Positions 1 through 64,000 of a stretch of 64,000 nt of DNA are shown piece by piece (positions within the stretch are counted from its first letter, which is position 1; each line of letters opens with the position of its first letter). A program made the translations under genes and the position numbers. This DNA is from Promethearchaeota archaeon. GTDB lineage: Archaea > Asgardarchaeota > Lokiarchaeia > Sigyniarchaeales > SOKP01. The DNA is taken from assembly GCA_019058365.1 (NCBI GenBank), contig JAHPZE010000003.1, positions 259,448-323,447 on the forward strand, written 5' to 3'. The notes under the pieces were generated by a model, which was given only the letters and a program-made list of their open reading frames with translations, searched no databases and had not been told where the DNA came from.

Positions 1-2
1 TG

Positions 3-3000
3 GAAGGAAGCGTAAATGCTCCTAACTTAAATTTAGGTTCTACCACTCTTCATAAAAATGACTATAATTGCACTACACTAGATCTCTACTTTGATTCAAC
101 TGAAGGAGTAAATATGACATACGAAATGTTTGGTCTGCACCTACCTACAGATCAAGAAATAAATAGTACTGCTGTTGAAGCTACTTATACTCCATCATAT
201 ATAAAAACAAAATATTTACAATTGCCTCCAACAATCACCGTTTATAAAACTAATAACCCCAACTTCAAATCTCACTGTGATATATTAAATACTATCATAA
301 ATCCTAATGATAATGCTTTTGTAGTCGCTAATAAGATCAAGGATTATCTTAACACATACTTTAGTCTTCCGACGACTATGGAGGAAATTTATAATTATGA
401 ACCTGCTCCAGAAGGAACGGATGTTGTTGAATGGTTTTGTCAAACCCAAACAGGATTATTTTCTGATTTTGCATCAGCTTTTTGTGCTTTCTCAAGAGCT
501 TTTGGAGTAGCAAGCAGATTTGTTGATGGGTTCAATAGTTTTGGGATTGAAGAATTTACTGATAAGAATGAAGGACAAGACTGCTTTGCGATAAAATATA
601 AAAATCTCTATAGTTGGGCAGAAATTTATGTCCCAACTGATGTCTCTGGAAAAGGGAAATGGGTTCAATTTGACATTGAACCATTAAATGTATTAGGAGG
701 CAATTTTACTATAGATGTTGATACAGATAGATTAACTTATTCTAGACCAGATGTAATAAAAATCAACGCTAGTTTAAGCGAGCCAGTTGATAATCAACGT
801 ATAACATTCACAGATTTAACAACTGATGAAGTTATAGGTCAAAATTACACAAATTCGCTTGGTAAAACTTCCATGAAATATTATTTAAATGCTTCTCATG
901 TTGTCGGTGCTCATGTAATTGAAGCAAAATACGATGATGTGATTTTTGACCATACTTATATTGGTATATTAGGGAATATTTCAGTTGTTTTATCGAATAT
1001 TAATCCGAATGTAGTAAATCTCTCTGATGCTCTACCAGATGGAATTAACGTTCAAGGATATCTTTATGATCCTTTAAATAGTAAAAGAGTCAAAAGTGCT
1101 GTAGTTGAAGTTATTTTACTAGAAAGAGGTACAAGTAATGAAATAATTGGTGCATTTAATCCTCCTGTGGTTATTACAGACTCTAATGGCGATTTTGATG
1201 ATTTTTTGGATTTAACTGTGGTTAATTCTGGGCAATTCGAAGTAAGAGCCGATTTTAATGGATATTGGATTATAAATTTTACAACTCCCAGCATTACAAA
1301 TTCAAGCAATAGATTAGAATTAAATATTACTAAAGATCTAACACCATGGTTCTATATTGATGGTGTACCAACAAATGTTCCAAGTAATCCTCGTGTTTCT
1401 AGATACATAAATCTAAATCTCACTGTAAAAGTGGTTTCAGCAAGTTTTGGACCAGTACCAAATAAAGTAGTTTCTTTTTATGATTATTCCAGAGGTGGAA
1501 CTTACATTGGATCTGATATTTCAGATGCAAATGGACTTGCCTCAATAAACTATTTTGTAGGTGATTATTGTGTTGCAGGACCCAATTTATTATTTGCTCA
1601 AATAGGTTTACAAAAAAATTATTCATATTTTGTTCTGAATGAAGAATCTACAATAAATATTATTTCTGGACCATCGCCTAGAGTTATCAATCGTACTGGG
1701 GGTGGAGCCACACAATTTAATATAGTAGGCGAAATTTATGATAGTACTAATAACTCTCTACCAATAAGGTATTCTGAAATTTCTTTATTATTATTAAAAG
1801 GGGGAGCAGATTATTCTTCCTATTTAGTTCCAGGTGAAAGTTATCCTTATCAAACTGATTCAACTGGTACTTTTGATCTCACTTTTGGAGTTACTCCAAC
1901 CACCCCACCAGGAAATTACACGTTAAGATTAGATTTTAATGGAACAATTAGTTTATTCTCCTATCCTTATCCTTTTCCATTCAATTTACCATTTTTAAAT
2001 ACTTCTACGGTTTTTAGTAGTGATCTACAAATAAAGGTCCCAGCTACGTTACAATTCAGCTTTCGGATTAATGGGACTACGTCTGATAATGTTTACAACC
2101 CAGTTATTAATCGTTATGATGATCTCAATCTCACAGCTTATATACAATACGACAGCATTCCTATTGATGATGGAGAATGGGTCGATTTTTATGATATGAC
2201 ACAAGACAACCTCTTTATTGGATCAGATCAAACTAATTCAGGATTGGCCCAAGTTACTTATTCAACGGGTTGGAGTACAACAGCGGGACCGCATTTAATT
2301 TATGCCACATGGAATAATAATTATAATTACTCATATTTCATATTAGATGCTCCTATTATTATTAATCTTGATATCTGTCCTGAACCTAGGAATATCAACC
2401 GTAGCGGCGTGTTTGGTAGAAATTTCTTAATTCATGGATATCTTAATGATTCTCTTAATGGAAATCCTGTGAAATACGGAAGTATTAATGTCCATCTGTA
2501 TGATGGACCCACTGAAGTATCATTTTATCTAAATTTAGAATTAGGATCTTTACAGCTTGGAACTTCAGGAATAATAGATCTCACATATTCTGTTTCAGAC
2601 TCAACTCCAACTAAGAACTATACTTTACATGTTGATTATAATGGTATCTTTACTTATACAAATCCTAACTATCCTCAATCTTTTGATTTATCGTACATAG
2701 CAAATTTTTCTGATAGTGCATTAGGATTCTATAATTTAAGAGTTTTTGATCCTGATGATGTTAATATATACTTTTTCATTGATGGAACCCCAACACAAAT
2801 ATTTTATTCGGATGGGAACCTTCCTGAAAGATATTCTGGAATTGAATCAATAAATTTTTCCGTATATGTTATTCAATATGCAGTTCCAGTTAGTTCTGGT
2901 ACTGTTACATTCACTGATATTTATACGGGTTTAACCTTAGGAACTCCATCCGTAAGCAATGGGTTTGCTTCAATTTTAGCGGATACTACAAGTTGGCATG

Positions 3001-3773
3001 GAGGACTCCATCGAATAGAGGCCCAATGGTCAGGATCTGTTGCTACGAATAATACATATGTCATTATTAATAAAACAGCAAATATATTTGCTAGCATAAA
3101 TCAGGCTTCCATAATTAGAAATATTGACAATTTTATAGTTGATGGCACACTCCAAGAAAATGGAGAATTATTAAGAGGTTTAGTTGTCAATATTCGATTA
3201 TTAGATGCCACTTACAGCGACGTCTCTCTGCTGTATTTAAGTGGATATAAATCAATAACAACGGATGCTCTTGGGTATTATCACTTTGATAACTCTATTA
3301 ATCTTAGTTGCCCTCAAGGACAATATTATATAAGAATTGATTTTAATGGAAGTATTAATGAACCAGGCATAAGTTTATCAGATTATGTGATTCATAATAG
3401 TAGCATACTTATTTCAATAAATATATTAGCAGATACCTATATTATAGGGAATTATGAAACCAACGTCGTTAAGAATGATTGGTATTATGGTGATTCTTGT
3501 TATGTTTATGGATATCTTTATTGGGATAATGGAACCGCAATAACGGGAATGGAAATTAACGTAACCATTAGAGATGGAACTGGGGCTATATTAACTACTC
3601 AGACAGACTTTACCGATGGCAGTGGATTTTTCAATATAACTTTTATTGTTGGAGATTGGCCAGATAATACTGAAGTATGGGTAAATTTCTATCCTGAGGA
3701 TCCAGATAATTTTGGAATTCCTAATGGATTATATATAATATTGACGGAACAAGAGATAAATAGGCAAACTTAA
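3..3773 (+). CDS. Giant surface protein, 5' partial: transglutaminase-like domain (catalytic C and H substituted) followed by about 4 tandem two-domain Ig-like repeats
   Basis: Frame is open from base 3 to the ATG at 114, so the gene probably starts upstream of the window. TGase-like motifs GLFSDFASAF..SRAFGVASRFVDG, YSWAEIY, WVQFD; repeated units such as G.(L/I).D...G.Y.LR.DFNG and F.I(D/N)G...GP(H/N)L..A. Confidence 0.75.
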   Translation, partial: EGSVNAPNLNLGSTTLHKNDYNCTTLDLYFDSTEGVNMTYEMFGLHLPTDQEINSTAVEATYTPSYIKTKYLQLPPTITVYKTNNPNFKSHCDILNTIINPNDNAFVVANKIKDYLNTYFSLPTTMEEIYNYEPAPEGTDVVEWFCQTQTGLFSDFASAFCAFSRAFGVASRFVDGFNSFGIEEFTDKNEGQDCFAIKYKNLYSWAEIYVPTDVSGKGKWVQFDIEPLNVLGGNFTIDVDTDRLTYSRPDVIKINASLSEPVDNQRITFTDLTTDEVIGQNYTNSLGKTSMKYYLNASHVVGAHVIEAKYDDVIFDHTYIGILGNISVVLSNINPNVVNLSDALPDGINVQGYLYDPLNSKRVKSAVVEVILLERGTSNEIIGAFNPPVVITDSNGDFDDFLDLTVVNSGQFEVRADFNGYWIINFTTPSITNSSNRLELNITKDLTPWFYIDGVPTNVPSNPRVSRYINLNLTVKVVSASFGPVPNKVVSFYDYSRGGTYIGSDISDANGLASINYFVGDYCVAGPNLLFAQIGLQKNYSYFVLNEESTINIISGPSPRVINRTGGGATQFNIVGEIYDSTNNSLPIRYSEISLLLLKGGADYSSYLVPGESYPYQTDSTGTFDLTFGVTPTTPPGNYTLRLDFNGTISLFSYPYPFPFNLPFLNTSTVFSSDLQIKVPATLQFSFRINGTTSDNVYNPVINRYDDLNLTAYIQYDSIPIDDGEWVDFYDMTQDNLFIGSDQTNSGLAQVTYSTGWSTTAGPHLIYATWNNNYNYSYFILDAPIIINLDICPEPRNINRSGVFGRNFLIHGYLNDSLNGNPVKYGSINVHLYDGPTEVSFYLNLELGSLQLGTSGIIDLTYSVSDSTPTKNYTLHVDYNGIFTYTNPNYPQSFDLSYIANFSDSALGFYNLRVFDPDDVNIYFFIDGTPTQIFYSDGNLPERYSGIESINFSVYVIQYAVPVSSGTVTFTDIYTGLTLGTPSVSNGFASILADTTSWHGGLHRIEAQWSGSVATNNTYVIINKTANIFASINQASIIRNIDNFIVDGTLQENGELLRGLVVNIRLLDATYSDVSLLYLSGYKSITTDALGYYHFDNSINLSCPQGQYYIRIDFNGSINEPGISLSDYVIHNSSILISINILADTYIIGNYETNVVKNDWYYGDSCYVYGYLYWDNGTAITGMEINVTIRDGTGAILTTQTDFTDGSGFFNITFIVGDWPDNTEVWVNFYPEDPDNFGIPNGLYIILTEQEINRQT

Positions 3774-3796
3774 AAAAAAAGGTGAAATAAAGCTAA

Positions 3797-5389
3797 ATGA
3801 AAAAATATAAGATTCCTCAATATTTTAACAAAAAGTTGAAAGTTTTTGGAATTTTAATTATATTTCTAATTATTTTAGTTAATTTTGCCTCCTTTACTAA
3901 TTTTAATTTTAAAGCAACTTACCCTAATACAAAAAATAATCCAAAAATGTCCTGGTTTTGGGCAACACTAGAGCTTACAAACCCAAGTGAGGTACATAAT
4001 AAGCGATTCTATCATAATTCACTTGTTTCTATAAAAGGTCATCTTTACAATAAAATTGATGGAAGTAATAAATCAGGAATAAATGTGGCTATTGAAGTTA
4101 ATGATGTTTTAGATATGGGTTATACTGACATTACCGATTCCTGGGGAAGATTTGATATAAATTACATAATTGATCCTTTACTTGATATTTATTCAAGTCA
4201 TAAAATAGAAGTAATTGTAACCGATTCAGAACCGGGTGGTTCTGGGAGTGAAATTGAATATCTCAATTTCTATACAATTGAAGTAAATGCATCATCATAT
4301 TTTAATATAGTTTCGCATGATGATACCTCAATCCCTAAATTATGCGAAGAAGATTTCAATCTCAATGGGTTTTTATATTATGATAATGGATATGGAATCC
4401 CTTCTGTGAGTGTTAATTATTATTGGTTAGCTGGTTCTTCAATTATCTCTCAAGGTTCCTTTCTTACTGGTTCTTCAGGCTCTCTTACGAATCTACAAGT
4501 TCCAATAACAAGTGAAAGTTATTTAACTCTTAAATTCAATTACTCAAATGCTCCTTATGTTAATTACTCTGAAGCTTCTATAACAAATATTAAAGTATTT
4601 TCGAATGTAACATGGGCTTTAACGTTCGATTACATGCCTAGAATAGGAGATACGTATAAAATAACTGGAACATTGAAGTCTAAGACTAATCCTTCTCTAA
4701 GAATAAATGATAGAGAAATCGAGTTTTATTACAACGGAACTTTAAAAGGTACCGTAACAACAGCTTCAGATGGCACATTTTCATTTAGTTTTCCAATTAT
4801 CGCTCCAAATGGGACTGCATCTATTCAAATTCAATTAATACATGATGTTATTGGAAAACATATTAAGTATTTACAATATATAATAGTTCAGCCCGCTCCT
4901 TCAACAATTACGGAAGCACGCCCATTACCTCCATTTTTTTTATTTTCTGTAATTTTTTTTCCAATTTTAGCCGGTATTATTGCAGTACTAGCTGTATTTG
5001 GATACAGATATTATAAAAAACAAGAAAAAGAATCTCGGGTAGTTTCCCTTCCACTTGAATCAAAAATTATTAATCTTAAAATTCTTAAAGATACCGGACG
5101 GTTGGAAGAATCAATATCATATTTATTCAATGCAATTTATATGGATTTAATTAATGCTAAATATAATAGAAAGAGAAAAGAAAATGAAACAATTAGAGAT
5201 TTTGCTATTATATCAGTAAAAGAATTAAAACTAACTCCATCATCAATTTATCCTTTTATTCAAAAAGTGGAAGAAATAATATATGCAAAACCTTATGGTA
5301 TAACTGAAAAAGATTTCTATAATACCTGTGGTTTATTTTCACCAATATATCTTCAATTAACGGGATATAATTTTGTATTAACTTTTTAA
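3797..5389 (+). CDS. Membrane-anchored protein with Ig-like extracellular domains and C-terminal DUF4129-like cytoplasmic domain
   Basis: N-terminal hydrophobic helix, beta-rich middle, TM helix FFLFSVIFFPILAGIIAVLAVFGY, then ETIRDFA...EEIIYA motif. Confidence 0.65.
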   Translation: MKKYKIPQYFNKKLKVFGILIIFLIILVNFASFTNFNFKATYPNTKNNPKMSWFWATLELTNPSEVHNKRFYHNSLVSIKGHLYNKIDGSNKSGINVAIEVNDVLDMGYTDITDSWGRFDINYIIDPLLDIYSSHKIEVIVTDSEPGGSGSEIEYLNFYTIEVNASSYFNIVSHDDTSIPKLCEEDFNLNGFLYYDNGYGIPSVSVNYYWLAGSSIISQGSFLTGSSGSLTNLQVPITSESYLTLKFNYSNAPYVNYSEASITNIKVFSNVTWALTFDYMPRIGDTYKITGTLKSKTNPSLRINDREIEFYYNGTLKGTVTTASDGTFSFSFPIIAPNGTASIQIQLIHDVIGKHIKYLQYIIVQPAPSTITEARPLPPFFLFSVIFFPILAGIIAVLAVFGYRYYKKQEKESRVVSLPLESKIINLKILKDTGRLEESISYLFNAIYMDLINAKYNRKRKENETIRDFAIISVKELKLTPSSIYPFIQKVEEIIYAKPYGITEKDFYNTCGLFSPIYLQLTGYNFVLTF

Positions 5390-5508
5390 ATTCATCATAT
5401 AATAAAAAAATCAAGAGTTAAAATTAAAAAAAAAGTAAAAAGAAATATAAATTGAAAAAAAATTAATAAATAGATATTCTAAAAAAATAAAGAAAATGGT
5501 AAAAAAAA

Positions 5509-5886
5509 ATGGCAAAAAAGAAAAAAAAGCAACCAGAACCAGAGATTAATATTAGCCAAAGATTTGATAATGTTAAAATCTTGGTGGAGTCCAATAGACC
5601 AAAAGAGGCAATCGCTTATATTTATCTTGTTTATGATGATATAATCGATGTCAAGTTTAAAAAGCCAAGGCTAGCACATCAAACGATTCGTGAATATGCG
5701 ATAGCGTGTGTCAATGAATTAGAAAAGAATCTAAAACCTGAATCTGTGTATCCATTCATAAAAAAAATAGAAGATATCATCTATGGTGGAGTGGAACCAA
5801 CAACTAAAGAATTGAATTATACAATTGATTTATTCACTAATTTATACAATGAAATTACTGGAAAATCCTTTACATTCAAACTCTAA
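5509..5886 (+). CDS. Stand-alone DUF4129-like protein
   Basis: Clearly paralogous to the C-terminus of 3797..5389 (QTIREYA...YPFIKKIEDIIYG vs ETIRDFA...YPFIQKVEEIIYA). Confidence 0.65.
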   Translation: MAKKKKKQPEPEINISQRFDNVKILVESNRPKEAIAYIYLVYDDIIDVKFKKPRLAHQTIREYAIACVNELEKNLKPESVYPFIKKIEDIIYGGVEPTTKELNYTIDLFTNLYNEITGKSFTFKL

Positions 5887-5943
5887 GTTCAAATAGTAAT
5901 ATTAGTATTTTAAAATTCCAAGAATAATTAAAAGTAAATCGCA

Positions 5944-7698
5944 ATGGTGAAACCAGGAAAAGCAACACAAAAGAGTATCAATATTTCTAAAGGGATAATT
6001 TTTACGTTTCTAACAATATATCTAATCATTTTTGGAATAATTATTAGTAATTTTACTGTGATTTTCCAACAAGAAAAACCGGAAGTTTTACCTATTATTG
6101 TAACTTATATCCCCATGCTATGTTATTTGGGGTCAATTTTTAGTGGTATCACTTTTATTGTATTTTTAAGAAATACCACAAAACAAAGGGTACAAGAAAC
6201 TCAATCAAGAAAGAAAATTAAATCTGGATCGTTATATAAGCAGGCTCTGTTTGTTGTTATATTTATTTTTGTGTTCATTCCTTTATTTTCTCCTTTGATA
6301 GACGGAGGCACAAACAATCAATACAACTCAATATATAATACTCAGTACTGGAATGGTGCTGGAGACTTTAAACTCGCAATTGAAAATGACGGATATGAAG
6401 TAATGGCAGTACAATCTAGTTTAAGTGCTACACAACGGCTAGATAAATCAATCTTATTAATTTTATTAGGTCCAAATCAATTTTACGATCCTATATTTGA
6501 AGTGCCTTATTTTATTAATTTCTTCAATGGTACAAATTCCCTTCTAATATGTCACGACCATGGATCTACAAGTACTTTATTATGGGAAATTCTAATAGCA
6601 GGTGCAATTGCGCAGGTTCAAATCCCAATAACAATTTTTCCCAATGGAATATTGCGAGACAATGCTTCTTATGATACGACTCCAGAATTTCCAGTTATTC
6701 AAAATTTTGCTGCTCATCCAACAACAGCTGGAATAAGTAAAGTAATTCTTTCACGAGCATCTTGTGCTGTGGGGGGACCTTTTATTGATGCTTTTGGTTG
6801 GACTTCTATAGGTTCTACAACCGATTACGGATTTATTGATAAAGCTCCATTTAATGGAAGATATGATTCTCCCAATGATGATCTTAGTTTAGGTTTCATG
6901 AGTGCTATTACATCAATAGCAGGGTTCGAAGATTTTCCCTTAGCTAACCTTCCCCTTGGAGGTTATGCCCAAAGTGTATTTTTAGCAAAAGATAGCGGAA
7001 AACAGCGAACATTCGTATCTGCGGATGCTAGTTTATTTAATAATGAATTAATTAATGATGCTTCATATGATAATTTACAATTTGGATTAAATATCATTGA
7101 ATGGTTAACATATGTAAATGAAGGAAAAAGTAAGGATGATTGGATTGTAGTGTTTGATGAAGCACATTTAAGACCAGAAGGTTCAAGAGATCTTACATCC
7201 GCAGGAATATTTGGATATATTATGCAGTATATAGTACACTTATCCACAAATCCTATCACATTATGGATTTATCCACTTCTAGCGTATTACTCATTAAGGA
7301 AATACCTTCCTAAAAAGGATAAAAAGAAGGAACAAGAAAAAATCGCAGAAGAAGAAGAAAAGAAAGAAGAAATGGCACGATTTCGAACATCTTCTTTTTT
7401 TGCTCAAAAGATTGAGGAATATAGAGATAAAATGAAATATGGAGATGCATTAAAACTACTTTATAGAAGATTAGAACGAAAATTGCATGGGCAATTAGGA
7501 GGGGTAAAGATTACAACCCAAAAGGTGATAAATTTAGTAGTAGCAAAAAATCCATCAACCACAAAATTAAAAATAAGAAGATTAAGTAAATTTATGGATA
7601 GAATTTTGGCAATTAAAGAAGGAAAATCTAAAGTTAAAACTGAACAAGATTTCGAAGAATTATTTTTCGAGATGGGTTGGGCAGTTAATAATATTTAA
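5944..7698 (+). CDS. Membrane protein with DUF4350/GldG-like extracellular domain
   Basis: Three N-terminal TM helices; SIYN..WNGAGDF, ADASLFNNELI, DNLQFGLNIIEWL, VVFDEAH motifs; lies directly before moxR. Confidence 0.6.
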   Translation: MVKPGKATQKSINISKGIIFTFLTIYLIIFGIIISNFTVIFQQEKPEVLPIIVTYIPMLCYLGSIFSGITFIVFLRNTTKQRVQETQSRKKIKSGSLYKQALFVVIFIFVFIPLFSPLIDGGTNNQYNSIYNTQYWNGAGDFKLAIENDGYEVMAVQSSLSATQRLDKSILLILLGPNQFYDPIFEVPYFINFFNGTNSLLICHDHGSTSTLLWEILIAGAIAQVQIPITIFPNGILRDNASYDTTPEFPVIQNFAAHPTTAGISKVILSRASCAVGGPFIDAFGWTSIGSTTDYGFIDKAPFNGRYDSPNDDLSLGFMSAITSIAGFEDFPLANLPLGGYAQSVFLAKDSGKQRTFVSADASLFNNELINDASYDNLQFGLNIIEWLTYVNEGKSKDDWIVVFDEAHLRPEGSRDLTSAGIFGYIMQYIVHLSTNPITLWIYPLLAYYSLRKYLPKKDKKKEQEKIAEEEEKKEEMARFRTSSFFAQKIEEYRDKMKYGDALKLLYRRLERKLHGQLGGVKITTQKVINLVVAKNPSTTKLKIRRLSKFMDRILAIKEGKSKVKTEQDFEELFFEMGWAVNNI

Positions 7699-7770
7699 TC
7701 ATATTTAAAAAAAAAAATTAAGAATAAAACAAATAAAAAACTAATTAAAAAATAAAGAGGTTATAAATAA

Positions 7771-8751
7771 ATGGAAGCTCCAGATAAAGCAAAATATTAT
7801 GACCATGAAGAAATAGATGTTACACCTATTAGGGAGATTACTCAAGAAGTATTAAGTGAGGTGAGCCGTGTAATTGTTGGTTATGGAGAAATTCTGCAGC
7901 AACTCTTCATAGCTCTCCTTGTAAATGGGCATGTACTCCTAGAAGGAGTACCAGGACTAGGTAAAACGGTAATGGCAAAAACATTCGCAAAAACTCTTGG
8001 AATATCGTTTCGTAGAATCCAATTCACCCCTGACCTACTTCCAGCTGATATTACTGGCACTAAAATATTTGATCAAAATGAAGGTGCGTTTGTCCTTCAA
8101 AGAGGACCCTTATTTGCGAATATGGTTCTCGCTGACGAGATAAATAGAGCTGCTCCTAAAACACAATCTGCGTTACTAGAAGCCATGGCCGAACGTCAAA
8201 TAACCATTGAAGGGCAGACATTAATATTGGAAAAGCCCTTCATTGTTGTTGCAACTGAAAATCCAGTTGAAATGGAAGGAACTTATCCACTACCTGAGGC
8301 ACAAATTGATAGATTCTTATTCAAACTTTGGTTAGATTATCCAGATCAAGATGAAGAAGTAGAGATTATGCGTCGACAAATCTCAGGTGAATCTCCATCA
8401 GTTGATCCAATTACAGCTGGAGAAGAAATTCTTGCAGCTCAGAAAATTATGAATTTAGTATATATTGATGATAGAATTCTAAAATACGTTCGTGATATTA
8501 TACTGAAAACGCGGAATCATCCACAAATTGCTCTTGGATGTGGTCCTCGGGCTTCATTGACTTTAATGAAATGTGCTAAAGCTCGTGCAGCAATACTTGG
8601 TCGATCATATGTTACTCCTGACGATGTAAGAGCATTAATCGTGCCTGCGTTAAATCACAGGATTCTATTAAAACCAGAAGCTGAATTAGAAGGTCTTGAT
8701 GCACAGAGTGTTCTTAAATTAATTGTAGAAGAAATACCCGTCCCTATTTAA
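7771..8751 (+). CDS. moxR: MoxR family AAA+ ATPase
   Basis: HVLLEGVPGLGKT, RIQFTPDLLPADITG, LADEINRAAPKTQSALLEAM, EGTYPLPEAQIDRF. Confidence 0.95.
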   Translation: MEAPDKAKYYDHEEIDVTPIREITQEVLSEVSRVIVGYGEILQQLFIALLVNGHVLLEGVPGLGKTVMAKTFAKTLGISFRRIQFTPDLLPADITGTKIFDQNEGAFVLQRGPLFANMVLADEINRAAPKTQSALLEAMAERQITIEGQTLILEKPFIVVATENPVEMEGTYPLPEAQIDRFLFKLWLDYPDQDEEVEIMRRQISGESPSVDPITAGEEILAAQKIMNLVYIDDRILKYVRDIILKTRNHPQIALGCGPRASLTLMKCAKARAAILGRSYVTPDDVRALIVPALNHRILLKPEAELEGLDAQSVLKLIVEEIPVPI

Positions 8752-8861
8752 CCCAGTAATTTTTCTCTTTTATGGTCGTAGTGTTTAAAAAAAATTAGAA
8801 GATAAAAAGTGGTGGAGATATTATTTTAGGAGGTAAAGGAAGAAGTTTAATTTTATTTGCA

Positions 8862-10151
8862 GTGTTTTTTCTTACTGCTGGATTTGCATTTGTAAATTAT
8901 TTCTTGATCTATTTTGCCGTGTTATTGCTATTTAGTACAATCATTAGTTTACCGGTTTTTTATTATAAAATGAACGTAGAGGAATTAAGAGTACATAGAG
9001 AACTAGAAAAAGAAAAAGTATTCAAGGATGATTTTGTTCATGTTAAAGTAGTGATTGAAAACATAGGGCGCAATAGCTTTGATTTTATTGAAATTAGGGA
9101 TAATTACAACCCACAGCTATTTAGATTAATTTTAGGGGAAAATTTTATATCTACTAGAATTGGACCGAAGAGTACAATTAAATTTTCCTACGTACTTGAA
9201 CCAAGAGTTAGAGGTGAATATGCTCTCGGACCCTTGTCGGTAATAGTTAAAGATAGATTAGGTTTTAATTCGGTTGATAGAATTGTACCAGATAGTGTAA
9301 CAGATATTCTTATCTATCCACCTTATGAAGATATTAAAAGAATTGAAATTTTAGGCTCAAAAAGATCCTTACAACTTAACTATGGTGTACAAAGATCTAA
9401 GCAGAAAGGCCTTGGTTCAGAATTTTATGGTATGAGAAAATATGTATTTGGAGATCAATTTAGACTTATAGATTGGAAAGCAAGTGCTCGAGCTCAAACA
9501 CTAATTGTAAAAGAATTTGAAGATGAACGAGATGTAACTGTTATGATTTTAGTAGATTCTTCAGAAACAATGGCAGGTGGAGCAATTGAAAATACTAAAT
9601 TTGAATATGCTATAAGAGCTTGCATGCTTTTAACAAAAGTAGCATTAACAAGAAGGGATAATGTAGGTGTTTTTACATTTTCAGATAAAAAAAATTTAAA
9701 TTTCTTGAAGCCAAATAGTGGAGAAGAACATTTCTACCAAGTTTTGGATTTTGTTGCTAGAATAAAACCACAGGGGAAATGTAAATTTGTTGAGGCAATG
9801 GATGATTTTACAAAACGCTTTCAAAAGCGAAGTTTGGTTTTCGTTATATCTGATTTAGAAGCAAATCCTAAAGATATTTCTCAAGCTATAAAAAAGTTAG
9901 TTCCGTTTAATCACACAATTATAGTAATTAACCCGTTTAGTCCATGGTTTGAGATTCATGAAATAGATTTATCTTCAACAGATAAAGCTTTAGCAGAAGC
10001 TATAAGTGAAGAAATGATGGAACACATCCTAACTATTAGGCAGGGACTTCGAAATTTGGGAATAAATATAATATCATGTGGACCTGATGATATGATGAAT
10101 CAAGTTTTAAGTAATTATATGGAAGCAAAGAAAAAGGGGAAGGCGTATTAA
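8862..10151 (+). CDS. DUF58 / vWA domain protein, MoxR partner (true start may be about 8820)
   Basis: GSEFYGMRKYVFGDQFRLIDWKASAR, VKEFE, MIDAS-like VDSSETM, VISDL. Confidence 0.9.
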   Translation: MFFLTAGFAFVNYFLIYFAVLLLFSTIISLPVFYYKMNVEELRVHRELEKEKVFKDDFVHVKVVIENIGRNSFDFIEIRDNYNPQLFRLILGENFISTRIGPKSTIKFSYVLEPRVRGEYALGPLSVIVKDRLGFNSVDRIVPDSVTDILIYPPYEDIKRIEILGSKRSLQLNYGVQRSKQKGLGSEFYGMRKYVFGDQFRLIDWKASARAQTLIVKEFEDERDVTVMILVDSSETMAGGAIENTKFEYAIRACMLLTKVALTRRDNVGVFTFSDKKNLNFLKPNSGEEHFYQVLDFVARIKPQGKCKFVEAMDDFTKRFQKRSLVFVISDLEANPKDISQAIKKLVPFNHTIIVINPFSPWFEIHEIDLSSTDKALAEAISEEMMEHILTIRQGLRNLGINIISCGPDDMMNQVLSNYMEAKKKGKAY

Positions 10152-10154
10152 AAA

Positions 10155-11633
10155 ATGGCTCGTGGATATCTATTAACTTTAAAAATTATCAATCTTGCTA
10201 TATTTTCTTGGTTATTTATTATCTTTTTAACATCAATTTTTGATTTCAATGAAGTAGTTAGCACTGCTGATAATCAATTAGTTATATTAGCCTTTTTTGG
10301 GGCAATACGCAATATTTTTTCTTATATAATTTTTGGTGGGGGTATGGTTATAGCCTTCGCATGTGCTGTATTTACAGGATTTTATAACGGGTATATCTTT
10401 GGTCTAATTCAAGGTTTTTTTCAAAAATATTTAATTTCATGGTTTTCATTTGATCTAGAGCATATTCGGGAGCTATTAGGCAATGATACATTCCTATTAC
10501 AAAATCTAGGATTACAACATATTCCTAAGTTAATAATGGGCGAAACTCAAGTATTATTTAGTGATCTCTATTTATTTATCTTTCAGATTCTGATCCTTAT
10601 TTCAATTATATATGCAATTAGAGCATTTTTAAAAAACGATCCAAAGCATTCGCTTGTTGCCATTGGATCAATAGTCCTTATGATTATTGTTCCTTTAATG
10701 GTGGAAGGCTTAAGAAAAATGTTGAATTTAATCAATATTCATATTACTTATTTAGATGAAATGGTTAACCCAGTCAACCCTAGTTTAACTGAAATACCAC
10801 TCGATGAATTTTTTGCGTTTATAGCTAGTCCTGCTATCTCATTTGCTATCGTCTCTTACATTTATTTAGAACTTGCGTTCCAGATTAATTATACTGATAC
10901 TGTAACAAAACCCTCTTTAGAAAGAAGTGATAGACTCGAAGCTCAGTTAAATATTCTCTCAAGAGAATCATACTTTATTACAGCTAATATTGATAAAATA
11001 AAGCAAGAAGCTAAAGAAAGAATCAAGGAATTGGAATCAGAACAAAAAGAAGGATTAGTCATCGGAAAATTTTTCGCAAAGACAGGCAAACGGTTTTCAT
11101 ATATAAAAGAAATGATAGAAAAGAAAAAATTAGAAGAAGAAGAAAAAAAATTAGTTACTGCTGCATCTAAAACAAGACGTCTGGGGAGGTATATAGATCG
11201 CCTTTTTCGAGAGGATTCTGAAGCTAAAGATACACTAACTGCAAGATCATCAGCCCCTAGGGCTCGAAATTTAGCAACATCTACAATAATCAACTTTATT
11301 TATCGTGTAGGTTTACTGTTAATTATAAGCTTCATTATTATACACCCCCACTGGTTTTTAAAAACAATATTACAATTACCTCCCGCAATTTCTGAAAGTG
11401 TTGTAATGTATTCTCCCGAAGTTATCATTATTTTACTAGGACCAATTATGGTGCTTTTTCCAGTAATTTCTAAATTAATTTCATTTATCAAACATAGAAA
11501 TTTAATAATTCGGTTACAACAAGAAGGGCGTATAAAAGAACTTTTAACATCTGTTGGAGACTATGTTAAAAAAGAAGAACTTGAAGCTCCAGTAGAGGAA
11601 GAAGCTGAAGCGGTTGCAACTGAATCTGCTTAA
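10155..11633 (+). CDS. Polytopic membrane protein with cytoplasmic coiled-coil loop, last gene of the MoxR operon
   Basis: 492 aa, about 7 hydrophobic segments, charged central region, 3 bp after the DUF58 stop. Confidence 0.6.
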   Translation: MARGYLLTLKIINLAIFSWLFIIFLTSIFDFNEVVSTADNQLVILAFFGAIRNIFSYIIFGGGMVIAFACAVFTGFYNGYIFGLIQGFFQKYLISWFSFDLEHIRELLGNDTFLLQNLGLQHIPKLIMGETQVLFSDLYLFIFQILILISIIYAIRAFLKNDPKHSLVAIGSIVLMIIVPLMVEGLRKMLNLINIHITYLDEMVNPVNPSLTEIPLDEFFAFIASPAISFAIVSYIYLELAFQINYTDTVTKPSLERSDRLEAQLNILSRESYFITANIDKIKQEAKERIKELESEQKEGLVIGKFFAKTGKRFSYIKEMIEKKKLEEEEKKLVTAASKTRRLGRYIDRLFREDSEAKDTLTARSSAPRARNLATSTIINFIYRVGLLLIISFIIIHPHWFLKTILQLPPAISESVVMYSPEVIIILLGPIMVLFPVISKLISFIKHRNLIIRLQQEGRIKELLTSVGDYVKKEELEAPVEEEAEAVATESA

Positions 11634-11647
11634 ATACAATTGATTTT

Positions 11648-12583
11648 TTAAATTTTTAAATTTATTACAAATTGAGCTAATTCAATCTTTTTTCTTAAAT
11701 TACTCATTATTGTATCATAAAAGTAAGCCTTGATTCCTAATTCTTCGATTTTTGGTTTTAAATCACAGTCTCTATTATCTATAATAAAATGACCTAAAAA
11801 ATCTTTATATAATCTAGCAATACCTACACATGAAACCTCCAAACCAATATTTTTCATCATTTTATCTGCTGGCCCTTTAACTGATGCTCCTTCTATAATT
11901 GGGCTTATTGCAAAAACTTTATCCTTAACCTGGGAAAGAGTTTTCTTAATTCCTTTTACTTGTAGAATAGTTCCTATTGACACAATAGGATTTGAGGGGC
12001 AGATTATGACTTTTTCAGCGTTTTGTATATATTTTAATATACCCTTAACTGGTACTGCCTCTTCAATTCCTTTAAATTCTACTTTTAAAATCTCTGGTTT
12101 ACAGCGATATTTAATAAAAAATTCTTCGAAATGCATTGTTCCTGAGGGTGTAGTTATATATGTTTCAACAGATTCATTACACATAGGCAAAACATGAGAT
12201 TTAACTCCTAAATTTTTACATATCAAATTAGTTATCTCTGCTTTATTATAACCTTGATTGAATAAATCCGTCCGATAGATATGTGTAGCTAAATCTTTAT
12301 CACCCGCATTAAACCATCCTGTATCATAATAATTCTTCAAAGAACTTAAACAATTAAAAGTTTCATGTGCAAATCCCCATCCTTTTTCCTCATCCACTAA
12401 ACTTGCTAATGTATAAGTTATAATATCTAAATCAGGACAAATTTTGAGTCCAAATAATTCAATATCATCACCAGTATTTACAATAATCTTAAGAACTTCG
12501 GGTTTGACCACTTTTGCTAACCCTTTAATTAATTTTGCACCTCCGATACCTCCTGCTAATATTACAATATAATTTTCACTCAT
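11648..12583 (-). CDS. cofD: 2-phospho-L-lactate / PEP transferase (CofD/FbiA)
   Basis: LAGGIGGAK, VNTGDD, ICPDLD, GDKDLATH, PSNPIVSI, GPADKMM; probable start MSENY at 12583. Confidence 0.92.
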   Translation of the reverse strand: MSENYIVILAGGIGGAKLIKGLAKVVKPEVLKIIVNTGDDIELFGLKICPDLDIITYTLASLVDEEKGWGFAHETFNCLSSLKNYYDTGWFNAGDKDLATHIYRTDLFNQGYNKAEITNLICKNLGVKSHVLPMCNESVETYITTPSGTMHFEEFFIKYRCKPEILKVEFKGIEEAVPVKGILKYIQNAEKVIICPSNPIVSIGTILQVKGIKKTLSQVKDKVFAISPIIEGASVKGPADKMMKNIGLEVSCVGIARLYKDFLGHFIIDNRDCDLKPKIEELGIKAYFYDTIMSNLRKKIELAQFVINLKI

Positions 12584-12587
12584 AGTA

Positions 12588-14006
12588 TTAATCCAATATT
12601 CTCGGTTCATATATTATTTCTTTCAAATCTTTGCGATTTGGAGCTTTTACAGCTTTAAGAGGGTATCCAACCGTAAAAAATACCATTGGAATATAAGATT
12701 TAGGAAGTTTTAGAGACTCTTTTACAATATCTTTGGCAAACAATGGAGCACAATACCAGCACGCTGCTAATTTTTTTGTTTCAAAGGCAAGGAGTAGATA
12801 GGTCGCTGAGCTACTAATACTCTGTACACCTAAAAATAATTCATTATGTGTTCTTTCAGTATCTTCGTACTTTTCTAATTCTTTCTGATCTAAACATAAT
12901 AAAATTAAAAAAGGCGCCTTCAAAAACGTATTTCTCGTTTTTTCAATTTTTCCTTTAATGACTTCTTCACCATTTCCATCTTTCAGTAAATCATATCTTA
13001 ATTTTTCATTCATTTTATCTACTAGCCTTTCACGTAGCATACCTTTCTGTAATATAATATACCTCCAAAATTGCCCATTGTGGGCACTTGGAGCCCAACG
13101 CGCAAGTTCAATGCATTCTTCAATAACTTTTTTATCTACATCTTTGGATGCAAAATCAAATTTGTAGCTTCTTCGATTTTTGAGTATTTCTAGAAATTTT
13201 TCATCTTTTGGACTTCTAAATAAATCAATTTCCTTCTTTCGTAAAATAGATTTAATTTTAGACTTTTCATTAAATTGAAAATTATATCCTCTTATTAACA
13301 CAATTGGAATCCCCTCATCTGATTCACCCATGACTAACTGTGCTGCTGCAGCTAGACTATCAACTTGACCAATGATGGTTGTTTGGAGTTCATATCCAAA
13401 TAAATCTTTCTTACCTCGCATATCTAAAATTGGATCTATCCCTGAAACTCCAATAGCAGTTCCTATAGCTCCTATTCTAAAAGCTCTTCCGAAGGAATCG
13501 GAAATAATTACTGCAATTTCCTTATTGGTTTTATTTTTTAGTGTAATTCTAATTTTCTCAGCATCGATATCTGGATTTTTTGGTAATAAGGTTATAATTC
13601 CTTTTTCACCCACATTAGATTTATCTATTCCCGCATCAGCACAGATAAACCCGTGTTTTGTTTCAGTTATTAAAACATGCTCACTTCTTATTATATTCTT
13701 TGACTCATCTAAAATGGCTTGGATTAATTTAGGATCCTTCTCAGGCAATCCTAAACTTCTAATACTTGGAGCTATATGTTTGTAGATTTCAACAGCTCTC
13801 TCACTTGGATTGATCTTATTTAAATTTCTGATTCGTCCATTACTTTTTGATATTATTGATTGAGCTATTATAATAATATCTCGATCTTCTAAAGAAATCT
13901 CATTCTTATTTAAAGCTTCTATTATTATATCTGTGATTTTATCTCCCTTTTTTATTAATGGAATTCCTCTTAACCCTATAATTTTAATTTCTTCTTTAAA
14001 ATTCAT
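12588..14006 (-). CDS. cofE: Coenzyme F420-0:L-glutamate ligase fused to C-terminal nitroreductase domain (FbiB-like)
   Basis: AGIDKSN, ISDSFGRAFRIG, MGESDEGIP; C-terminal RRSYK...APSAHNGQFW nitroreductase motif. Confidence 0.9.
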   Translation of the reverse strand: MNFKEEIKIIGLRGIPLIKKGDKITDIIIEALNKNEISLEDRDIIIIAQSIISKSNGRIRNLNKINPSERAVEIYKHIAPSIRSLGLPEKDPKLIQAILDESKNIIRSEHVLITETKHGFICADAGIDKSNVGEKGIITLLPKNPDIDAEKIRITLKNKTNKEIAVIISDSFGRAFRIGAIGTAIGVSGIDPILDMRGKKDLFGYELQTTIIGQVDSLAAAAQLVMGESDEGIPIVLIRGYNFQFNEKSKIKSILRKKEIDLFRSPKDEKFLEILKNRRSYKFDFASKDVDKKVIEECIELARWAPSAHNGQFWRYIILQKGMLRERLVDKMNEKLRYDLLKDGNGEEVIKGKIEKTRNTFLKAPFLILLCLDQKELEKYEDTERTHNELFLGVQSISSSATYLLLAFETKKLAACWYCAPLFAKDIVKESLKLPKSYIPMVFFTVGYPLKAVKAPNRKDLKEIIYEPRILD

Positions 14007-14018
14007 AATAGATCCACT

Positions 14019-15074
14019 TTAGAGATTTATATATCTTTTTATCTCCACTTTATTACTTTTAGCTAAATTTTCAAATTTTTCAGGAATTGCACAACAAGCA
14101 GAAAAAAACTTGAATTGGATTTCAGGATTGTTGTTTTTTAACCATTGTAAAGAGGCTTTAGAAGGAATTTCGATTCTTGTTATACCTGCTTTAATTGCAT
14201 ATTTTTCAACCTTATTTTTTATGTTTCCACGAGGTCTCATGCATCCCAATGAAATTTCTGTTTTAGGAAAAATAAATCTTAATAAAGCTATAATTTTTGC
14301 AATATCTTCCGGTTTTGGAGTATCAAACTTTATCTTAGAATTTTTGGGAGGAATTAACACAATAACAACTATCAAAGATGGATTAATTTCGGTTTCTTTA
14401 ATAAATTTGATAGAATCTAATTCTTTTTTGAGTTTTCCATAATGCAAACCAACACAAATATGAGGAACAATGTTTAATTTATATTTTTTTAATAAATCAA
14501 TTGCTCTTGAATATTCACTTAATTCTATATCTAAATGATAAATATTTCTTATAACTTCTTCATCCATATTAACATCAAAAGATACGATATCAACATTAGC
14601 ATCAGCGAGTTTCTTTGCAGTTTCTTGATCTAACAACCCAGTATGTGTATTAATAATTAAATTTGTTTCTTTCTTTACTTTTTTAATTGTATCTAAAAAA
14701 TTTAATATTGGTACTGAGCCATCATACCTACTTCCCCCCGAAATTAACGCCCCCACCCCATTATTTTTAGAAAGAAATATTAATATTTGTTCCAAATTTC
14801 TATTATCTACTACCTGTTTCATTCCTTTCAAATATTTCTTATTACAATGTTCACACTCTAGAGCGCATTCACTCCCTGTTATACTAATAGCAGGAAATCT
14901 CTTAGTTGGATTATATATTTTTAAAAGATTTCCAAAATTCTTCTTGGTAATATTTTGAGCTAAAACTAAAAATGGTTCTAACTCTTTATACCCTATATTT
15001 ATAAATTGTGAATAATCAGGCCATATAGCATTTCCAGATTCTATTTTCTCTAATAATTCCTGTAATTTATTCAT
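14019..15074 (-). CDS. lipS1: Radical SAM lipoyl synthase subunit LipS1
   Basis: CALECEHC, GCMR motif and C-terminal CC motif; clustered with a lipoate ligase. Confidence 0.8.
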   Translation of the reverse strand: MNKLQELLEKIESGNAIWPDYSQFINIGYKELEPFLVLAQNITKKNFGNLLKIYNPTKRFPAISITGSECALECEHCNKKYLKGMKQVVDNRNLEQILIFLSKNNGVGALISGGSRYDGSVPILNFLDTIKKVKKETNLIINTHTGLLDQETAKKLADANVDIVSFDVNMDEEVIRNIYHLDIELSEYSRAIDLLKKYKLNIVPHICVGLHYGKLKKELDSIKFIKETEINPSLIVVIVLIPPKNSKIKFDTPKPEDIAKIIALLRFIFPKTEISLGCMRPRGNIKNKVEKYAIKAGITRIEIPSKASLQWLKNNNPEIQFKFFSACCAIPEKFENLAKSNKVEIKRYINL

Positions 15075-15846
15075 ATTTTTTTAACCATTTCTTATTCGAA
15101 TATTTATCCTTTACCAATTTTTTTGCTAAATTTTTTTCATTATCAGAAAAAGTCCCTTCCTTTAATTCAATTCCTAAGGATTTTTGAAAACCGTGTTTTA
15201 ATGAATTTATCATCTCCTCTTCGTCATAACTTTGCATTTGATTTTTAATCCCAATACATTTAGCTCTTACAGATTTTACCATCCGAGATTTACCTACATT
15301 CTCAGGTGCCTTTAACACAGAATACATCAGATCTGGCTCAATGTCTAATAAAATAGTGCCATGTTGAAGAATATATCCTTTCTTTCTGATTTGTGCGTTC
15401 CCAGAGAATTTTTTTCCATCTAATAGAATTGCCGGGCAATGAATAACATCTTTTTCTGGTTTTAAACCATAAATATTTAATCCAATAATTATACCTCGTG
15501 TAATAATCTCAAATTGATCTAAAACCTTATTAGCACCTAAATTCTCGAGAAATTTAATAGGACAGACAATTGAATATGTAATTTCTCTAAATTCATCGTG
15601 AAAAACAGCACCCCCTCCAGTAATACGTCTTACAATATTAAATCCTTTCTCTTTTACGAATTGAAGATCAATTTCATTCGATAGACTCTGATTTCTCCCA
15701 ATACTTGCTGTTGAGGGTTTCCATTTATAAAATCTTAATGTGTTTGGAGATTTCTTCTCAATTGCCATTTTTAAAATCGCCTCATCTAAGCTCATATTCC
15801 AGAAACCATTTTTAACTTCTAATGGTAAAAATCTCCACACATTCAT
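15067..15846 (-). CDS. lplA: Lipoate-protein ligase / octanoyltransferase catalytic domain
   Basis: NMSLDEA, VRRITGGGAVFHD, KKFSGNAQ, LQHGTIL. Confidence 0.88.
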   Translation of the reverse strand: MNVWRFLPLEVKNGFWNMSLDEAILKMAIEKKSPNTLRFYKWKPSTASIGRNQSLSNEIDLQFVKEKGFNIVRRITGGGAVFHDEFREITYSIVCPIKFLENLGANKVLDQFEIITRGIIIGLNIYGLKPEKDVIHCPAILLDGKKFSGNAQIRKKGYILQHGTILLDIEPDLMYSVLKAPENVGKSRMVKSVRAKCIGIKNQMQSYDEEEMINSLKHGFQKSLGIELKEGTFSDNEKNLAKKLVKDKYSNKKWLKKYE

Positions 15847-15862
15847 TTTTTCTATTAATTTC

Positions 15863-16873
15863 TTAATTTACAAATTTGTACAACAATTCATATATTTCCA
15901 ATTTTTCTTTTTCTGTTAATTTTCGGGGGTAATTATAGATAGGACCTGATGGTTTAGATGTATAGAAAGGACGGTTACATCCTGGACATCCTGAAGTTAA
16001 AAAAGCATTTGTATTATTAATGATCATATTTAGTTCTTTTTTCCTCATATTAATTTTTATTATCTCTCCTTTTCTATTAAATGTAAAATCATTTAACTGT
16101 TTCTCATTATTGATGATAAGAAATCTTCCTAATTGCAATTTTCTAAAATTTAGAAGGGTAGGTTGATTCAAATTTTCAAACCTTGTACCTTCTATAGGCG
16201 TAAAAGCAAATAAGGATATGATAATACCTAAATTATTTAACCTTTTGATAAGTTCAATTACATCTTTTTCAGATTCTCCTAACCCGATAATGATATGAGT
16301 ACTTACATATCCAGGGGAAAAAATATCCAAGGCTTCATCCAACTTCTGAAAATGTTCTTCCCACTTATAAGGGCCTTCAACATTACTCCCTTTAATTTTT
16401 TCAAAAACTTCAGATGTAGCACCATCTAACGCAATTCCTATTCTTTGAACACCTCTGTTTTTTAATTCTATCAATTTTTCTTTTGTCAGAGGTGGAATGG
16501 CAACGGATATTGGGATATCAGTATAAGGCCTGATCTGAGTTAAAATTTCTATTAAATCGTTAAAATTTTCTGGATAATTAAGAGTTTGAATGCAAATCCG
16601 TTTGAATTTTTTTGAAAATGGCATATATTTTAGTTTTGTTAGAAAATCCTTAAAGGAAAATATTGGCCAGTTAACTCGAGAAAGTTTTTCTATAGAACTT
16701 TTTGATGATCTAGCTTGAGGACAAAAACCACAATTCGCCATACAATGTCCTTTCTTGAATGTCATAATATAACATGTAGTTGGAGGATTTTTGAATTGAG
16801 CTAATCCCCCTAAGCCTAAAACAGAAGCGCTTCCCACAGATATTCTTATTTTTTCTATTGTCACTAATCTCAC
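15863..16873 (-). CDS. lipS2: Radical SAM lipoyl synthase subunit LipS2
   Basis: CMANCGFC and TSGCPGCNRPF motif. Confidence 0.82.
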   Translation of the reverse strand: MRLVTIEKIRISVGSASVLGLGGLAQFKNPPTTCYIMTFKKGHCMANCGFCPQARSSKSSIEKLSRVNWPIFSFKDFLTKLKYMPFSKKFKRICIQTLNYPENFNDLIEILTQIRPYTDIPISVAIPPLTKEKLIELKNRGVQRIGIALDGATSEVFEKIKGSNVEGPYKWEEHFQKLDEALDIFSPGYVSTHIIIGLGESEKDVIELIKRLNNLGIIISLFAFTPIEGTRFENLNQPTLLNFRKLQLGRFLIINNEKQLNDFTFNRKGEIIKINMRKKELNMIINNTNAFLTSGCPGCNRPFYTSKPSGPIYNYPRKLTEKEKLEIYELLYKFVN

Positions 16874-17061
16874 TAGTAAGTTGGTAAAATTAAGTTTTAC
16901 TGCTTCGGTTAATAATTTTTATAGTGATAATATTTATAGCTATTTTAACAAATATCAAGATTTGCCAATTATAAATAACTACATAAAAAATTTATTGAAT
17001 CAATTATTAAAATATTAAATATTATGCATATACCCCAATTTTAGAAAAGTGTTATAATTCT

Positions 17062-19851
17062 ATGGTTGAGTATGACGCGCAAAAAATAGAAAAGAAATGG
17101 CAACAAAAATGGGAAGAAGACAAAATCTTTGAAGTCAAAGTGGATCGAAAGAAAAAAAAATATTACGTATTAGAGATGTATCCATATCCTTCTGGTAAAC
17201 TCCATATGGGGCACCTTAGAAATTACACTATCGGAGATTGCTATGCCAGGTTTAAAAGGATGAATGGGTTCAATGTACTTTACCCAATGGGTTATGATTC
17301 CTTTGGAATGCCAGCAGAAAATGCAGCAATAGATCATGGTGCTAATCCAGAAGAATGGACCAATAAAAATATAAATACAATGAAAAACCAGCAAAAAAGG
17401 ATTGGGCTTTCATATGATTGGACAAGAGAAATATATAGTCATAATCCTAACTTTTATAAATGGGACCAATGGTTTTTTTTGCAGATGCTAGAAAAGGGAT
17501 TAGCATATAGACAAGAAAGTTATGTCAATTGGTGCCCAAAATGTGTTACAGTTTTAGCTAACGAACAGGCTCAAGGAGGAAGATGCTGGAGATGCAACTC
17601 TCTCGTTGATCAAAAGTTTTTAACACAATGGTTCCTAAAAATAAGAGATTACGCAGAGGAACTATTAGAGGGGTTAAACATTGTCGATTGGCCAGAGAAA
17701 GTTCAAGTTATGCAACAAAACTGGATTGGAAAATCTGAAGGGACCATCATTAAATTCCCAATTGTTGGAGAGGATAAAACTATAGATATATTTACAACAA
17801 GACCTGATACACTTTTTGGAGTTACATTTATGGTTTTTGCTCCAGAACATCCTTGGGTTCGTGAATGGGTGATAAAAACTGAATATGAGAAATCTTTCCA
17901 AAAAATTTATGATGATGTAATGCATCAAGATAAATTTAAAAGATCCTCCATTGAAATAGAGAAAAAGGGGCTATTTATCGGAAAATATGCCATAAATCCG
18001 ATTAACAATGAAGAAGTACCTATATATATTGGCAATTTCGTTATTTATGAATATGGTGCTGGTGCTGTTATGGCAGTACCTGCACATGATCAAAGAGATT
18101 TTGAGTTCGCTAAAGAATATGATATTCCCATAAAAATTGTTATTCAACCACATGATTACGAATTAAATGTTATCAAAATGAAAAGAGCCTATGAGAGTGA
18201 TGGGATTCTCGTAAATTCAGAGGAATTCAATGGTATGGAAAATCGATCTGCAATCAATATAATAACTGAAAAATTAGAAGAAATCAATATGGGACATGCA
18301 ACGATAAATTATAAACTTAGAGATTGGGGAATTTCACGTCAGCGTTATTGGGGGTGCCCAATTCCTGTTATATATTGTGAAGAATGTGGTATGCTCCCAG
18401 TACCATATAAAGACTTACCTGTTTATTTACCAAAAGATGTTTCATTTACCAAGACAGGTAATCCATTAGAAACAAGTGAAAGTTTTCTTAACACTCAATG
18501 TCCTAAATGTGGTAATAACGCAAAGCGAGAGACAGATACAATGGATACTTTTATAGATAGTTCTTGGTATTTCTTTGCTTATTGTGATCCTCCCTCTGCC
18601 GAATCAAATATACCTTATACTAAAGCTAAAGTAAATTATTGGGGTAATGTCGATCAGTATATTGGAGGTATAGAACATGCAGTTATGCACCTAATTTATG
18701 CTAGATTTTTTACAAAAGTAGCTCGAGATCTAGGTCTTCACAAATTTGATGAGCCTTTTCAATCTTTACTCACCCAAGGAATGATTAATAAAGCTCATCC
18801 CTTCTGTACTAACTGTAATACTTTCCTTATGAAGGCTGATTTAAATCAAATGAAGTGTAGAAAATGTGGAAGTATAGATCTTATTCAAAAGTCAGTAAAG
18901 ATGAGTAAAAGTTATGGAAATACCGTAAATCCGGAAGATATAATTGAGAAATATGGAGCAGATGCAGCAAGATTTTTTATTTTATTTGGAGCAAGCCCAT
19001 CATCGGGATTAGAATGGTCTGAAGAGGGTGTTGATTATGCTAATAAATTTATTAGAAACATATTTACATTGTTAACTGAACCTCCTAAAAATAAACATGA
19101 AAATCCAACAACAAGAGATACATTGATCCAGTACTATTTAAATAAAATAATTAAAGAATTCACAGAAAACATGAAGAAGCTCGCAATAAGGAATGCTGTT
19201 AATAATTTGATACAATTTTCATCAGAGTTTGGAAAATACAAAAATGAGGGGATTATTAGCGAGATTTTCGAAGAATGTAAGGAAAAATTACTTTTATTAC
19301 TTCACCCTATAGCTCCTCATATGACAGAAGAAATTTGGGAAATAAGTGGTAGAAAAGGATACTTGAGCTTAGCATCATGGCCTTCCTATGATGATAAACT
19401 ACTTACTCAAGAATCTGATTATAAATGGAAATTACTGAATAATATCTTAGCAGATATTAATAACATAAAAATAGTGATGAAAAAAGATACTATGGATAAA
19501 ATCTCAATAATTATTGCCGATCAGTGGAAATCAAAGTTTTATAATAAACTAATGTTGTTATTAGAAGATACTAAGAACCAGGGAGAAATTATGAAAAAAT
19601 TAATGCAAAATAATGAATTAAAAATACATGGAAAATATGTCAGTTATACAGTTAGTAAAATTATGAAAAATATAGGAAAATATCAAAAATTTACACTCCC
19701 ATCTGAAGATGAGTATATTTTTTTTAATGAAATAAAGTCAATAATTGAGAATAAGTTCCAATCTAAAGTAAACATTAATTTTGAAAAAGATTCAATTGAA
19801 CAAAAAGCAGCCCATGCACTCCCAGGTAAGCCAGCAATCATTATTTCCTAA
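17062..19851 (+). CDS. leuS: Leucine--tRNA ligase, bacterial-type core
   Basis: MYPYPSGKLHMGH, FTTRPDT editing motif, GAVMAVPAHDQRD, YIGGIEHA, KMSKS. Confidence 0.97.
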   Translation: MVEYDAQKIEKKWQQKWEEDKIFEVKVDRKKKKYYVLEMYPYPSGKLHMGHLRNYTIGDCYARFKRMNGFNVLYPMGYDSFGMPAENAAIDHGANPEEWTNKNINTMKNQQKRIGLSYDWTREIYSHNPNFYKWDQWFFLQMLEKGLAYRQESYVNWCPKCVTVLANEQAQGGRCWRCNSLVDQKFLTQWFLKIRDYAEELLEGLNIVDWPEKVQVMQQNWIGKSEGTIIKFPIVGEDKTIDIFTTRPDTLFGVTFMVFAPEHPWVREWVIKTEYEKSFQKIYDDVMHQDKFKRSSIEIEKKGLFIGKYAINPINNEEVPIYIGNFVIYEYGAGAVMAVPAHDQRDFEFAKEYDIPIKIVIQPHDYELNVIKMKRAYESDGILVNSEEFNGMENRSAINIITEKLEEINMGHATINYKLRDWGISRQRYWGCPIPVIYCEECGMLPVPYKDLPVYLPKDVSFTKTGNPLETSESFLNTQCPKCGNNAKRETDTMDTFIDSSWYFFAYCDPPSAESNIPYTKAKVNYWGNVDQYIGGIEHAVMHLIYARFFTKVARDLGLHKFDEPFQSLLTQGMINKAHPFCTNCNTFLMKADLNQMKCRKCGSIDLIQKSVKMSKSYGNTVNPEDIIEKYGADAARFFILFGASPSSGLEWSEEGVDYANKFIRNIFTLLTEPPKNKHENPTTRDTLIQYYLNKIIKEFTENMKKLAIRNAVNNLIQFSSEFGKYKNEGIISEIFEECKEKLLLLLHPIAPHMTEEIWEISGRKGYLSLASWPSYDDKLLTQESDYKWKLLNNILADINNIKIVMKKDTMDKISIIIADQWKSKFYNKLMLLLEDTKNQGEIMKKLMQNNELKIHGKYVSYTVSKIMKNIGKYQKFTLPSEDEYIFFNEIKSIIENKFQSKVNINFEKDSIEQKAAHALPGKPAIIIS

Positions 19852-20009
19852 TTTTTTATATTATTATCGTATTAAAGTATGAAAAAGAATCAATTTCTAC
19901 AAGGTTTTATTAACTTTAGATTAAATAAATTATTATTAATTTGAATATATTAAAATTTGAAAAAAAAGCGCTAAATTAATTTCCAAATATAAAAATCATT
20001 TTAAAACAA

Positions 20010-20879
20010 ATGACAATATACGAACTCAGTATTATTTCTACTACAGGATTCCCTTATTATAACACAATTATTAAAGCTGTACCGGAAGGTGTAAAACTCT
20101 TTCTTAGATTTTTTGATTTTTCAAAAAACATGCCTATCCTTCAAGATCAATTAGATTTTGATTCAAAATTCGACCTTACAGCAGGACTTATATCTGCATT
20201 ATTTGAATTTGCTCGAAATATCGATAAAAAAATAGAAGTACTTGAGTTTAAATCTAAAAAAGAAAGACAGACATCTAAAAAAATAGATAAAAGAAAAAAT
20301 TTTCAAGGAGATGTATTAATTACAGCACAAACAGAAACTTTTTTATTACACAAATCTGTTAGAGAAAAGATAAAACTCATCTATTATAATTTTATAAATT
20401 CTAAGACTCCTCTTGATTCTGCTGATAATATCCATAAAAGTGAAGAAAATAAAATCGTAGATATTTTAACAGATTCAATTGCGCGACAAATAATATCAAA
20501 ACATAAAATTGATATTAAACGCTTAGCAAATGATTTTTTGAGTGATATGAAAGATTATGGTTTATGGGGGATTTGCATAGCCTCATTTGACCTTTCCCCT
20601 ATTATCACTTTTGGAAAAAAATATTCATTAGAGAATGTTTACCATATTTTAAGACATATTGGATATATTCCTGAAATAACTCCCTTGGAATGGATTTATA
20701 GACAATCATTTTTCTCCGAAGAACCAATTCAAGTATGTATTATTAAATCGGATATTGGAGCCACGATTGAAAATAGTTTATTTGAGCCCTTCTTTTATTT
20801 ACTTTTTGCTGATCCCCAGAGTTATTTTGGTGAATTCCCAGCAAAGCTTACTTCCGCTTTTAATAAAATTCTTGGTTAA
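20010..20879 (+). CDS. Hypothetical protein, possibly longin-like N-terminal domain
   Basis: IYELSIISTTGFP beta start and LTAGLISALFEFA helix resemble longin domains. Confidence 0.45.
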   Translation: MTIYELSIISTTGFPYYNTIIKAVPEGVKLFLRFFDFSKNMPILQDQLDFDSKFDLTAGLISALFEFARNIDKKIEVLEFKSKKERQTSKKIDKRKNFQGDVLITAQTETFLLHKSVREKIKLIYYNFINSKTPLDSADNIHKSEENKIVDILTDSIARQIISKHKIDIKRLANDFLSDMKDYGLWGICIASFDLSPIITFGKKYSLENVYHILRHIGYIPEITPLEWIYRQSFFSEEPIQVCIIKSDIGATIENSLFEPFFYLLFADPQSYFGEFPAKLTSAFNKILG

Positions 20880-20967
20880 GAAATTAAGTATGAGATAAAG
20901 AAGATTTCAGAAAATTAAGAATTCAATTAAGAAGAGAAATTAACTGATTTTTCATTTAAAAGAGATA

Positions 20968-21738
20968 CTATTTAAAAGAGTTATTCGCCGCCTTTATTAT
21001 TTGAAATAAAGAATCTGCTTGTAGTGAAGCGCCCCCAACTAATCCTCCATCGATATTCTTTTTATTAAACAAATCTTCAGCATTACTTGGTTTAATTGAT
21101 CCTCCATATTGTATTCTTATTAAGTCAGCAGTCTCCATTTCAAATTTATTACGTAACTTTTCACGTATGAAAATATGGATTTCTTCTGCTTGTTCTGGAG
21201 TGGCAGTGATCCCCGTTCCTATTGCCCAGATTGGTTCATAAGCTATTACAATTTTTAACATCTCTTCTTTTGTGAGATCTTTAAATGTTTCATTAATTTG
21301 GTATTTAATAACTTCCTTTGTTTTTCCCGCTTCTCTTTCTTCTAAATGTTCCCCTATACAAACTATGGGGTTCAAATTTACAGATAATGCCTTTTTAAGT
21401 TTTTTATTAATCAAAGCATCTGATTCTTTAAAAATGTCCCTTCTTTCACTATGACCAAGAATGACATATTCAACGCCAATTTCTTTTAAAAATTTTGGTG
21501 ATATCTCGCCTGTATATGCTCCCTTATCTTCAAAATACATGTTTTGTGCTCCTAATTTAATATTTGTATTCTTTAAAATTTCGTAAGCATTAGTTAGAAC
21601 GGTAAAAGGTGCTGCAATTACTATGTCGACATTATAAATTTCTTCTAATAACGGAATTAAACTTTCTAACATTTCTCTTGATTCATTGGGAGTACCTCGA
21701 TTCATTTTCCAATTACCACCAATAATAGGTTTTCGCAA
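20968..21738 (-). CDS. tpiA: Triosephosphate isomerase, bacterial/eukaryotic length
   Basis: GNWKMN, GHSERR, AYEPIWAIGTG, YGGS, LVGGASL. Confidence 0.97.
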   Translation of the reverse strand: MRKPIIGGNWKMNRGTPNESREMLESLIPLLEEIYNVDIVIAAPFTVLTNAYEILKNTNIKLGAQNMYFEDKGAYTGEISPKFLKEIGVEYVILGHSERRDIFKESDALINKKLKKALSVNLNPIVCIGEHLEEREAGKTKEVIKYQINETFKDLTKEEMLKIVIAYEPIWAIGTGITATPEQAEEIHIFIREKLRNKFEMETADLIRIQYGGSIKPSNAEDLFNKKNIDGGLVGGASLQADSLFQIIKAANNSFK

Positions 21739-21870
21739 TATATTCTACCTCTGACATTTTTTATAATATAAATTGATTAAATTTTCATTATAATTCAATT
21801 ATAGAATATGTCTATAAAATTCTAACTAAAATTAATAAATTAATTTACAGTAAAAAGGAATAAGAAAAAA

Positions 21871-22374
21871 TTATTCAATTTTCGGGAGTTTTTCCTTTAA
21901 TTTTGTCGTTCCTAATAATTTTTTTATTTCATTTATATCAGGACTCATAATCGTGGGTAGTCCTAATTGTGTACGTCTTCTTTCTATAGCGGGTTGCATA
22001 GGGATAGCTTTTCCATGTTCCATTACAGTCGATGCTTGACCTGTATAATGAGTAGGAGCTTCACCCCTCTCTACACTCATGTTTTTTAGAATTGTGAAAA
22101 TTTCTGTTAGCTCGACCTTCTGAGGACAGACTTCATCACATGTATCGCATACCGTACAACCCCAAATATTAAATGAATTTTCTGCACCAAAAATTTTTTC
22201 TTTAAGTCCTAATAAAGCGTCTAAAATTAAGCGTCTTGGGTTATATCTACCTTCAGTAACTTGTGCTACAGGACACGCACCACTACAAGTTGCACATTGA
22301 TAACAATATGCTAATGTATTGCCAATATCATTACCGAGAATTTGGTTTCTGAAATCAAAATCTATAGTTGCCAT
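21871..22374 (-). CDS. hdrC: Heterodisulfide reductase subunit C-like 2x[4Fe-4S] protein
   Basis: CYQCATCSGACP and CTVCDTCDEVCPQ; probable start MATID. Confidence 0.85.
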   Translation of the reverse strand: MATIDFDFRNQILGNDIGNTLAYCYQCATCSGACPVAQVTEGRYNPRRLILDALLGLKEKIFGAENSFNIWGCTVCDTCDEVCPQKVELTEIFTILKNMSVERGEAPTHYTGQASTVMEHGKAIPMQPAIERRRTQLGLPTIMSPDINEIKKLLGTTKLKEKLPKIE

Positions 22375-22615
22375 TTGAAACAATCAGTTTATCTTAATAT
22401 TATTTAGTATAACTTATTGTTGATTTTAAAATTAATTCTTTTAAAAACATATTTTAAATTTAAAATTTTCTCCTTTATTTTGGTTCTCTTCTATTGTTTT
22501 TTAAGAGAAATTGTTTTTAAATTGTAAATGAAATTAATAAAAGGAATTAAATATTTATTTCTACAATAATATAAAAAACATACAATAAAGCAAATAATTT
22601 AAAAATTGAGATGAT

Positions 22616-22972
22616 ATGACGAATATTGAAGAACTAAAAGAATTTGGCATTGAAATTACGGAAAATATGAAACAGGGGAAGGTTATAATAGATGTTTATA
22701 CAACATGGTGCGGACCCTGCCGATTTTTAAGCCCAATATTAGAAAAATTAAAAGAGGAAGGACTAATTGAGTTAATAAAAGAAGATCTTGATCAAAACAG
22801 ACCTCTTGGCGAAAAATTTGGTGTAACAGCAATACCTACACTTCTGTTTTTCAATAATGGCGAATTATTAAATCATCCAATAGAGGTTCAAGGTCAATTG
22901 CTTGTTCGAAACGGTATTATGGTTGGAGCTGCTGGAGAACAAGTTATTAGGGAAATCGTTGATAGAATGTAG
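22616..22972 (+). CDS. trxA: Thioredoxin
   Basis: WCGPC, AIPTLLFF. Confidence 0.9.
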   Translation: MTNIEELKEFGIEITENMKQGKVIIDVYTTWCGPCRFLSPILEKLKEEGLIELIKEDLDQNRPLGEKFGVTAIPTLLFFNNGELLNHPIEVQGQLLVRNGIMVGAAGEQVIREIVDRM

Positions 22973-23168
22973 TTTAATCCTTTCCACGTATAAATTCATT
23001 TCCGCTTTTTAAATATTTTTTCTCTCTATTGGTAAATGTCAAAAAAAGAGATTAAAAAGTTATTTTTTTCTCCTTAAATAAAATTTGAATTTCATACAAA
23101 TAATCTATGTATTGAAATAAAAATTTTTTATTTAATGAAATTTTTTCAATATTTAATTTAATATCAGA

Positions 23169-23696
23169 TTGGAAAAAAGAAATATGAATTTTTCAAGGAA
23201 AGAGCTAATAGAAACAGACGCAACGATGAATCAAATGAGAAATGCCATTTATATATTGACACGATTAATGGAGAAAAATGGAATAAGTGATTCAAAAGAT
23301 CATTTAAGAAGAATGGGACAAAATATTGCCAAAACTTATATTAACTATTGGCAACCTACAAATATCGTTACAATAAATAATATCAAGGATGTTATAACAA
23401 CTATATACCAAAAAGTTATGAATAGCGTAGTTTCTTTAGAAATCAATGAATTAGAAAGAGAAATTAGGGTTCAAGATTATAAATGTGCATTATGTAAGTA
23501 TCAATACACTGATATAGAAATTGCAGGTTGTGAAATACTATTGGGGCTTATATCTGAATTTATATCCCTTATAAGCAAGGAATCGTCTGATCCCTCATCA
23601 ATTACTTTAGAACCATATAAAGTAAATGAATCTAGAGCTTATGGTAATAAATCGTGTATTCAAATATTCAAATATAAAATTGGAAAGGAGGGATAA
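23169..23696 (+). CDS. Bet3/V4R-fold protein
   Basis: LRRMGQNIA resembles the Bet3 helix; CALC, GCEILLG, ESRAYGNKSC fit a V4R pattern. Confidence 0.6.
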   Translation: MEKRNMNFSRKELIETDATMNQMRNAIYILTRLMEKNGISDSKDHLRRMGQNIAKTYINYWQPTNIVTINNIKDVITTIYQKVMNSVVSLEINELEREIRVQDYKCALCKYQYTDIEIAGCEILLGLISEFISLISKESSDPSSITLEPYKVNESRAYGNKSCIQIFKYKIGKEG

Positions 23697-23698
23697 AC

Positions 23699-25171
23699 TT
23701 GGGTGCATTCCAATGGTTAATGAAAAAAATAACTAAAGTATTTGGACGATCCACTAATGCGTTATTTTATACACTTTTATATCGAGAAATTCTTAAAGAG
23801 GTTAATGAAATTACTAATAATGAAAAAGAGAGCCTTATTATCCTCAGAGAAATCGGAAAAAGATCAGCTTATGAATCATGTGAACGCCATTCAAGTATAT
23901 TTAAATTTATGCCTGGGAACCCCAAAAAAGTTTTAGATTATTTTGAAATTCTATGGGTTGTTGTTTTTGGAAGAGAATTAGAAGATTATACTTATGAAGA
24001 AATTCCTAAGGAGGAATCAAAATATAATGATTATATTTTAAAGATTAAAAATTGTCCAATTTGTGCTGGATATGGGCAAGATAAGGAAGATTCCTTTGAT
24101 TTTGATAAAGTAAAAGATGATAAATCAGAAGGTTTAGCGTGTGGTTTATGTGGAATGTTAGAAAGTGTAGCTAATTTTATTTTGAAAACAAAACGGAACG
24201 ATTATAGAATCCAAATAGTTGAACAAAAATGCATAGCTCGGGGTGGTGAATGTCTTCAATTTATTTGTAAAATTCATGATTATAAAGAATGGAAAGAACT
24301 GATGTCTTCTAGAACTGAAGAAAGGATTTCAACAGGGATTTATTTTGAAGAAAGTTTAGAAGAGGAAGAGATTGTTCAAGAAACCAAACTTGATATCATC
24401 GATAAACTCCAAGATGTTATTTCAATTGATAAATTAGAGGAATACCTTGATGAGCCTTTGGAATCAATAAAAGAGAGAGTTTCTGATATTATCAGAGATA
24501 AACTGAATATGGAACCTACACATTTCTTTGACTATTTCCGTAATTACGAGGATGATATGATTCGGATAATAGGATACCTTGGAACTCATCTTATAAATGA
24601 ATATGGGGGATTATTGGAAAAATCCTTTAAGAGTGAATGGTTTGCAAAAGTTTTTGGCTACATCTTCAAACAATTAAAAGAAATGACTCTATTATTCATT
24701 CCTTTAGATGTAATCCGTGATTATAATGAACTCTTAGTCAACTTTCTTGAAGGAGTAGCACCACAAGAAATGGTTGAGAATGTGAAACAATTTACCAGTA
24801 AAGATACAATAACTTATATCTTCGAAGGGGCTCAAATGGCGCTGCAGAATTTAGGAATTGATTTTTCTGAATTAAAAGAAAATGTTTGGGAAGAATTAAA
24901 AGCAGAACGGGAGGATGGATTAATATCTTCAGAAACTTCCACTATTGATAAAACTCGTGAGCGTGTTCCTCAGATTATTAACATCCTTCAGGAATTACTA
25001 ATGATAATTAATGATATTCTTACATTACCAATTAGAGTATTAATTTCAGAAAGCCATTATGGATTAAAGACAGCAATTAATTCCGTCGTTTCAGAAGAAG
25101 AAGGTTTATACGGTTCAATACGCGGGAAACTTGATAACATTTTTGACCAAATTCAAGATATAAGAAAATAA
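23699..25171 (+). CDS. V4R-domain protein with long helical C-terminal extension
   Basis: LREIGK, CPIC, CGLCGMLE, EQKCIARGGEC. Confidence 0.65.
   Translation: MGAFQWLMKKITKVFGRSTNALFYTLLYREILKEVNEITNNEKESLIILREIGKRSAYESCERHSSIFKFMPGNPKKVLDYFEILWVVVFGRELEDYTYEEIPKEESKYNDYILKIKNCPICAGYGQDKEDSFDFDKVKDDKSEGLACGLCGMLESVANFILKTKRNDYRIQIVEQKCIARGGECLQFICKIHDYKEWKELMSSRTEERISTGIYFEESLEEEEIVQETKLDIIDKLQDVISIDKLEEYLDEPLESIKERVSDIIRDKLNMEPTHFFDYFRNYEDDMIRIIGYLGTHLINEYGGLLEKSFKSEWFAKVFGYIFKQLKEMTLLFIPLDVIRDYNELLVNFLEGVAPQEMVENVKQFTSKDTITYIFEGAQMALQNLGIDFSELKENVWEELKAEREDGLISSETSTIDKTRERVPQIINILQELLMIINDILTLPIRVLISESHYGLKTAINSVVSEEEGLYGSIRGKLDNIFDQIQDIRK
25055..25171 (+). repeat. Copy 1 (in use) of the V4R gene 3' end
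   Basis: Encodes HYGLKTAINSVVSEEEGLYGSIRGKLDNIFDQIQDIRK*; recurs at 26918 and 28321. Confidence 0.92.
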
Positions 25172-25418
25172 GTCCATGAGACCTAAATAAGGTGATTTTA
25201 GACTCCCGCAATTCAATCTTCTTCTATACTCCATTTTTCTTCAATTTGGTCTGGAGTCATAACATTAAACCAACTCCGAAAATCTCACCTAAAGTTAGAG
25301 GGATAGTATGTTTTTTTAATAATGAAGGTGTATATATTTTTTAAGCTCATACCCTTTTTTCTCATATTTATAGTCATATCTCTGCGATATTTAGATAAAA
25401 TGGGTTTTAAATCTTTCG

Positions 25419-26690
25419 CTACCTTCTTTTTTTAAGGAATCCTTTTAATTCATCTTCATAATATGTGAATCTCCAGAAATCTCCATCGGATTTAAATTCC
25501 CCACAAAAAGGACAAAAGTCAAATTCAGTTGATATTATATTTTTACAAAAGCCACACTCAACATTTATTATTTCTTTTTTTTTTAACTTCTTTAAAAATT
25601 TTTTAAAATGATTTTTGTAAGGGAATTGTTTATCGAGAGCTAATGCTATAAGTTCAGCATTATCTATCTTTTTGGCGTTTTCTTTTATTGCTTGATATGC
25701 TTTTATATTATTGATTTCTCCAAGAGCCCATGCGGCAGCTTGACGTATTATCAAATCAAGCGATTCCATTTTTAATAACTCTATGAGAGGTTCTATTGCA
25801 CTTATATCTTTCAATTTACCAAGTGCTAAAGCAGAACAAACACGTATTTTTTTATTATTTTCTACTGAATATCGATTTTCATTTAAGAGATCTATTAGAA
25901 ACCTTATATGTTTTTTGCTACCTATTCTTCCAAGTGTTCTAGGGATTTCATATTTCCTTTCATCATCATAATCCTGATTTTTATAATATTCAATTAATGC
26001 TTCTATTGCTTTTACATCACCAATTCTAGCAAGCATTTCATGCACGTACTCTCTAACTGAATGATTAGAATCTTTTAAAGCTTCACATAAAGAATCTATA
26101 GGAAATATATCCATTTTTTCCTTATGATAAAATTGAGAAAAAACTAAATCTCTCAATTGGTTAGCCGCAGTTTTACGAACATCCTCTGAAAGATGAAATA
26201 AAGCATAGTTTAACTGTTCGATTACATTTATTCCACCAATGTTTTTTAATTTATAGATTATTGATTTTATCATATCAATATCTTGTTCCTTATATAATTT
26301 ATTGGTAAGAAGTTCAATTGCTTTAGGATTATCCCACCCTGACAAAATCTTTAAGGTAATATTAACAATTTCAGAATCATCATGATACAATGATTTTTCT
26401 AATACTTCTTGCCATGGACCTATAAATCCAGATATTTTACTAAATCCCAAGAATTCTCGTATCGCATCCTCAGAACTACTATGATTATATTTTTTACCTA
26501 TTTCCCAAAATTTCTTAGATAAATTATTAAGATCCTCTTTTTTATTCGTATGCAATGCTTCTCTCATTAATCGAAAGCTATCGCTAACTGATTGATCATG
26601 TTGGATTTCTCCTCGTTTTTCCAATAAAGCTATATATTTAATGTAACTCTCAAATAATTGTTTTTCCTTTAATTTATCTTCTTCTGACAT
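25419..26690 (-). CDS. HEAT/PBS-lyase repeat protein with C-terminal zinc ribbon
   Basis: Repeats VRKTAANQL, VREYVHEML, IRVCSALALG, IRQAAAWALG; CGFC...CPFCG. Confidence 0.8.
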   Translation of the reverse strand: MSEEDKLKEKQLFESYIKYIALLEKRGEIQHDQSVSDSFRLMREALHTNKKEDLNNLSKKFWEIGKKYNHSSSEDAIREFLGFSKISGFIGPWQEVLEKSLYHDDSEIVNITLKILSGWDNPKAIELLTNKLYKEQDIDMIKSIIYKLKNIGGINVIEQLNYALFHLSEDVRKTAANQLRDLVFSQFYHKEKMDIFPIDSLCEALKDSNHSVREYVHEMLARIGDVKAIEALIEYYKNQDYDDERKYEIPRTLGRIGSKKHIRFLIDLLNENRYSVENNKKIRVCSALALGKLKDISAIEPLIELLKMESLDLIIRQAAAWALGEINNIKAYQAIKENAKKIDNAELIALALDKQFPYKNHFKKFLKKLKKKEIINVECGFCKNIISTEFDFCPFCGEFKSDGDFWRFTYYEDELKGFLKKRR

Positions 26691-26917
26691 GGAGTTCAGA
26701 TTCCCTCTTTTCTTATATTCAGTTGTTTCTCATAATTTAAATATCTTTTCGATCATCTTATATATATACCTTATATAAAAGACCCACTTCACTCTCTTTA
26801 TCCATAATTTCAATAAAAGTATAAAATCTTTAATTCAATTCTTCTCCCAAACTTTCTTTGAATCTTTCTACTCGTAGAATCATCTTTCACTTGATTAGAA
26901 TTTCTCAATCTTTAGGT

Positions 26918-27016
26918 CATTATGAATTAAAAACAGCAATTAATTCGGTTGTATCAGAAGAAGAAGGATTGTATGGGTCAATACGTGGGAAACTTGATAT
27001 CATATTTGACCAGATT
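26918..27016 (+). repeat. Copy 2 (orphaned) of the V4R gene 3' end
   Basis: 86/99 nt identical to 25055-25153; reads HYELKTAINSVVSEEEGLYGSIRGKLDIIFDQI. Confidence 0.92.
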
Positions 27017-27219
27017 TCTAATTTCGGATAGAATTTTTTTCGACTAGGATTACCTGAAACTGCTAGTATTACATCTTGATCACTGTCAGGTCTATGTTCT
27101 TGTTTAGCTCGTGAACCTGCGGGAGTAATTTTCGCTAAACCTAGTTTAGAATTCTTTAACACGTTGGTAATGCTTATCAATTTTTTTTTGTAATGTTCAT
27201 TTGGTAATTCTTGCTTCAT
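27017..27219 (-). pseudogene. Truncated Pol-beta superfamily nucleotidyltransferase, N-terminal fragment
   Basis: AGSRAK......DSDQD motif; the rest of ORF 26920..27219 is only the antisense of repeat copy 2. Confidence 0.65.
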
Positions 27220-27328
27220 GAGTAAAAATAAATCACTTACCTATTTATAACATAACACCTTTAGTTTCAAATTGGAAATGATTTAAGTAATTTATTAGAT
27301 TAGTTTAATATATATTAACATTAACACA

Positions 27329-28246
27329 ATGAGAAATTCAAGAATGGATATGGGAAATATTCGCGAAGTTGGTAATAATTTATTACAAAAACATGCGATT
27401 TTATATAAGAAATTGATTCAAATTCCAGAATCAAGAGAATTGATTTTCCTTATTGACATTGAGAAAGATCTTAATATTGGAAAACCTCGTTTCCTAAATA
27501 GAAAATACACATGGTCTAAAGAATTATTAACAAAATTACACGATCACCTGGAAGATGTGTGGAGTTTTTTTGATTCATATTCACATTGGGTAGACAATTC
27601 TTTGATATCAATTATTTCATATACTAAAAGAAGTGAATCCAAGAAGTCAATTATTTTTTTATTAGAAAATGATGTATGGGAAACTGATGAAGTTTATGGT
27701 GATTATGTAATTGAGAAAATGGAAAGCTTCACAATGGTTAGCTATTTTCGTTTCAATAAGAAAATGAAATCTTTTAAGATTGATACAATTGAGAATTCAA
27801 AAATTGAGAATTGGATATGTAATGATGTGTTTACACAAATTCAACAACAATTCTCTTACATCTGTTCTAAGATAGAAACTGAAATTAAAACCTGTATTGA
27901 GGAAAAATATCACAAAAAACCAAAATTATTGATTACATCTGATTATTTCAAGGAACAACTAAATAAAACTAAAGAAATGGCAGAATATTGGCCTGAGGCA
28001 GCTTTTTTAAGTATAGGGCGAATTTGTGAGATGTGGTTACTTACACAACTTAATCTGGAAAGTACTGGATTTAATCAGGATTTACTAAAATTAGCTGAGA
28101 GATATAATATAGTTGACAAACACGAGTTCAAATTTTTAAAGAAAATTAGGAAAAACTACAATGATTTGAAACATAAGCGATATTATAATATAGACAAAGG
28201 TTTAATATTCAGCTTAATCAATTTTTTTTTAAAAATATTCAAATAA
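27329..28246 (+). CDS. Hypothetical protein with C-terminal HEPN/DUF4145-like domain
   Basis: AAFLSIGRICEMWL ... IRKNYNDLKH pattern. Confidence 0.5.
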   Translation: MRNSRMDMGNIREVGNNLLQKHAILYKKLIQIPESRELIFLIDIEKDLNIGKPRFLNRKYTWSKELLTKLHDHLEDVWSFFDSYSHWVDNSLISIISYTKRSESKKSIIFLLENDVWETDEVYGDYVIEKMESFTMVSYFRFNKKMKSFKIDTIENSKIENWICNDVFTQIQQQFSYICSKIETEIKTCIEEKYHKKPKLLITSDYFKEQLNKTKEMAEYWPEAAFLSIGRICEMWLLTQLNLESTGFNQDLLKLAERYNIVDKHEFKFLKKIRKNYNDLKHKRYYNIDKGLIFSLINFFLKIFK

Positions 28247-28320
28247 CAATAAGTACTTCAAAAGTGATTTTGCTATAGAAACCAATTGGAAATCCTAAAT
28301 TTTGGCTAATATCTTTGTTT

Positions 28321-28361
28321 TTGATAATATATTCGATCAAATTCAAGAAATAAGAAAATAG
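28321..28361 (+). repeat. Copy 3 (orphaned, probably oldest) of the V4R gene 3' end
   Basis: 35/41 nt identical to 25131-25171, all 6 differences at third codon positions; reads DNIFDQIQEIRK*. Confidence 0.85.
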
Positions 28362-28391
28362 AATGTAATTTCGTTAAATTCACATTCCACA

Positions 28392-29843
28392 TTATTTCAT
28401 ATTTTTTTTGTTACCATTCTTAATTTCTTTATTCTTGTAGATTTCATAAAACCAATTAACTATATATTGAAAGAAAAATCGTTCACGAAGAACATCATAA
28501 TGAGATTTTTCTTTTAAACTTGTTAATTTTGCTATGTCTTCTGATTTTAATTTTCCTTCAACAATTAAATTCATTCGAACTTTGTATTGATCAATCATTT
28601 TTATAGGGCGTAAAATTGCTGAAATTGCATCTGATATTTTATCTATTAATTCATTAAACTCATTCTTAAAAAAATATCGATGATCAATATCATTTACTAA
28701 AAAATTTTTCACATTTTTTAATATTACTTCTTTTTTGTGATAATTAATTAACTCTTCTTTACTCAAACTCTCTACAAGAAAATCAATTAATCTGTTAATT
28801 GTATTTTTTTTAATGGAAAACTTTAATAACTCGGTTTGCAACTTTTTGATGAACTGCTTCTTCAAAAATTCTTTAAATTTAATTATGATAGCCTTATTCT
28901 GCCTATTATCTGAACAGATTTCAATAACTTCTCCTTTAGGTGTAGAATATGTAAAACCTAAACCTTGTGGACCCAAACCTCCAAGAAGAACCATTGATAA
29001 GCTATAAAAATTATAATTATCCTTGTCTAAAATTTTCTCTAAATTTTTTGAAATGTTTCTAGGAGAGACAAGGTGTTTTTTAATTTCACGGTGCTCATGT
29101 TCTTCTTCTATATCATAATAATATGTCCGATATTTATAAAGAACATCAAATTCGAGGAGATCTTTAGCTTTAGTCGGGAACTGGTCTTTTTGCTTTTCGA
29201 ATTGATAATTGTTAAATAGAAAGTTCTTTTCAAAAATATTAACAAAGTTATCTATAGGACTTAAATATCTAATGTTGAGGCCATAAATGGTATATTGGTC
29301 AAAAAAAATGTTTTTAATGAAGTGTATTAATCCATTGTGATCGGGAAAATAAGAAATTGGACTTTTAACAAAATAATTGTAAAGATCTCTAGGCATTATT
29401 TCATAAACATATAATATAAATGAATTCGATACTTTACCAAACAAGTCATTCAAATTTGCCATGAATAACCTGTCTTCCTTGAGATGCCTAAGTTCTTGTC
29501 TTTCAAATTCAGTGATTTCTTTCTCTAATAAACTGTATTCATTAAAGAATCTTAAAATGTCAATAATCTCTCCTAATGCTGAGGTTTGATATCCAGTAGA
29601 TATTTTATCGGTACAGATCAATAGCAATTCTGAAATAATATTGAAGCGGTTGGGAATTTTTTTTACATCCATAAAAATATTAAATTCAACAGATGCATTG
29701 AATAGAATTCTAAAACCCTCAAATTGTCCAGATTTAAGACATATTGAAAGTTCTTCATAATATCTCTTTTCAAGCAATTTTTGGTTTTCTATTCTTAAAA
29801 TTTTTGATTTCAGCTGTTCAAAAAGCTGGTTTGATGGCATCAT
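28392..29843 (-). CDS. Hypothetical protein
   Basis: 483-aa ORF with Gly-rich core GGLGPQGLGFTYSTPKGEVIEICSD; downstream of the roadblock gene. Confidence 0.6.
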   Translation of the reverse strand: MMPSNQLFEQLKSKILRIENQKLLEKRYYEELSICLKSGQFEGFRILFNASVEFNIFMDVKKIPNRFNIISELLLICTDKISTGYQTSALGEIIDILRFFNEYSLLEKEITEFERQELRHLKEDRLFMANLNDLFGKVSNSFILYVYEIMPRDLYNYFVKSPISYFPDHNGLIHFIKNIFFDQYTIYGLNIRYLSPIDNFVNIFEKNFLFNNYQFEKQKDQFPTKAKDLLEFDVLYKYRTYYYDIEEEHEHREIKKHLVSPRNISKNLEKILDKDNYNFYSLSMVLLGGLGPQGLGFTYSTPKGEVIEICSDNRQNKAIIIKFKEFLKKQFIKKLQTELLKFSIKKNTINRLIDFLVESLSKEELINYHKKEVILKNVKNFLVNDIDHRYFFKNEFNELIDKISDAISAILRPIKMIDQYKVRMNLIVEGKLKSEDIAKLTSLKEKSHYDVLRERFFFQYIVNWFYEIYKNKEIKNGNKKNMK

Positions 29844-29916
29844 ACAATTAATTTAATAGAAGAATTAAAACAAAATAAAACTATTGCTTTCTTATCGAAG
29901 ATAATATCAGATTAGA

Positions 29917-30288
29917 CTAATCTAATAATTCAGCGATTTTTTTTGAAACACTTTGGATATTTAAAAAAACCATCCCTAATGAAGCATCACTTTTTGCAAG
30001 AGTGCATAAGATAGCGTTTTCCCCCGCTTTGGATAAAATTATTATCCCCTCAACACCTTCTATAAGAATTCTCTTTAGATCTCCTCGAGCAAGTTCTTCT
30101 ACCGCACGTTCTGAAACACTTAATATAGCAGCACTCATTGCACTTACGATCCCATCATTAACATCTCTAGCAAGAACAGAACAGATGGGTAAACCCTGTA
30201 CGCTAACAATAGCGCTGCCCTGAATATCGGAGTTGACTGCTTCCATTCGCCTCAAAAGGTCGATGAGTTCACTGATGTTTTCGCTCAA
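29917..30288 (-). CDS. Roadblock/LC7 (MglB-like) domain protein
   Basis: GSAIVSVQGLPI, SAMSAAILSVSERAVEEL, ASLGMVFL. Confidence 0.9.
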   Translation of the reverse strand: MSENISELIDLLRRMEAVNSDIQGSAIVSVQGLPICSVLARDVNDGIVSAMSAAILSVSERAVEELARGDLKRILIEGVEGIIILSKAGENAILCTLAKSDASLGMVFLNIQSVSKKIAELLD

Positions 30289-30453
30289 AGATTTATCAAC
30301 TTAAACAAATAGTAGGTTATTGATCTAATAAGATAATAATATAATAATATTATTTTTATTTTTAATTTTAATCTAATTTTAATATTAAGTTTATTAATAA
30401 AGTTAATACTTATTTAAAAAATATTTTTATCAAAACCCACATTAATTATTACA

Positions 30454-31431
30454 ATGACTGAGAATGAAAATTTAAAAAGTAATATTCAAGAAGAAAAAAG
30501 TAAGGAAGAGTTGGATAAAGAAAAAGAAGAAAAATTTAAAATTGAATCCCTTCGAAAAGCCGGAAAAATTGCTCAAGAAGTAAAGAAGTATATTGCACCA
30601 AAAATTAAAGTAGGTGTAAAAGTGTTTGATTTAATTTCTGAAATTGAAACAAAAATTGAGGAATTAGAAGGTTTCTGTGCTTTTCCCGCAAATATATGTA
30701 TAAATAATATTGCAGCGCATTATACATCTCCTATAAGAGATGATGGGTTAGAAATAAAAGAAGGAGATTTAGTTAAAGTTGATTTAGGAGTCCATATAGA
30801 TGGATATCTCGTGGATACCGCCTTTTCTGTAAATTTTAGTGAAGAAGAATCCCTTCAGAATATTATACAGGCGACTGATGTTGCACTTGGAGCTGCAAAG
30901 ATGATAGCTAAACCAAAAATTAATACTCGAGACATTGGTAAAAAAATTGAAGAAATTATTAAAGGCTTTAATTATAACCCAATTAGAGAACTTGGAGGTC
31001 ATCAAATTGAAAGATGGATTGTTCATGGTGAAAAACAATTACCTGAATTAGGATCTCAGGGTGGTGATATAATGGAAGTCGGTGAAGTTTTTGCTATTGA
31101 AATATTTGCTAGTACTGGTGAAGGATCAGTTCATAACACCCAGTATTCATATATTTATGAACTTAATCCTTATGCTGGGCGAGTACCATTACGTAGAAAA
31201 ACATCAAAACAACTCCTTGGCTTTATAAATAAAAATTATAATACTTTACCATTTGCAGAGAGATGGTTGGCAGAAGAATTTAGGATGGGGGTAGCTTTTG
31301 GACTTCAAGAGTTAATACAACAAGGGAAATTACAGGTACATTATGTATTAGCTGAAAAAAAAGGTATTAATGTAGCCCAAATAGAGGAAACTATCCTAAT
31401 AACTGAAGATGGATTCGAACAATTAACATAA
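30454..31431 (+). CDS. map: Methionine aminopeptidase type II
   Basis: AFPANI..N.IAAHYT, KVDLGVHIDGYLVDTA, GGHQI, AIEIFASTG. Confidence 0.95.
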   Translation: MTENENLKSNIQEEKSKEELDKEKEEKFKIESLRKAGKIAQEVKKYIAPKIKVGVKVFDLISEIETKIEELEGFCAFPANICINNIAAHYTSPIRDDGLEIKEGDLVKVDLGVHIDGYLVDTAFSVNFSEEESLQNIIQATDVALGAAKMIAKPKINTRDIGKKIEEIIKGFNYNPIRELGGHQIERWIVHGEKQLPELGSQGGDIMEVGEVFAIEIFASTGEGSVHNTQYSYIYELNPYAGRVPLRRKTSKQLLGFINKNYNTLPFAERWLAEEFRMGVAFGLQELIQQGKLQVHYVLAEKKGINVAQIEETILITEDGFEQLT

Positions 31432-31472
31432 AATACTCAATAGTAATACTTACAAGAATTTAATAATTTAAT

Positions 31473-32576
31473 ATGAACAAATTAAATATTTGCCTTATTT
31501 CTTTAACATTTGCTCCTGATACTCAAGATGGAGCAGCTAAATTTTTTACCGGGATATATAACTTTTTAAAAAATCAAGGTCATAATGTTAAAGTAATTAC
31601 GGGGAAATGGAATATAGAACTTTCAGATCCAAATCTACTACAAATCAATATAGTTAGAAGACGATTTTTTTGGTTTCCGCAATTTAATTTACATGTTATA
31701 AATTATCTAAAAAAAAATGAATTTGATATAATTCATGGAAATAGCCCAAAAGGAGTTTTACCTATAATATTAGCTAATCAGAAACAATTCATATCTACAA
31801 TTCATGATTTAGGTCCATTTGAGACAAGCTTTACAAGAATTCCAATAGAAAAATTCTTGATTAAATATGCAGTTAACAAATCTACTTATATTACAACATG
31901 TTCTGAATTTATTAGACGGGAGATTAAATATTACATACCTAACATTGACATTAATAAAATTTTCAATCTCTATTCTGCGATTGAAGAAAAATATAAACCC
32001 CTTCCTAAAGAAGCTCAAAAATTAAAAGAAAAACTAAATATTAAAGGTCCAGTTCTTCTATATATCGGGCGTATAGCTAAATATAAAGGAGTAAATGATA
32101 TTATTAAAGCTTATAAAATAGCAAAGAAAGAGATCCCCGAACTCAATTTAGTTATGGGAGGTAAACCAGATTTTTATATGGAAAAAATTTACAAGGAATG
32201 GAAGCAGAAATTCAAGGATATTTACTTTGTTGGTTTTATTGCTGAAAAAGAAATTCCAGCATATTTTTCAATGGGTGACATATTCGTAACATATTCTTAT
32301 GCTTCAGAAGGTTTTGGTTTAACACCAATCGAAGCAATTGCTTGTGGAACACCTGTTATTTGTTCATCATTGGTTGCTTATAGAGAAGTTTTAAAAGATC
32401 ATGCTATTTTAGTGTCTCCTAAAAATCCTAAAGAATTGGCAAAAGAAATAGTCAATTTATTGAAAGATGACTCGAAAAGGCAATTATTAATCAAGAAAGC
32501 ACAGAAATTTATAAAAAGATATTCCTGGGATGAGGTTGGTAAAAAACTTGAAATTCTTTATCAAAAATTTATTTAA
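31473..32576 (+). CDS. Glycosyltransferase family 4
   Basis: YIGRIAKYKG, EGFGLTPIEAIACGTPVI. Confidence 0.9.
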   Translation: MNKLNICLISLTFAPDTQDGAAKFFTGIYNFLKNQGHNVKVITGKWNIELSDPNLLQINIVRRRFFWFPQFNLHVINYLKKNEFDIIHGNSPKGVLPIILANQKQFISTIHDLGPFETSFTRIPIEKFLIKYAVNKSTYITTCSEFIRREIKYYIPNIDINKIFNLYSAIEEKYKPLPKEAQKLKEKLNIKGPVLLYIGRIAKYKGVNDIIKAYKIAKKEIPELNLVMGGKPDFYMEKIYKEWKQKFKDIYFVGFIAEKEIPAYFSMGDIFVTYSYASEGFGLTPIEAIACGTPVICSSLVAYREVLKDHAILVSPKNPKELAKEIVNLLKDDSKRQLLIKKAQKFIKRYSWDEVGKKLEILYQKFI

Positions 32577-32603
32577 AATAAATAAACATTATTCAGTAAT
32601 TAT

Positions 32604-33722
32604 TTATTTAGCTTTTAATTTACTTTTTACGTGCTTGAAGCAAATTTTATTGGGATTTTCAAATTGATTAATTTTTTTCTTAAACGAATTTTTCTTAAAT
32701 CTCTCTGCAGTAGGACCATGATTAAGGATATCTATAGTTCTTTCAATTATTTGATTTGACTCTTGTAAGTGTTCTAAAGGAAAACCATTTTTTATTAAAA
32801 ATTTGTCCTGTGGTGCTGATTCTCCGGGGAAAAATTCAATACTAGGCACATTCAATAAACTTGATTCTCTCACAATTGTCCCCCCTCCGCTAATTACTAA
32901 TGCTCCATAGAAACACAAATCCACAATATTTGGTAAATACTGAGTTATGATAATATTATTTTCTTTACTAAGATTTTTAAGTCCTTTTGAGAGAAAGAGT
33001 TCTTGTTTTCTTGAACGAACTAAAAGAAAGTATTTATAATTTGGAAATTCTTTGAAAATTGGAGGAAAAAATTTTTTAATCTGAGTTTCTTCGGGTTTAA
33101 TTTTATGAATGAGATATGAAGCATAAGATGGTTCAGTTCTTATTATCACATATTTTCCTACCTCTAGATCAAAATTCTTAGGAATATTTGGATTAGGAGT
33201 AAATTCCGAAATCCAAGCAATTTCATCAAGTCCATTATACCTTATAATTTTCTCCGGGTCAGCATAGAGTTTTACATATAATTCTTTCGGTATACATTCT
33301 GGAGTGATTATATTTCCTATAAATGGATGGATTAATTTGCATACAGGTTCATTTCGAGGTTCGTCATTCATCCCTATAGAAGGAATTTTTAATCCATATG
33401 CGATTCTCGTCCCTTCTACAGATAAAAAAGTTACAAAATAATCAGGAGAAAATTTTTTTATTATTGGAAAAAGAGTCTTCAAACGATCTATATATGTTTC
33501 TAACTTATTTTCTAATTTTTCACCACCATGCATTCCAATCTTTTTATATCTTATTTTAGAATCATCTAGAATTTGATAAGTTGAATCATAATCTCGAGCA
33601 GTAGTTAATAACTCAGCATCTTCGTTTTCAAACATTTTTAAGAGAGAATTAAACATTATTGCAGTTTTGGGTTGTTCAACATCAATCCAAATTCTCTTTC
33701 CAGAAAGACTCATTGTAAACAC
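32604..33722 (-). CDS. DUF354 family GT-B fold protein
   Basis: IWID...PK, TARDY, IG.HGG, GGGTIVRE. Confidence 0.75.
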   Translation of the reverse strand: MFTMSLSGKRIWIDVEQPKTAIMFNSLLKMFENEDAELLTTARDYDSTYQILDDSKIRYKKIGMHGGEKLENKLETYIDRLKTLFPIIKKFSPDYFVTFLSVEGTRIAYGLKIPSIGMNDEPRNEPVCKLIHPFIGNIITPECIPKELYVKLYADPEKIIRYNGLDEIAWISEFTPNPNIPKNFDLEVGKYVIIRTEPSYASYLIHKIKPEETQIKKFFPPIFKEFPNYKYFLLVRSRKQELFLSKGLKNLSKENNIIITQYLPNIVDLCFYGALVISGGGTIVRESSLLNVPSIEFFPGESAPQDKFLIKNGFPLEHLQESNQIIERTIDILNHGPTAERFKKNSFKKKINQFENPNKICFKHVKSKLKAK

Positions 33723-33839
33723 AAAAATGATAACAATGTTTTATTTTTTTTTGTAAATGATATTATTTTTATTTAAAAATTTGACGCGTTATGAGATCTG
33801 AAATTATCAATAATCTTTAAGGTCTGAGTGAAAAAAAAC

Positions 33840-34133
33840 CTAATTCCCACAAATGCAAGGATTTGATTTACACTTAACGCATACATCAGGATATTTTTTT
33901 GAAATTGCAGATTCAAGATCGATATCTAGTAAATTTGCTATAGAATTTGTCCAAGCAATAATATCTGATAATTCTTCTGAGGCATCATTCGTGTTAATTT
34001 CCTTACTTCTTAAAATACGAGCAAATTCACCAATTTCTTCTATCAACCAAATAAAAGTAGCATCAATCCCTCTACGTTGGTCTGCCTTGAAATAAAGATC
34101 TTTAATTAAATTCTGAAATTCTGAAATTTTCAT
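33840..34133 (-). CDS. MazG-like nucleotide pyrophosphohydrolase
   Basis: WLIEEIGE, EELSDIIAW, C-terminal KYP..C..C...PC.C. Confidence 0.85.
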   Translation of the reverse strand: MKISEFQNLIKDLYFKADQRRGIDATFIWLIEEIGEFARILRSKEINTNDASEELSDIIAWTNSIANLLDIDLESAISKKYPDVCVKCKSNPCICGN

Positions 34134-34167
34134 TCATTTTCAACAATAAACAGTTATTTATCATAAA

Positions 34168-34389
34168 TTATCCCCCACCGGGTATGAATAACCAATCAAA
34201 CACACCTACGTGTGCTAATATTACAATTAGTATTAGAGTTACCGATAATATAACTGTACTTATAGGCCCTATTTTAATCCCAACTGAGCTATCTTGAAAA
34301 AATCTCATCAATCCTGCTCCTCCCATTGGCATCGGGGCACTACCACTTCTTCTTTTTTTACGTCTTGACTCAGTTCCACGAGATGACAT
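34168..34389 (-). CDS. secG: Protein translocase subunit Sec61beta/SecG
   Basis: GAGLMRFF...GIKIGP followed by one TM helix. Confidence 0.88.
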   Translation of the reverse strand: MSSRGTESRRKKRRSGSAPMPMGGAGLMRFFQDSSVGIKIGPISTVILSVTLILIVILAHVGVFDWLFIPGGG

Positions 34390-34547
34390 AATTTAAAATA
34401 TTACTAAAATTTGTAATAACTTTGTTTTAGATTAATTGCCAAAACCATATAAAATTTTATCTTGATATTAAAAAAAAAAATTGGAAAATTTTTATATCTT
34501 GTTTTAATTATTTTTAGATAATTTAAAGCACAAAATGTTGTCATTTA

Positions 34548-36392
34548 TTGAAAAGAAAAGATTTTTTATTAATTTTAATAGGATTACTGTTAATTATAGT
34601 TGCATTATCATATGTGTTTGATAATACAGAAATAGATTTAACAGATTATAATAATAACAAGATTCCACAATCTTCTGCCGACTTGGATGGAATAGAAAAT
34701 ATTATAATAACAAAATTATATAGGAACGCTACTATAACTGCATATGGGTTATTATCTATAGAAGATACTATAACATTTAAAAATTTAAATAATCAACCTA
34801 TAACTTCAATATTTTTTGGGATTCCTATAGATATATCTGAAGATTTAATCTTTTTTAAAGCCACGGGAATTAGTGATAATACTCTACTATCAGACAGTTC
34901 ATCAACAATAATGGATGGAAATCAGATGATAATAATTTATTTTGATTCTCCATTGTTACCCTATCAAATTAGGGATGTTAAATTTACACATACTTATAAA
35001 AATATTATTTCATACAGCTTTCTGGAAGATAATCAACACGTAATTTATTATCCAATAGTTTATCCATTGGTACCATATAATATAGAAGGTGAAGCTTCTG
35101 CGATCTTCCATTATCCTACTGCGGCAACATCAGTAGATGGAGGATGGGGTATTGTAAATCCTACACTTTCTTATATTTCATATGATTTTGATTCGATTAA
35201 AGATGAATTGGAGGTTGATTTTATATCCCCATTTTTAGAAAATTTAGGTGAAAACAAGGAAGCCTTAATACATTTCATTGATAATGATAATTCAAAAGTA
35301 GAGATGGAAGAAGTTAATCGTGAAATTTTTATCTCTCCATGGGGGATTATTAAAGTAAAAGAGGACTGCTTATTATTAAACTTAGGATATAATGCAATTA
35401 ATACCTTCACATTAAAAATTCCTAAAACTGCCACAAATCTTTATGTTTTTGATGATTTAGGTGAAATCCAAGGTACAACGATAGATGATCAAGGTGAATC
35501 TAATTATAAATCTGTAACAATTGTTTTATATTATAATCGAGACACTCTTAAACCAAATACAAATTTTGAATTTAATATTGAGTATGACTTACCATTTGAA
35601 AATTATGTTTCTTTAAATTGGTTTGAGCAATCAATTCAAATTGATTTATTAACAACAAATTATAACTTTCTTGGTATAAACCAGAATATCAACGTTATTA
35701 TTGAGGCTTGCAGTAGTATCAATTCAATTACGGAATCTCCTACAGCTATTATAATGTCTAAGGGTGCTACAACTCTTTCATTCCTATCTGAAACGGTTTG
35801 CCCTTTAGAAAGAAAAATAGTACAATTTACATTTACTATTGATGTGTTCGATATATTATTGAGACCTATTATATTCATATTAATAATATCACTGATTGCA
35901 TCAATATACGTATTGGTAATTAAAACAAGAAAGAAAGTTGATACTACAGTTTTATCAACAAAATATATACCGGTTAATGAAATTAGAGAGTTCTGTTCTT
36001 TATATGAAGAAAAAAATGCTTTAACCTTAGAAATTAGACTAGCAGAAGATGATGCTAAAAGAAAAAAGATAGCAAAAAAAAAGTATAAAAATATTTTAAC
36101 TAAAAATGACTTAAAAATTGATGAAATTCAAAAAGAAATAACTCCTTTTAAGAAAGTATTAATAGAAACAAGTGATATCTTTGGAACTATTGTAAAGAGA
36201 TTAGATATTTTAGAAGCAGAGAGAATAAGTGTTACGGATAGTATAGCTCTTTTAGAATCCAGGTATAGAAGAGGGAGATTACCATCCAGAGCAGCATATT
36301 TAAAATTATCAGATGATTTTATAAAAAGAAGGAAAAAGATTGATAAAACAATTGACAAATTAATTCAGCAATTGAGGAGTTATCTCTTATAA
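34548..36392 (+). CDS. Ribophorin I (OST1/RPN1) homolog
   Basis: Signal anchor, two related lumenal domains (RNATITAYGLLSIED / REIFISPWGIIKVKED, cf. RPN1 R.IEVSHWGNI.VEE), TM helix, helical cytosolic tail. Confidence 0.72.
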   Translation: MKRKDFLLILIGLLLIIVALSYVFDNTEIDLTDYNNNKIPQSSADLDGIENIIITKLYRNATITAYGLLSIEDTITFKNLNNQPITSIFFGIPIDISEDLIFFKATGISDNTLLSDSSSTIMDGNQMIIIYFDSPLLPYQIRDVKFTHTYKNIISYSFLEDNQHVIYYPIVYPLVPYNIEGEASAIFHYPTAATSVDGGWGIVNPTLSYISYDFDSIKDELEVDFISPFLENLGENKEALIHFIDNDNSKVEMEEVNREIFISPWGIIKVKEDCLLLNLGYNAINTFTLKIPKTATNLYVFDDLGEIQGTTIDDQGESNYKSVTIVLYYNRDTLKPNTNFEFNIEYDLPFENYVSLNWFEQSIQIDLLTTNYNFLGINQNINVIIEACSSINSITESPTAIIMSKGATTLSFLSETVCPLERKIVQFTFTIDVFDILLRPIIFILIISLIASIYVLVIKTRKKVDTTVLSTKYIPVNEIREFCSLYEEKNALTLEIRLAEDDAKRKKIAKKKYKNILTKNDLKIDEIQKEITPFKKVLIETSDIFGTIVKRLDILEAERISVTDSIALLESRYRRGRLPSRAAYLKLSDDFIKRRKKIDKTIDKLIQQLRSYLL

Positions 36393-36416
36393 GATCATTT
36401 GAATGTGAATGAATTT

Positions 36417-37040
36417 ATGAAACCATGGTTATTTGACATATTAGCATGTCCTATTGATAAACATTTTCCACTAAAATTATACATTTTTTCTTTTGAAAAT
36501 AAACCAGAAGAATTTCAATCTATAATTGACATTTATAAAAACAGAGATATCACCATTATTAAAAAAGAAAAAATAATTGAGGTTTTTCAAGAAAATAATG
36601 AATATTTCTTAAGGGATAATATAGTTATTGAAAAAAACAAATTTCGATCCTATCTTGAGTTAATAATATCGAGTATAAATGAGTTTGAAAATATCTTTAA
36701 TAATTCTACAAACCAATTGAGTAAAAAAAGTTTTCAAATCATAAATTCTGAAGTTAAATCTAAAATTTTAGAAATTTTTAAAGATATAGAATTCCATCAT
36801 ATTGAAGATATATTTCCTGAGTTATATTTTATAAATAAGGTAAAATTAGACCTTGAAATTGAATCAGGTATATTATTTTGCAGCAAATGTAAACGTTGGT
36901 ATCCTATTATAGACACAATTCCACAGATGCTTCCTGATAAGTATCGTGATGAAAGAAAAGAAATTGAATTCCTTAAAACCAATAAAAATTTATTAGATGA
37001 AAAATTTTTTAATCAAGATCTTAAACCATTTAATATTTAA
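36417..37040 (+). CDS. trm112: Trm112-like methyltransferase activator with long insertion
   Basis: MKPWLFDILACPIDKHFPL ... IESGILFCSKCKRWYPIIDTIPQMLP. Confidence 0.8.
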   Translation: MKPWLFDILACPIDKHFPLKLYIFSFENKPEEFQSIIDIYKNRDITIIKKEKIIEVFQENNEYFLRDNIVIEKNKFRSYLELIISSINEFENIFNNSTNQLSKKSFQIINSEVKSKILEIFKDIEFHHIEDIFPELYFINKVKLDLEIESGILFCSKCKRWYPIIDTIPQMLPDKYRDERKEIEFLKTNKNLLDEKFFNQDLKPFNI

Positions 37041-37086
37041 AATTAAATAAAATAAAATATCTCAACTATTTCAAATACAAACTCTT

Positions 37087-37218
37087 AGCCCGGTGGTGTA
37101 GATTAATACATATATTATGTATTAAGTAAATTGGCCAAGCATTTGGGGCCTTGAACCCCGCGACCACGGTTCGAATATTAAAAAGGTTTCTGATTAATCG
37201 AAATTCCGTGCCGGGCTA
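37087..37218 (+). tRNA. tRNA-Gln(UUG) with two non-canonical introns (about 37102-37131 and 37176-37204)
   Basis: Acceptor AGCCCGG/CCGGGCT+A (A1-U72 typical of archaeal Gln), D stem GTGT/GCAT, anticodon arm TGGGG-CCTTGAA-CCCCG, T stem CACGG/CCGTG with TTCGAA. Confidence 0.85.
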
Positions 37219-37449
37219 TTATTTTTAATAATTTACTTAAAAAAATTTTTCAATTACAGATATTTTTAATTTTATATTTTTGACTACAAATTAAAAGTCA
37301 TAAAACTCAATTCTTAATTGGTATTTATCATCTAACTATAAAAAATTTTAAATAAGTTAAAAAAACCAAAATTTATAAATAATAAGAAGAAAGATTTATT
37401 TTTCTTGCAAGTAAAATATAATTTAATTAACTTTAAAGAAAAGAATACC

Positions 37450-37752
37450 ATGTTTAAATTCAGTTTGAAAAGAAAAGTAGGAAAAAAAAAATTGTTAACA
37501 CTATGTCTTTTAATTGCAGTGATTACTACTATATCTCTTGTTATTTTTGTTGCATTTTCAAATGCACCAGTTAGCCCTGATGATGGGAGCGGTGATAATG
37601 GGAGCGGTGATGATGATTGTTTTTGACACAAAACTTCTGGGAGTAATCTAATGGAAGATAGCATTCTATATCAAAAAAATTCAGTTGATAATCAGAATTT
37701 TGATTTAGATCTCAAAGAAATTAAATCCTATTTGTGTGATCCTTATAAATAA
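37450..37752 (+). pseudogene. Small membrane-anchored ORF interrupted by an in-frame TGA at 37624 (pseudogene or readthrough)
   Basis: Basic N-terminus, TM helix, DDGSGDNGSGDDD linker, CF-TGA, then 41 more open codons. Confidence 0.35.
37579..37614 (+). repeat. 15-nt tandem repeat GAT(G/A)ATGGGAGCGGT x2 plus partial
   Basis: gatgatgggagcggt gataatgggagcggt gatgat. Confidence 0.7.
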
Positions 37753-38126
37753 ATATTAGTTATAAGAGGACAACCATGCAATGGCGTTGGATTTAAAAGA
37801 AAAATTTCTTTTTTTAATTTTTTTTAAGGAAATACTCGTTTATTGAAATATAAAATAATTGTATAAGCAAGTTTTTTGAGAGAGTTTAATATTTTTTGAA
37901 TAGAATTTTTGTTTAAATTCTATAAAATCAATAGATAAATTGTAAAAAAAATTAGGATTGTACAATTTACTATCCTTAAATGAGTTCAATAATTTAATTA
38001 TTCATCCATTCCATTTTACATAATGTAAAAAATCGGAAACTATAATATTAAGCCAAATATTTTTTTTTTCAACCTTAAAGTTCAAAATATTAATATCTTC
38101 AAAATCGCTTTTAATTTGTAAAAATT

Positions 38127-39497
38127 ATGATTCCATTATCTGATTTGAAATGGGGATTTTTAGAAATATTTTATTTAATTATTATCTTTATTGTAGGCTT
38201 TCTAATTACTTACTTAATCCTCCCGTACATAATAAAATTGATGAAAAAAAAGAAATTTGTTGGATATGACATCCATAAGAATGCTCAACCAGAAATTGCC
38301 GAATCTGGAGGTATTAGTATAGTTATTGGTTTTTCCATTACTTCAATTTTTTTAATTATATTTTTTCCTAATTTTATGAATGAAACCATTGTCTTTTTAT
38401 TAACTATTTTGATAGCAGGAGCTATTGGATTTATCGATGATAGAAAAAAACTCAGATCACGGTATAAAATAATTTTATCAATTTTTTCTGGTACAACTAT
38501 TTTTTTTGCTAATTTAATTGGTTTTATTACAATAAGCTCACCAACTATTCCCTTCCTTGATCAAACTCGATTAACAATTATTTATCCTTTCTTAATCCCC
38601 ATTATTGTAGCTGTTTTTACCAATACAGTAAATATGTTAGAAGGTTATAATGGCGAGGGTTCAGGAACGTGTTTAATCGCGGTCTGTTTTCTTTTTATAT
38701 GTAGTTTAATCTGGAATTCTGCTGAGGGAGTGATTTTTACAATTCCAGTCATTGCAGTATTAATTCCTTTTTTCGTATATAATAAATTTCCAGCAAAAGT
38801 ATTTCCTGGAGATATAGGTACATTAAGCATAGGTGCAATGATTGCATGCATTATGTTATTTGGGTCATTAGAAGTTGCCACTTTTTGTGCTCTTTTAATT
38901 CATATATTCAACAGTTTTTATTATATTTATTCCGTACGTGGGTTTTTTGAGAGCAGTAGTATCAAAGGCAGTAAAGAAGATATAATCTTACTCAAAGATG
39001 ATCGAATTAAAGCTTCAGATCAAAAAGATGCAGTATTAACATTGCCTAGATTAATATTAGCAAAAGGACCATTAACAGAACCAGAATTACTAAAAAACTT
39101 TTATGCTATTTCAATAATATGTGGTTTTTTTTCCATACTCTCTATCTTACTCATGCGATATGGTTTGGGGAACTTAAATGCCTACATCTTTATTATTATG
39201 TTAATCGTTCTTTTAGCTCCAACTATGTTCATATTATATAAATTCCCCAGAATTAAAGGAATTATTTTTCTGATGATAGTTTTATTAATCTCTATTTTGG
39301 TATTCTTAATATTTATTGAAGCTGTAATTATGCCTCTTCCTTTTGAAGATGTAAAACTTTGGATAATAAATATTCCAATTAATCTATTAATTTCGTTTAT
39401 ATTAATGATTCCTATATTGTTATTATGGTATCTGATTACAATAAAGTATTTCTGGTTTGAAATTGATAAAATGAATAAAATTGAAACCCAAAATTAA
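38127..39497 (+). CDS. UDP-GlcNAc:dolichyl-phosphate GlcNAc-1-phosphotransferase (AglH/ALG7-like, MraY family)
   Basis: GYDIHK....IAESGG, IGFIDD, TNTVNMLEGYNG, FPAKVFPGDIGT. Confidence 0.85.
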   Translation: MIPLSDLKWGFLEIFYLIIIFIVGFLITYLILPYIIKLMKKKKFVGYDIHKNAQPEIAESGGISIVIGFSITSIFLIIFFPNFMNETIVFLLTILIAGAIGFIDDRKKLRSRYKIILSIFSGTTIFFANLIGFITISSPTIPFLDQTRLTIIYPFLIPIIVAVFTNTVNMLEGYNGEGSGTCLIAVCFLFICSLIWNSAEGVIFTIPVIAVLIPFFVYNKFPAKVFPGDIGTLSIGAMIACIMLFGSLEVATFCALLIHIFNSFYYIYSVRGFFESSSIKGSKEDIILLKDDRIKASDQKDAVLTLPRLILAKGPLTEPELLKNFYAISIICGFFSILSILLMRYGLGNLNAYIFIIMLIVLLAPTMFILYKFPRIKGIIFLMIVLLISILVFLIFIEAVIMPLPFEDVKLWIINIPINLLISFILMIPILLLWYLITIKYFWFEIDKMNKIETQN

Positions 39498-39559
39498 AAA
39501 TGAATCTAATAATTGACAACTTAATTAAAAAAACTTGTTAACTAATATAGGTATTTTCT

Positions 39560-42097
39560 GTGAAAAAAAAGATTAGATATTTACTTTTAATTTCTTATCC
39601 CTTCTATTCAATTGGAATTTTTTTAACAGTAAATTCATTTATTTTTAAGTTTAACTTATTAACGCTTCTGACTGATTGGACATTTTTAATAACTTTTGGC
39701 CTCTATTTATTAACTATTGAAGAATTTCTACAATGGGCTAAAAATGGTAAAAGAAGTGAAATGAGTGATATTGTCGCAATATTTTTTTTCTTTTTTCTTA
39801 TTTTTTTCGTTTCAAAAGATTTTCTTACGTCAATAATGGGCGCATTCTCAATATATTTATGGATAGGGATATTTGAATTAAAAGATTATCCTATTATCAA
39901 TAAAATTTTAATAATCTCTCTAATAACTTATAATGCTATTTTTGTTGCTGGTCTTTTTTCTTACTATTTAGGAGATCCAGTTTATATTAATACTAGTTTT
40001 GCATTTTCTTTCTGGATAATCCTCATTCTAGGATTTTTGTTATTTGGAAGAAAATACATAATTGTCTGGCGATTTATGAGCCCTGAATATTTAACTTTAT
40101 TTCTTTATATTATAGCATGGCTAGCTGTTGTATTTATTAACCAATATACTCCACTAACTTTTATTGCAGATAGACCTATTGTTTCTAGCGAATTCAAGAT
40201 TGCTGACCTCTTTTTTAATGTCTATTTTATATTAATTGCAGTTAATTGGGGAATTTATTTCGTATCAGGATTCATCTTGGATAAATTACTCGGAATTCAT
40301 AAAGTTAGAGATGAGAATCTATTGAAGATTATAAATAAAATAAAAGTTGATATTGGAATTAAAGGAAAAGTTACAGTAGGTTTTGGAAAATATCCCATAT
40401 TAAATGCTATGGCGTATGGCTCTGTACTTGATAAACGAATTGCTATTATAGCAGATGATATAAATCAAATTCCTGAAGATGAATTGAAAGGCATTGCGGC
40501 TCATGAATTAGCCCATACAAAAGGAAAACATACTCTTATTTTAACTTTAATTACTTCTGTTGATCTTATCATAAGAATGTTTCTTGGTATTCCTGCTACA
40601 TACTATGATTATACTTTTGGAAATCCGCAGCTTCCAATGATATACTTTATCCTTTTAAATTTAGCGATATATATGATTCTTTTTATACTTGTAAGAATTT
40701 TAGAAGGAAAGGCAGATTTAAAAGCAAAGAAAGCTGGATATGCAAACGAACTTGCCAAAGCTCTTTATAACTTAGAAAGTTTTTATTCTTCTGGTCGAGA
40801 AATTGGATTGAACACTATGCTTTTAAGTGATGAAAAAATCACAAAAGATAACCAACTATTGGATTATATGAATACAGCAATTTATTTAAATCATTCAATG
40901 ATAAAACCACCAAGAGGATCACTTTTGGCTAATTTAATTAATTCCCATCCTCCTAGCTATTATAGGATTGCAGCAATTTTAGGTAATGAATTAAAACCTA
41001 TTAAGGAAGCAATTCTTCCATTTATATGTCTAAAAAAATCTAATCAAAAAAAATATGCAAAAAAATTTGAAGAAGCAAGAGAAAAATTTAAAATCTTAAC
41101 AAATAATAAATTTAAGGATTTTTTTAAAATTGATGATATTTCTCTCTTAATGGAGATACTTAAACGAAGAGAATTATATAAATTTGAAATTCAAAAGCAC
41201 TTTATCTTTAAAAATCTAATTACAGATGAAATTATTTGTGGTAAATTAATTAGTGTTCAATATATTGATAATATAACAGATCCTATCCAATTTGTTATTC
41301 AAAATTTAAAAACAACTCAAAATGTTGTATTAAATCCATCTTTATATTCACACACTCAATATGATTTGAATGGAGAGTACTTCTTGAAAAAGAATATATC
41401 TTTTAAATTAATTGATATTAAATTAAATGAAAATAACAAAGATGGATATTATCTTTTCGTGGACAATAATAATAAAAAGATCCAAAAACCTCTTGTAAAA
41501 ACGAAATTACCAAATTCTCATCTTTTTCTCAAGAATTTTAAAGATCATGAAGTTTTTCTTAAAATTAAAGGAGAAGTTAAAATTTTTAAATGTATAAATA
41601 TAAGTACAGCACCAAAATTAGGTGACTTTAAATTAACTATTATCGACAATGATAATCAGGATGCGAAACTGGTTAATTATTCTCTTAGCGAATTAATAAT
41701 TCGCCCGAAAAAAATTTACTTAGTTATTAGCAAAAACTCTATTTCTCGAAAATCTGAAGTAACTGTATTGAAGTGGTTATCAGAAAAAAAGTTACAAGCC
41801 TTTATATATCTTAAAAAAGCTGTTAATAATTTAGAAATTGGGAATATTCAGAAGATTGACCTCCACTCTCAAGATTTCAAGAAAACTACTCTTAAGAGCA
41901 TGAAGAAAAGAGAAGATGAAATAACAATCAATACCGTTTTTGGGAAGAATATAAAGATTCCTTATAATAAATTAGAATTGATAAGTTTTGAATATAATAC
42001 AGCAATGATACAAATAAAATCATCAACAAGCTTTTCGAGTCGTTTAGGGTATAGAATATTGAAGAAATTCAAACCCGATAGTATAATCATGACTTAA
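39560..42097 (+). CDS. M48 (HtpX/Ste24-like) membrane metalloprotease with large N- and C-terminal extensions
   Basis: NAMAYG, ELKGIAAHELAH, RILEGKAD, SHPP...RI. Confidence 0.8.
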   Translation: MKKKIRYLLLISYPFYSIGIFLTVNSFIFKFNLLTLLTDWTFLITFGLYLLTIEEFLQWAKNGKRSEMSDIVAIFFFFFLIFFVSKDFLTSIMGAFSIYLWIGIFELKDYPIINKILIISLITYNAIFVAGLFSYYLGDPVYINTSFAFSFWIILILGFLLFGRKYIIVWRFMSPEYLTLFLYIIAWLAVVFINQYTPLTFIADRPIVSSEFKIADLFFNVYFILIAVNWGIYFVSGFILDKLLGIHKVRDENLLKIINKIKVDIGIKGKVTVGFGKYPILNAMAYGSVLDKRIAIIADDINQIPEDELKGIAAHELAHTKGKHTLILTLITSVDLIIRMFLGIPATYYDYTFGNPQLPMIYFILLNLAIYMILFILVRILEGKADLKAKKAGYANELAKALYNLESFYSSGREIGLNTMLLSDEKITKDNQLLDYMNTAIYLNHSMIKPPRGSLLANLINSHPPSYYRIAAILGNELKPIKEAILPFICLKKSNQKKYAKKFEEAREKFKILTNNKFKDFFKIDDISLLMEILKRRELYKFEIQKHFIFKNLITDEIICGKLISVQYIDNITDPIQFVIQNLKTTQNVVLNPSLYSHTQYDLNGEYFLKKNISFKLIDIKLNENNKDGYYLFVDNNNKKIQKPLVKTKLPNSHLFLKNFKDHEVFLKIKGEVKIFKCINISTAPKLGDFKLTIIDNDNQDAKLVNYSLSELIIRPKKIYLVISKNSISRKSEVTVLKWLSEKKLQAFIYLKKAVNNLEIGNIQKIDLHSQDFKKTTLKSMKKREDEITINTVFGKNIKIPYNKLELISFEYNTAMIQIKSSTSFSSRLGYRILKKFKPDSIIMT

Positions 42098-42126
42098 AAA
42101 AATTTAATATAAATGTCTCTTTCAAA

Positions 42127-43071
42127 ATGCTTATAATGGGTAGCAAGATAAAAAATATTCTCCATCTTTTAAGGATTCGCCAATATTATAAAAATTTCCT
42201 TATTTTTGTTGGAATTTTTTTTAGCAAACAATTATTTGAAATATCACTTTATTTTACTTTAATAATCGGATTTGTACTATTATGTTGTGCCTCATCACTT
42301 AATTATATAATTAATGATATCAGAGATATTGAAAAAGATAGATCACATCCAGAAAAGATTAAAAAAAAACCTCTTGCTTCCGGTGAAATCTCTGTTTTTT
42401 TTGCTCTAATTATATTCTTCTTACTAATTGCTATTATTATTTTCTTTTTGATTTTTATAATCCCCCCAAATTTGGGTTTTATCACGATGATTATATTTTT
42501 AATCATTACTGGTCAACTATATAATCATCTTTTTAAAAAGTATGCTTTCATTGATATAATTATTTTATCTACTGGATATTTATGGAGAGCATTAGCCGGT
42601 TGCATGATAATTAAACAATTTGTTTCCGCTTGGTTATTTTTAGCCCTATTTGAAGTAGCTATGTTTTTAAGTATAGCAAAAAGAAAAGGTGATTTAGAGT
42701 TTCTCGGAAAGGATAAAGCTATTGAACATAAAAATATATATGACCAATATTCAAGTAGATTATTAGATCAATTTTATATTCTAATAGCAGGTTCATTATT
42801 TATGACTTATTCACTCTATCTAATTCTAATTTTTAATTTGGATGAGCCTGGAATTGCCACATTTTACGAATTTATATCCCTTTTTACAATACCAATTTCG
42901 CTTTATATAATCATGAGATATATGTATTTAACTTCCGCTAAACCTAAAATTGCTCGTAACCCTGAAAAAGCCTTTTTCGACAAAGGAATCATAATAGCTG
43001 GATTTATACTATTTATTATTCTATTTTTTTCTTTTTACTTTGAGAAGATTGTCGAAATGTTAAATTTATAA
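42127..43071 (+). CDS. UbiA family prenyltransferase (decaprenyl-phosphate phosphoribosyltransferase-like)
   Basis: LRIRQYYKN, YIINDIRDIEKDRSHPEK..KPLASG, KRKGDL. Confidence 0.85.
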   Translation: MLIMGSKIKNILHLLRIRQYYKNFLIFVGIFFSKQLFEISLYFTLIIGFVLLCCASSLNYIINDIRDIEKDRSHPEKIKKKPLASGEISVFFALIIFFLLIAIIIFFLIFIIPPNLGFITMIIFLIITGQLYNHLFKKYAFIDIIILSTGYLWRALAGCMIIKQFVSAWLFLALFEVAMFLSIAKRKGDLEFLGKDKAIEHKNIYDQYSSRLLDQFYILIAGSLFMTYSLYLILIFNLDEPGIATFYEFISLFTIPISLYIIMRYMYLTSAKPKIARNPEKAFFDKGIIIAGFILFIILFFSFYFEKIVEMLNL

Positions 43072-43376
43072 CAAATTTCTTCCATTTCTCCCATCATTTC
43101 ACTTTTATTAATTTTTAATTAAAATTTTAGGAAAAATTAAAATTTCAACGAAAATGATGGATTTAATTCGAAATTTGATTTTATTTAGGGAAAATAATAA
43201 AAAATAGAGAAATTTTGAAATTTTCACAGTTAAAAAGCAACTTATCAATCTAAAGTGATTTCATAAAACAATAGAAAAAAAAAGATAAACCTTATAAGTT
43301 TACAAATTTAAACACATATTTAACAACACATTTAATAAAAATTAAAAACAAACATAAAATATTACGTGATTTTAAT

Positions 43377-45188
43377 ATGGAAATGGAAAAGAAAAATTTA
43401 GCCATAATTGTTTTAGCTATTGCTCTTGCTGCTTCAGGAGTAGGCAATATTATCCTTGGAGTAATGAGTGGTGCGATTCAATTACAACCTGGGGAAAAAA
43501 ATACATTAGTTGTTGGATGGGGATCAAATCCTGCGGCTCTTGATCCAATTGATACGTGGGACGTACCTTCCCATGTTATGCAACATCAAAGTACAGAATC
43601 TCTTGTTGAATACAACCTATCAACTCATCCTGATTATGAAATAAAGAAGGTACTTTGTACAGATTATGTTTGGGTGTCTGATACTGTAATCAGCTTTGAA
43701 TTAAGACATGGTGTACAATTCCAAGATGGAACAGCGATGACTGCCGAAGATGTTAAATGGAATTTTGATAGACTTCAATATTTTATTAACGCAACAGGAA
43801 CTCTTCCAGCTAATTCCACATCTTGGGTAGGATTTCCAAGCTCATTATTCTTCTTTACTGATGGTACTCCTATCTTTGACCATTTTATAGCAGATGACGA
43901 TGTAGATCGATACAACTTTACAATAGTTTTAAGTAAACCTTTTGGAGCTTTATTAGATTTACTCTGTTTTGGTGCAACTAATATTTTGTCACCTGAATCT
44001 ACTCCTAGATATACATATTTAGATTTAGCTACTGGTGATATAGTTGGTACTGGTCCTTATGATTATATTCACTTTAAGAGAGATTGGGAAGTAAGATATG
44101 AAGCATTTGCGAACTACTGGGGGGATAAACCCTATTTTGATGAGGTAGTATGTACAATCATTGAAGAGGATACTGCTAGAATGGTTGCGGGTTTAGCCGG
44201 ACAATTTGATTATGTTGGAGGCGTTACAAAAACATATATCGATACTTTTAAAGCTGATTCTGACTTTCATGTAGAAGATGTTGGTGAAGATCTCTGTTAT
44301 TTCTATTTAGAGATTTACTGTGGTCCAATGAGTGTTACTGGAACTATGCTCGTACCAGGTAATCCTCAATACCAGAAAAATCCTGCATACTTAAGACGGG
44401 CTTTAGCATTAGCAATTAACTATACATATATCTACGAAGAAATTCAAGCTGGGTATGCTGTTGAGGGAACTACCGCAGTTCCTCGAGCTATGCCAGGACA
44501 TAATGCATCAGTTGTACAAGCTAGTGATGATAGCTTCACATGGGAAGCAAATATCGTAAAAGCAAGACAACTTTTGTTAGATAACGCTGCTGATATTCTT
44601 GCTCGTGGCGGGATCGATATTTCGTCATTTGATGTTAATACTCCTGGTGATTGGACAGGTAAAGACATACTTAATAGACCCCTTGAAATAAACAGACATT
44701 TTGGAAGTACCACCAACCAACGATTAAATCAATTAATGACCAACAACTTTGACGAGATTGGAATTCAAACTACAGAAACTATAAGAGAGTGGGGTGTTTA
44801 TTTAGATACTGGTGAAAATACTCCTTGGGAAATGGATATTGGATATGTAGGATGGTGCCCAGATTATTTAAATCCATTCAATATGATTGATCCATTATTC
44901 AACTTAGCTTCTGGTTCTTGCTTTTCACGAATTAATGATACTAGTACTGGTGGATTAACTGAATTGATGAATGCGGCTGCAGTTGAAACTGATCCTACAA
45001 CACAATTAAACTATTATATGAAGATACAATCATTAATTTATGACATAAACCGCCCATTAAATCCAGCAAGCCACTGTCATATCTCAGGTTGGGTGTACCT
45101 AGTACAACAAACCCATAAAGCCGACTTAAAGGGAGTTCAATACAACGTTATGACAATGCAAGAATATTCTCACTGGTATTATGAATAA
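43377..45188 (+). CDS. Oligopeptide ABC transporter substrate-binding protein (family 5)
   Basis: N-terminal anchor, LRHGVQFQDGTAMTAEDVKWNFDR, VGTGPY, LRRALALAINY, GWCPDY. Confidence 0.9.
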   Translation: MEMEKKNLAIIVLAIALAASGVGNIILGVMSGAIQLQPGEKNTLVVGWGSNPAALDPIDTWDVPSHVMQHQSTESLVEYNLSTHPDYEIKKVLCTDYVWVSDTVISFELRHGVQFQDGTAMTAEDVKWNFDRLQYFINATGTLPANSTSWVGFPSSLFFFTDGTPIFDHFIADDDVDRYNFTIVLSKPFGALLDLLCFGATNILSPESTPRYTYLDLATGDIVGTGPYDYIHFKRDWEVRYEAFANYWGDKPYFDEVVCTIIEEDTARMVAGLAGQFDYVGGVTKTYIDTFKADSDFHVEDVGEDLCYFYLEIYCGPMSVTGTMLVPGNPQYQKNPAYLRRALALAINYTYIYEEIQAGYAVEGTTAVPRAMPGHNASVVQASDDSFTWEANIVKARQLLLDNAADILARGGIDISSFDVNTPGDWTGKDILNRPLEINRHFGSTTNQRLNQLMTNNFDEIGIQTTETIREWGVYLDTGENTPWEMDIGYVGWCPDYLNPFNMIDPLFNLASGSCFSRINDTSTGGLTELMNAAAVETDPTTQLNYYMKIQSLIYDINRPLNPASHCHISGWVYLVQQTHKADLKGVQYNVMTMQEYSHWYYE

Positions 45189-45403
45189 AACTAAATGGCT
45201 ATAAAAGCAGATAAATTTAAATGATATTATAAAAATTTAATTAATATTTTTTTTTTACTTTATTGTTATCAGTAAAATATTTTGTTGGCAAATCAGCAAT
45301 ATAATTTTGTCACTTTTTTTCACTCTTCAACTAATTTTATTTGTTGTATTTTGTACATATTATTTTAATTAAAATTAAAAAAAAGAGATTTTAACATTAA
45401 ATC

Positions 45404-45592
45404 TTAAAGATTTAATGTCTTTAAAAGCATGCCGTTCAGGAAGACTAAAAGGTTCTTGTCTTCGTTTATTTCTTGAGCCTCCACGTTCTTACCTGCCAAC
45501 TCATAATCGACGGAATAATGTTTTCCCTGATACCTGATATCACCATTACTGATGATTTTCCGCTTTTTTCGCTTCGTAAAATTATGAATTAT
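45404..45592 (-). mobile_element. Transposase C-terminal remnant (IS481/IS21/Mu-type C-terminal beta domain)
   Basis: Start-less minus frame reads ..RKIISNGDIRYQGKHYSVDYELAGKNVEAQE...LLVFLNGMLLKTLNL*; more GC-rich than its flanks. Confidence 0.55.
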
Positions 45593-45839
45593 TGAGATAA
45601 TTAGAAATTTATCGTTCTAAATAAAATTAACTAAAGTCCCAAAAACCTAGTGTCTATTAAAATTTTTTGCCACCATTAAGATATGAAATATTAAAATATA
45701 TGACTGTACTTGTCAAGATAACTTAATGATTTCTCAAATTGACCTAATATTTAATAAAGGATCAAATATAAATTATTTATAATTTTTAATTTACATAATA
45801 ATGTATAAATTCACTTAAACATTAGCTTGAGAATAAACT

Positions 45840-46331
45840 ATGAAATTTTCGAAAATTCTACTCGGTCGGCAAGGAAATTTTATTTTTGGGATCTTATTGA
45901 TTTATTTTGTATTTTTTGGATACATAGCTAATGCTTATCCGAGATACTACGATTCTACAATAAGAAAAACAGTTCCATCACAGGTTGGGCAAAAGTTAAT
46001 CTTTTTATATCAAATATTATTTAATCCGAGTACATTCTTGTCATTTATAATCCTTTTTGCTATTATGTTTTTTGTGTCATTTAGAGAATCATTTTTCGAG
46101 TATGCAATTAAAAATAGTATTTGGTATATTCCAGTAATAATAATAATATCATGGATTTGGTACTGGATAATTTATGGCTTTGACGCTTCTGTGTTTTATA
46201 TCTATTTTATTAGGGTTGAAGGTTATATTACAATACTGACATTATTATGTACTAATCTATTTGCCGCAATATTAGCTTCTGCAACAAATGAGAAGCGAAA
46301 AGTGATGGTAGAGCGAGAATTAGAAATATAA
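45840..46331 (+). CDS. Hypothetical 4-TM membrane protein
   Basis: Four hydrophobic segments; 24 bp upstream of dppB. Confidence 0.6.
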   Translation: MKFSKILLGRQGNFIFGILLIYFVFFGYIANAYPRYYDSTIRKTVPSQVGQKLIFLYQILFNPSTFLSFIILFAIMFFVSFRESFFEYAIKNSIWYIPVIIIISWIWYWIIYGFDASVFYIYFIRVEGYITILTLLCTNLFAAILASATNEKRKVMVERELEI

Positions 46332-46355
46332 TTAAAAATTTTAAGAGGTTCAAAT

Positions 46356-47387
46356 ATGAGTTTATTAAAATATATAATTAGAAGAATTATTGTAATGATT
46401 CCTGTATTATTCGGAGTACTAACCATAACATTTATACTTTCTCGAATGATGCCTGGTGACCCTATTTCAGCTCGATTGGCAGCTGCTGGTGTACATAACG
46501 CACCACCGGAACTCATCCGCCAGTTGAAATGCCAACTTGGACTCTGTGATCCTATAATAGTACAATATTTTCGATACATGGCTGATCTATTTACGGGGAA
46601 TTGGGGTGTATCTGTATCAATTGTAAGAAATCAACCTGTTTGGGATCTTGTTATGACAAGATTTCCTATTACAATAGATCTTACAATATTTTCTATAATA
46701 ATCGCTTCCTATTTAGGAACTAAAGCAGGAGTTGTCTCAGCAGTCCATAGGAATAAAACACCTGATACTATTGTTAGAGGTATTGCCTTAGTAGGTGTAG
46801 CACTTCCCGTATTTTTTCTAGGAATGTTACTTCAATATATTCTAGGTTATCAATTAAAATGGTTTGAACCAGTTGGTTTTTTAAGTTCTGAATATCAAGC
46901 GCCTGCAAGGATTACTGGTTTTATCTATATTGATGCATTTCTATCAGGAGAATGGTATATAATTGGAGATTATGCTTGGCACATGTTTCTCCCTGTATTT
47001 TGTTTATCATTTTTAATGTTGGCATCGATAACAAGACAAACACGTTCCAGCATGCTGGAGGTAATGGAGCAAGATTTTGTAAGAACAGCTAGAGCAAAAG
47101 GCTGTAAAGAAAAAACAGTTATACATTCACACGCATTAAAAAATGCCTTAATTCCTACTGTAACTGTTATTGGATTGAGTATTGCTGGTTTATTAGGCGG
47201 TGCTGTACTAACTGAAACCACCTTTGCATTAAATGGAATGGGAAGCTTATTTGTTGCTGCTATTTTACAATCGGATTATTGGGTTATAACAGCCCTAGTT
47301 TTTATGATAACAATTATTTTTATATCTGCAAATTTAATAACAGACGTTCTCTATGCAATTCTGGATCCAAGAATAAGATATACATAA
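46356..47387 (+). CDS. dppB: Oligopeptide ABC permease DppB/OppB
   Basis: MPGDP, TRSSMLEVMEQDFVRTARAKG, LYAILDPRI. Confidence 0.92.
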   Translation: MSLLKYIIRRIIVMIPVLFGVLTITFILSRMMPGDPISARLAAAGVHNAPPELIRQLKCQLGLCDPIIVQYFRYMADLFTGNWGVSVSIVRNQPVWDLVMTRFPITIDLTIFSIIIASYLGTKAGVVSAVHRNKTPDTIVRGIALVGVALPVFFLGMLLQYILGYQLKWFEPVGFLSSEYQAPARITGFIYIDAFLSGEWYIIGDYAWHMFLPVFCLSFLMLASITRQTRSSMLEVMEQDFVRTARAKGCKEKTVIHSHALKNALIPTVTVIGLSIAGLLGGAVLTETTFALNGMGSLFVAAILQSDYWVITALVFMITIIFISANLITDVLYAILDPRIRYT

Positions 47388-47411
47388 AAATAAAAAAAAG
47401 ATGAAAAAAAA

Positions 47412-48422
47412 ATGGAAAAACCTTATTTAGTATTAGAAGAGGAATTAGAAGAAGAAGTGGAAGAGAAAGAAAAGGTTACAAAAAACATCATATCTTGGAT
47501 TTTTAAGAATATTAAATTTCTTATCCTTCCAGGTTCTCGAATCGAAGAATTATCAACTCGTCAATTTGAATATGAAAAAAGTATCAGTAAAAGAAGTCTG
47601 ATACGAAGATTAAAAAATCCATTAACTATTTTAGGGATTTCCGTAATAATTTTTATTATTACTTTAGCTGTATACGCTCCATGGCTCTCTCCTCAAAGTT
47701 ATGTAGATGCAATGCTCGTTCATTCTGGTTCATGGAATCCTCCATCTCCAGAATATCCTTTAGGACGAACGGCTATGGGGGGTGATGTATTATCAAGACT
47801 AATATGGGGTGCTAGGACTTCTATTACAATCTCTTTACCCTCGATTACAGTTAGTGTAACCGGTGGTGTTCTATTTGGTGTTATTTCTGCATATTTTGGA
47901 GGATGGGTTGATTCTGTAATAATGAGAATCTGTGATGTCATGCTTGCCTTTCCTGCATTAATACTCTCTTTAGTCCTTATTTTTGTTTTTGGAGGATCTA
48001 TTCAAATCATTTTGATGGTCTGGGGATTTTTAGGAATTCCTATTTATGCAAGACTGATTAGAGGTAATGTTTTACAAGCGCGTCAACTCCCATATATAGA
48101 GGCGGCAAAAGTTTCAGGTGCAGGAAACTGGAGAATTATGTTTCGCCACATACTGCCAAATGTAATACAGCCAATTATTGTGTTTTTTACTTTTGATATT
48201 GGATCTTATATCTTAGGTTTAGCAGGACTTTCATTTTTAGGTGTGAATCAAACTATAATGATTGAATGGGGAAATGATATTAATGTGGCAAGGGAGAATC
48301 CCTATGAAGCACCATGGGCAGGATTGTGGCCCGGATTTATGATCTTCCTAACTGTATTAGGATTTATGTTAGTTGGTGATGGTATAAGAGATGCTTTAGA
48401 TCCAAGATTGAAAAACTTATAA
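47412..48422 (+). CDS. dppC: Oligopeptide ABC permease DppC/OppC
   Basis: DVLSRLIWGARTS, YIEAAKVSGA, HILPN, GDGIRDALDPR. Confidence 0.92.
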   Translation: MEKPYLVLEEELEEEVEEKEKVTKNIISWIFKNIKFLILPGSRIEELSTRQFEYEKSISKRSLIRRLKNPLTILGISVIIFIITLAVYAPWLSPQSYVDAMLVHSGSWNPPSPEYPLGRTAMGGDVLSRLIWGARTSITISLPSITVSVTGGVLFGVISAYFGGWVDSVIMRICDVMLAFPALILSLVLIFVFGGSIQIILMVWGFLGIPIYARLIRGNVLQARQLPYIEAAKVSGAGNWRIMFRHILPNVIQPIIVFFTFDIGSYILGLAGLSFLGVNQTIMIEWGNDINVARENPYEAPWAGLWPGFMIFLTVLGFMLVGDGIRDALDPRLKNL

Positions 48423-48480
48423 TTAAATCATGCATTTTTTTTATTAATTTAAACTTAAACTATAGAAAAAAAAGAGAATA

Positions 48481-49743
48481 ATGGAAATTGCAGAAAATGA
48501 GAAAGAACCAATAGTTCTTGCTAAAACTGAATCAAACTCTCCTAAAAAATTACTCGAAGTTAAGAATTTAAAAACATATTTTTATACTGAAGAAGGTATA
48601 GTTAAAGCTGTTGATGGTGTATCTTTTGACATTTATGAAGATGAAGTTCTTGGTCTTGTTGGTGAAACAGGATGTGGTAAATCTGTTACAGCACTTTCAA
48701 TTTTAAGACTTGTAAGAGCACCAGGCAAGATTATTGATGGAAAAATTACCTTTAAAGGAAGATACCTTTTAGAATTAACGGAGAATGAAATGCGAGCGCA
48801 TCGTGGTAAAGAGATTACAATGATCTTTCAAGATCCTTTAAATTCTCTCAATCCTGTTTTTAATGTTGGTAAACAAATTTCAGAAGTCTTTATGTTACAT
48901 CAAGAAGCAGATCTTAAACAAGAACTTGATAATCGTTTATTAGAAAGAAAAAAAAAGATAGATGAAAAAGGGGATTTAAAAGCATTATTAAATAATGACG
49001 ATGGCAGATTATCAGAAGAAGAAAAGAAAGAAATTAAAACTAAAATTGATAAACTTAAAAAAGAAGTATCTCATATCCCTAGATTAAATGACGTAACATC
49101 TGAGTGGGTTGAAAAAATAATAACTGAAGTAGGGATTCCAGATGCAAAAGGAATATTAAAAAGATATCCTCATGAATTAAGTGGTGGAATGAGACAACGT
49201 GTAATGATTGCTATGGCATTATCATGCAATCCAGCTCTTTTAATTGCTGATGAGCCAACTACCGCTTTAGATGTAACTATCCAAGCTCAAATTCTTGATT
49301 TAATGAAAGCTCTGAAAGCTAGATTTAATACGTCAATCCTTATTATAACCCACGACTTGGGAATTATAGCTGAATTATGTAACAGAGTGGCAGTAATGTA
49401 TAGTGGAAATATCGTTGAATATGCAACAGCAGAACGTTTATTCAAAAATCCACGCCACCCATATACAAAAGGATTGATTGGAGCGATTCCAAGTATAGAA
49501 AAAAAGAATAAAAAATTACTAACTATTCGAGGAATGGTTCCAAATCTCATTTATCCCCCATCTGGTTGTAGATTCCATCCCAGATGTGATAATAGACTTG
49601 AAATTTGTGATAAAGTCAAGCCACAATTAAATGAAATCGCTGAACGATATTTTGTGGCATGCCATCTTTTTGATCCAAAATATAAAGATTCACCTAAATT
49701 TGAGCGGATCGAAAAAGAAGGAGAAATTCTTTCTAAAGTATAG
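48481..49743 (+). CDS. dppD: Oligopeptide ABC ATPase DppD/OppD with charged helical insertion
   Basis: [43 protein letters not shown]. Confidence 0.92.
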
Positions 49744-49774
49744 AATTTAATTCAATTAAAATATTTAAAATAAA

Positions 49775-51193
49775 GTGTTTAAAATGACTGTTCCAGATTT
49801 AAAAACTAAAGATATAAAATTGGAGAAACTAGAAAATTCAAAAGGGGAAAAAGAAATAATTATCCGTGTAAAGAATCTTAAAACATATTATCCTATTTAT
49901 GGTGGTTTACTCAAACGTAAAATTGGTGAAGTTAAAGCTGTCGATGGGGTTACTTTTAATTTTTATAAAAATGAGACTTTAGGCTTGGTAGGTGAGAGTG
50001 GGTGTGGTAAAACAACAATTGGAAACACAATTTTAAATTTAGTTCCTAATACTGATGGAGAAATCTATTTTCAAAACAGAAGGATTGATCAAAACAGATT
50101 GCAAGGAGTATCTGAAACAATAGCTCAAAGATTCAGAAATTTTTATATCAGGGTTTTCCCAATCATTTCTATGAAATATAGAAAAAAAATCGATTTATGG
50201 ATGACTAAACTCCCATCTATTAAGACCTTTAGATTCATAATCAGTCTAATTTTTTCTTTTTCGACAAGTTTTGGTATAGCTTTTATTGCAGGCGTTTTCG
50301 GAGTGATACCAGCTATCTTGGCGGGTCTTAGCTTTTTATCTATTCTAGGTTTAGCTCTAACTATCTTATCGCCAGATATTTCTTATGACAAAGCAAAAAT
50401 GTTAGCTAAACAAATTCAAAAAGATTTACTGATTGATAAATTTATTCGAAAAAGAATTCAAATGGTATTTCAAGATCCAGATGCTTCTTTAAACCCACGT
50501 TGGAAAGTGGTAAATATTATAGGTGAACCACTAAGAATCTTAGAAGGTATGACAAAAAGAAATAGGATTAGAAAAAGAGTATTAGAACTACTTGAAATAG
50601 TTTCAATGAAACAAGAACACTTAGATCGATATCCACATGAGTTTTCTGGGGGGCAAAAACAAAGAATCGTGATTGCTAGGGCATTAGCATGTAATCCTCA
50701 AGTAATCGTTTTAGATGAACCTACATCAGCCCTCGATGTTTCAGTACAAGCTCAAATTTTAAATTTATTAAAAGACCTTCAGAAACAATTCAAGTTATCA
50801 TTTCTATTCATAACTCATGATCTTAGTGTAGTACAACATATAGCTGATAGAATAGTCGTAATGTATCTTGGTAAATTTGTCGAGACAGGAACTATTGAGG
50901 AGGTTTTTTACAATCCTTCACATCCATACACTGTAGCTTTATTATCAGCAAGACCCACATTCGATCCCAGTTCAAAAACTAATAGAATTATATTAGAAGG
51001 TGATGTTCCTAGCCCTATAAATCCACCTGAAGGCTGTCCATTTCACCCTAGATGTCCCGATAAAGATAAGCATATAGGTTGTGGTGTAGAAACCCCTAGG
51101 AAAATTCATTTGGGTGGAGATCATTATATTGTATGTTTACCCTTTAAGAAGGAAAGTAAATCCTATGAAGGAATGCAATACATTTCCGATTAA
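49775..51193 (+). CDS. dppF: Oligopeptide ABC ATPase DppF/OppF with internal hydrophobic hairpin
   Basis: GESGCGKT, MVFQDP, FSGGQKQR, LDEPTSALD, GCPFHPRC. Confidence 0.9.
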   Translation: MFKMTVPDLKTKDIKLEKLENSKGEKEIIIRVKNLKTYYPIYGGLLKRKIGEVKAVDGVTFNFYKNETLGLVGESGCGKTTIGNTILNLVPNTDGEIYFQNRRIDQNRLQGVSETIAQRFRNFYIRVFPIISMKYRKKIDLWMTKLPSIKTFRFIISLIFSFSTSFGIAFIAGVFGVIPAILAGLSFLSILGLALTILSPDISYDKAKMLAKQIQKDLLIDKFIRKRIQMVFQDPDASLNPRWKVVNIIGEPLRILEGMTKRNRIRKRVLELLEIVSMKQEHLDRYPHEFSGGQKQRIVIARALACNPQVIVLDEPTSALDVSVQAQILNLLKDLQKQFKLSFLFITHDLSVVQHIADRIVVMYLGKFVETGTIEEVFYNPSHPYTVALLSARPTFDPSSKTNRIILEGDVPSPINPPEGCPFHPRCPDKDKHIGCGVETPRKIHLGGDHYIVCLPFKKESKSYEGMQYISD

Positions 51194-51329
51194 TTTTTAT
51201 ATTTCTAATCAATTTAATATTTTTAATATTCTTATTCTTACTTTATTTTTCAATTATTCTTTATAATTAAAGTTATAGATCGATTAAAATTTAGAAATAA
51301 AGTTAAATGATTCTTTTTTTTTTCACCTA

Positions 51330-52502
51330 ATGAACCTAAAAAAATCTCAAGTATTTATTGTTAAAACTTCGTCTAAAACAGTCTTGGATGATTACAAAAA
51401 TTTAATGCACCTTACGAATTATGAAAAATACTATAATAAAAATGAAAATATAATAATAAAATTAAATTTAAGTTGGTCTAAATTCTTTCCCGCATGTTCT
51501 AGCCCACCATGGCAAGTAGAAGGGTTATTGAAAACAATGATGGAAGATGGGTACAATCCAAAGAAAATATTCTCCGCTGAAAATAGAACGGTAGTAACAA
51601 ATATAGAAAAAGGATTAAAGGGAAACAAATGGGGCCCAATTTTCGATAAATATGGCGTTTGGTTTGTTCCTTTAACTCGAATCCCATTTGTACCTTACGA
51701 ATCTCTAAGGTCCAAATTTCTTACACTTAAAAATAAAAGTTTACATGCTTTAGATTCAAAAATTTTTCCCGAAGGTTTTCTTATTCCGAAGTTTTATGTT
51801 GGCAAATCAATAATACATCTCCCAACTATGAAAACTCATGGTCATACCGGAGCTATTGGTGGGGCTTTGAAACAAACAAGTGGAGAAATGAAACAAGGGG
51901 GTATAACTTGCGCAATGAAGAATGCTTTTGGAGGGCTTTTAACAAAAAGAAGACATTTCTCACATCAATATATGTCTGAAGTATTAGTAGATTTACTTAT
52001 CATCCAAAAACAAATCCATCCAAATATATTAGCTGTTGTAGATGGGACTGTCTGTGGTGATGGTGCAGGACCCAGAACAATGATACCCCGGATTAAGAAT
52101 ATGATTCTAGCGGGGTATGATCAAGTTGCTGTTGATACAATTGTTGCTAAAATGATGGGATTTGAACCTTTAGAATTACCAGCAATAAGAATGGCTCATG
52201 AAGAAGGTTTAGGATGTGGAGATATCAAGCAAATTGAAATTATTGGAGAAGATATCTCCAAGTTAAATTGGAATTTTAAGGTTAAACGGAGTATAGTCAT
52301 TTGGGGAGATCAAATGGTAAGAAAAGGACCATTGCAATTTCTATATCCTCTTTTTAAAAGTGAGCTCTTCTTTCTAGGACCTACATATGCCTCTATGATT
52401 TTTCATGATATGTTATGGTATCCTACTATTGGAAAACGAAGAGTAAGGAAATTTTTTCAATCTGAATGGGGTAAAATGTTTATGAATTATCCTAAGAAAT
52501 AA
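51330..52502 (+). CDS. DUF362 domain protein
   Basis: IIKLNL, LPTMKTH, AMKNAFG, AVVDG...GDGAGP, DQVAVD. Confidence 0.8.
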   Translation: MNLKKSQVFIVKTSSKTVLDDYKNLMHLTNYEKYYNKNENIIIKLNLSWSKFFPACSSPPWQVEGLLKTMMEDGYNPKKIFSAENRTVVTNIEKGLKGNKWGPIFDKYGVWFVPLTRIPFVPYESLRSKFLTLKNKSLHALDSKIFPEGFLIPKFYVGKSIIHLPTMKTHGHTGAIGGALKQTSGEMKQGGITCAMKNAFGGLLTKRRHFSHQYMSEVLVDLLIIQKQIHPNILAVVDGTVCGDGAGPRTMIPRIKNMILAGYDQVAVDTIVAKMMGFEPLELPAIRMAHEEGLGCGDIKQIEIIGEDISKLNWNFKVKRSIVIWGDQMVRKGPLQFLYPLFKSELFFLGPTYASMIFHDMLWYPTIGKRRVRKFFQSEWGKMFMNYPKK

Positions 52503-52608
52503 TAATAGTTCTAACAATAATCAAATAAGTTAAAAGTCAAACATTATCTTTACTAAATTTTTTTAATCATCTTAAAATAATTTTAATCGAATTAAAATTT
52601 ATCAGGTT

Positions 52609-53724
52609 TTACAACAGCATCTTTTTATTCATAATTTTTTTAGTTATTTCTGATGCTAATCGACCAATTTGGATCTTTAAAGAAAAAATAGAACCCCATC
52701 TATTATATAATAACCTCAAAAGTAGTCCATATAATATAACTGTTATTAGAATAAAGAACCATAGATTAAACCAATGCAGAGATTGATAAAAAAAGAAATA
52801 GTTAATATTTTGTAATAAAAAGACTGTTAGGGAATAATAAGAAAAATAATATAAGAATCTATAACTCTTTTTTGGTTTAAAAAACTCGTAAACATCAATG
52901 GATATGAATATAGATATTAGTATCAATTCAATCCCTAATGAATACATTAACCACCATATATTTGATTTTGCTGACAAAATTTCTTCCGTAAATAAAATAG
53001 GTAACAAAAAATAAAATCCAATTGTAATAAGAATAGAGCCAACTAACAACGAGGGGTATAATAACTTATATTTTAATGTTTTCCTCTTCTCTAAATCATT
53101 TTCAATAAGAGAGAAATCATAGATTATATCCCCTATAACAGTTCCTATTATAAATATCGTGAAAAATGAAAGTATAATGTTTTGGTCTATAGGATTATAT
53201 AAGATATGATATAAAATTCCATATAAGTTAAAATGTCCTCTATAAGGCATTAACAGAAATAATAATATTTGATTAATTATCCAAATTAATGCTCCAAATA
53301 ATATTCTAAATAGTTTAGATGTTTTTAGAAGTGGCCATCCCATTAGAATACACATACCAAGAGTTAATAAAATGAACCATCCCCAAATTTCTAAAGGATT
53401 CATGTACATAATTGCCACAAATATATTATATATTAAACCAAGAATTACAATAAATACAGCTCTAAATAAATATTCATATTTAACTTGAGTAAAACTATAA
53501 TTTTCATTTTTATGTAACTTTATGAGTCGATTTCGATAAGAGATCATAGTACTTATTCCGGATATAAAAGTAAATCCAACAGCTCCTAATGTGGAAAGAA
53601 TGGATACGTAACTGATTAAAATCCATTTTTCTCCAGGAACAGGCCACCATGTAACCATATGGCCCACTAGCATATATACCATAGCTAATCCCCGAAACAT
53701 ATCGAGACTTTTTAATCGTTTCAT
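52609..53724 (-). CDS. DUF1624 / heparan-alpha-glucosaminide N-acetyltransferase-like membrane protein
   Basis: RLKSLDMFRGLAM..M..GH, FTFISGIS, YSLTVF; many TM helices. Confidence 0.75.
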   Translation of the reverse strand: MKRLKSLDMFRGLAMVYMLVGHMVTWWPVPGEKWILISYVSILSTLGAVGFTFISGISTMISYRNRLIKLHKNENYSFTQVKYEYLFRAVFIVILGLIYNIFVAIMYMNPLEIWGWFILLTLGMCILMGWPLLKTSKLFRILFGALIWIINQILLFLLMPYRGHFNLYGILYHILYNPIDQNIILSFFTIFIIGTVIGDIIYDFSLIENDLEKRKTLKYKLLYPSLLVGSILITIGFYFLLPILFTEEILSAKSNIWWLMYSLGIELILISIFISIDVYEFFKPKKSYRFLYYFSYYSLTVFLLQNINYFFFYQSLHWFNLWFFILITVILYGLLLRLLYNRWGSIFSLKIQIGRLASEITKKIMNKKMLL

Positions 53725-53868
53725 ATATATCTAGAGGAACTAAGAGTAAATAAGATAATTCTTGAGATATATACCAGAATTAATAAGAACTTTTATCTAT
53801 TTCTAATTTTATTGTGTTTAAATGACTTAAAAGAAGATTTCAGTTCTAAGTTATTGAACAAAAATATA

Positions 53869-54723
53869 TTAGATTAACTCTTGATCTTGGTGTAAAATTT
53901 CTAAAGCTCTACTTAGAGAAAATTCTCCATTTAACACATTTTCTACTAATTTTTTCACACTTAGGGTCAAATCATAACAATTATTCGAAGTTTCTTTCAT
54001 AAATGTTTTGGTTTTCAGTTTTTTTGTTTTTATCTGGTTAAATATTTTTATATAATTATTATGATTAACTTCGATTCCGTTCCTTAAGGCTAGAATTAAG
54101 GCTGAAGCTTCATCTTTAGGAATTTTCTTCCCCTTTTCATTGCATATTTTAATTTTTGAAGATTTAGACTCATCAATTAAAAATATATGTATATTATCTC
54201 TATTATAAAAAATACTAAAAATTTGAGAAACCAAATGGTGTGTAAGTGGAAGAACTCCTCTTCCAAACTTGAAATTCAGTTTTAAGCTACTCTTATCTTT
54301 AGTTTGTAAATATTCATCATAATCTTTGAGTTTTTTGATTAAGTCATTTTTGTTATAGATAGTATGAGAGATTAAAAAATAATCATCTAAGAAAACTACT
54401 AATCCTATATGTTTAGTCCCAGGATCAATTGAAAATGTTAATTCTGAATAACTATCTTTATAACCAATTTTAAATGCTGCAATTAATTTAATCAGAAATT
54501 TTTCAAACTTTTCTTTCTTATCATAGGCAAGAAATTCAGTATTGAGATTATTCAGATTATATTTTACCAATTCCTCACGTGTAGTTAATAGTAAAGCATT
54601 AAACTCGGGAATTTTATTTCCAATATTTAGAATTTTAAATGAAATATTTCGGTGATTTAATTCCTTATTTAACTGAAAAAAAAAAGATAAATCCTCTGTT
54701 AAAACATAAATTTTTTTTTTCAA
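53869..54723 (-). CDS. RNase H-fold (YqgF/RuvX-like) domain protein
   Basis: SIDPGTKHIGLVV, IDESKSS, DEASALILA. Confidence 0.6.
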   Translation of the reverse strand: MKKKIYVLTEDLSFFFQLNKELNHRNISFKILNIGNKIPEFNALLLTTREELVKYNLNNLNTEFLAYDKKEKFEKFLIKLIAAFKIGYKDSYSELTFSIDPGTKHIGLVVFLDDYFLISHTIYNKNDLIKKLKDYDEYLQTKDKSSLKLNFKFGRGVLPLTHHLVSQIFSIFYNRDNIHIFLIDESKSSKIKICNEKGKKIPKDEASALILALRNGIEVNHNNYIKIFNQIKTKKLKTKTFMKETSNNCYDLTLSVKKLVENVLNGEFSLSRALEILHQDQELI

Positions 54724-54766
54724 GTTGTAAATATTAATTAAATATAAATTAAAAATATTAAATCAA

Positions 54767-55456
54767 ATGAAATTTCCGACATTAAAATTAAATGCAATTA
54801 TAAGAAAAATAAATACTGTTAAAGGTATTTTTTCTATTTGGGGTGATTTTGGTGTTGGAAAAACTACTTTTGCATTACAAACAGCCATAAATACTGTGAA
54901 AAATAATGAAAACGCCATTTATATTTATACAAAACCTAATTTACCTTATGAAAAACTTATATCTTTATCTAAAGGTTCAGAAGAAGTTCTTGATAGAATT
55001 ATAATTATTAAACCCATGAATTTTAATGATTTATATAATATTATTTTTAATTTAGAATTTTTAATTTTAAAGAAATTAGAAAATAATGAAGATAAATTAA
55101 AATTAATAATTATTGATTCAATTACTAATTTATATCGATTAGAATTAAACCAAGAGAATAAAGAAAAGAATTATGCCCTTAATTATAAATTACATCAAAT
55201 ATTAGCTAGTCTAACTTATTTAAATGAAATATATAACATTGAAATTTTAATAGTTAATGAATTAAGTAGAAAAAACTATAATGAACAATTTATCGAGGTC
55301 CAAAGTGGTGGAAAAGCTATGGAATTTTGGGTAAATTTTAATTTAAAAATTACCAAGACTAAAACTCTAAATCAAAGAAAATTTATATTTAACAATATAC
55401 CTGAAAACCGATCATATGAATTCACTTTAAATTTGAGAGAAGAAGGATTTGAATAA
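54767..55456 (+). CDS. radB: RadB-like RecA-family ATPase
   Basis: GDFGVGKT, LIIIDSITNLYR, GGKAMEFW; no N-terminal HhH domain. Confidence 0.7.
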   Translation: MKFPTLKLNAIIRKINTVKGIFSIWGDFGVGKTTFALQTAINTVKNNENAIYIYTKPNLPYEKLISLSKGSEEVLDRIIIIKPMNFNDLYNIIFNLEFLILKKLENNEDKLKLIIIDSITNLYRLELNQENKEKNYALNYKLHQILASLTYLNEIYNIEILIVNELSRKNYNEQFIEVQSGGKAMEFWVNFNLKITKTKTLNQRKFIFNNIPENRSYEFTLNLREEGFE

Positions 55457-55505
55457 TGGTTGCTAGAATACTTTAGTTATATCTGAATTAGATATTTGAA
55501 ATAGA

Positions 55506-56720
55506 ATGATGAAAAAAAAAGCTTTAACTTTAATTAAGGAAGGATTAACAGAATTTTACATTCATACTATTGATAACGGATCAATCCCTTCGAAAGCAAT
55601 GAATGTTTTTTATAACAAGAGAATGGAGATAAATCGTGATATTTCAACATTAGCTATTAATGCATATAGGGATTTATTTAAAAAAGACGAGTTAATAATT
55701 GTAGATTCTATGGCGGCATCTGGTTTAAGTGCTATTAGAATTTTAAAAGAGTGTTCAAAAATAAAAAAGATTTTTATTAATGATATTAATCCTGAAGCCG
55801 TTAAACTAATTAAGAAAAATATTAGATTAAATAATTTAGAAAAGAATCACAGTCAAATTGAAGTAACAAACAAGGACGCAAATTTACTTTTTTCTGAAAT
55901 TGCAAATAGCTCAGATGAAATACATAAAAAACCAAATGTGATTTCAATTGATCCATTTGGAACACCCAATCTTTATATGGACTCTGCCTTTAAAACAATA
56001 GAAAAGGTAAATGGGTTAATGTGTATTACAGCTACAGATACAGCTGTCTTATTTGGAGTGCGGCCGAAAGCATGTATCAGGAAATATTTGGCAAAACCAC
56101 TCCATACTGAGTATTGCAAAGAAATTGGTGCGCGTATTTTAATATACTTCGTTTCTCGAATCGCAAATATAAATAAAATAGGGATAATTCCCCTTTTAAC
56201 TTTCTATTCTAGCCATTTTATTAGATTTTTATGTCTATCATTTAAAAATAAGAAGAAAATTTCTAGTTTTTTTAAAAAATCCGGTTATATTATACATTGT
56301 AATAATTGTGGTTATCGCTCAGCATTTAGAAATAATATTTTAGTTTTACCTAAAGAATGTCCGATATGCAATAATAAAGGTGTTCTTGATTATGCTGGAC
56401 CATTATGGATTGATAAAATTCATGATGTTGACTTTATTCAAAAGTTACTTATTTTGAATAGAACTCTTAAATCTCCCCATAAAAAAAGAATAGAAAAACT
56501 CTTAACTCTTGCCATTGAAGAAAATAATATGCCTATTTCTTATTATAACGTTCATAAATTATGTCAAAATTTAAAACTTCCTTCTGTTCCGAAAATAGAA
56601 GTTATAATTGATAAAATTAGAGAAATGGGATATCGGTGTTCGAGGACTCATTTTGATTTTTTATCTATAAAAAGTGATTTGGATTTACCTACTATAAAAG
56701 ATATTATGTATAAATTATAA
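55506..56720 (+). CDS. trm1: tRNA (guanine26-N2)-dimethyltransferase
   Basis: VFYN..M..NRD, NDINP, IDPFGTP, TATDTAVL, GPLW, SRTHF. Confidence 0.93.
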   Translation: MMKKKALTLIKEGLTEFYIHTIDNGSIPSKAMNVFYNKRMEINRDISTLAINAYRDLFKKDELIIVDSMAASGLSAIRILKECSKIKKIFINDINPEAVKLIKKNIRLNNLEKNHSQIEVTNKDANLLFSEIANSSDEIHKKPNVISIDPFGTPNLYMDSAFKTIEKVNGLMCITATDTAVLFGVRPKACIRKYLAKPLHTEYCKEIGARILIYFVSRIANINKIGIIPLLTFYSSHFIRFLCLSFKNKKKISSFFKKSGYIIHCNNCGYRSAFRNNILVLPKECPICNNKGVLDYAGPLWIDKIHDVDFIQKLLILNRTLKSPHKKRIEKLLTLAIEENNMPISYYNVHKLCQNLKLPSVPKIEVIIDKIREMGYRCSRTHFDFLSIKSDLDLPTIKDIMYKL

Positions 56721-56740
56721 GAGTAATTATTCGATTTAAA

Positions 56741-57376
56741 ATGGCAAATAAAAGAGAGTTGCATAAACAAGAGCCATTCTACAAGCAAGCAAAAAAAGAA
56801 GGGTACCGTGCAAGATCTGCATATAAACTGTTAGACATTCAAAAAAGATTTAATATCTTTAAAAGAGCTTTTTATATATTAGATTTAGGATCCGCTCCTG
56901 GTTCATGGTTGCAAGTGGCTAAAAAATTTGCAGAAGAAAATTTAGAAAAATATAAAGATCAATTCTATTATCGGGATCATTATAAAATAATTGGTATTGA
57001 TATTAAGAAAGTATCACCAATCGAAAATATTAGCACTATTAAAGCAGATCTTACCACGCTTGAAATCCAAGATCAGATTGATTCTTACTTTCGAGCTAAA
57101 TTAGATCTTATCTTATCAGATGCATCAATTAAAAAGATTGGCAATAAATTTACAGATCACATTAGACAACTAAACCTCTGTTATAACATATTAGGAATCG
57201 TAAAAAACAATCTTAAATATAAAGGTAATGTAGTTATTAAAGCTTTCCAAGGCTCCGATTTCGAAAAATTTGCAAAAGAAATGAAATCGATATTTAGATT
57301 TTTAAAATCTTATAAACCAAAAGCTTCTAAAAAAAAAAGTAATGAAATTTATCTAATTGGGTTACAAAAAAAATGA
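56741..57376 (+). CDS. rlmE: 23S rRNA Um2552 methyltransferase RlmE/FtsJ
   Basis: AKKEGYRARSAYKL, LDLGSAPGSWLQ, ILSD, KAFQG, SNEIY. Confidence 0.93.
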   Translation: MANKRELHKQEPFYKQAKKEGYRARSAYKLLDIQKRFNIFKRAFYILDLGSAPGSWLQVAKKFAEENLEKYKDQFYYRDHYKIIGIDIKKVSPIENISTIKADLTTLEIQDQIDSYFRAKLDLILSDASIKKIGNKFTDHIRQLNLCYNILGIVKNNLKYKGNVVIKAFQGSDFEKFAKEMKSIFRFLKSYKPKASKKKSNEIYLIGLQKK

Positions 57377-57988
57377 TTATATATCCTGCAATCTTGCTTC
57401 AATTTCACTAAAGTTTATACTATATTCTTCTCCTTTTGAAGTTACTTCAATCCATTCAGTTAACCATGGACAATGCTGAGGATTAAACTGGTCTAAATTG
57501 GTTTCATTGCACTTATCTCGAAAAGGACAAATAAAGCATGGTTGTCTAGAAAACATGTTCCAAATGAAATCTTTTCTGTTTAAATTAATTTTAAGATCTT
57601 TTACTATCACATCAATTTCTTCAAGAGCGTAAATATGTTTTGTCCATGAAGCATCAACCAATTCTCGATTCATTTTTATTTTTGACTGCAATACTAATAA
57701 ATCTAAAATTTCTTCTAAGTCATTTCGCTCTTTATTACTAAGTTCCTTAAGTCTGTTAAATAAGATATCTTTTTCCCTGTTTATAATATTGAGAATCAAT
57801 TTTTCATCCTTGCGTAAATTCCGATTAAATTCTTTTTTCTTTTCTTCAATTCTTTCAATTCTTCTCTCAACATTAGATTTTTCTTCTAAAGGACCTTCAA
57901 CACGCTCTTTAATCTTGCATTTATGTCGGGATAAATAAGCAAAACTTTTACCACAATAAGGGCATACTTCCCTTTTTTTTTTTGCCAT
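57377..57988 (-). CDS. TFE-beta / RPC34-like protein (winged helix + Fe-S Cys motif) with N-terminal zinc finger
   Basis: PCFICPFRDKC......FNPQHCPWLTEWI; N-terminal CPYCGKSFAYLSRHKC. Confidence 0.65.
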   Translation of the reverse strand: MAKKKREVCPYCGKSFAYLSRHKCKIKERVEGPLEEKSNVERRIERIEEKKKEFNRNLRKDEKLILNIINREKDILFNRLKELSNKERNDLEEILDLLVLQSKIKMNRELVDASWTKHIYALEEIDVIVKDLKINLNRKDFIWNMFSRQPCFICPFRDKCNETNLDQFNPQHCPWLTEWIEVTSKGEEYSINFSEIEARLQDI

Positions 57989-58178
57989 TTTAATAGTCTT
58001 TTAAAGATATTTTGAAGAAGTTACTTTAATTTCATAAAATTATTAGTACTATGATCTTATCTTTATGAATATTTTAAAAATAAATTTTCGTTTTTCTTCA
58101 GATTTAATATAATTAAGTAGCTTATTTTATATTAATAATTTCGAATTGTGTTTAAATTAAAAAGTACATTCATAAATA

Positions 58179-59009
58179 ATGATAAGTATTAGTGAAGTAT
58201 TAGAAATCGATAAGCATCAAATTGTTAGAACAAAAGAAATTCTAAAGGATTATCAATTTTTGAAAAAATTACAATATAATATACCTTCAGGAGCCAAAAA
58301 TTTTGATGAAACTATAGGAGGTGGTTTCTACCAAGGCAAGAAATATTTGATTTTTGGAGCAAACAAAACTGGTAAGACTCAATTATGTCATCAATTATCT
58401 GTTCAAACATATTTTCAATCATCTCGTTTAAATGAAAGATCTCAAATAATAAATAAACATCTTATATTTTATTTTGATACAGAAAATACATTCCGCCCAG
58501 AACGGTTAAAGGAATTCATAATATCGCAAAATGTTGATTATAACAAATTACTTAAAAATATTTTTGTGTCTAAAATTATGAGTAATTCGGCTCTCTTATT
58601 ATCATTGCAGAAATTAGAGAGCCTTCTGAAAAGAGATAATGTTAATGTACTAATTATCGATACTATAAATAACCATTTCAATTCTGAAATTGCAAACACA
58701 AAAATTTCTACTAATAGAACTAAAGATATATTTATCAAGATTTTAACTACAATTAATGAACTTACTATCAAGTTTAATTTAATCACTATAGCAACTGCAC
58801 AAGTAACTTCTAATTTAATTAAAGATACTTCGATAAAAGTGTTCCCCGTTGGTAACCACTTGTTAAATCATTTCTTTTCAGAATATGTGTATTTAGATTA
58901 TAAAGAACATAATCAACGATATGTTCAATTAGTAAATTCTATGAGTCTTCCTGAAAAAAGATTACTATACAAAATAACTTCTTCGGGAATCCAAGATTAC
59001 AAAATTTAA
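58179..59009 (+). CDS. RadA/Rad51 paralog
   Basis: FDETIGGG, GANKTGKTQLCHQL, DTENTFRPERL, LIIDT. Confidence 0.82.
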   Translation: MISISEVLEIDKHQIVRTKEILKDYQFLKKLQYNIPSGAKNFDETIGGGFYQGKKYLIFGANKTGKTQLCHQLSVQTYFQSSRLNERSQIINKHLIFYFDTENTFRPERLKEFIISQNVDYNKLLKNIFVSKIMSNSALLLSLQKLESLLKRDNVNVLIIDTINNHFNSEIANTKISTNRTKDIFIKILTTINELTIKFNLITIATAQVTSNLIKDTSIKVFPVGNHLLNHFFSEYVYLDYKEHNQRYVQLVNSMSLPEKRLLYKITSSGIQDYKI

Positions 59010-59019
59010 TTTTATAATA

Positions 59020-59847
59020 TTAAAAATTTAAGAATTCCTCTATTGAGAGATTTACAAAATCTTTAGATATATACTCAGAATTAACAAAAAATATTTTGTT
59101 TTTGATCTTTTTATTTAGCCATTTTATTAATTTCATGGCATATAGAAGTTTTTTTTGTTTAATAGCAGTTGCTTCTTGACTTTTATTTACGTCTAATTTA
59201 GAATACTTCCCAATGATACTTCCAAAATCCATTCCTATAAGAAATAAGTTATGAAATGATAATAATAAAGGACGTAAAAAAAAGAGTATTCGATCTCCAT
59301 CTGTAAATCCACCCGGATTTATTATATTTGTAACTGGTTCTACTTGGGTCGTTCCTATAATGTTTTGGCATAATAGGATTTCATTCTCAAAAAATTTTAA
59401 TCTCTCGATATTGTCGCCATGAGCATGAACTATATTAAAATTTGCATATTCAAATTCATATTTAGTAATTCCGTCTAAATCTGTGAAGTTTGCATCAACG
59501 GTAATACCTTTTTCTCTTAATAAAATTGAGGCTCCGTCTGCAGTTAAATTAATGAAATTTTCAAAAAAACTAATTCCCTTTTGCTTCCAAATTACATCTA
59601 CAGTTTTTTCCAACGATGGACCGCATCCATATACTAGAAGTGCTGGTTTTGATAAAATCCTATCTTTAAATAAATTTAAAACATTATCCAAATTCCATTT
59701 TTGATTTTTATTAAAGAAAATTCGGGAAAGATAATCACGAGCTTCGCAATCCTTTTGAAGATCAAAATTAAAATCCTCTTTTATTTGAATATACCAATGT
59801 TTAAATTCAGTATAGAAATTTAGTTGATCTTTTAACTTAGAATCCAT
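59020..59847 (-). CDS. mptE: 6-hydroxymethyl-7,8-dihydropterin pyrophosphokinase MptE
   Basis: GCGPSL, ADGA, TDLDG, VHAHGDN, GGFTDGDR, GMDFG. Confidence 0.88.
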   Translation of the reverse strand: MDSKLKDQLNFYTEFKHWYIQIKEDFNFDLQKDCEARDYLSRIFFNKNQKWNLDNVLNLFKDRILSKPALLVYGCGPSLEKTVDVIWKQKGISFFENFINLTADGASILLREKGITVDANFTDLDGITKYEFEYANFNIVHAHGDNIERLKFFENEILLCQNIIGTTQVEPVTNIINPGGFTDGDRILFFLRPLLLSFHNLFLIGMDFGSIIGKYSKLDVNKSQEATAIKQKKLLYAMKLIKWLNKKIKNKIFFVNSEYISKDFVNLSIEEFLNF

Positions 59848-59976
59848 ATTTTTAAAATTATTTAATTGAAAAAATCAATAATAAAATTTTAAATTATTCC
59901 CTTAATTAATTAAAACATACTATTTAATTCAATATTATTAAAATTCATAAATTTTTTAAAAAGGAGTTAGATAAAA

Positions 59977-60369
59977 ATGGCTAAATGGTTTACTAAAACA
60001 CATCAATGGTTTGATGATTCAACAAAAATGGTTGGAATTTCACCATACGCAGCAGAGCAGCTTGGAGAAATTAGCTTTGTTGATGTAGAAGGACTTGAAG
60101 GCGCTGAACTTGAACAAGTCAAAATGGACGGTGATGAACCTTCAAGTGATCCAATTGATTGCACAGTTGAATCAAGTAAAGCTGTTGGTGATATTTATTC
60201 ACCTGTGAGTGGTACTGTCATTGAGGTTAATTCAGATTTGATGGACGAGCCAGAAAAAATTAATGAAGATGCTTACTCTGCATGGTTATTTAAAATAGAG
60301 CCATCAAATTGGAATGCTGAAAAAGGGAACTTACTAGACGAAGGAGCATATAAAAGTTTTGCACAATAA
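59977..60369 (+). CDS. gcvH: Glycine cleavage system H protein / lipoyl carrier
   Basis: [24 protein letters not shown] with lipoyl Lys, SPVSG.VIEVN, WLFK. Confidence 0.9.
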
Positions 60370-60515
60370 CCAAAAACACTTTTAATTCTTATTTTTTTAA
60401 ATTACTTTTTTCTTTTTTTTTATTAATTGGTATATCAATGAAGAATTTTGTTAAATTGTATTGGGTCTATTTGAATTGAATATCAATTTAATTAAAATCA
60501 TCAAAATTTTAGGAT

Positions 60516-61022
60516 TTAAACTGATAATGTTCCCATTTTCACAGATAACATATATTGGAGTAAAAAAAAACTTATAGTAATCATTAATACTCCAATTAGT
60601 AAAATCCAAACTGCCATTTTTTTATTATATACATATTTAGATGCTTGATATAATAAAATAAATCCCATTGAACAAAAAATAATCAATATTGATGCTATAA
60701 TACCTTCAATAATAAAACTTTCATGAACATCAGCATAAATAAATACAGCTTTTCCAGCAGAATTAGATCCCAAAGCAGGAGGCTTTCGAACCATTAAATA
60801 AACAACTCCGGTCTGAAGGACGAATAAAATTATTAAAATACTTACTACACTTAAAGATCTTGATGGCATCGGAAGGGAAATTCTTGGGAGTCTCATTTTA
60901 GGGAAACCAATTTTGGGTTTTCTTAATGAATTTCCAAAAATCCAAGGAGTTCTACTTTTAATTTTTTCTAAAACTGTTTCTGATCCAATTATTTCCTCTT
61001 TCATAGATGTATCTTTTTGCAT
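60516..61022 (-). CDS. OST3/OST6-family, OSTC(DC2)-like oligosaccharyltransferase subunit
   Basis: GVVYLMVRKPPALG, FIIEGIIASIL...GFILL, three TM helices, no thioredoxin domain. Confidence 0.7.
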   Translation of the reverse strand: MQKDTSMKEEIIGSETVLEKIKSRTPWIFGNSLRKPKIGFPKMRLPRISLPMPSRSLSVVSILIILFVLQTGVVYLMVRKPPALGSNSAGKAVFIYADVHESFIIEGIIASILIIFCSMGFILLYQASKYVYNKKMAVWILLIGVLMITISFFLLQYMLSVKMGTLSV

Positions 61023-61091
61023 AAATTATGAAATAATTATTAAATAAAATTTATTAAGTTTTTCATAGAGTCTTTTATTGACTCTTATAAT

Positions 61092-62588
61092 TTAACATAA
61101 CTTTCTCAGTAAACTAATTAAGATATTCCAAACCTTTTCTACAGATTTAATAAGTAATCGTTCATCTGGTGAATGAGCACCTTCATTTCTAGGCCCTATT
61201 GAAATCATTTCCATTTGAGGAAACTTTTTTTTAAGAATTCCACACTCTAAACCAGCATGAATAGCTTTAATTTTTATATCTTCATTAAATAATTCATAAT
61301 ATGTTTTCTTACATTTTGCTAATAGTTTGGATTGAAAATTCGGTGTCCATCCGGGATAATCAGAATCTTTTTTTATATTGATTTCTAATTCACTCATTTC
61401 TAATAGAACTTTTGTTTTTTCCCATATTACTTTTTTAAAATATTCACTTAAACTTCTTTGGCTAACTTTGAGTTCTATGTCTTTTTCACCTGTATTTATT
61501 GTCCCAAAATTAGATGATGTAAATACTAAGCCCCCAATTTGAGGATGCATCGAAATAGGTCCATTTGGAATTAGGTACATTATGTCTAATAATTTATCTT
61601 GAACTTTTTTTGATAATACATTACTAAAATTATAATCTTCTAATTTTTCAATTGATAGAACTAAATTCGGTTCAATCCCATCAAAAACTACTTTTATTTC
61701 ATTAAAGGTGTTCTTTATAAAAGAAAATATCTCCGAGGATTTATTTTTTTCAATATAAAAGATTGCCTTTCCTTCTCTAGGTATGGCGTTAGTTCTATTA
61801 CCTCCTTCTATTGAACAAAAATGAATCAAAAATTTTTGATTTAATTTCCAGAGAAGCTGACCAATGATTTTTAAAGCATTTCCTCTTCCTAAATGAATAT
61901 CTACTCCTGAGTGTCCTCCTAATAACCCAGAAATAAAAATTTTTATAGGCATGAAATTTTCAATGGTTTGATTTAAATCTATTGTATCCTTTTTTATTTC
62001 GATGAAATGAACTAGACCACCTGCGCACCCTATAGTTACCGCATCATCTTCTTCTGAATCAAGGTTTATCAGAAAATTTCCATCTATAAAATTTTTATCA
62101 ATATTAAATGCACCTCGTAAACCTTGTTCCTCATCTATAGTAAATAAAAGATCCAATCCCATGGAATTAAATTCTAAATCTCCCTGCTGTATTTTCTTCA
62201 TTAGAGTTAACATATAACATATTCCTACTCCATTATCAGCTCCTAATGTAGTACCTTCAGCTGTAAGCCACTTTTCATTTTCTATTTCTTCAATTTTTAA
62301 TTTCAATGGATCTTTTGAAAAATTATGAGTTATAGATTCATTTTTTTCACATACCATATCCATATGGCATTGTAAAACACTTTTTGTTTTTTTTTTTGTT
62401 TTTGGTGGAATATTGATTACTAGGTTTCCAGTAGAATCAATCATATTCTTAAAACCTAATCTCTCTGATTCCTCCTTTATAAAGATCCGAATTTTCTCTT
62501 CATGCTCAGAGCATCGAGGAATTTTAGAAACCTTTTCGAAATATTCCCAAAATTCAGAAGGTTGCCCTAAATCTTTTAAATTTAGCAA
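61092..62588 (-). CDS. pepD: Xaa-His dipeptidase PepD (M20C)
   Basis: HMDMVCEK, GTTLGADNG, DEEQG, NLDSEE, GGHSG, IHAGLECG, AHSPDE. Confidence 0.92.
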   Translation of the reverse strand: MLNLKDLGQPSEFWEYFEKVSKIPRCSEHEEKIRIFIKEESERLGFKNMIDSTGNLVINIPPKTKKKTKSVLQCHMDMVCEKNESITHNFSKDPLKLKIEEIENEKWLTAEGTTLGADNGVGICYMLTLMKKIQQGDLEFNSMGLDLLFTIDEEQGLRGAFNIDKNFIDGNFLINLDSEEDDAVTIGCAGGLVHFIEIKKDTIDLNQTIENFMPIKIFISGLLGGHSGVDIHLGRGNALKIIGQLLWKLNQKFLIHFCSIEGGNRTNAIPREGKAIFYIEKNKSSEIFSFIKNTFNEIKVVFDGIEPNLVLSIEKLEDYNFSNVLSKKVQDKLLDIMYLIPNGPISMHPQIGGLVFTSSNFGTINTGEKDIELKVSQRSLSEYFKKVIWEKTKVLLEMSELEINIKKDSDYPGWTPNFQSKLLAKCKKTYYELFNEDIKIKAIHAGLECGILKKKFPQMEMISIGPRNEGAHSPDERLLIKSVEKVWNILISLLRKLC

Positions 62589-62684
62589 TATTATCCCTTT
62601 TAATTAAAATATATATATTATTTCATTTATGATAATTATAAAATAACACTAAATTCCTTATAACTTTATTTAAAGGCTTATCAA

Positions 62685-63806
62685 ATGAGTTGGAAAGATT
62701 TATATTCAGAAGTAAAGAAGCGGAAAATGGAAGCCCTAGATAAAAAAGATGTAGTGCAAGCCGTTGAAAAACATGGAAAAATCTTAGCTGTAACTGGAAG
62801 ATATGAAAAACCTAAAAAGGTGATTGAGCACATGTATGCATCATTAAAGAAAGTGATTAGAGAGAAAGAAATTATGAAAGAAGATCTCACACTTTATGAT
62901 GTAGTACTTATTGGATGCCCAGGAAGTGATATCCCATATGCCGCTCATCCAAAAGTTAGAGATTTTGTAATGAATGGTGGATGGTTGATCACAACTGATT
63001 GGGCTATACATAGTATAATTGAAAATATTTTTCCAGGTCATATACGATGGAATCGTGCAAAGACTGCTGATGCCGTTGTTGCTTGTCAAATTATTGATCC
63101 AAATCACCCATTTTTAGAGGGAGTATTAAGTGAAATTCAGCAAAATAAATGGCAAAAACAAACTGTTAAAGATACAAAGAAAGGTGAATTTCGCTGGTGG
63201 CTTGAAACAAGATCTTTTCCTATACAAATTATCAACCATCAAACTGTTAGAGTGCTAATTGGTTCATGGGAAATTCAAAATAAGTGGGGAGAATCCCCTG
63301 TATTAGTAGAGTTTGATTATGGAAAAAAAAATGGTCGAGTAATTCATATGATTAGCCATACGCATTTACAGAAAGGTGGAGCTAAAGGTAAATATGCCTC
63401 TGCTTTGATCTTAACAAATGTTTTAGATGAGAAAATATCTCAAAAAATGGGAATTTCAAAAGTAAAATCACCTCAATATGTCTCTGATTTACAATCTCCT
63501 CAACAACAGAATTATCAACCACCTTTAGAAGAACAATGGGTTTCACCACCTCAACAAAATGATTATATAACACCTGCTACTGGAGAAACGGGATTAACTG
63601 AAACAACTCAAATTATTGAAGTAAATGTTAATAGTTCTGAATTTTCATTTACTAGTAAATGTATTTACTGTGGTTTTGATTTTACTGATCATACAGGGAA
63701 AATATTTACCTGTCAAACGTGTAACGCCCCTTATCATGAAAATTGTATTAATATCCAAGTGAATGAAGGAACGTGCAAAAAATGTGGAAGGATTCTATTA
63801 TGGTAA
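62685..63806 (+). CDS. Alpha/beta N-terminal domain, Q/P-rich linker and C-terminal C4HC3 RING-variant/PHD-like finger
   Basis: CIYC...CQTC....H..C.........CKKC; N-terminal VVLIGCPG / FVMNGGWLITTDW resembles GATase-like or DUF4159 folds. Confidence 0.55.
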   Translation: MSWKDLYSEVKKRKMEALDKKDVVQAVEKHGKILAVTGRYEKPKKVIEHMYASLKKVIREKEIMKEDLTLYDVVLIGCPGSDIPYAAHPKVRDFVMNGGWLITTDWAIHSIIENIFPGHIRWNRAKTADAVVACQIIDPNHPFLEGVLSEIQQNKWQKQTVKDTKKGEFRWWLETRSFPIQIINHQTVRVLIGSWEIQNKWGESPVLVEFDYGKKNGRVIHMISHTHLQKGGAKGKYASALILTNVLDEKISQKMGISKVKSPQYVSDLQSPQQQNYQPPLEEQWVSPPQQNDYITPATGETGLTETTQIIEVNVNSSEFSFTSKCIYCGFDFTDHTGKIFTCQTCNAPYHENCINIQVNEGTCKKCGRILLW

Positions 63807-64000
63807 ATTTTAAAAAAACAGGAAATTATTATTCTGGGATTGCTATTGCTAGTTTTTATTCTCAGGATGTAAATAAAACATTAAAAGCGATTCTTTTTTT
63901 TCGCTATACTAATATCTAATTCAAAGATAATAATAGAAAGAAAAAATAAACAGTACCAAAGGAAGTAGATCTCTAAATCCTATTGAACATTGACTTTTTA

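Follow-up and report, generated by a model that had tools for sequence, protein, structure and literature searches.

Stacked gene ends in a Lokiarchaeial genome are probably the scars of a homing-endonuclease element that targets a conserved gene

INTRODUCTION

In a 64,000-nt stretch of the genome of a Promethearchaeota archaeon of the Lokiarchaeia (contig JAHPZE010000003.1 of assembly GCA_019058365.1; the whole stretch is called the window, and all coordinates are those of the window), the 3' end of one gene occurs three times in the same orientation, with other genes between the copies. How did one gene end come to be present in several versions, and what brought in the DNA that separates them? 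A first-pass annotation of these letters had proposed an integrase-free array in which DNA from relatives repeatedly replaced the gene end and appended cargo, through homology-facilitated illegitimate recombination or through a recombinase acting in trans. Here we compare the locus with its counterparts in related genomes and examine the gene that accompanies it there.

RESULTS

Three versions of the end of gene A. Gene A (23699 to 25171, plus strand) encodes a conserved protein of 490 aa and is single copy in the window's genome. The name V4R that it had first been given has no Pfam or NCBIfam support and corresponds to a weak language-model lead only (score 0.79). The end of gene A is repeated at 26918 to 27016 (copy 2) and at 28321 to 28361 (copy 3), with similarities far above chance. 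Positions 25055 to 25153 of A (within tail copy 1, 25055 to 25171) and copy 2 are identical at 86 of 99 nt, and 11 of the 13 mismatches are synonymous, the other two being G>E and N>I. Upstream of copy 2, weaker in-frame similarity fades at about 26888, and the eroded tail as a whole (26888 to 27016, plus strand) spans codons ~443 to 485 of what appears to be an earlier, element-type allele of A; it lacks the final 15 nt of A, and its frame runs on as SNFG and a stop codon to 27031. Copy 3 (plus strand) consists of the last 13 codons of A and the stop codon, at the original chromosomal position. It matches the final 41 nt of A at 35 positions, compared with 27 of 41 for the next-best match elsewhere in the window on either strand and a maximum of 31 in 200 Markov-simulated windows. 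Its six mismatches are confined to third positions and include one D-to-E change and one change of stop codon (TAA to TAG), and a gap of 30 nt separates it from the stop codon of the convergent gene at 28392 to 29843. On remeasurement, all of the tail coordinates and mismatch counts first recorded for this locus hold.

The tail peptides are nearly the same (31 of 33 residues), and divergence is mainly at silent sites, in keeping with the earlier proposal that each tail is a different, once-functional allele. The alleles nearest to copy 2 are those of two other genomes, G018 and G067 (89/99 each), followed by the window's own copy 1 (86/99) and the allele of the sister genome G005 (80/99), and copy 2 bears the GKL signature that is typical of alleles linked to a gene described below as B'. 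Copy 2 thus groups with alleles of other lineages, as the first-pass annotation had expected. A diversity-generating retroelement, which it had already dismissed, is rejected here as well, since the interval contains no reverse transcriptase domain by Pfam and the mismatches cover all bases.

Contents of the intervals. Next to A, at 25213 to 25401 on the minus strand, lies a remnant of B' comprising codons 428 to 489 and the stop codon, with one in-frame TGA. It has 71 to 77% amino acid identity by tblastn to the intact B' of G018 and G050, and DNA homology to the B' 3' ends of G050, G018, and G067. Read as 25216 to 25401, it has 62 codons, which keep part of a helix-turn-helix (HTH) tail and none of the catalytic domain. 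It lies 41 nt from the stop of A, the position that intact B' occupies elsewhere. In place of most of B' is a gene for a 423-aa HEAT-repeat protein (25419 to 26690, minus strand; Pfam HEAT_2, 8.5e-24), for which no DNA homologue was found at this locus among 53 same-genus genomes. Between copies 2 and 3, the open reading frame at 26920 to 27219 (minus strand) had been called a nucleotidyltransferase (NTase) fragment. This is correct for its first ~60 codons (27040 to 27219), which have weak matches to Pfam Polbeta and NTP_transf_2 below the cutoff (E values of 7e-4 and 2e-3), but its C-terminal 30 residues are copy 2 read antisense. The following gene (27329 to 28246, plus strand) encodes a 305-aa protein that matches no Pfam or NCBIfam family; a homologue with 46% identity to it occurs in array L043 of genome G050, where it comes after an intact Polbeta NTase, next to another A fragment.

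An empty site and the edges of the foreign tract. In G005, both flanks are 97 to 99% identical to those in the window and 25172 to 28320 is absent; A and the convergent gene B are about 36 nt apart. B likewise lies directly after A, with a gap of 20 to 70 nt, in roughly 15 of 20 loci from the genus. The empty site that had been sought in relatives therefore exists, and ~3.8 kb of the window is foreign DNA. This tract starts inside A at nt 808 to 822 and stops at 28334/28335. The native 5' part of A (23699 to 24506, plus strand) has 9 differences from G005 in 807 nt; at nt 808 to 822, identity to G005 falls from about 99% to 66 to 89%. Trees of the two parts of A are incongruent: in the 5' tree, the window's genome (G000) pairs with G005 (support, 0.998), while in the 3' tree it moves away from G005 to join the B'-linked alleles (G022,(G050,(G018,G067))) (support, 0.989). 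The segment from 24520 to 25171 (plus strand) is thus a recoded replacement of the last ~216 codons of A, apparently element borne, which leaves the frame intact. At the other edge, copy 3 is chimeric. Five differences from G005 (28320, 28322, 28328, 28331, and 28334) fall at the boundary and in the opening 14 nt of copy 3 (28321 to 28334), which are donor type; from 28335 onward, 77 nt (27 coding and 50 beyond) are 100% identical to G005, so that no more than 27 nt of the native coding sequence survive. The island ends at native B (28392 to 29843, minus strand), a fast-evolving gene of 483 aa with 94% amino acid identity to its G005 counterpart and no homology to B'. A remnant of the same 12 aa, with the same left edge as copy 3, adjoins a B fragment on contig C43 of G050.

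Copy 3 opens with 14 nonnative nt, and these are followed by 77 nt without a difference from G005. This suggests the import of a finished array of two generations in a single event, contrary to the earlier view that the array was built stepwise in this genome. Most likely, a block of ~3.8 kb (about 24510 to 28334) entered an ancestor with an empty site, with exchange points at nt 808 to 822 of A and in either the final ~27 nt of A or the gap that precedes B.

The direct repeats in one orientation, in an assembly with an estimated contamination of 6.6%, could also be taken for tandem duplication of A or its end within this genome, followed by decay, or for a chimeric assembly. We give almost no weight to this explanation. 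Against it stand the empty site with its 97 to 99% identical flanks, the single copy of A, the closer similarity of copy 2 to alleles of other species than to copy 1, and the presence of the same architecture on single contigs from several independent assemblies.

A common left boundary. The left junction (24506 to 24520, plus strand; A codons ~270 to 275) has the context ...EP(E/K)(H/N) immediately before it and FFDYFRNYEDD immediately after it, and we propose from the sequence that it is a homing or cleavage site. Upstream of four long displaced fragments of A at other loci (L043, L044, and L047 in G050 and L079 in a metagenome), the DNA is unrelated in each case, and all four start no more than about 10 nt from codon ~275, which is where the foreign tract in the window begins. 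Five independent left boundaries therefore fall within about 10 to 15 nt of a 1.47-kb gene, a stretch in which the chance of one random crossover is about 1 to 2%, and this coincidence points to a site-specific break. B'-linked alleles of A share a set of silent changes and 2 amino acid changes exactly at the junction. The recoded motif is not strictly tied to B', being present without it in G022 and G024, and the more divergent B'-bearing locus L078 has a different version of it. In full-length A of G050, the switch from host-like to B'-linked sequence lies nearer nt 900 to 950 than nt 820. Shorter remnants start at scattered codons (380, ~411, ~443, 463, and 478), so later erosion is required to account for them.

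One alternative is a passive recombination hot spot. In that explanation, A is a well-conserved anchor beside a fast-evolving, nonhomologous neighbor, incoming DNA recombines homologously in A and is joined illegitimately on the other side, and B' is merely a frequent cargo. Several observations fit it: B is just 48 to 63% identical from one species to another, which makes homology on both sides scarce; each locus has its own right-hand end and cargo; and the displaced remnants range from 13 to 216 codons. Five left boundaries at the same nucleotides of A are not what it predicts, and they argue against homology-facilitated illegitimate recombination as the driver. The broader claim, that this is a hot spot at which varied cargo has accreted repeatedly, is borne out.

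Gene B' is constant beside A. B' is a gene of 489 aa that lies convergent to the stop of A, about 45 nt away, in G018, G067, contig C160 of G050, and loci L077 to L081. It is intact in G018, G067, G050, and L077 to L080, and the L081 copy has an internal stop. With the window remnant included, B' is at the same position in 9 of the 9 loci that hold it. In 6 of the 8 loci outside the window, variable cargo is followed by a displaced fragment of A, and the minimal unit, L081, consists of A, B', a 28-aa tail, and the next gene. The family is patchy and often broken; of 121 genomes of the order, 32 have it, the window's among them. No intact B'-family gene was found in the window's own genome, and therefore nothing there can be active now. 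In G020, a B' paralogue is flanked by the duplicated 63-codon 5' end of a neighboring gene; no flanking duplication was seen around most of the distant paralogues. The identical placement of B' in all nine loci, its apparent nuclease fold (see below), and the recurrence of gene-end duplication at another gene beside a paralogue all weigh against a passive hot spot, which we consider unlikely.

B' has the predicted fold of a GIY-YIG nuclease. We compared a model of the B' catalytic domain (pLDDT, 89) with 48,161 chains by VIA-align and also used a model of the whole protein. The top match of the domain was the catalytic domain of I-TevI (Z, 8.4; root mean square deviation, 2.5 Å; 89 of 92 residues aligned). 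Only three chains reached a Z of at least 5, and all are nucleases: I-TevI, the PD-T4-3 restriction endonuclease (5.8), and EndoII of phage T4 (5.7). The GIY-YIG domain of UvrC ranked fourth (4.6), the best chain not labeled as a nuclease had a Z of 3.9, and additional GIY-YIG nucleases appeared lower down. Residues Y107, Y125, G127, R136, E227, and N241 are invariant in orthologues and in paralogues of 22 to 29% identity, and H140 is kept in the orthologues and in only some paralogues. The R136-to-H140 and E227-to-N241 spacings match those of I-TevI. C-terminal residues ~375 to 489 match tandem HTH domains of the AraC type (Z, 6.0 to 6.9), and weak Pfam matches to HTH_18, Sigma70_r4, and HTH_23 occur among family members. 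The language-model neighbors of B' are phage nucleases that combine GIY-YIG and HTH domains (score, 0.89), which we treat as a lead only. A Foldseek search with the B' model returned no significant match, Pfam GIY-YIG (PF01541) had no match at E ≤ 10 in 10 family members, and sequence profiles from Pfam, NCBIfam, and the PDB did not recognize B' as GIY-YIG. Based on one structural aligner, the motif pattern, and the language-model lead, we assign B' to the GIY-YIG fold as a predicted new, divergent sequence family. The array had been described as lacking any recombinase; its core instead appears to be this homing-endonuclease-like gene, present as a remnant in the window and intact in relatives.

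A further explanation is a classical integrative element whose tyrosine or serine integrase is elsewhere or lost and whose attP, mimicking the 3' part of A, recombined with an attB at codon ~274 in tandem integrations. The fixed left boundary and the displaced fragments that begin at the same core would suit it, and gene-targeting integrative elements commonly restore the gene end. We nevertheless regard it as very improbable. Pfam detected no integrase or transposase domain in cargo open reading frames of the window, G018, G006, or five G050 contigs, and the A tail was not found on viral contigs. The codon ~274 site is common to the left ends and the displaced fragments, whereas the right ends have no common sequence, and the sole conserved gene of the element appears to encode a nuclease-fold protein.

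DISCUSSION

We think it probable that the tails are scars of a mobile-ORF-type (mORF-type) homing-endonuclease element that targets gene A, and that cleavage by B' drove the transfers. The element would consist of its own silently recoded copy of the last ~216 codons of A, the convergent B' with its predicted GIY-YIG nuclease and tandem-HTH DNA-binding tail, and any cargo beyond B'. The common breakpoint and recoded junction point to cutting of element-free A alleles by B' near codon 274. Repair of the break from an element-bearing genome would give the recipient A a foreign 3' part and leave it intact, while the native 3' part would be pushed downstream as a dead fragment and then erode. A later invasion would displace the tail of the preceding element in turn, so that tails become stacked by age with cargo in between; such growth would require reinvasion of an already recoded A allele. 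The window would then hold a decayed two-generation array in which B' is down to 62 codons, copy 2 is the tail of the older element, and copy 3 is the native tail cut to 41 nt. This copy of the element is decayed and was probably imported en bloc.

The closest parallel is found in fungal mitochondria, where mORFs occur in atp6 of Allomyces macrogynus and in atp6, atp9, cox2, and nad3 of Glomus sp. (PMC3630166). There, an endonuclease ORF (LAGLIDADG, or GIY-YIG in atp9) at the 3' end of a conserved gene supplies a foreign in-frame C-terminal segment of mostly synonymous divergence, and the displaced, dead native C terminus matches a close relative that has an empty site (PMC3630166). In the window, too, a foreign in-frame segment replaces the native one, as the break in identity and the 3' tree indicate, the displaced native end matches G005 from 28335 onward, and close relatives have an empty site. 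The putative endonuclease ORF likewise lies between both C termini, as a remnant here and intact in relatives. The mORFs reside in organelles, whereas the host here is an archaeal chromosome; the nuclease gene is neither fused nor codirectional but convergent, and its family has no annotation and escapes detection by Pfam. Between nuclease and tail lie kilobases of unrelated cargo (HEAT, NTase, defense-like ATPase, and radical-SAM genes), and repeated invasions leave multitail arrays.

Other systems share single features with this one. The Seg proteins of T-even phages and I-TevI have an N-terminal GIY-YIG domain and a C-terminal HTH module, as B' is predicted to have. SegF and SegG carry out intron-less homing with coconversion of flanking markers, and silent polymorphisms protect the carrier allele. 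B' differs in that its host is cellular, that it is about twice as large as I-TevI, with a helical insert of ~85 residues between the R/H and E motifs, and that seg genes are intergenic and have no duplicate of the target gene end. SegB promotes segmental amplification of neighboring genes (PMC13096335). Integrative elements that target tRNAs or other gene 3' ends also leave an intact gene, direct repeats of the target 3' end around the insert, and tandem accretions; here Pfam detected no integrase, the right ends are undefined, and the repeats are up to 650 nt long and 75 to 88% identical rather than a short identical core. In Rhs and CDI systems, incoming 3' gene parts arrive by recombination and older ones are orphaned downstream with adjacent partner genes, but what is displaced there is a hypervariable toxin tip accompanied by immunity genes, whereas here the peptide is nearly constant. 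We rejected C-terminal displacement of this kind because the tails are conserved as protein and Pfam found no toxin or immunity families in the interval.

More tentatively, and as something we hold possible rather than probable, B' may represent an unrecognized family of free-standing GIY-YIG homing endonucleases that behaves as a gene drive in the chromosomes of Lokiarchaeia (Asgard archaea) and repeatedly moves multikilobase cargo between species. Cutting of a conserved host gene would force repair from carrier genomes, the cargo would include defense-like genes, and the resulting islands, which in G050 reach tens of kilobases, would be marked by stacked displaced gene ends. If this is true, related Asgard species would frequently exchange DNA physically, and the site would offer DNA a natural, site-specific way into organisms for which, to our knowledge, there is no genetic system.

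Recurrence of the 3' end of gene A

Gene A (23699 to 25171, plus strand) encodes 490 aa, and its tail is found again at two downstream positions, in an unchanged orientation, just as the first-pass annotation had described. Tail copy 2 (26918 to 27016) is identical to the end of A at 86 of 99 nt, with 11 of the 13 differences being synonymous, and tail copy 3 (28321 to 28361) is identical at 35 of 41 nt, stop codon included, and lies 30 nt from the stop of the convergent gene B (28392 to 29843, minus strand). The next-best match in the window to the 41-mer at the end of A is only 27/41, none of 200 simulated windows contained a 41-mer match above 31, and A is single copy in the 4.7-Mb assembly. 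Based on the copy identities, these controls, and the single-copy status of A, we conclude that the recurrence is real and not due to chance. No further full-length copies of A were found in the genome. Copy 2 bears the "GKL" signature of element-type tails, and its nearest tails are those of genomes G018 and G067, which indicates that it is the tail of an older element and not a local duplicate; the expectation that tail copies would group with alleles of other lineages is thus borne out for copy 2. The name "V4R" that had been given to A is unsupported, since no family assignment was found for this gene and V4R remains a weak lead. The possibility that A and B are paralogues was rejected.

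Empty site and extent of the foreign block

Fifty-four species genomes of the host genus, which is of the Lokiarchaeia type within the Asgard archaea, were searched. The empty site that the annotation had proposed to look for exists in relatives: A and B are convergent neighbours, 20 to 70 nt apart, in ~15 of the 20 loci fetched, and the sister genome G005, which is 97 to 99% identical to the window on both flanks, has a single tail that aligns with copy 1 (the end of A itself) as well as with copy 3. Nucleotides 1 to 807 of A are ~99% identical to those of G005 (9 differences), and identity drops abruptly to 66 to 89% from nt 808 to 822 through the stop. Around the left boundary of copy 3, the two genomes differ at 28320, 28322, 28328, 28331, and 28334, and from 28335 on they are identical for 77 nt. 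These two breaks in identity delimit a foreign block of 3.8 kb (~24510 to 28334), which consists of a 3.15-kb insert and a replacement of the final ~216 codons of A. This extent is confirmed by trees of A, in which the 5' part pairs the window's genome with G005 (support, 0.998) and the 3' part groups it with G018, G067, G050, and G022 (support, 0.989). The exchange on the right would have occurred in the final ~27 nt of A or in the spacer. Given flanks that differ by only 1 to 2% between the two genomes, and nonnative sequence in the first 14 nt of copy 3, the two-generation array was probably imported preassembled.

Other variants of the A locus were also observed. Three other species (L027 of G006, 1634 to 4665; L031 of G009; L053 of G063) carry a different insert of ~3.2 kb between A and B, which encodes a penicillin-amidase-family protein (864 aa) and a 144-aa protein, with 55% identity between lineages; neither a copy of the tail nor a remnant of B' is detectable at these three loci. 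At L030 (G019) and L038 (G022), gene B is missing and a Roadblock gene lies ~190 nt after A. An A fragment on contig C149 of G004 (L048) was considered as an orphan tail and rejected, as it forms part of a second, complete version of the locus (M24-Roadblock-...-A) with 71 to 83% identity. This second locus probably represents a contaminating or second genome; the estimated contamination of the G004 bin is 9%.

Gene B' accompanies the replaced end of A

The 230 nt downstream of the A stop in the window are homologous to the post-A DNA of G050, G018, and G067, which is the 3' end of a gene, B', encoding 489 to 571 aa. The window retains a remnant (25216 to 25401, minus strand) that corresponds to B' residues 428 to 489 with 71 to 77% identity and one in-frame TGA, and no intact B'-family gene was found in the window's own genome. 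At every locus examined (G018, G067, G050:C160, and 5 metagenome contigs), intact B' is convergent to A, ~45 nt from the A stop. In G018, intact B' occupies 1515 to 2984 (minus strand) of locus L026. Most B' loci have variable cargo upstream of B' and, beyond the cargo, a displaced fragment of A that has the orientation of A and starts at codon 276 (L079), 380 (G018), ~411 to 416 (L080), ~439 (L078), or 463 (L081). The minimal locus, L081, consists of A, B' with an internal stop, a 28-codon A tail, and the Roadblock gene. B and B' are not diverged alleles of one gene, as BLASTP and hhalign show no similarity between them.

A 5.8-billion-protein collection contains 12 close B' homologues (≥56% identity), all of which are unnamed or "hypothetical" and none of which has a Pfam domain. 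Members of the family occur in 32 of the 121 genomes of the order, that of the window among them, with a patchy distribution and many broken copies, a pattern of occurrence typical of selfish nucleases. A search of viral contigs for the A tail found none. A strict tie between the "GKL" signature and B' was not upheld: G024, G044, and G052 have GRL and lack B', and divergent B' loci carry other residues. In G022, the junction is recoded in the manner of B' loci and the 3' part of A groups with the B'-linked alleles, yet B' itself is absent; this state could represent the stage of a homing cycle at which the element is lost.

B' is a predicted GIY-YIG nuclease

Sequence profiles from Pfam, NCBIfam, and the PDB gave only weak helix-turn-helix (HTH) matches to B'. 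Its language-model neighbours, taken as a lead only, are GIY-YIG+HTH phage nucleases (score, 0.89). In an alignment of B' with its paralogues (22 to 29% identity), Y107, Y125, G127, R136, E227, and N241 are invariant, in the pattern VYxI...Y(F/I)G.T...R...H ... E ... LN. We aligned a domain-only AlphaFold model (pLDDT, 89; pTM, 0.85) to 48,161 PDB representatives with one structural aligner. The top match is the I-TevI catalytic domain (Z, 8.4; rmsd, 2.5 Å; 89 of 92 residues aligned; 21% identity), followed by PD-T4-3, T4 EndoII, and the UvrC GIY-YIG domain; except for GIY-YIG nucleases farther down the ranking, the remaining chains score Z 3.9 or less. A whole-protein model was also aligned to structures, and its last ~110 residues match tandem HTH domains of the AraC type (Z, 6 to 6.9). 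Foldseek gave no significant match for either model. The language-model lead, the invariant residues, and the fold model agree that B' is a predicted GIY-YIG nuclease, and the family is unrecognised by any sequence library.

A common left breakpoint in A

Four long displaced A fragments (L043, L044, and L047 of G050 and L079 from a metagenome) start within a few nt of one another, at ...(GAAC)ATTTYTTTGAYTAYTT (codons 274 to 279), and the DNA preceding each of them is unrelated. The foreign tract of the window starts 5 to 15 nt from this common start; the chance of a random crossover falling at the common breakpoint is ~1 to 2%. B'-linked A alleles share a block of silent changes and an EH>KN change exactly at the breakpoint, which is the appearance that immunity of a carrier allele to its own nuclease would have, although the correlation is imperfect.

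The window (28321 to 28334) and L043 (G050:C43, 4415 to 4450) contain the same 12- to 13-codon A remnant despite different adjacent cargo, with the same left edge, between TT and TGATAAT at codon 478. Native A alleles contain two similar motifs, AACATTT(C)TTTGAT, one at nt ~818, close to the left edges of the long remnants, and the other at nt ~1437, close to those of the short remnants. Repeat-mediated deletion between these similar motifs was rejected as the source of the 41-nt remnant, since the remnant retains D479-N480, codons that such a deletion would remove. The shared edge could reflect common descent or a secondary cut site.

Proposed mechanism and stacking of tails

We infer that, near codon 274, B' cleaves A alleles free of the element. 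Repair templated by the carrier would copy the recoded 3' part of A, B', and downstream DNA, while the native 3' part would stay behind as a dead fragment and then erode; successive invasions would stack tails. Read from its contigs, G050, a metagenome-assembled genome with ~7% contamination, shows what appears to be a large-scale case of such stacking. Along with two B' remnants, it has no fewer than 8 fragments of A, several of which occur in pairs on one contig. Among its cargo are SMC-like ATPases, a RiboL-PSP HEPN protein, DUF4062, a subtilase, and B12-radical-SAM genes. At L043 (11674 to 12967), an intact Polbeta-type nucleotidyltransferase gene (120 aa) immediately precedes a 46%-identical homologue of the 305-aa protein of the window (27329 to 28246). 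These are probably the two genes of one module, and in the window the second alone is still intact.

Other B'-family loci

In G020 (L083, contig C16, 7628 to 10650), a B' paralogue with 28% identity (8828 to 10291, minus strand) sits between a 349-aa gene (7628 to 8677, minus strand) and a 63- to 66-codon duplicate of the 5' end of that gene (10445 to 10645, minus strand; 74% nt and 73% aa identity). The 349-aa gene looks like a second target of the nuclease family, hit at its 5' rather than its 3' end, and the habit of duplicating gene ends is thus not unique to A. Flanking duplication is not a general feature of distant B' paralogues: G020 is the sole gene-end case, and 14 others had none. 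In G125, a B'-family gene (L091, contig C90, 827 to 11492; gene at 6293 to 7828) lies between two full-length HdrA-like genes with 50 to 72% protein identity. The two genes may be tandem paralogues, or else the duplication here may have taken in an entire gene. Contig C50 of the same genome, which is of another genus, contains two equal-scoring 136-aa ORFs 5 kb apart (L102, 2628 to 2975 and 7622 to 7969) that match the B'-family C-terminal HTH part and may represent remnants of a nuclease repeated within a further array.

Relationship to known systems and significance

Free-standing GIY-YIG enzymes are a speciality of phages. The island parallels phage Seg-type intron-less homing, and a recent study reports that phage SegB promotes segmental amplification of the genes next to it (PMC13096335). 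The anatomy of the island is that of the mobile ORFs of fungal mitochondria (Allomyces atp6; Glomus atp6, atp9, cox2, and nad3), in which the endonuclease ORF carries a foreign C terminus; farther downstream is the native C terminus, which matches that of the sister species (PMC3630166). Compared with these systems, the archaeal chromosomal setting, the convergent nuclease gene, the kilobases of cargo with multitail arrays, and the profile-invisible nuclease family are new, and a literature search on Asgard archaea found no report of such an element.

These results extend the replacement-gene-end type of homing-endonuclease element, known from fungal mitochondria, to a cellular archaeal genome, and define a predicted nuclease family, invisible to sequence libraries, in about one-quarter of the sampled genomes of the order. 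The selfish element may seed a variable island by dragging cargo along and stacking it, which would explain in concrete terms one "integrase-free" hot spot of the kind that the first-pass annotation had claimed. The nuclease and its target are a candidate long-site pair and a potential genetic tool, and the element points to interspecies DNA exchange in Lokiarchaeia.

Follow-up and report, generated by a model that had tools for sequence, protein, structure and literature searches.

A functional tRNA-Gln(UUG) gene of a Lokiarchaeial genome is probably spliced twice, in its D-loop and its T-loop

A 132-nt gene on the plus strand of a Promethearchaeota/Lokiarchaeia metagenome-assembled genome (MAG) is very probably a functional tRNA-Gln(UUG) gene whose transcript would lose two introns, cleavage and ligation being read here from sequence. 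It occupies positions 37087 to 37218 of the window (the whole 64,000-nt stretch of DNA that was analyzed), in a 291-nt gap between the open reading frames at 36399-37040 (plus strand) and 37332-37664 (minus strand). The features of the locus are as follows.

37041-37086, plus strand: 46-nt spacer from the stop of the upstream syntenic open reading frame (36399-37040) to the tRNA 5′ end
about 37047-37060 (-40 to -27), plus strand: A/T-rich, TATA-like run within the spacer
37087-37101, plus strand: exon 1, tRNA positions 1-15 (acceptor 5′ strand, U8 and G9, D-stem 5′ strand G10-U13, A14 and G15)
37102-37131, plus strand: intron 1, 30 nt, site 15/16 in the D-loop, relaxed HBh′ motif
37132-37175, plus strand: exon 2, positions 16-59 (rest of the D-arm, anticodon arm, 4-nt variable loop, T-stem 5′ strand, T-loop positions 54-59)
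37151-37153, plus strand: anticodon UUG within the exon 2 anticodon loop CCUUGAA, preceded by C33 at 37150
37176-37204, plus strand: intron 2, 29 nt, site 59/60 in the T-loop, strict hBHBh′ motif
37205-37218, plus strand: exon 3, positions 60-73 (U60, T-stem 3′ strand, acceptor 3′ strand, discriminator A73)
37219-37226, plus strand: T-rich tail TTATTTTT, immediately 3′ of the gene

The acceptor strands AGCCCGG (37087-37093) and CCGGGCT (37211-37217) are perfectly complementary over 7 bp and are followed by A73 at 37218. When 37102-37131 and 37176-37204 were removed in silico, ARAGORN called a 73-nt tRNA-Gln(UUG), the product named in the original prediction; it called no tRNA in the unspliced gene or in either half-spliced form, so that the agreement holds after both excisions only. 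The product has a cloverleaf, the anticodon UUG, an A1-U72 pair and A73, the last two being typical of archaeal tRNA-Gln; CCA is not encoded at the 3′ end. The anticodon loop is unbroken, with no intron at 37/38, and both inserts end in AAAT↓T (the arrow marks a cut site). On direct reading, everything that had been said beforehand of the anatomy, the insert boundaries, their shared ends and the lack of a 37/38 intron holds. The suspicion that standard scans may miss the gene was also well founded. The unspliced gene went unreported when ARAGORN was run on the whole window and when Rfam was searched at its gathering threshold or, for the local 400 nt, at E ≤ 10; a genome-wide search with Infernal and RF00005 gave no match at 37087-37218 either.

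The TATA-like run is a putative promoter element, read as such from its sequence in AT-rich surroundings, and the tail TTATTTTT is likely an archaeal oligo-T termination signal. The 3′ flank begins with TT or a T-run in 27 of 30 distinct genus-type genes (see below), the exceptions being L005 (CC), L054 (CT), and L055 (TA). A scan for sigma-70 promoters and intrinsic terminators, a type of scan that does not apply to archaea, gave nothing useful.

To score splice motifs, every pair of cut sites in the gene was placed in the canonical register of outer helix h, 4-bp central helix H, bulge NN↓N, and inner helix h′. The T-loop insert gave the top bulge-helix-bulge (BHB) in the gene (H 4/4, h 5, h′ 5), in which the T-stem CACGG/CCGTG serves as h, TTCG/CGAA as H and ATTAA/TTAAT as h′, with bulges AA↓U and AU↓U. 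It is thus a strict hBHBh′ motif, as expected of an archaeal EndA-dependent intron, and the earlier description of this insert as a textbook BHB was confirmed in its helices and bulges. The geometry is that of the canonical 37/38 intron transferred to another 5-bp stem with a 7-nt loop: in both, the stem supplies the outer helix, loop nucleotides 1 to 4 enter the central helix, and the intron is bounded by cuts 3′ of loop nucleotide 6 and 5′ of loop nucleotide 7. The T-loop intron differs in lying in the T-arm rather than in the anticodon arm.

The D-loop insert is built differently. It contains a 10-bp hairpin, TTAATACATA/TATGTATTAA (37103-37112 and 37116-37125), and a central helix, GTGT/GTAA, in which three of the four positions pair, two as G-U (U-A, G-U, U-G, and a G·A mismatch); the perfect hairpin and the weak central helix were both correctly described in the original prediction. 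The intron strand of this helix, GUAA (37126-37129), pairs with U11, G12, and U13 of the D-stem, and the bulges are AG↓A and AU↓U. The site scores H 3 and h′ 10, and an outer helix is absent both here and in all 25 relatives with a D intron. The insert therefore falls short of the strict hBHBh′ motif but fits the relaxed HBh′ motif (central helix, bulge, inner helix) defined by Marck and Grosjean, as cited in PMC4090602. In the minimum free energy (MFE) fold of the 132-nt precursor, computed without constraints, the T-site BHB and the hairpin of the D intron both appear, along with the anticodon arm and acceptor stem, but U8-U11 pair with G48-A51, and the weak central helix of the D site is missing. 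A register shifted to 16/17, with a 28-nt intron and a longer D-loop, scored about equal or slightly better. Since the motif alone cannot separate the two registers, the choice of 15/16 was made on compact orthologues, which, like intron-less members of the genus, read ...GUAG↓UGGCC... across the junction and rule the shifted register out.

Motif shape by itself is weak evidence for an intron in AT-rich DNA, because strict BHBs (H 4/4, h ≥ 4, h′ ≥ 4, 14 to 60 nt) occur about as often in the window (122 on both strands) as in dinucleotide shuffles of it (98 ± 11). For the same reason, a window-wide scan for strict BHBs was rejected as the sole finder of further introns. The case rests instead on the site-specific restoration of a tRNA, on covariation, and on compact orthologues. 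At these particular sites, random genomic sequence seldom matched the inserts: genomic 29-mers placed at the T site reached H = 4 with h′ ≥ 5 in 45 of 200,000 trials (~2 × 10−4), and 30-mers at the D site reached H ≥ 3 with h′ ≥ 10 in 6 of 200,000 (3 × 10−5).

In a pattern search of 40 related genomes, 20 of the 24 that belong to the same genus proved to have the gene, and a scan of all GTDB species matched 32 records, mostly labeled Promethearchaeota or Promethearchaeia. The genes of Loki_b32 and ABR06 are near-identical to 37087-37218. Among 30 distinct genus-type genes, the mature tRNA is conserved and inserts occur at three sites (15/16, ~48/49, and 59/60). Exon 1 is unchanged throughout, and the mature sequence varies at positions 26, 33, 44, and 59 only, leaving 69 of 73 positions invariant. 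At all genus loci, the tRNA follows the same upstream gene, whose tail reads ...DLKPFNI. Positions 26 (37143) and 44 (37161) change together (U26/C44 in 23 genes, C26/U44 in 7), suggesting a constrained tertiary contact.

The inserts, in turn, diverge while their pairing is kept. Because a whole-gene MAFFT alignment put the D-site exon in the wrong place in the intron-less rows, covariation was assessed on per-intron alignments. Across 25 distinct D introns, h′ was 98% paired with 5 pairs changed on both sides; across 6 distinct T introns, 7 pairs of h′ were changed on both sides. In each case, 0 of 500 shuffles reached the observed value, and sliding the partner columns as a control abolished the pairing of D and T introns alike. 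The D-site central helix is complete (4/4) in 6 of the 25 relatives. Its intron strand varies (GCAA, GUAA, GCAU, ACAU, ACGC) and stays complementary to the fixed exon strand U11-U13, pairing also with G10 in 6 of 25.

Searching with the exact predicted spliced sequence recovered a zero-intron orthologue on six AT-rich metagenome contigs (L056 to L061, including Ga0307433_1000883 and Ga0180433_10002751), all with the same upstream gene at 52 to 55% protein identity. These orthologues match the predicted product and differ from it only at the variable positions 26 and 44, so that both intron boundaries are fixed without any use of the motif. The T intron is likewise cleanly present or cleanly absent among orthologues.

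The relaxed motif at the D site raises the alternative that only the T-loop insert is spliced and that the D-loop insert is retained in the mature tRNA as an expansion hairpin. The absent outer helix, the 3 of 4 central pairs, and the lack of the central helix in the MFE fold are all compatible with it, and a preprint (10.64898/2026.10.13.758758) warns that some D-arm insertions may not be introns. Nevertheless, the stretch that follows the hairpin differs from species to species and yet always remains complementary to U11-U13, and that pairing blocks formation of the D-stem, so it makes sense only as a splice-site helix. The insert is also cleanly missing, with the exons unchanged, in 4 genomes of the genus and in the 6 orthologous metagenome contigs. 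In addition, 30 nt between G15 and U16 would part D-loop residues that make conserved tertiary contacts. We therefore consider a retained D-loop hairpin very improbable and favor excision of both inserts.

We next weighed whether the gene is in use at all. The genome (4.74 Mb, 29.5% GC) is 100% complete by marker genes and contains a single Gln-UUG anticodon arm, while CAA makes up 82% of Gln codons in 1,169 long open reading frames. The Gln-CUG isoacceptor (C40:10230-10302) is intron-free and shares 54 of 73 positions with tRNA-Gln(UUG); under wobble rules, it is not expected to read CAA. A second "tRNA-Gln(ttg)" called by ARAGORN at C7:107359-108410 was rejected as a false positive, given its 960-nt "intron" and AT-rich arms. 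A decayed tRNA-Gln that has taken up two junk insertions and fallen out of use might go unrecognized by ARAGORN and Rfam, as this gene does, and might carry C33 in place of U33. However, such a pseudogene should not be the sole Gln-UUG gene of a complete genome in which CAA is the main Gln codon, and it is on this ground that we reject it. Moreover, 69 of 73 exon positions never vary, whereas the inserts have diverged through compensatory changes; synteny is kept, and C33 is found in the compact orthologues too. Thus, we found no intact copy elsewhere, no decay of the exons, and no lack of conservation in the inserts. A second Gln-UUG gene and the conservation of the inserts were both checks named in the original prediction: the genome holds none of the former, and the inserts are conserved alongside nearly invariant exons. 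We give almost no credence to a pseudogene and retain the reading of a functional gene.

U33 before the anticodon is near-universal in tRNAs. Here, position 33 is C (window 37150), in the loop CCUUGAA. Among distinct genus genes, C33 was found in 16 of 30 and U33 in 14 of 30, and all 6 zero-intron orthologues have C33. The C33/U33 state flips approximately 7 times on a tree of the neighboring gene (judged by eye), and only three other exon positions vary. The tRNA-Glu(UUC) gene (G000 C35:140876-140977, minus strand) has C33 as well, in the loop CCUUCAC. C33 as a mark of all three tRNAs with a thiolated U34 fails, since Lys-UUU has U33.

Across orthologues, the gene forms a series from zero to three introns. 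The insert combinations seen are D only, T only, D+T (the source genome), D+V, and D+V+T, where V is a third intron of ~30 nt, located where the variable loop meets the T-stem (GAC↓...GCGAA↓CACGG). The V intron has the central helix CGCG/AGCG and an h′ of mostly 4 to 10 bp that covaries. D+V was found at 14 loci, and three further genes of 162 nt hold all three introns:

L001:1393-1554, minus strand: D, V, and T introns
L034:3627-3788, plus strand: D, V, and T introns
L050:1107-1268, plus strand: D, V, and T introns

We placed these patterns on a maximum likelihood tree of the upstream syntenic protein (36 rows, single gene, midpoint-rooted). Intron patterns were clustered on this tree, yet at least 7 changes are needed to account for them. 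The zero-intron contigs form a separate clade with 100/100 support. The D intron is near-universal in the intron-bearing group and missing from one clade, whereas the V intron marks one large clade and is absent from the clade of the source genome, whose sister L001 has all three introns. The T intron is scattered. Because the tree is of a single gene and only midpoint-rooted, each change on it may be a gain or a loss.

Four tRNA-Gln genes, L025, L027, L040, and L044, come from two Borrarchaeum species, another Promethearchaeota MAG, and one Thermoproteota-labeled MAG. Each is interrupted at precisely 15/16 by an insert whose GCAx strand can pair with the D-stem, and they have further introns elsewhere; the 15/16 site is therefore either old or used repeatedly. 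Separately, MAGs whose tRNA-Gln locus shares the upstream syntenic gene of the genus (L024 to L055) are named inconsistently at NCBI, as Promethearchaeota, Thorarchaeota, Hermodarchaeota, or Hodarchaeota, and several of them are identical at the locus to species of this one GTDB genus.

Interrupted tRNA genes are common in the source genome. A BHB-aware census was run in which acceptor and T-arm anchors were sought in GC-rich islands and the sequence was excised in silico before an ARAGORN call; this anchored version replaced an unanchored one that gave 3.9 million candidates from 575 of 1,388 regions. The census yielded 37 tRNA loci: 12 have no interruption, and approximately 25 need one or two excisions; the figure of 25/37 is approximate, as the census is crude, misses acceptor-stem introns (for example, in Lys-UUU), and sometimes ranks a wrong model first (for Glu-UUC, the second-listed model is the correct one). 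The excisions fall in the D-loop, at 23-26, at 37/38, and in the T-loop. Arg-GCG, Ser-GGA, and a third gene of unclear identity have hairpin inserts of ~30 nt at the T-loop site used by intron 2, the three loci being as follows.

G000 C33:63582-63685: tRNA gene with a T-loop insert
G000 C34:33969-34101: tRNA gene with a T-loop insert
G000 C39:21878-22010: tRNA gene with a T-loop insert

These similar inserts, together with the patchy distribution of the T intron on the neighboring-gene tree and the several gains or losses that it implies, are what one might expect if the inserts were recent copies of a mobile element, whether MITE-like or resembling the "transposed" introns of Thermoproteales. 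In a blastn-short search of the 4.7-Mb genome with both introns, however, neither had a significant match at another site (best non-self E = 0.064 and 0.12), and thus the hallmark of the Thermoproteales type, similar introns in different tRNA genes of one genome, was not seen. All T introns are exactly 29 nt long, and that of the source genome is identical at 22 of 29 positions (our own count) to the copy in a distant clade; one origin followed by vertical descent and several precise losses explains these data as well as transfer does. A preprint on Asgard tRNA genes (Goswami et al. 2026; 10.64898/2026.10.13.758758) describes repeated gains and losses with no general copying route evident. A recent mobile origin is therefore highly doubtful in our view; in any event, it concerns where the introns came from and does not contradict their splicing.

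The genome also encodes the enzymes that two-intron splicing would call for. Two of its genes have both N- and C-terminal EndA domains. The first (EndA α, 198 aa, in the region G000 C26:34764-34988) can be aligned end to end with the catalytic subunits of Aeropyrum pernix (3P1Z_B, E = 1 × 10−35) and Sulfolobus tokodaii, without gaps through the Crenarchaea-specific (CSL)/L1 loop, where GISKPR aligns with DVEKPR (Lys44) and thus has the Lys of the loop, and the catalytic His is kept in GPGLEHS. The second (EndA β, 206 aa, in the region C12:101662-101910) is closest to Methanocaldococcus jannaschii EndA and has Asp at the position of the catalytic His (KDSAKF versus KEHSVY), as would be expected of a structural β subunit. 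RtcB is present as well (568 bits). An α/β EndA pair with the L1/CSL loop, which points to broad specificity, is thus encoded together with an RNA ligase, and from these sequences and the work of Kaneta et al. (2018; PMC5829648) we infer an (αβ)2 heterotetramer and its range of substrates. The EndA architecture had been singled out as a check, and a catalytic subunit with the L1 loop plus a paralogue with Asp for His is what was found. The claim that this lineage has such splicing is supported by the bulge register, the covariation, intron-free orthologues equal to the predicted product, and α/β EndA with RtcB.

We propose the following route, in which the cleavage, ligation, and subunit assembly are predicted. 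A precursor of ~132 nt would be transcribed with two archaeal-type introns. The 29-nt T-loop intron would fold with the T-stem into a strict BHB, while the 30-nt D-loop intron would form a long hairpin whose 3′ segment pairs with the 5′ strand of the D-stem (U11-U13 and, in some species, G10), such that the D-stem could not form as long as this intron is present. An (αβ)2 EndA with the L1/Crenarchaea-specific loop would cut each 3-nt bulge after its second nucleotide, RtcB would join the three exons, and CCA would be added afterwards.

This kind of feature is already described in Asgard archaea. The original prediction held that noncanonical tRNAs with multiple introns are best described in Thermoproteales; this must be amended, since they have been published for Asgard archaea too (PMC5829648; PMC11291895; 10.64898/2026.10.13.758758). 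Kaneta et al. (2018; PMC5829648) reported an Asgard (αβ)2 EndA with an L1 loop and suspected undetected disrupted tRNA genes, and Valentin-Alvarado et al. (2024; PMC11291895) found 92 to 95% of tRNA genes interrupted in three Asgard genomes. According to Goswami et al. (2026), introns of the D-arm are common in Asgard archaea, tRNAscan-SE overlooks approximately 25 to 30% of the intervening sequences in Asgard tRNA genes, chiefly those of the D-arm, and T-arm inserts have mostly canonical motifs while those of the D-arm often do not. The gene described here resembles those systems in its D- and T-arm introns of ~20 to 30 nt, in its two EndA paralogues consistent with (αβ)2 and an L1 loop, and in a D-arm insert of the sort that annotators overlook; with a canonical motif in the T-arm and a relaxed one in the D-arm, it exemplifies the published pattern. 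The published work differs in its focus on Atabeyarchaeia, Freyr-/Jordiarchaeaceae, and single representatives; the main texts of the three studies mention neither Lokiarchaeia/Promethearchaeia nor tRNA-Gln. Here, in contrast, one syntenic single-copy orthologue was followed through ~36 lineages with 0 to 3 introns. The tRNA genes of Thermoproteales that hold as many as three BHB introns (Sugahara 2007/2008; Fujishima 2010; reviewed in PMC4090602) have the 59/60 site and the hBHBh′ and HBh′ motifs in common with this gene and likewise depend on a heterotetrameric EndA with the Crenarchaea-specific loop. They belong to another phylum, however, and near-identical introns recur across tRNA genes there, whereas we found no intron paralogue. 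The 59/60 site, multiple introns, and HBh′ motifs are known in Crenarchaeota (PMC4090602), and site 15/16 is not among the example positions given in that review. What is new is the occurrence of 0, 1, 2, or 3 introns at three sites in one orthologous gene across a lineage, and C33 in place of U33 in this tRNA-Gln(UUG).

A broader and more speculative reading takes the locus as a record of ongoing intron turnover in a Lokiarchaeial lineage (0 to 3 BHB introns at 15/16, 48/49, and 59/60), in which the patchy 29-nt T intron may spread between species by recombination and C33 could be tolerated through a lineage-specific modification or C-to-U editing. We offer it tentatively and regard it as rather unlikely as a whole.

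In practice, two widely used tRNA finders fail to see the main Gln tRNA of this organism and of the entire genus; automated annotation would for that reason wrongly report CAA, the main Gln codon, as unreadable. For the biology of archaeal tRNA introns, the locus provides a clean natural series of gain and loss in which gene, neighbor, and exons stay the same, and this series bears on the question raised by Goswami et al. (10.64898/2026.10.13.758758) of how intron DNA arrives. Finally, the gene supplies one strict and one relaxed substrate, both defined, with which the range of the Asgard splicing endonuclease may be tested.
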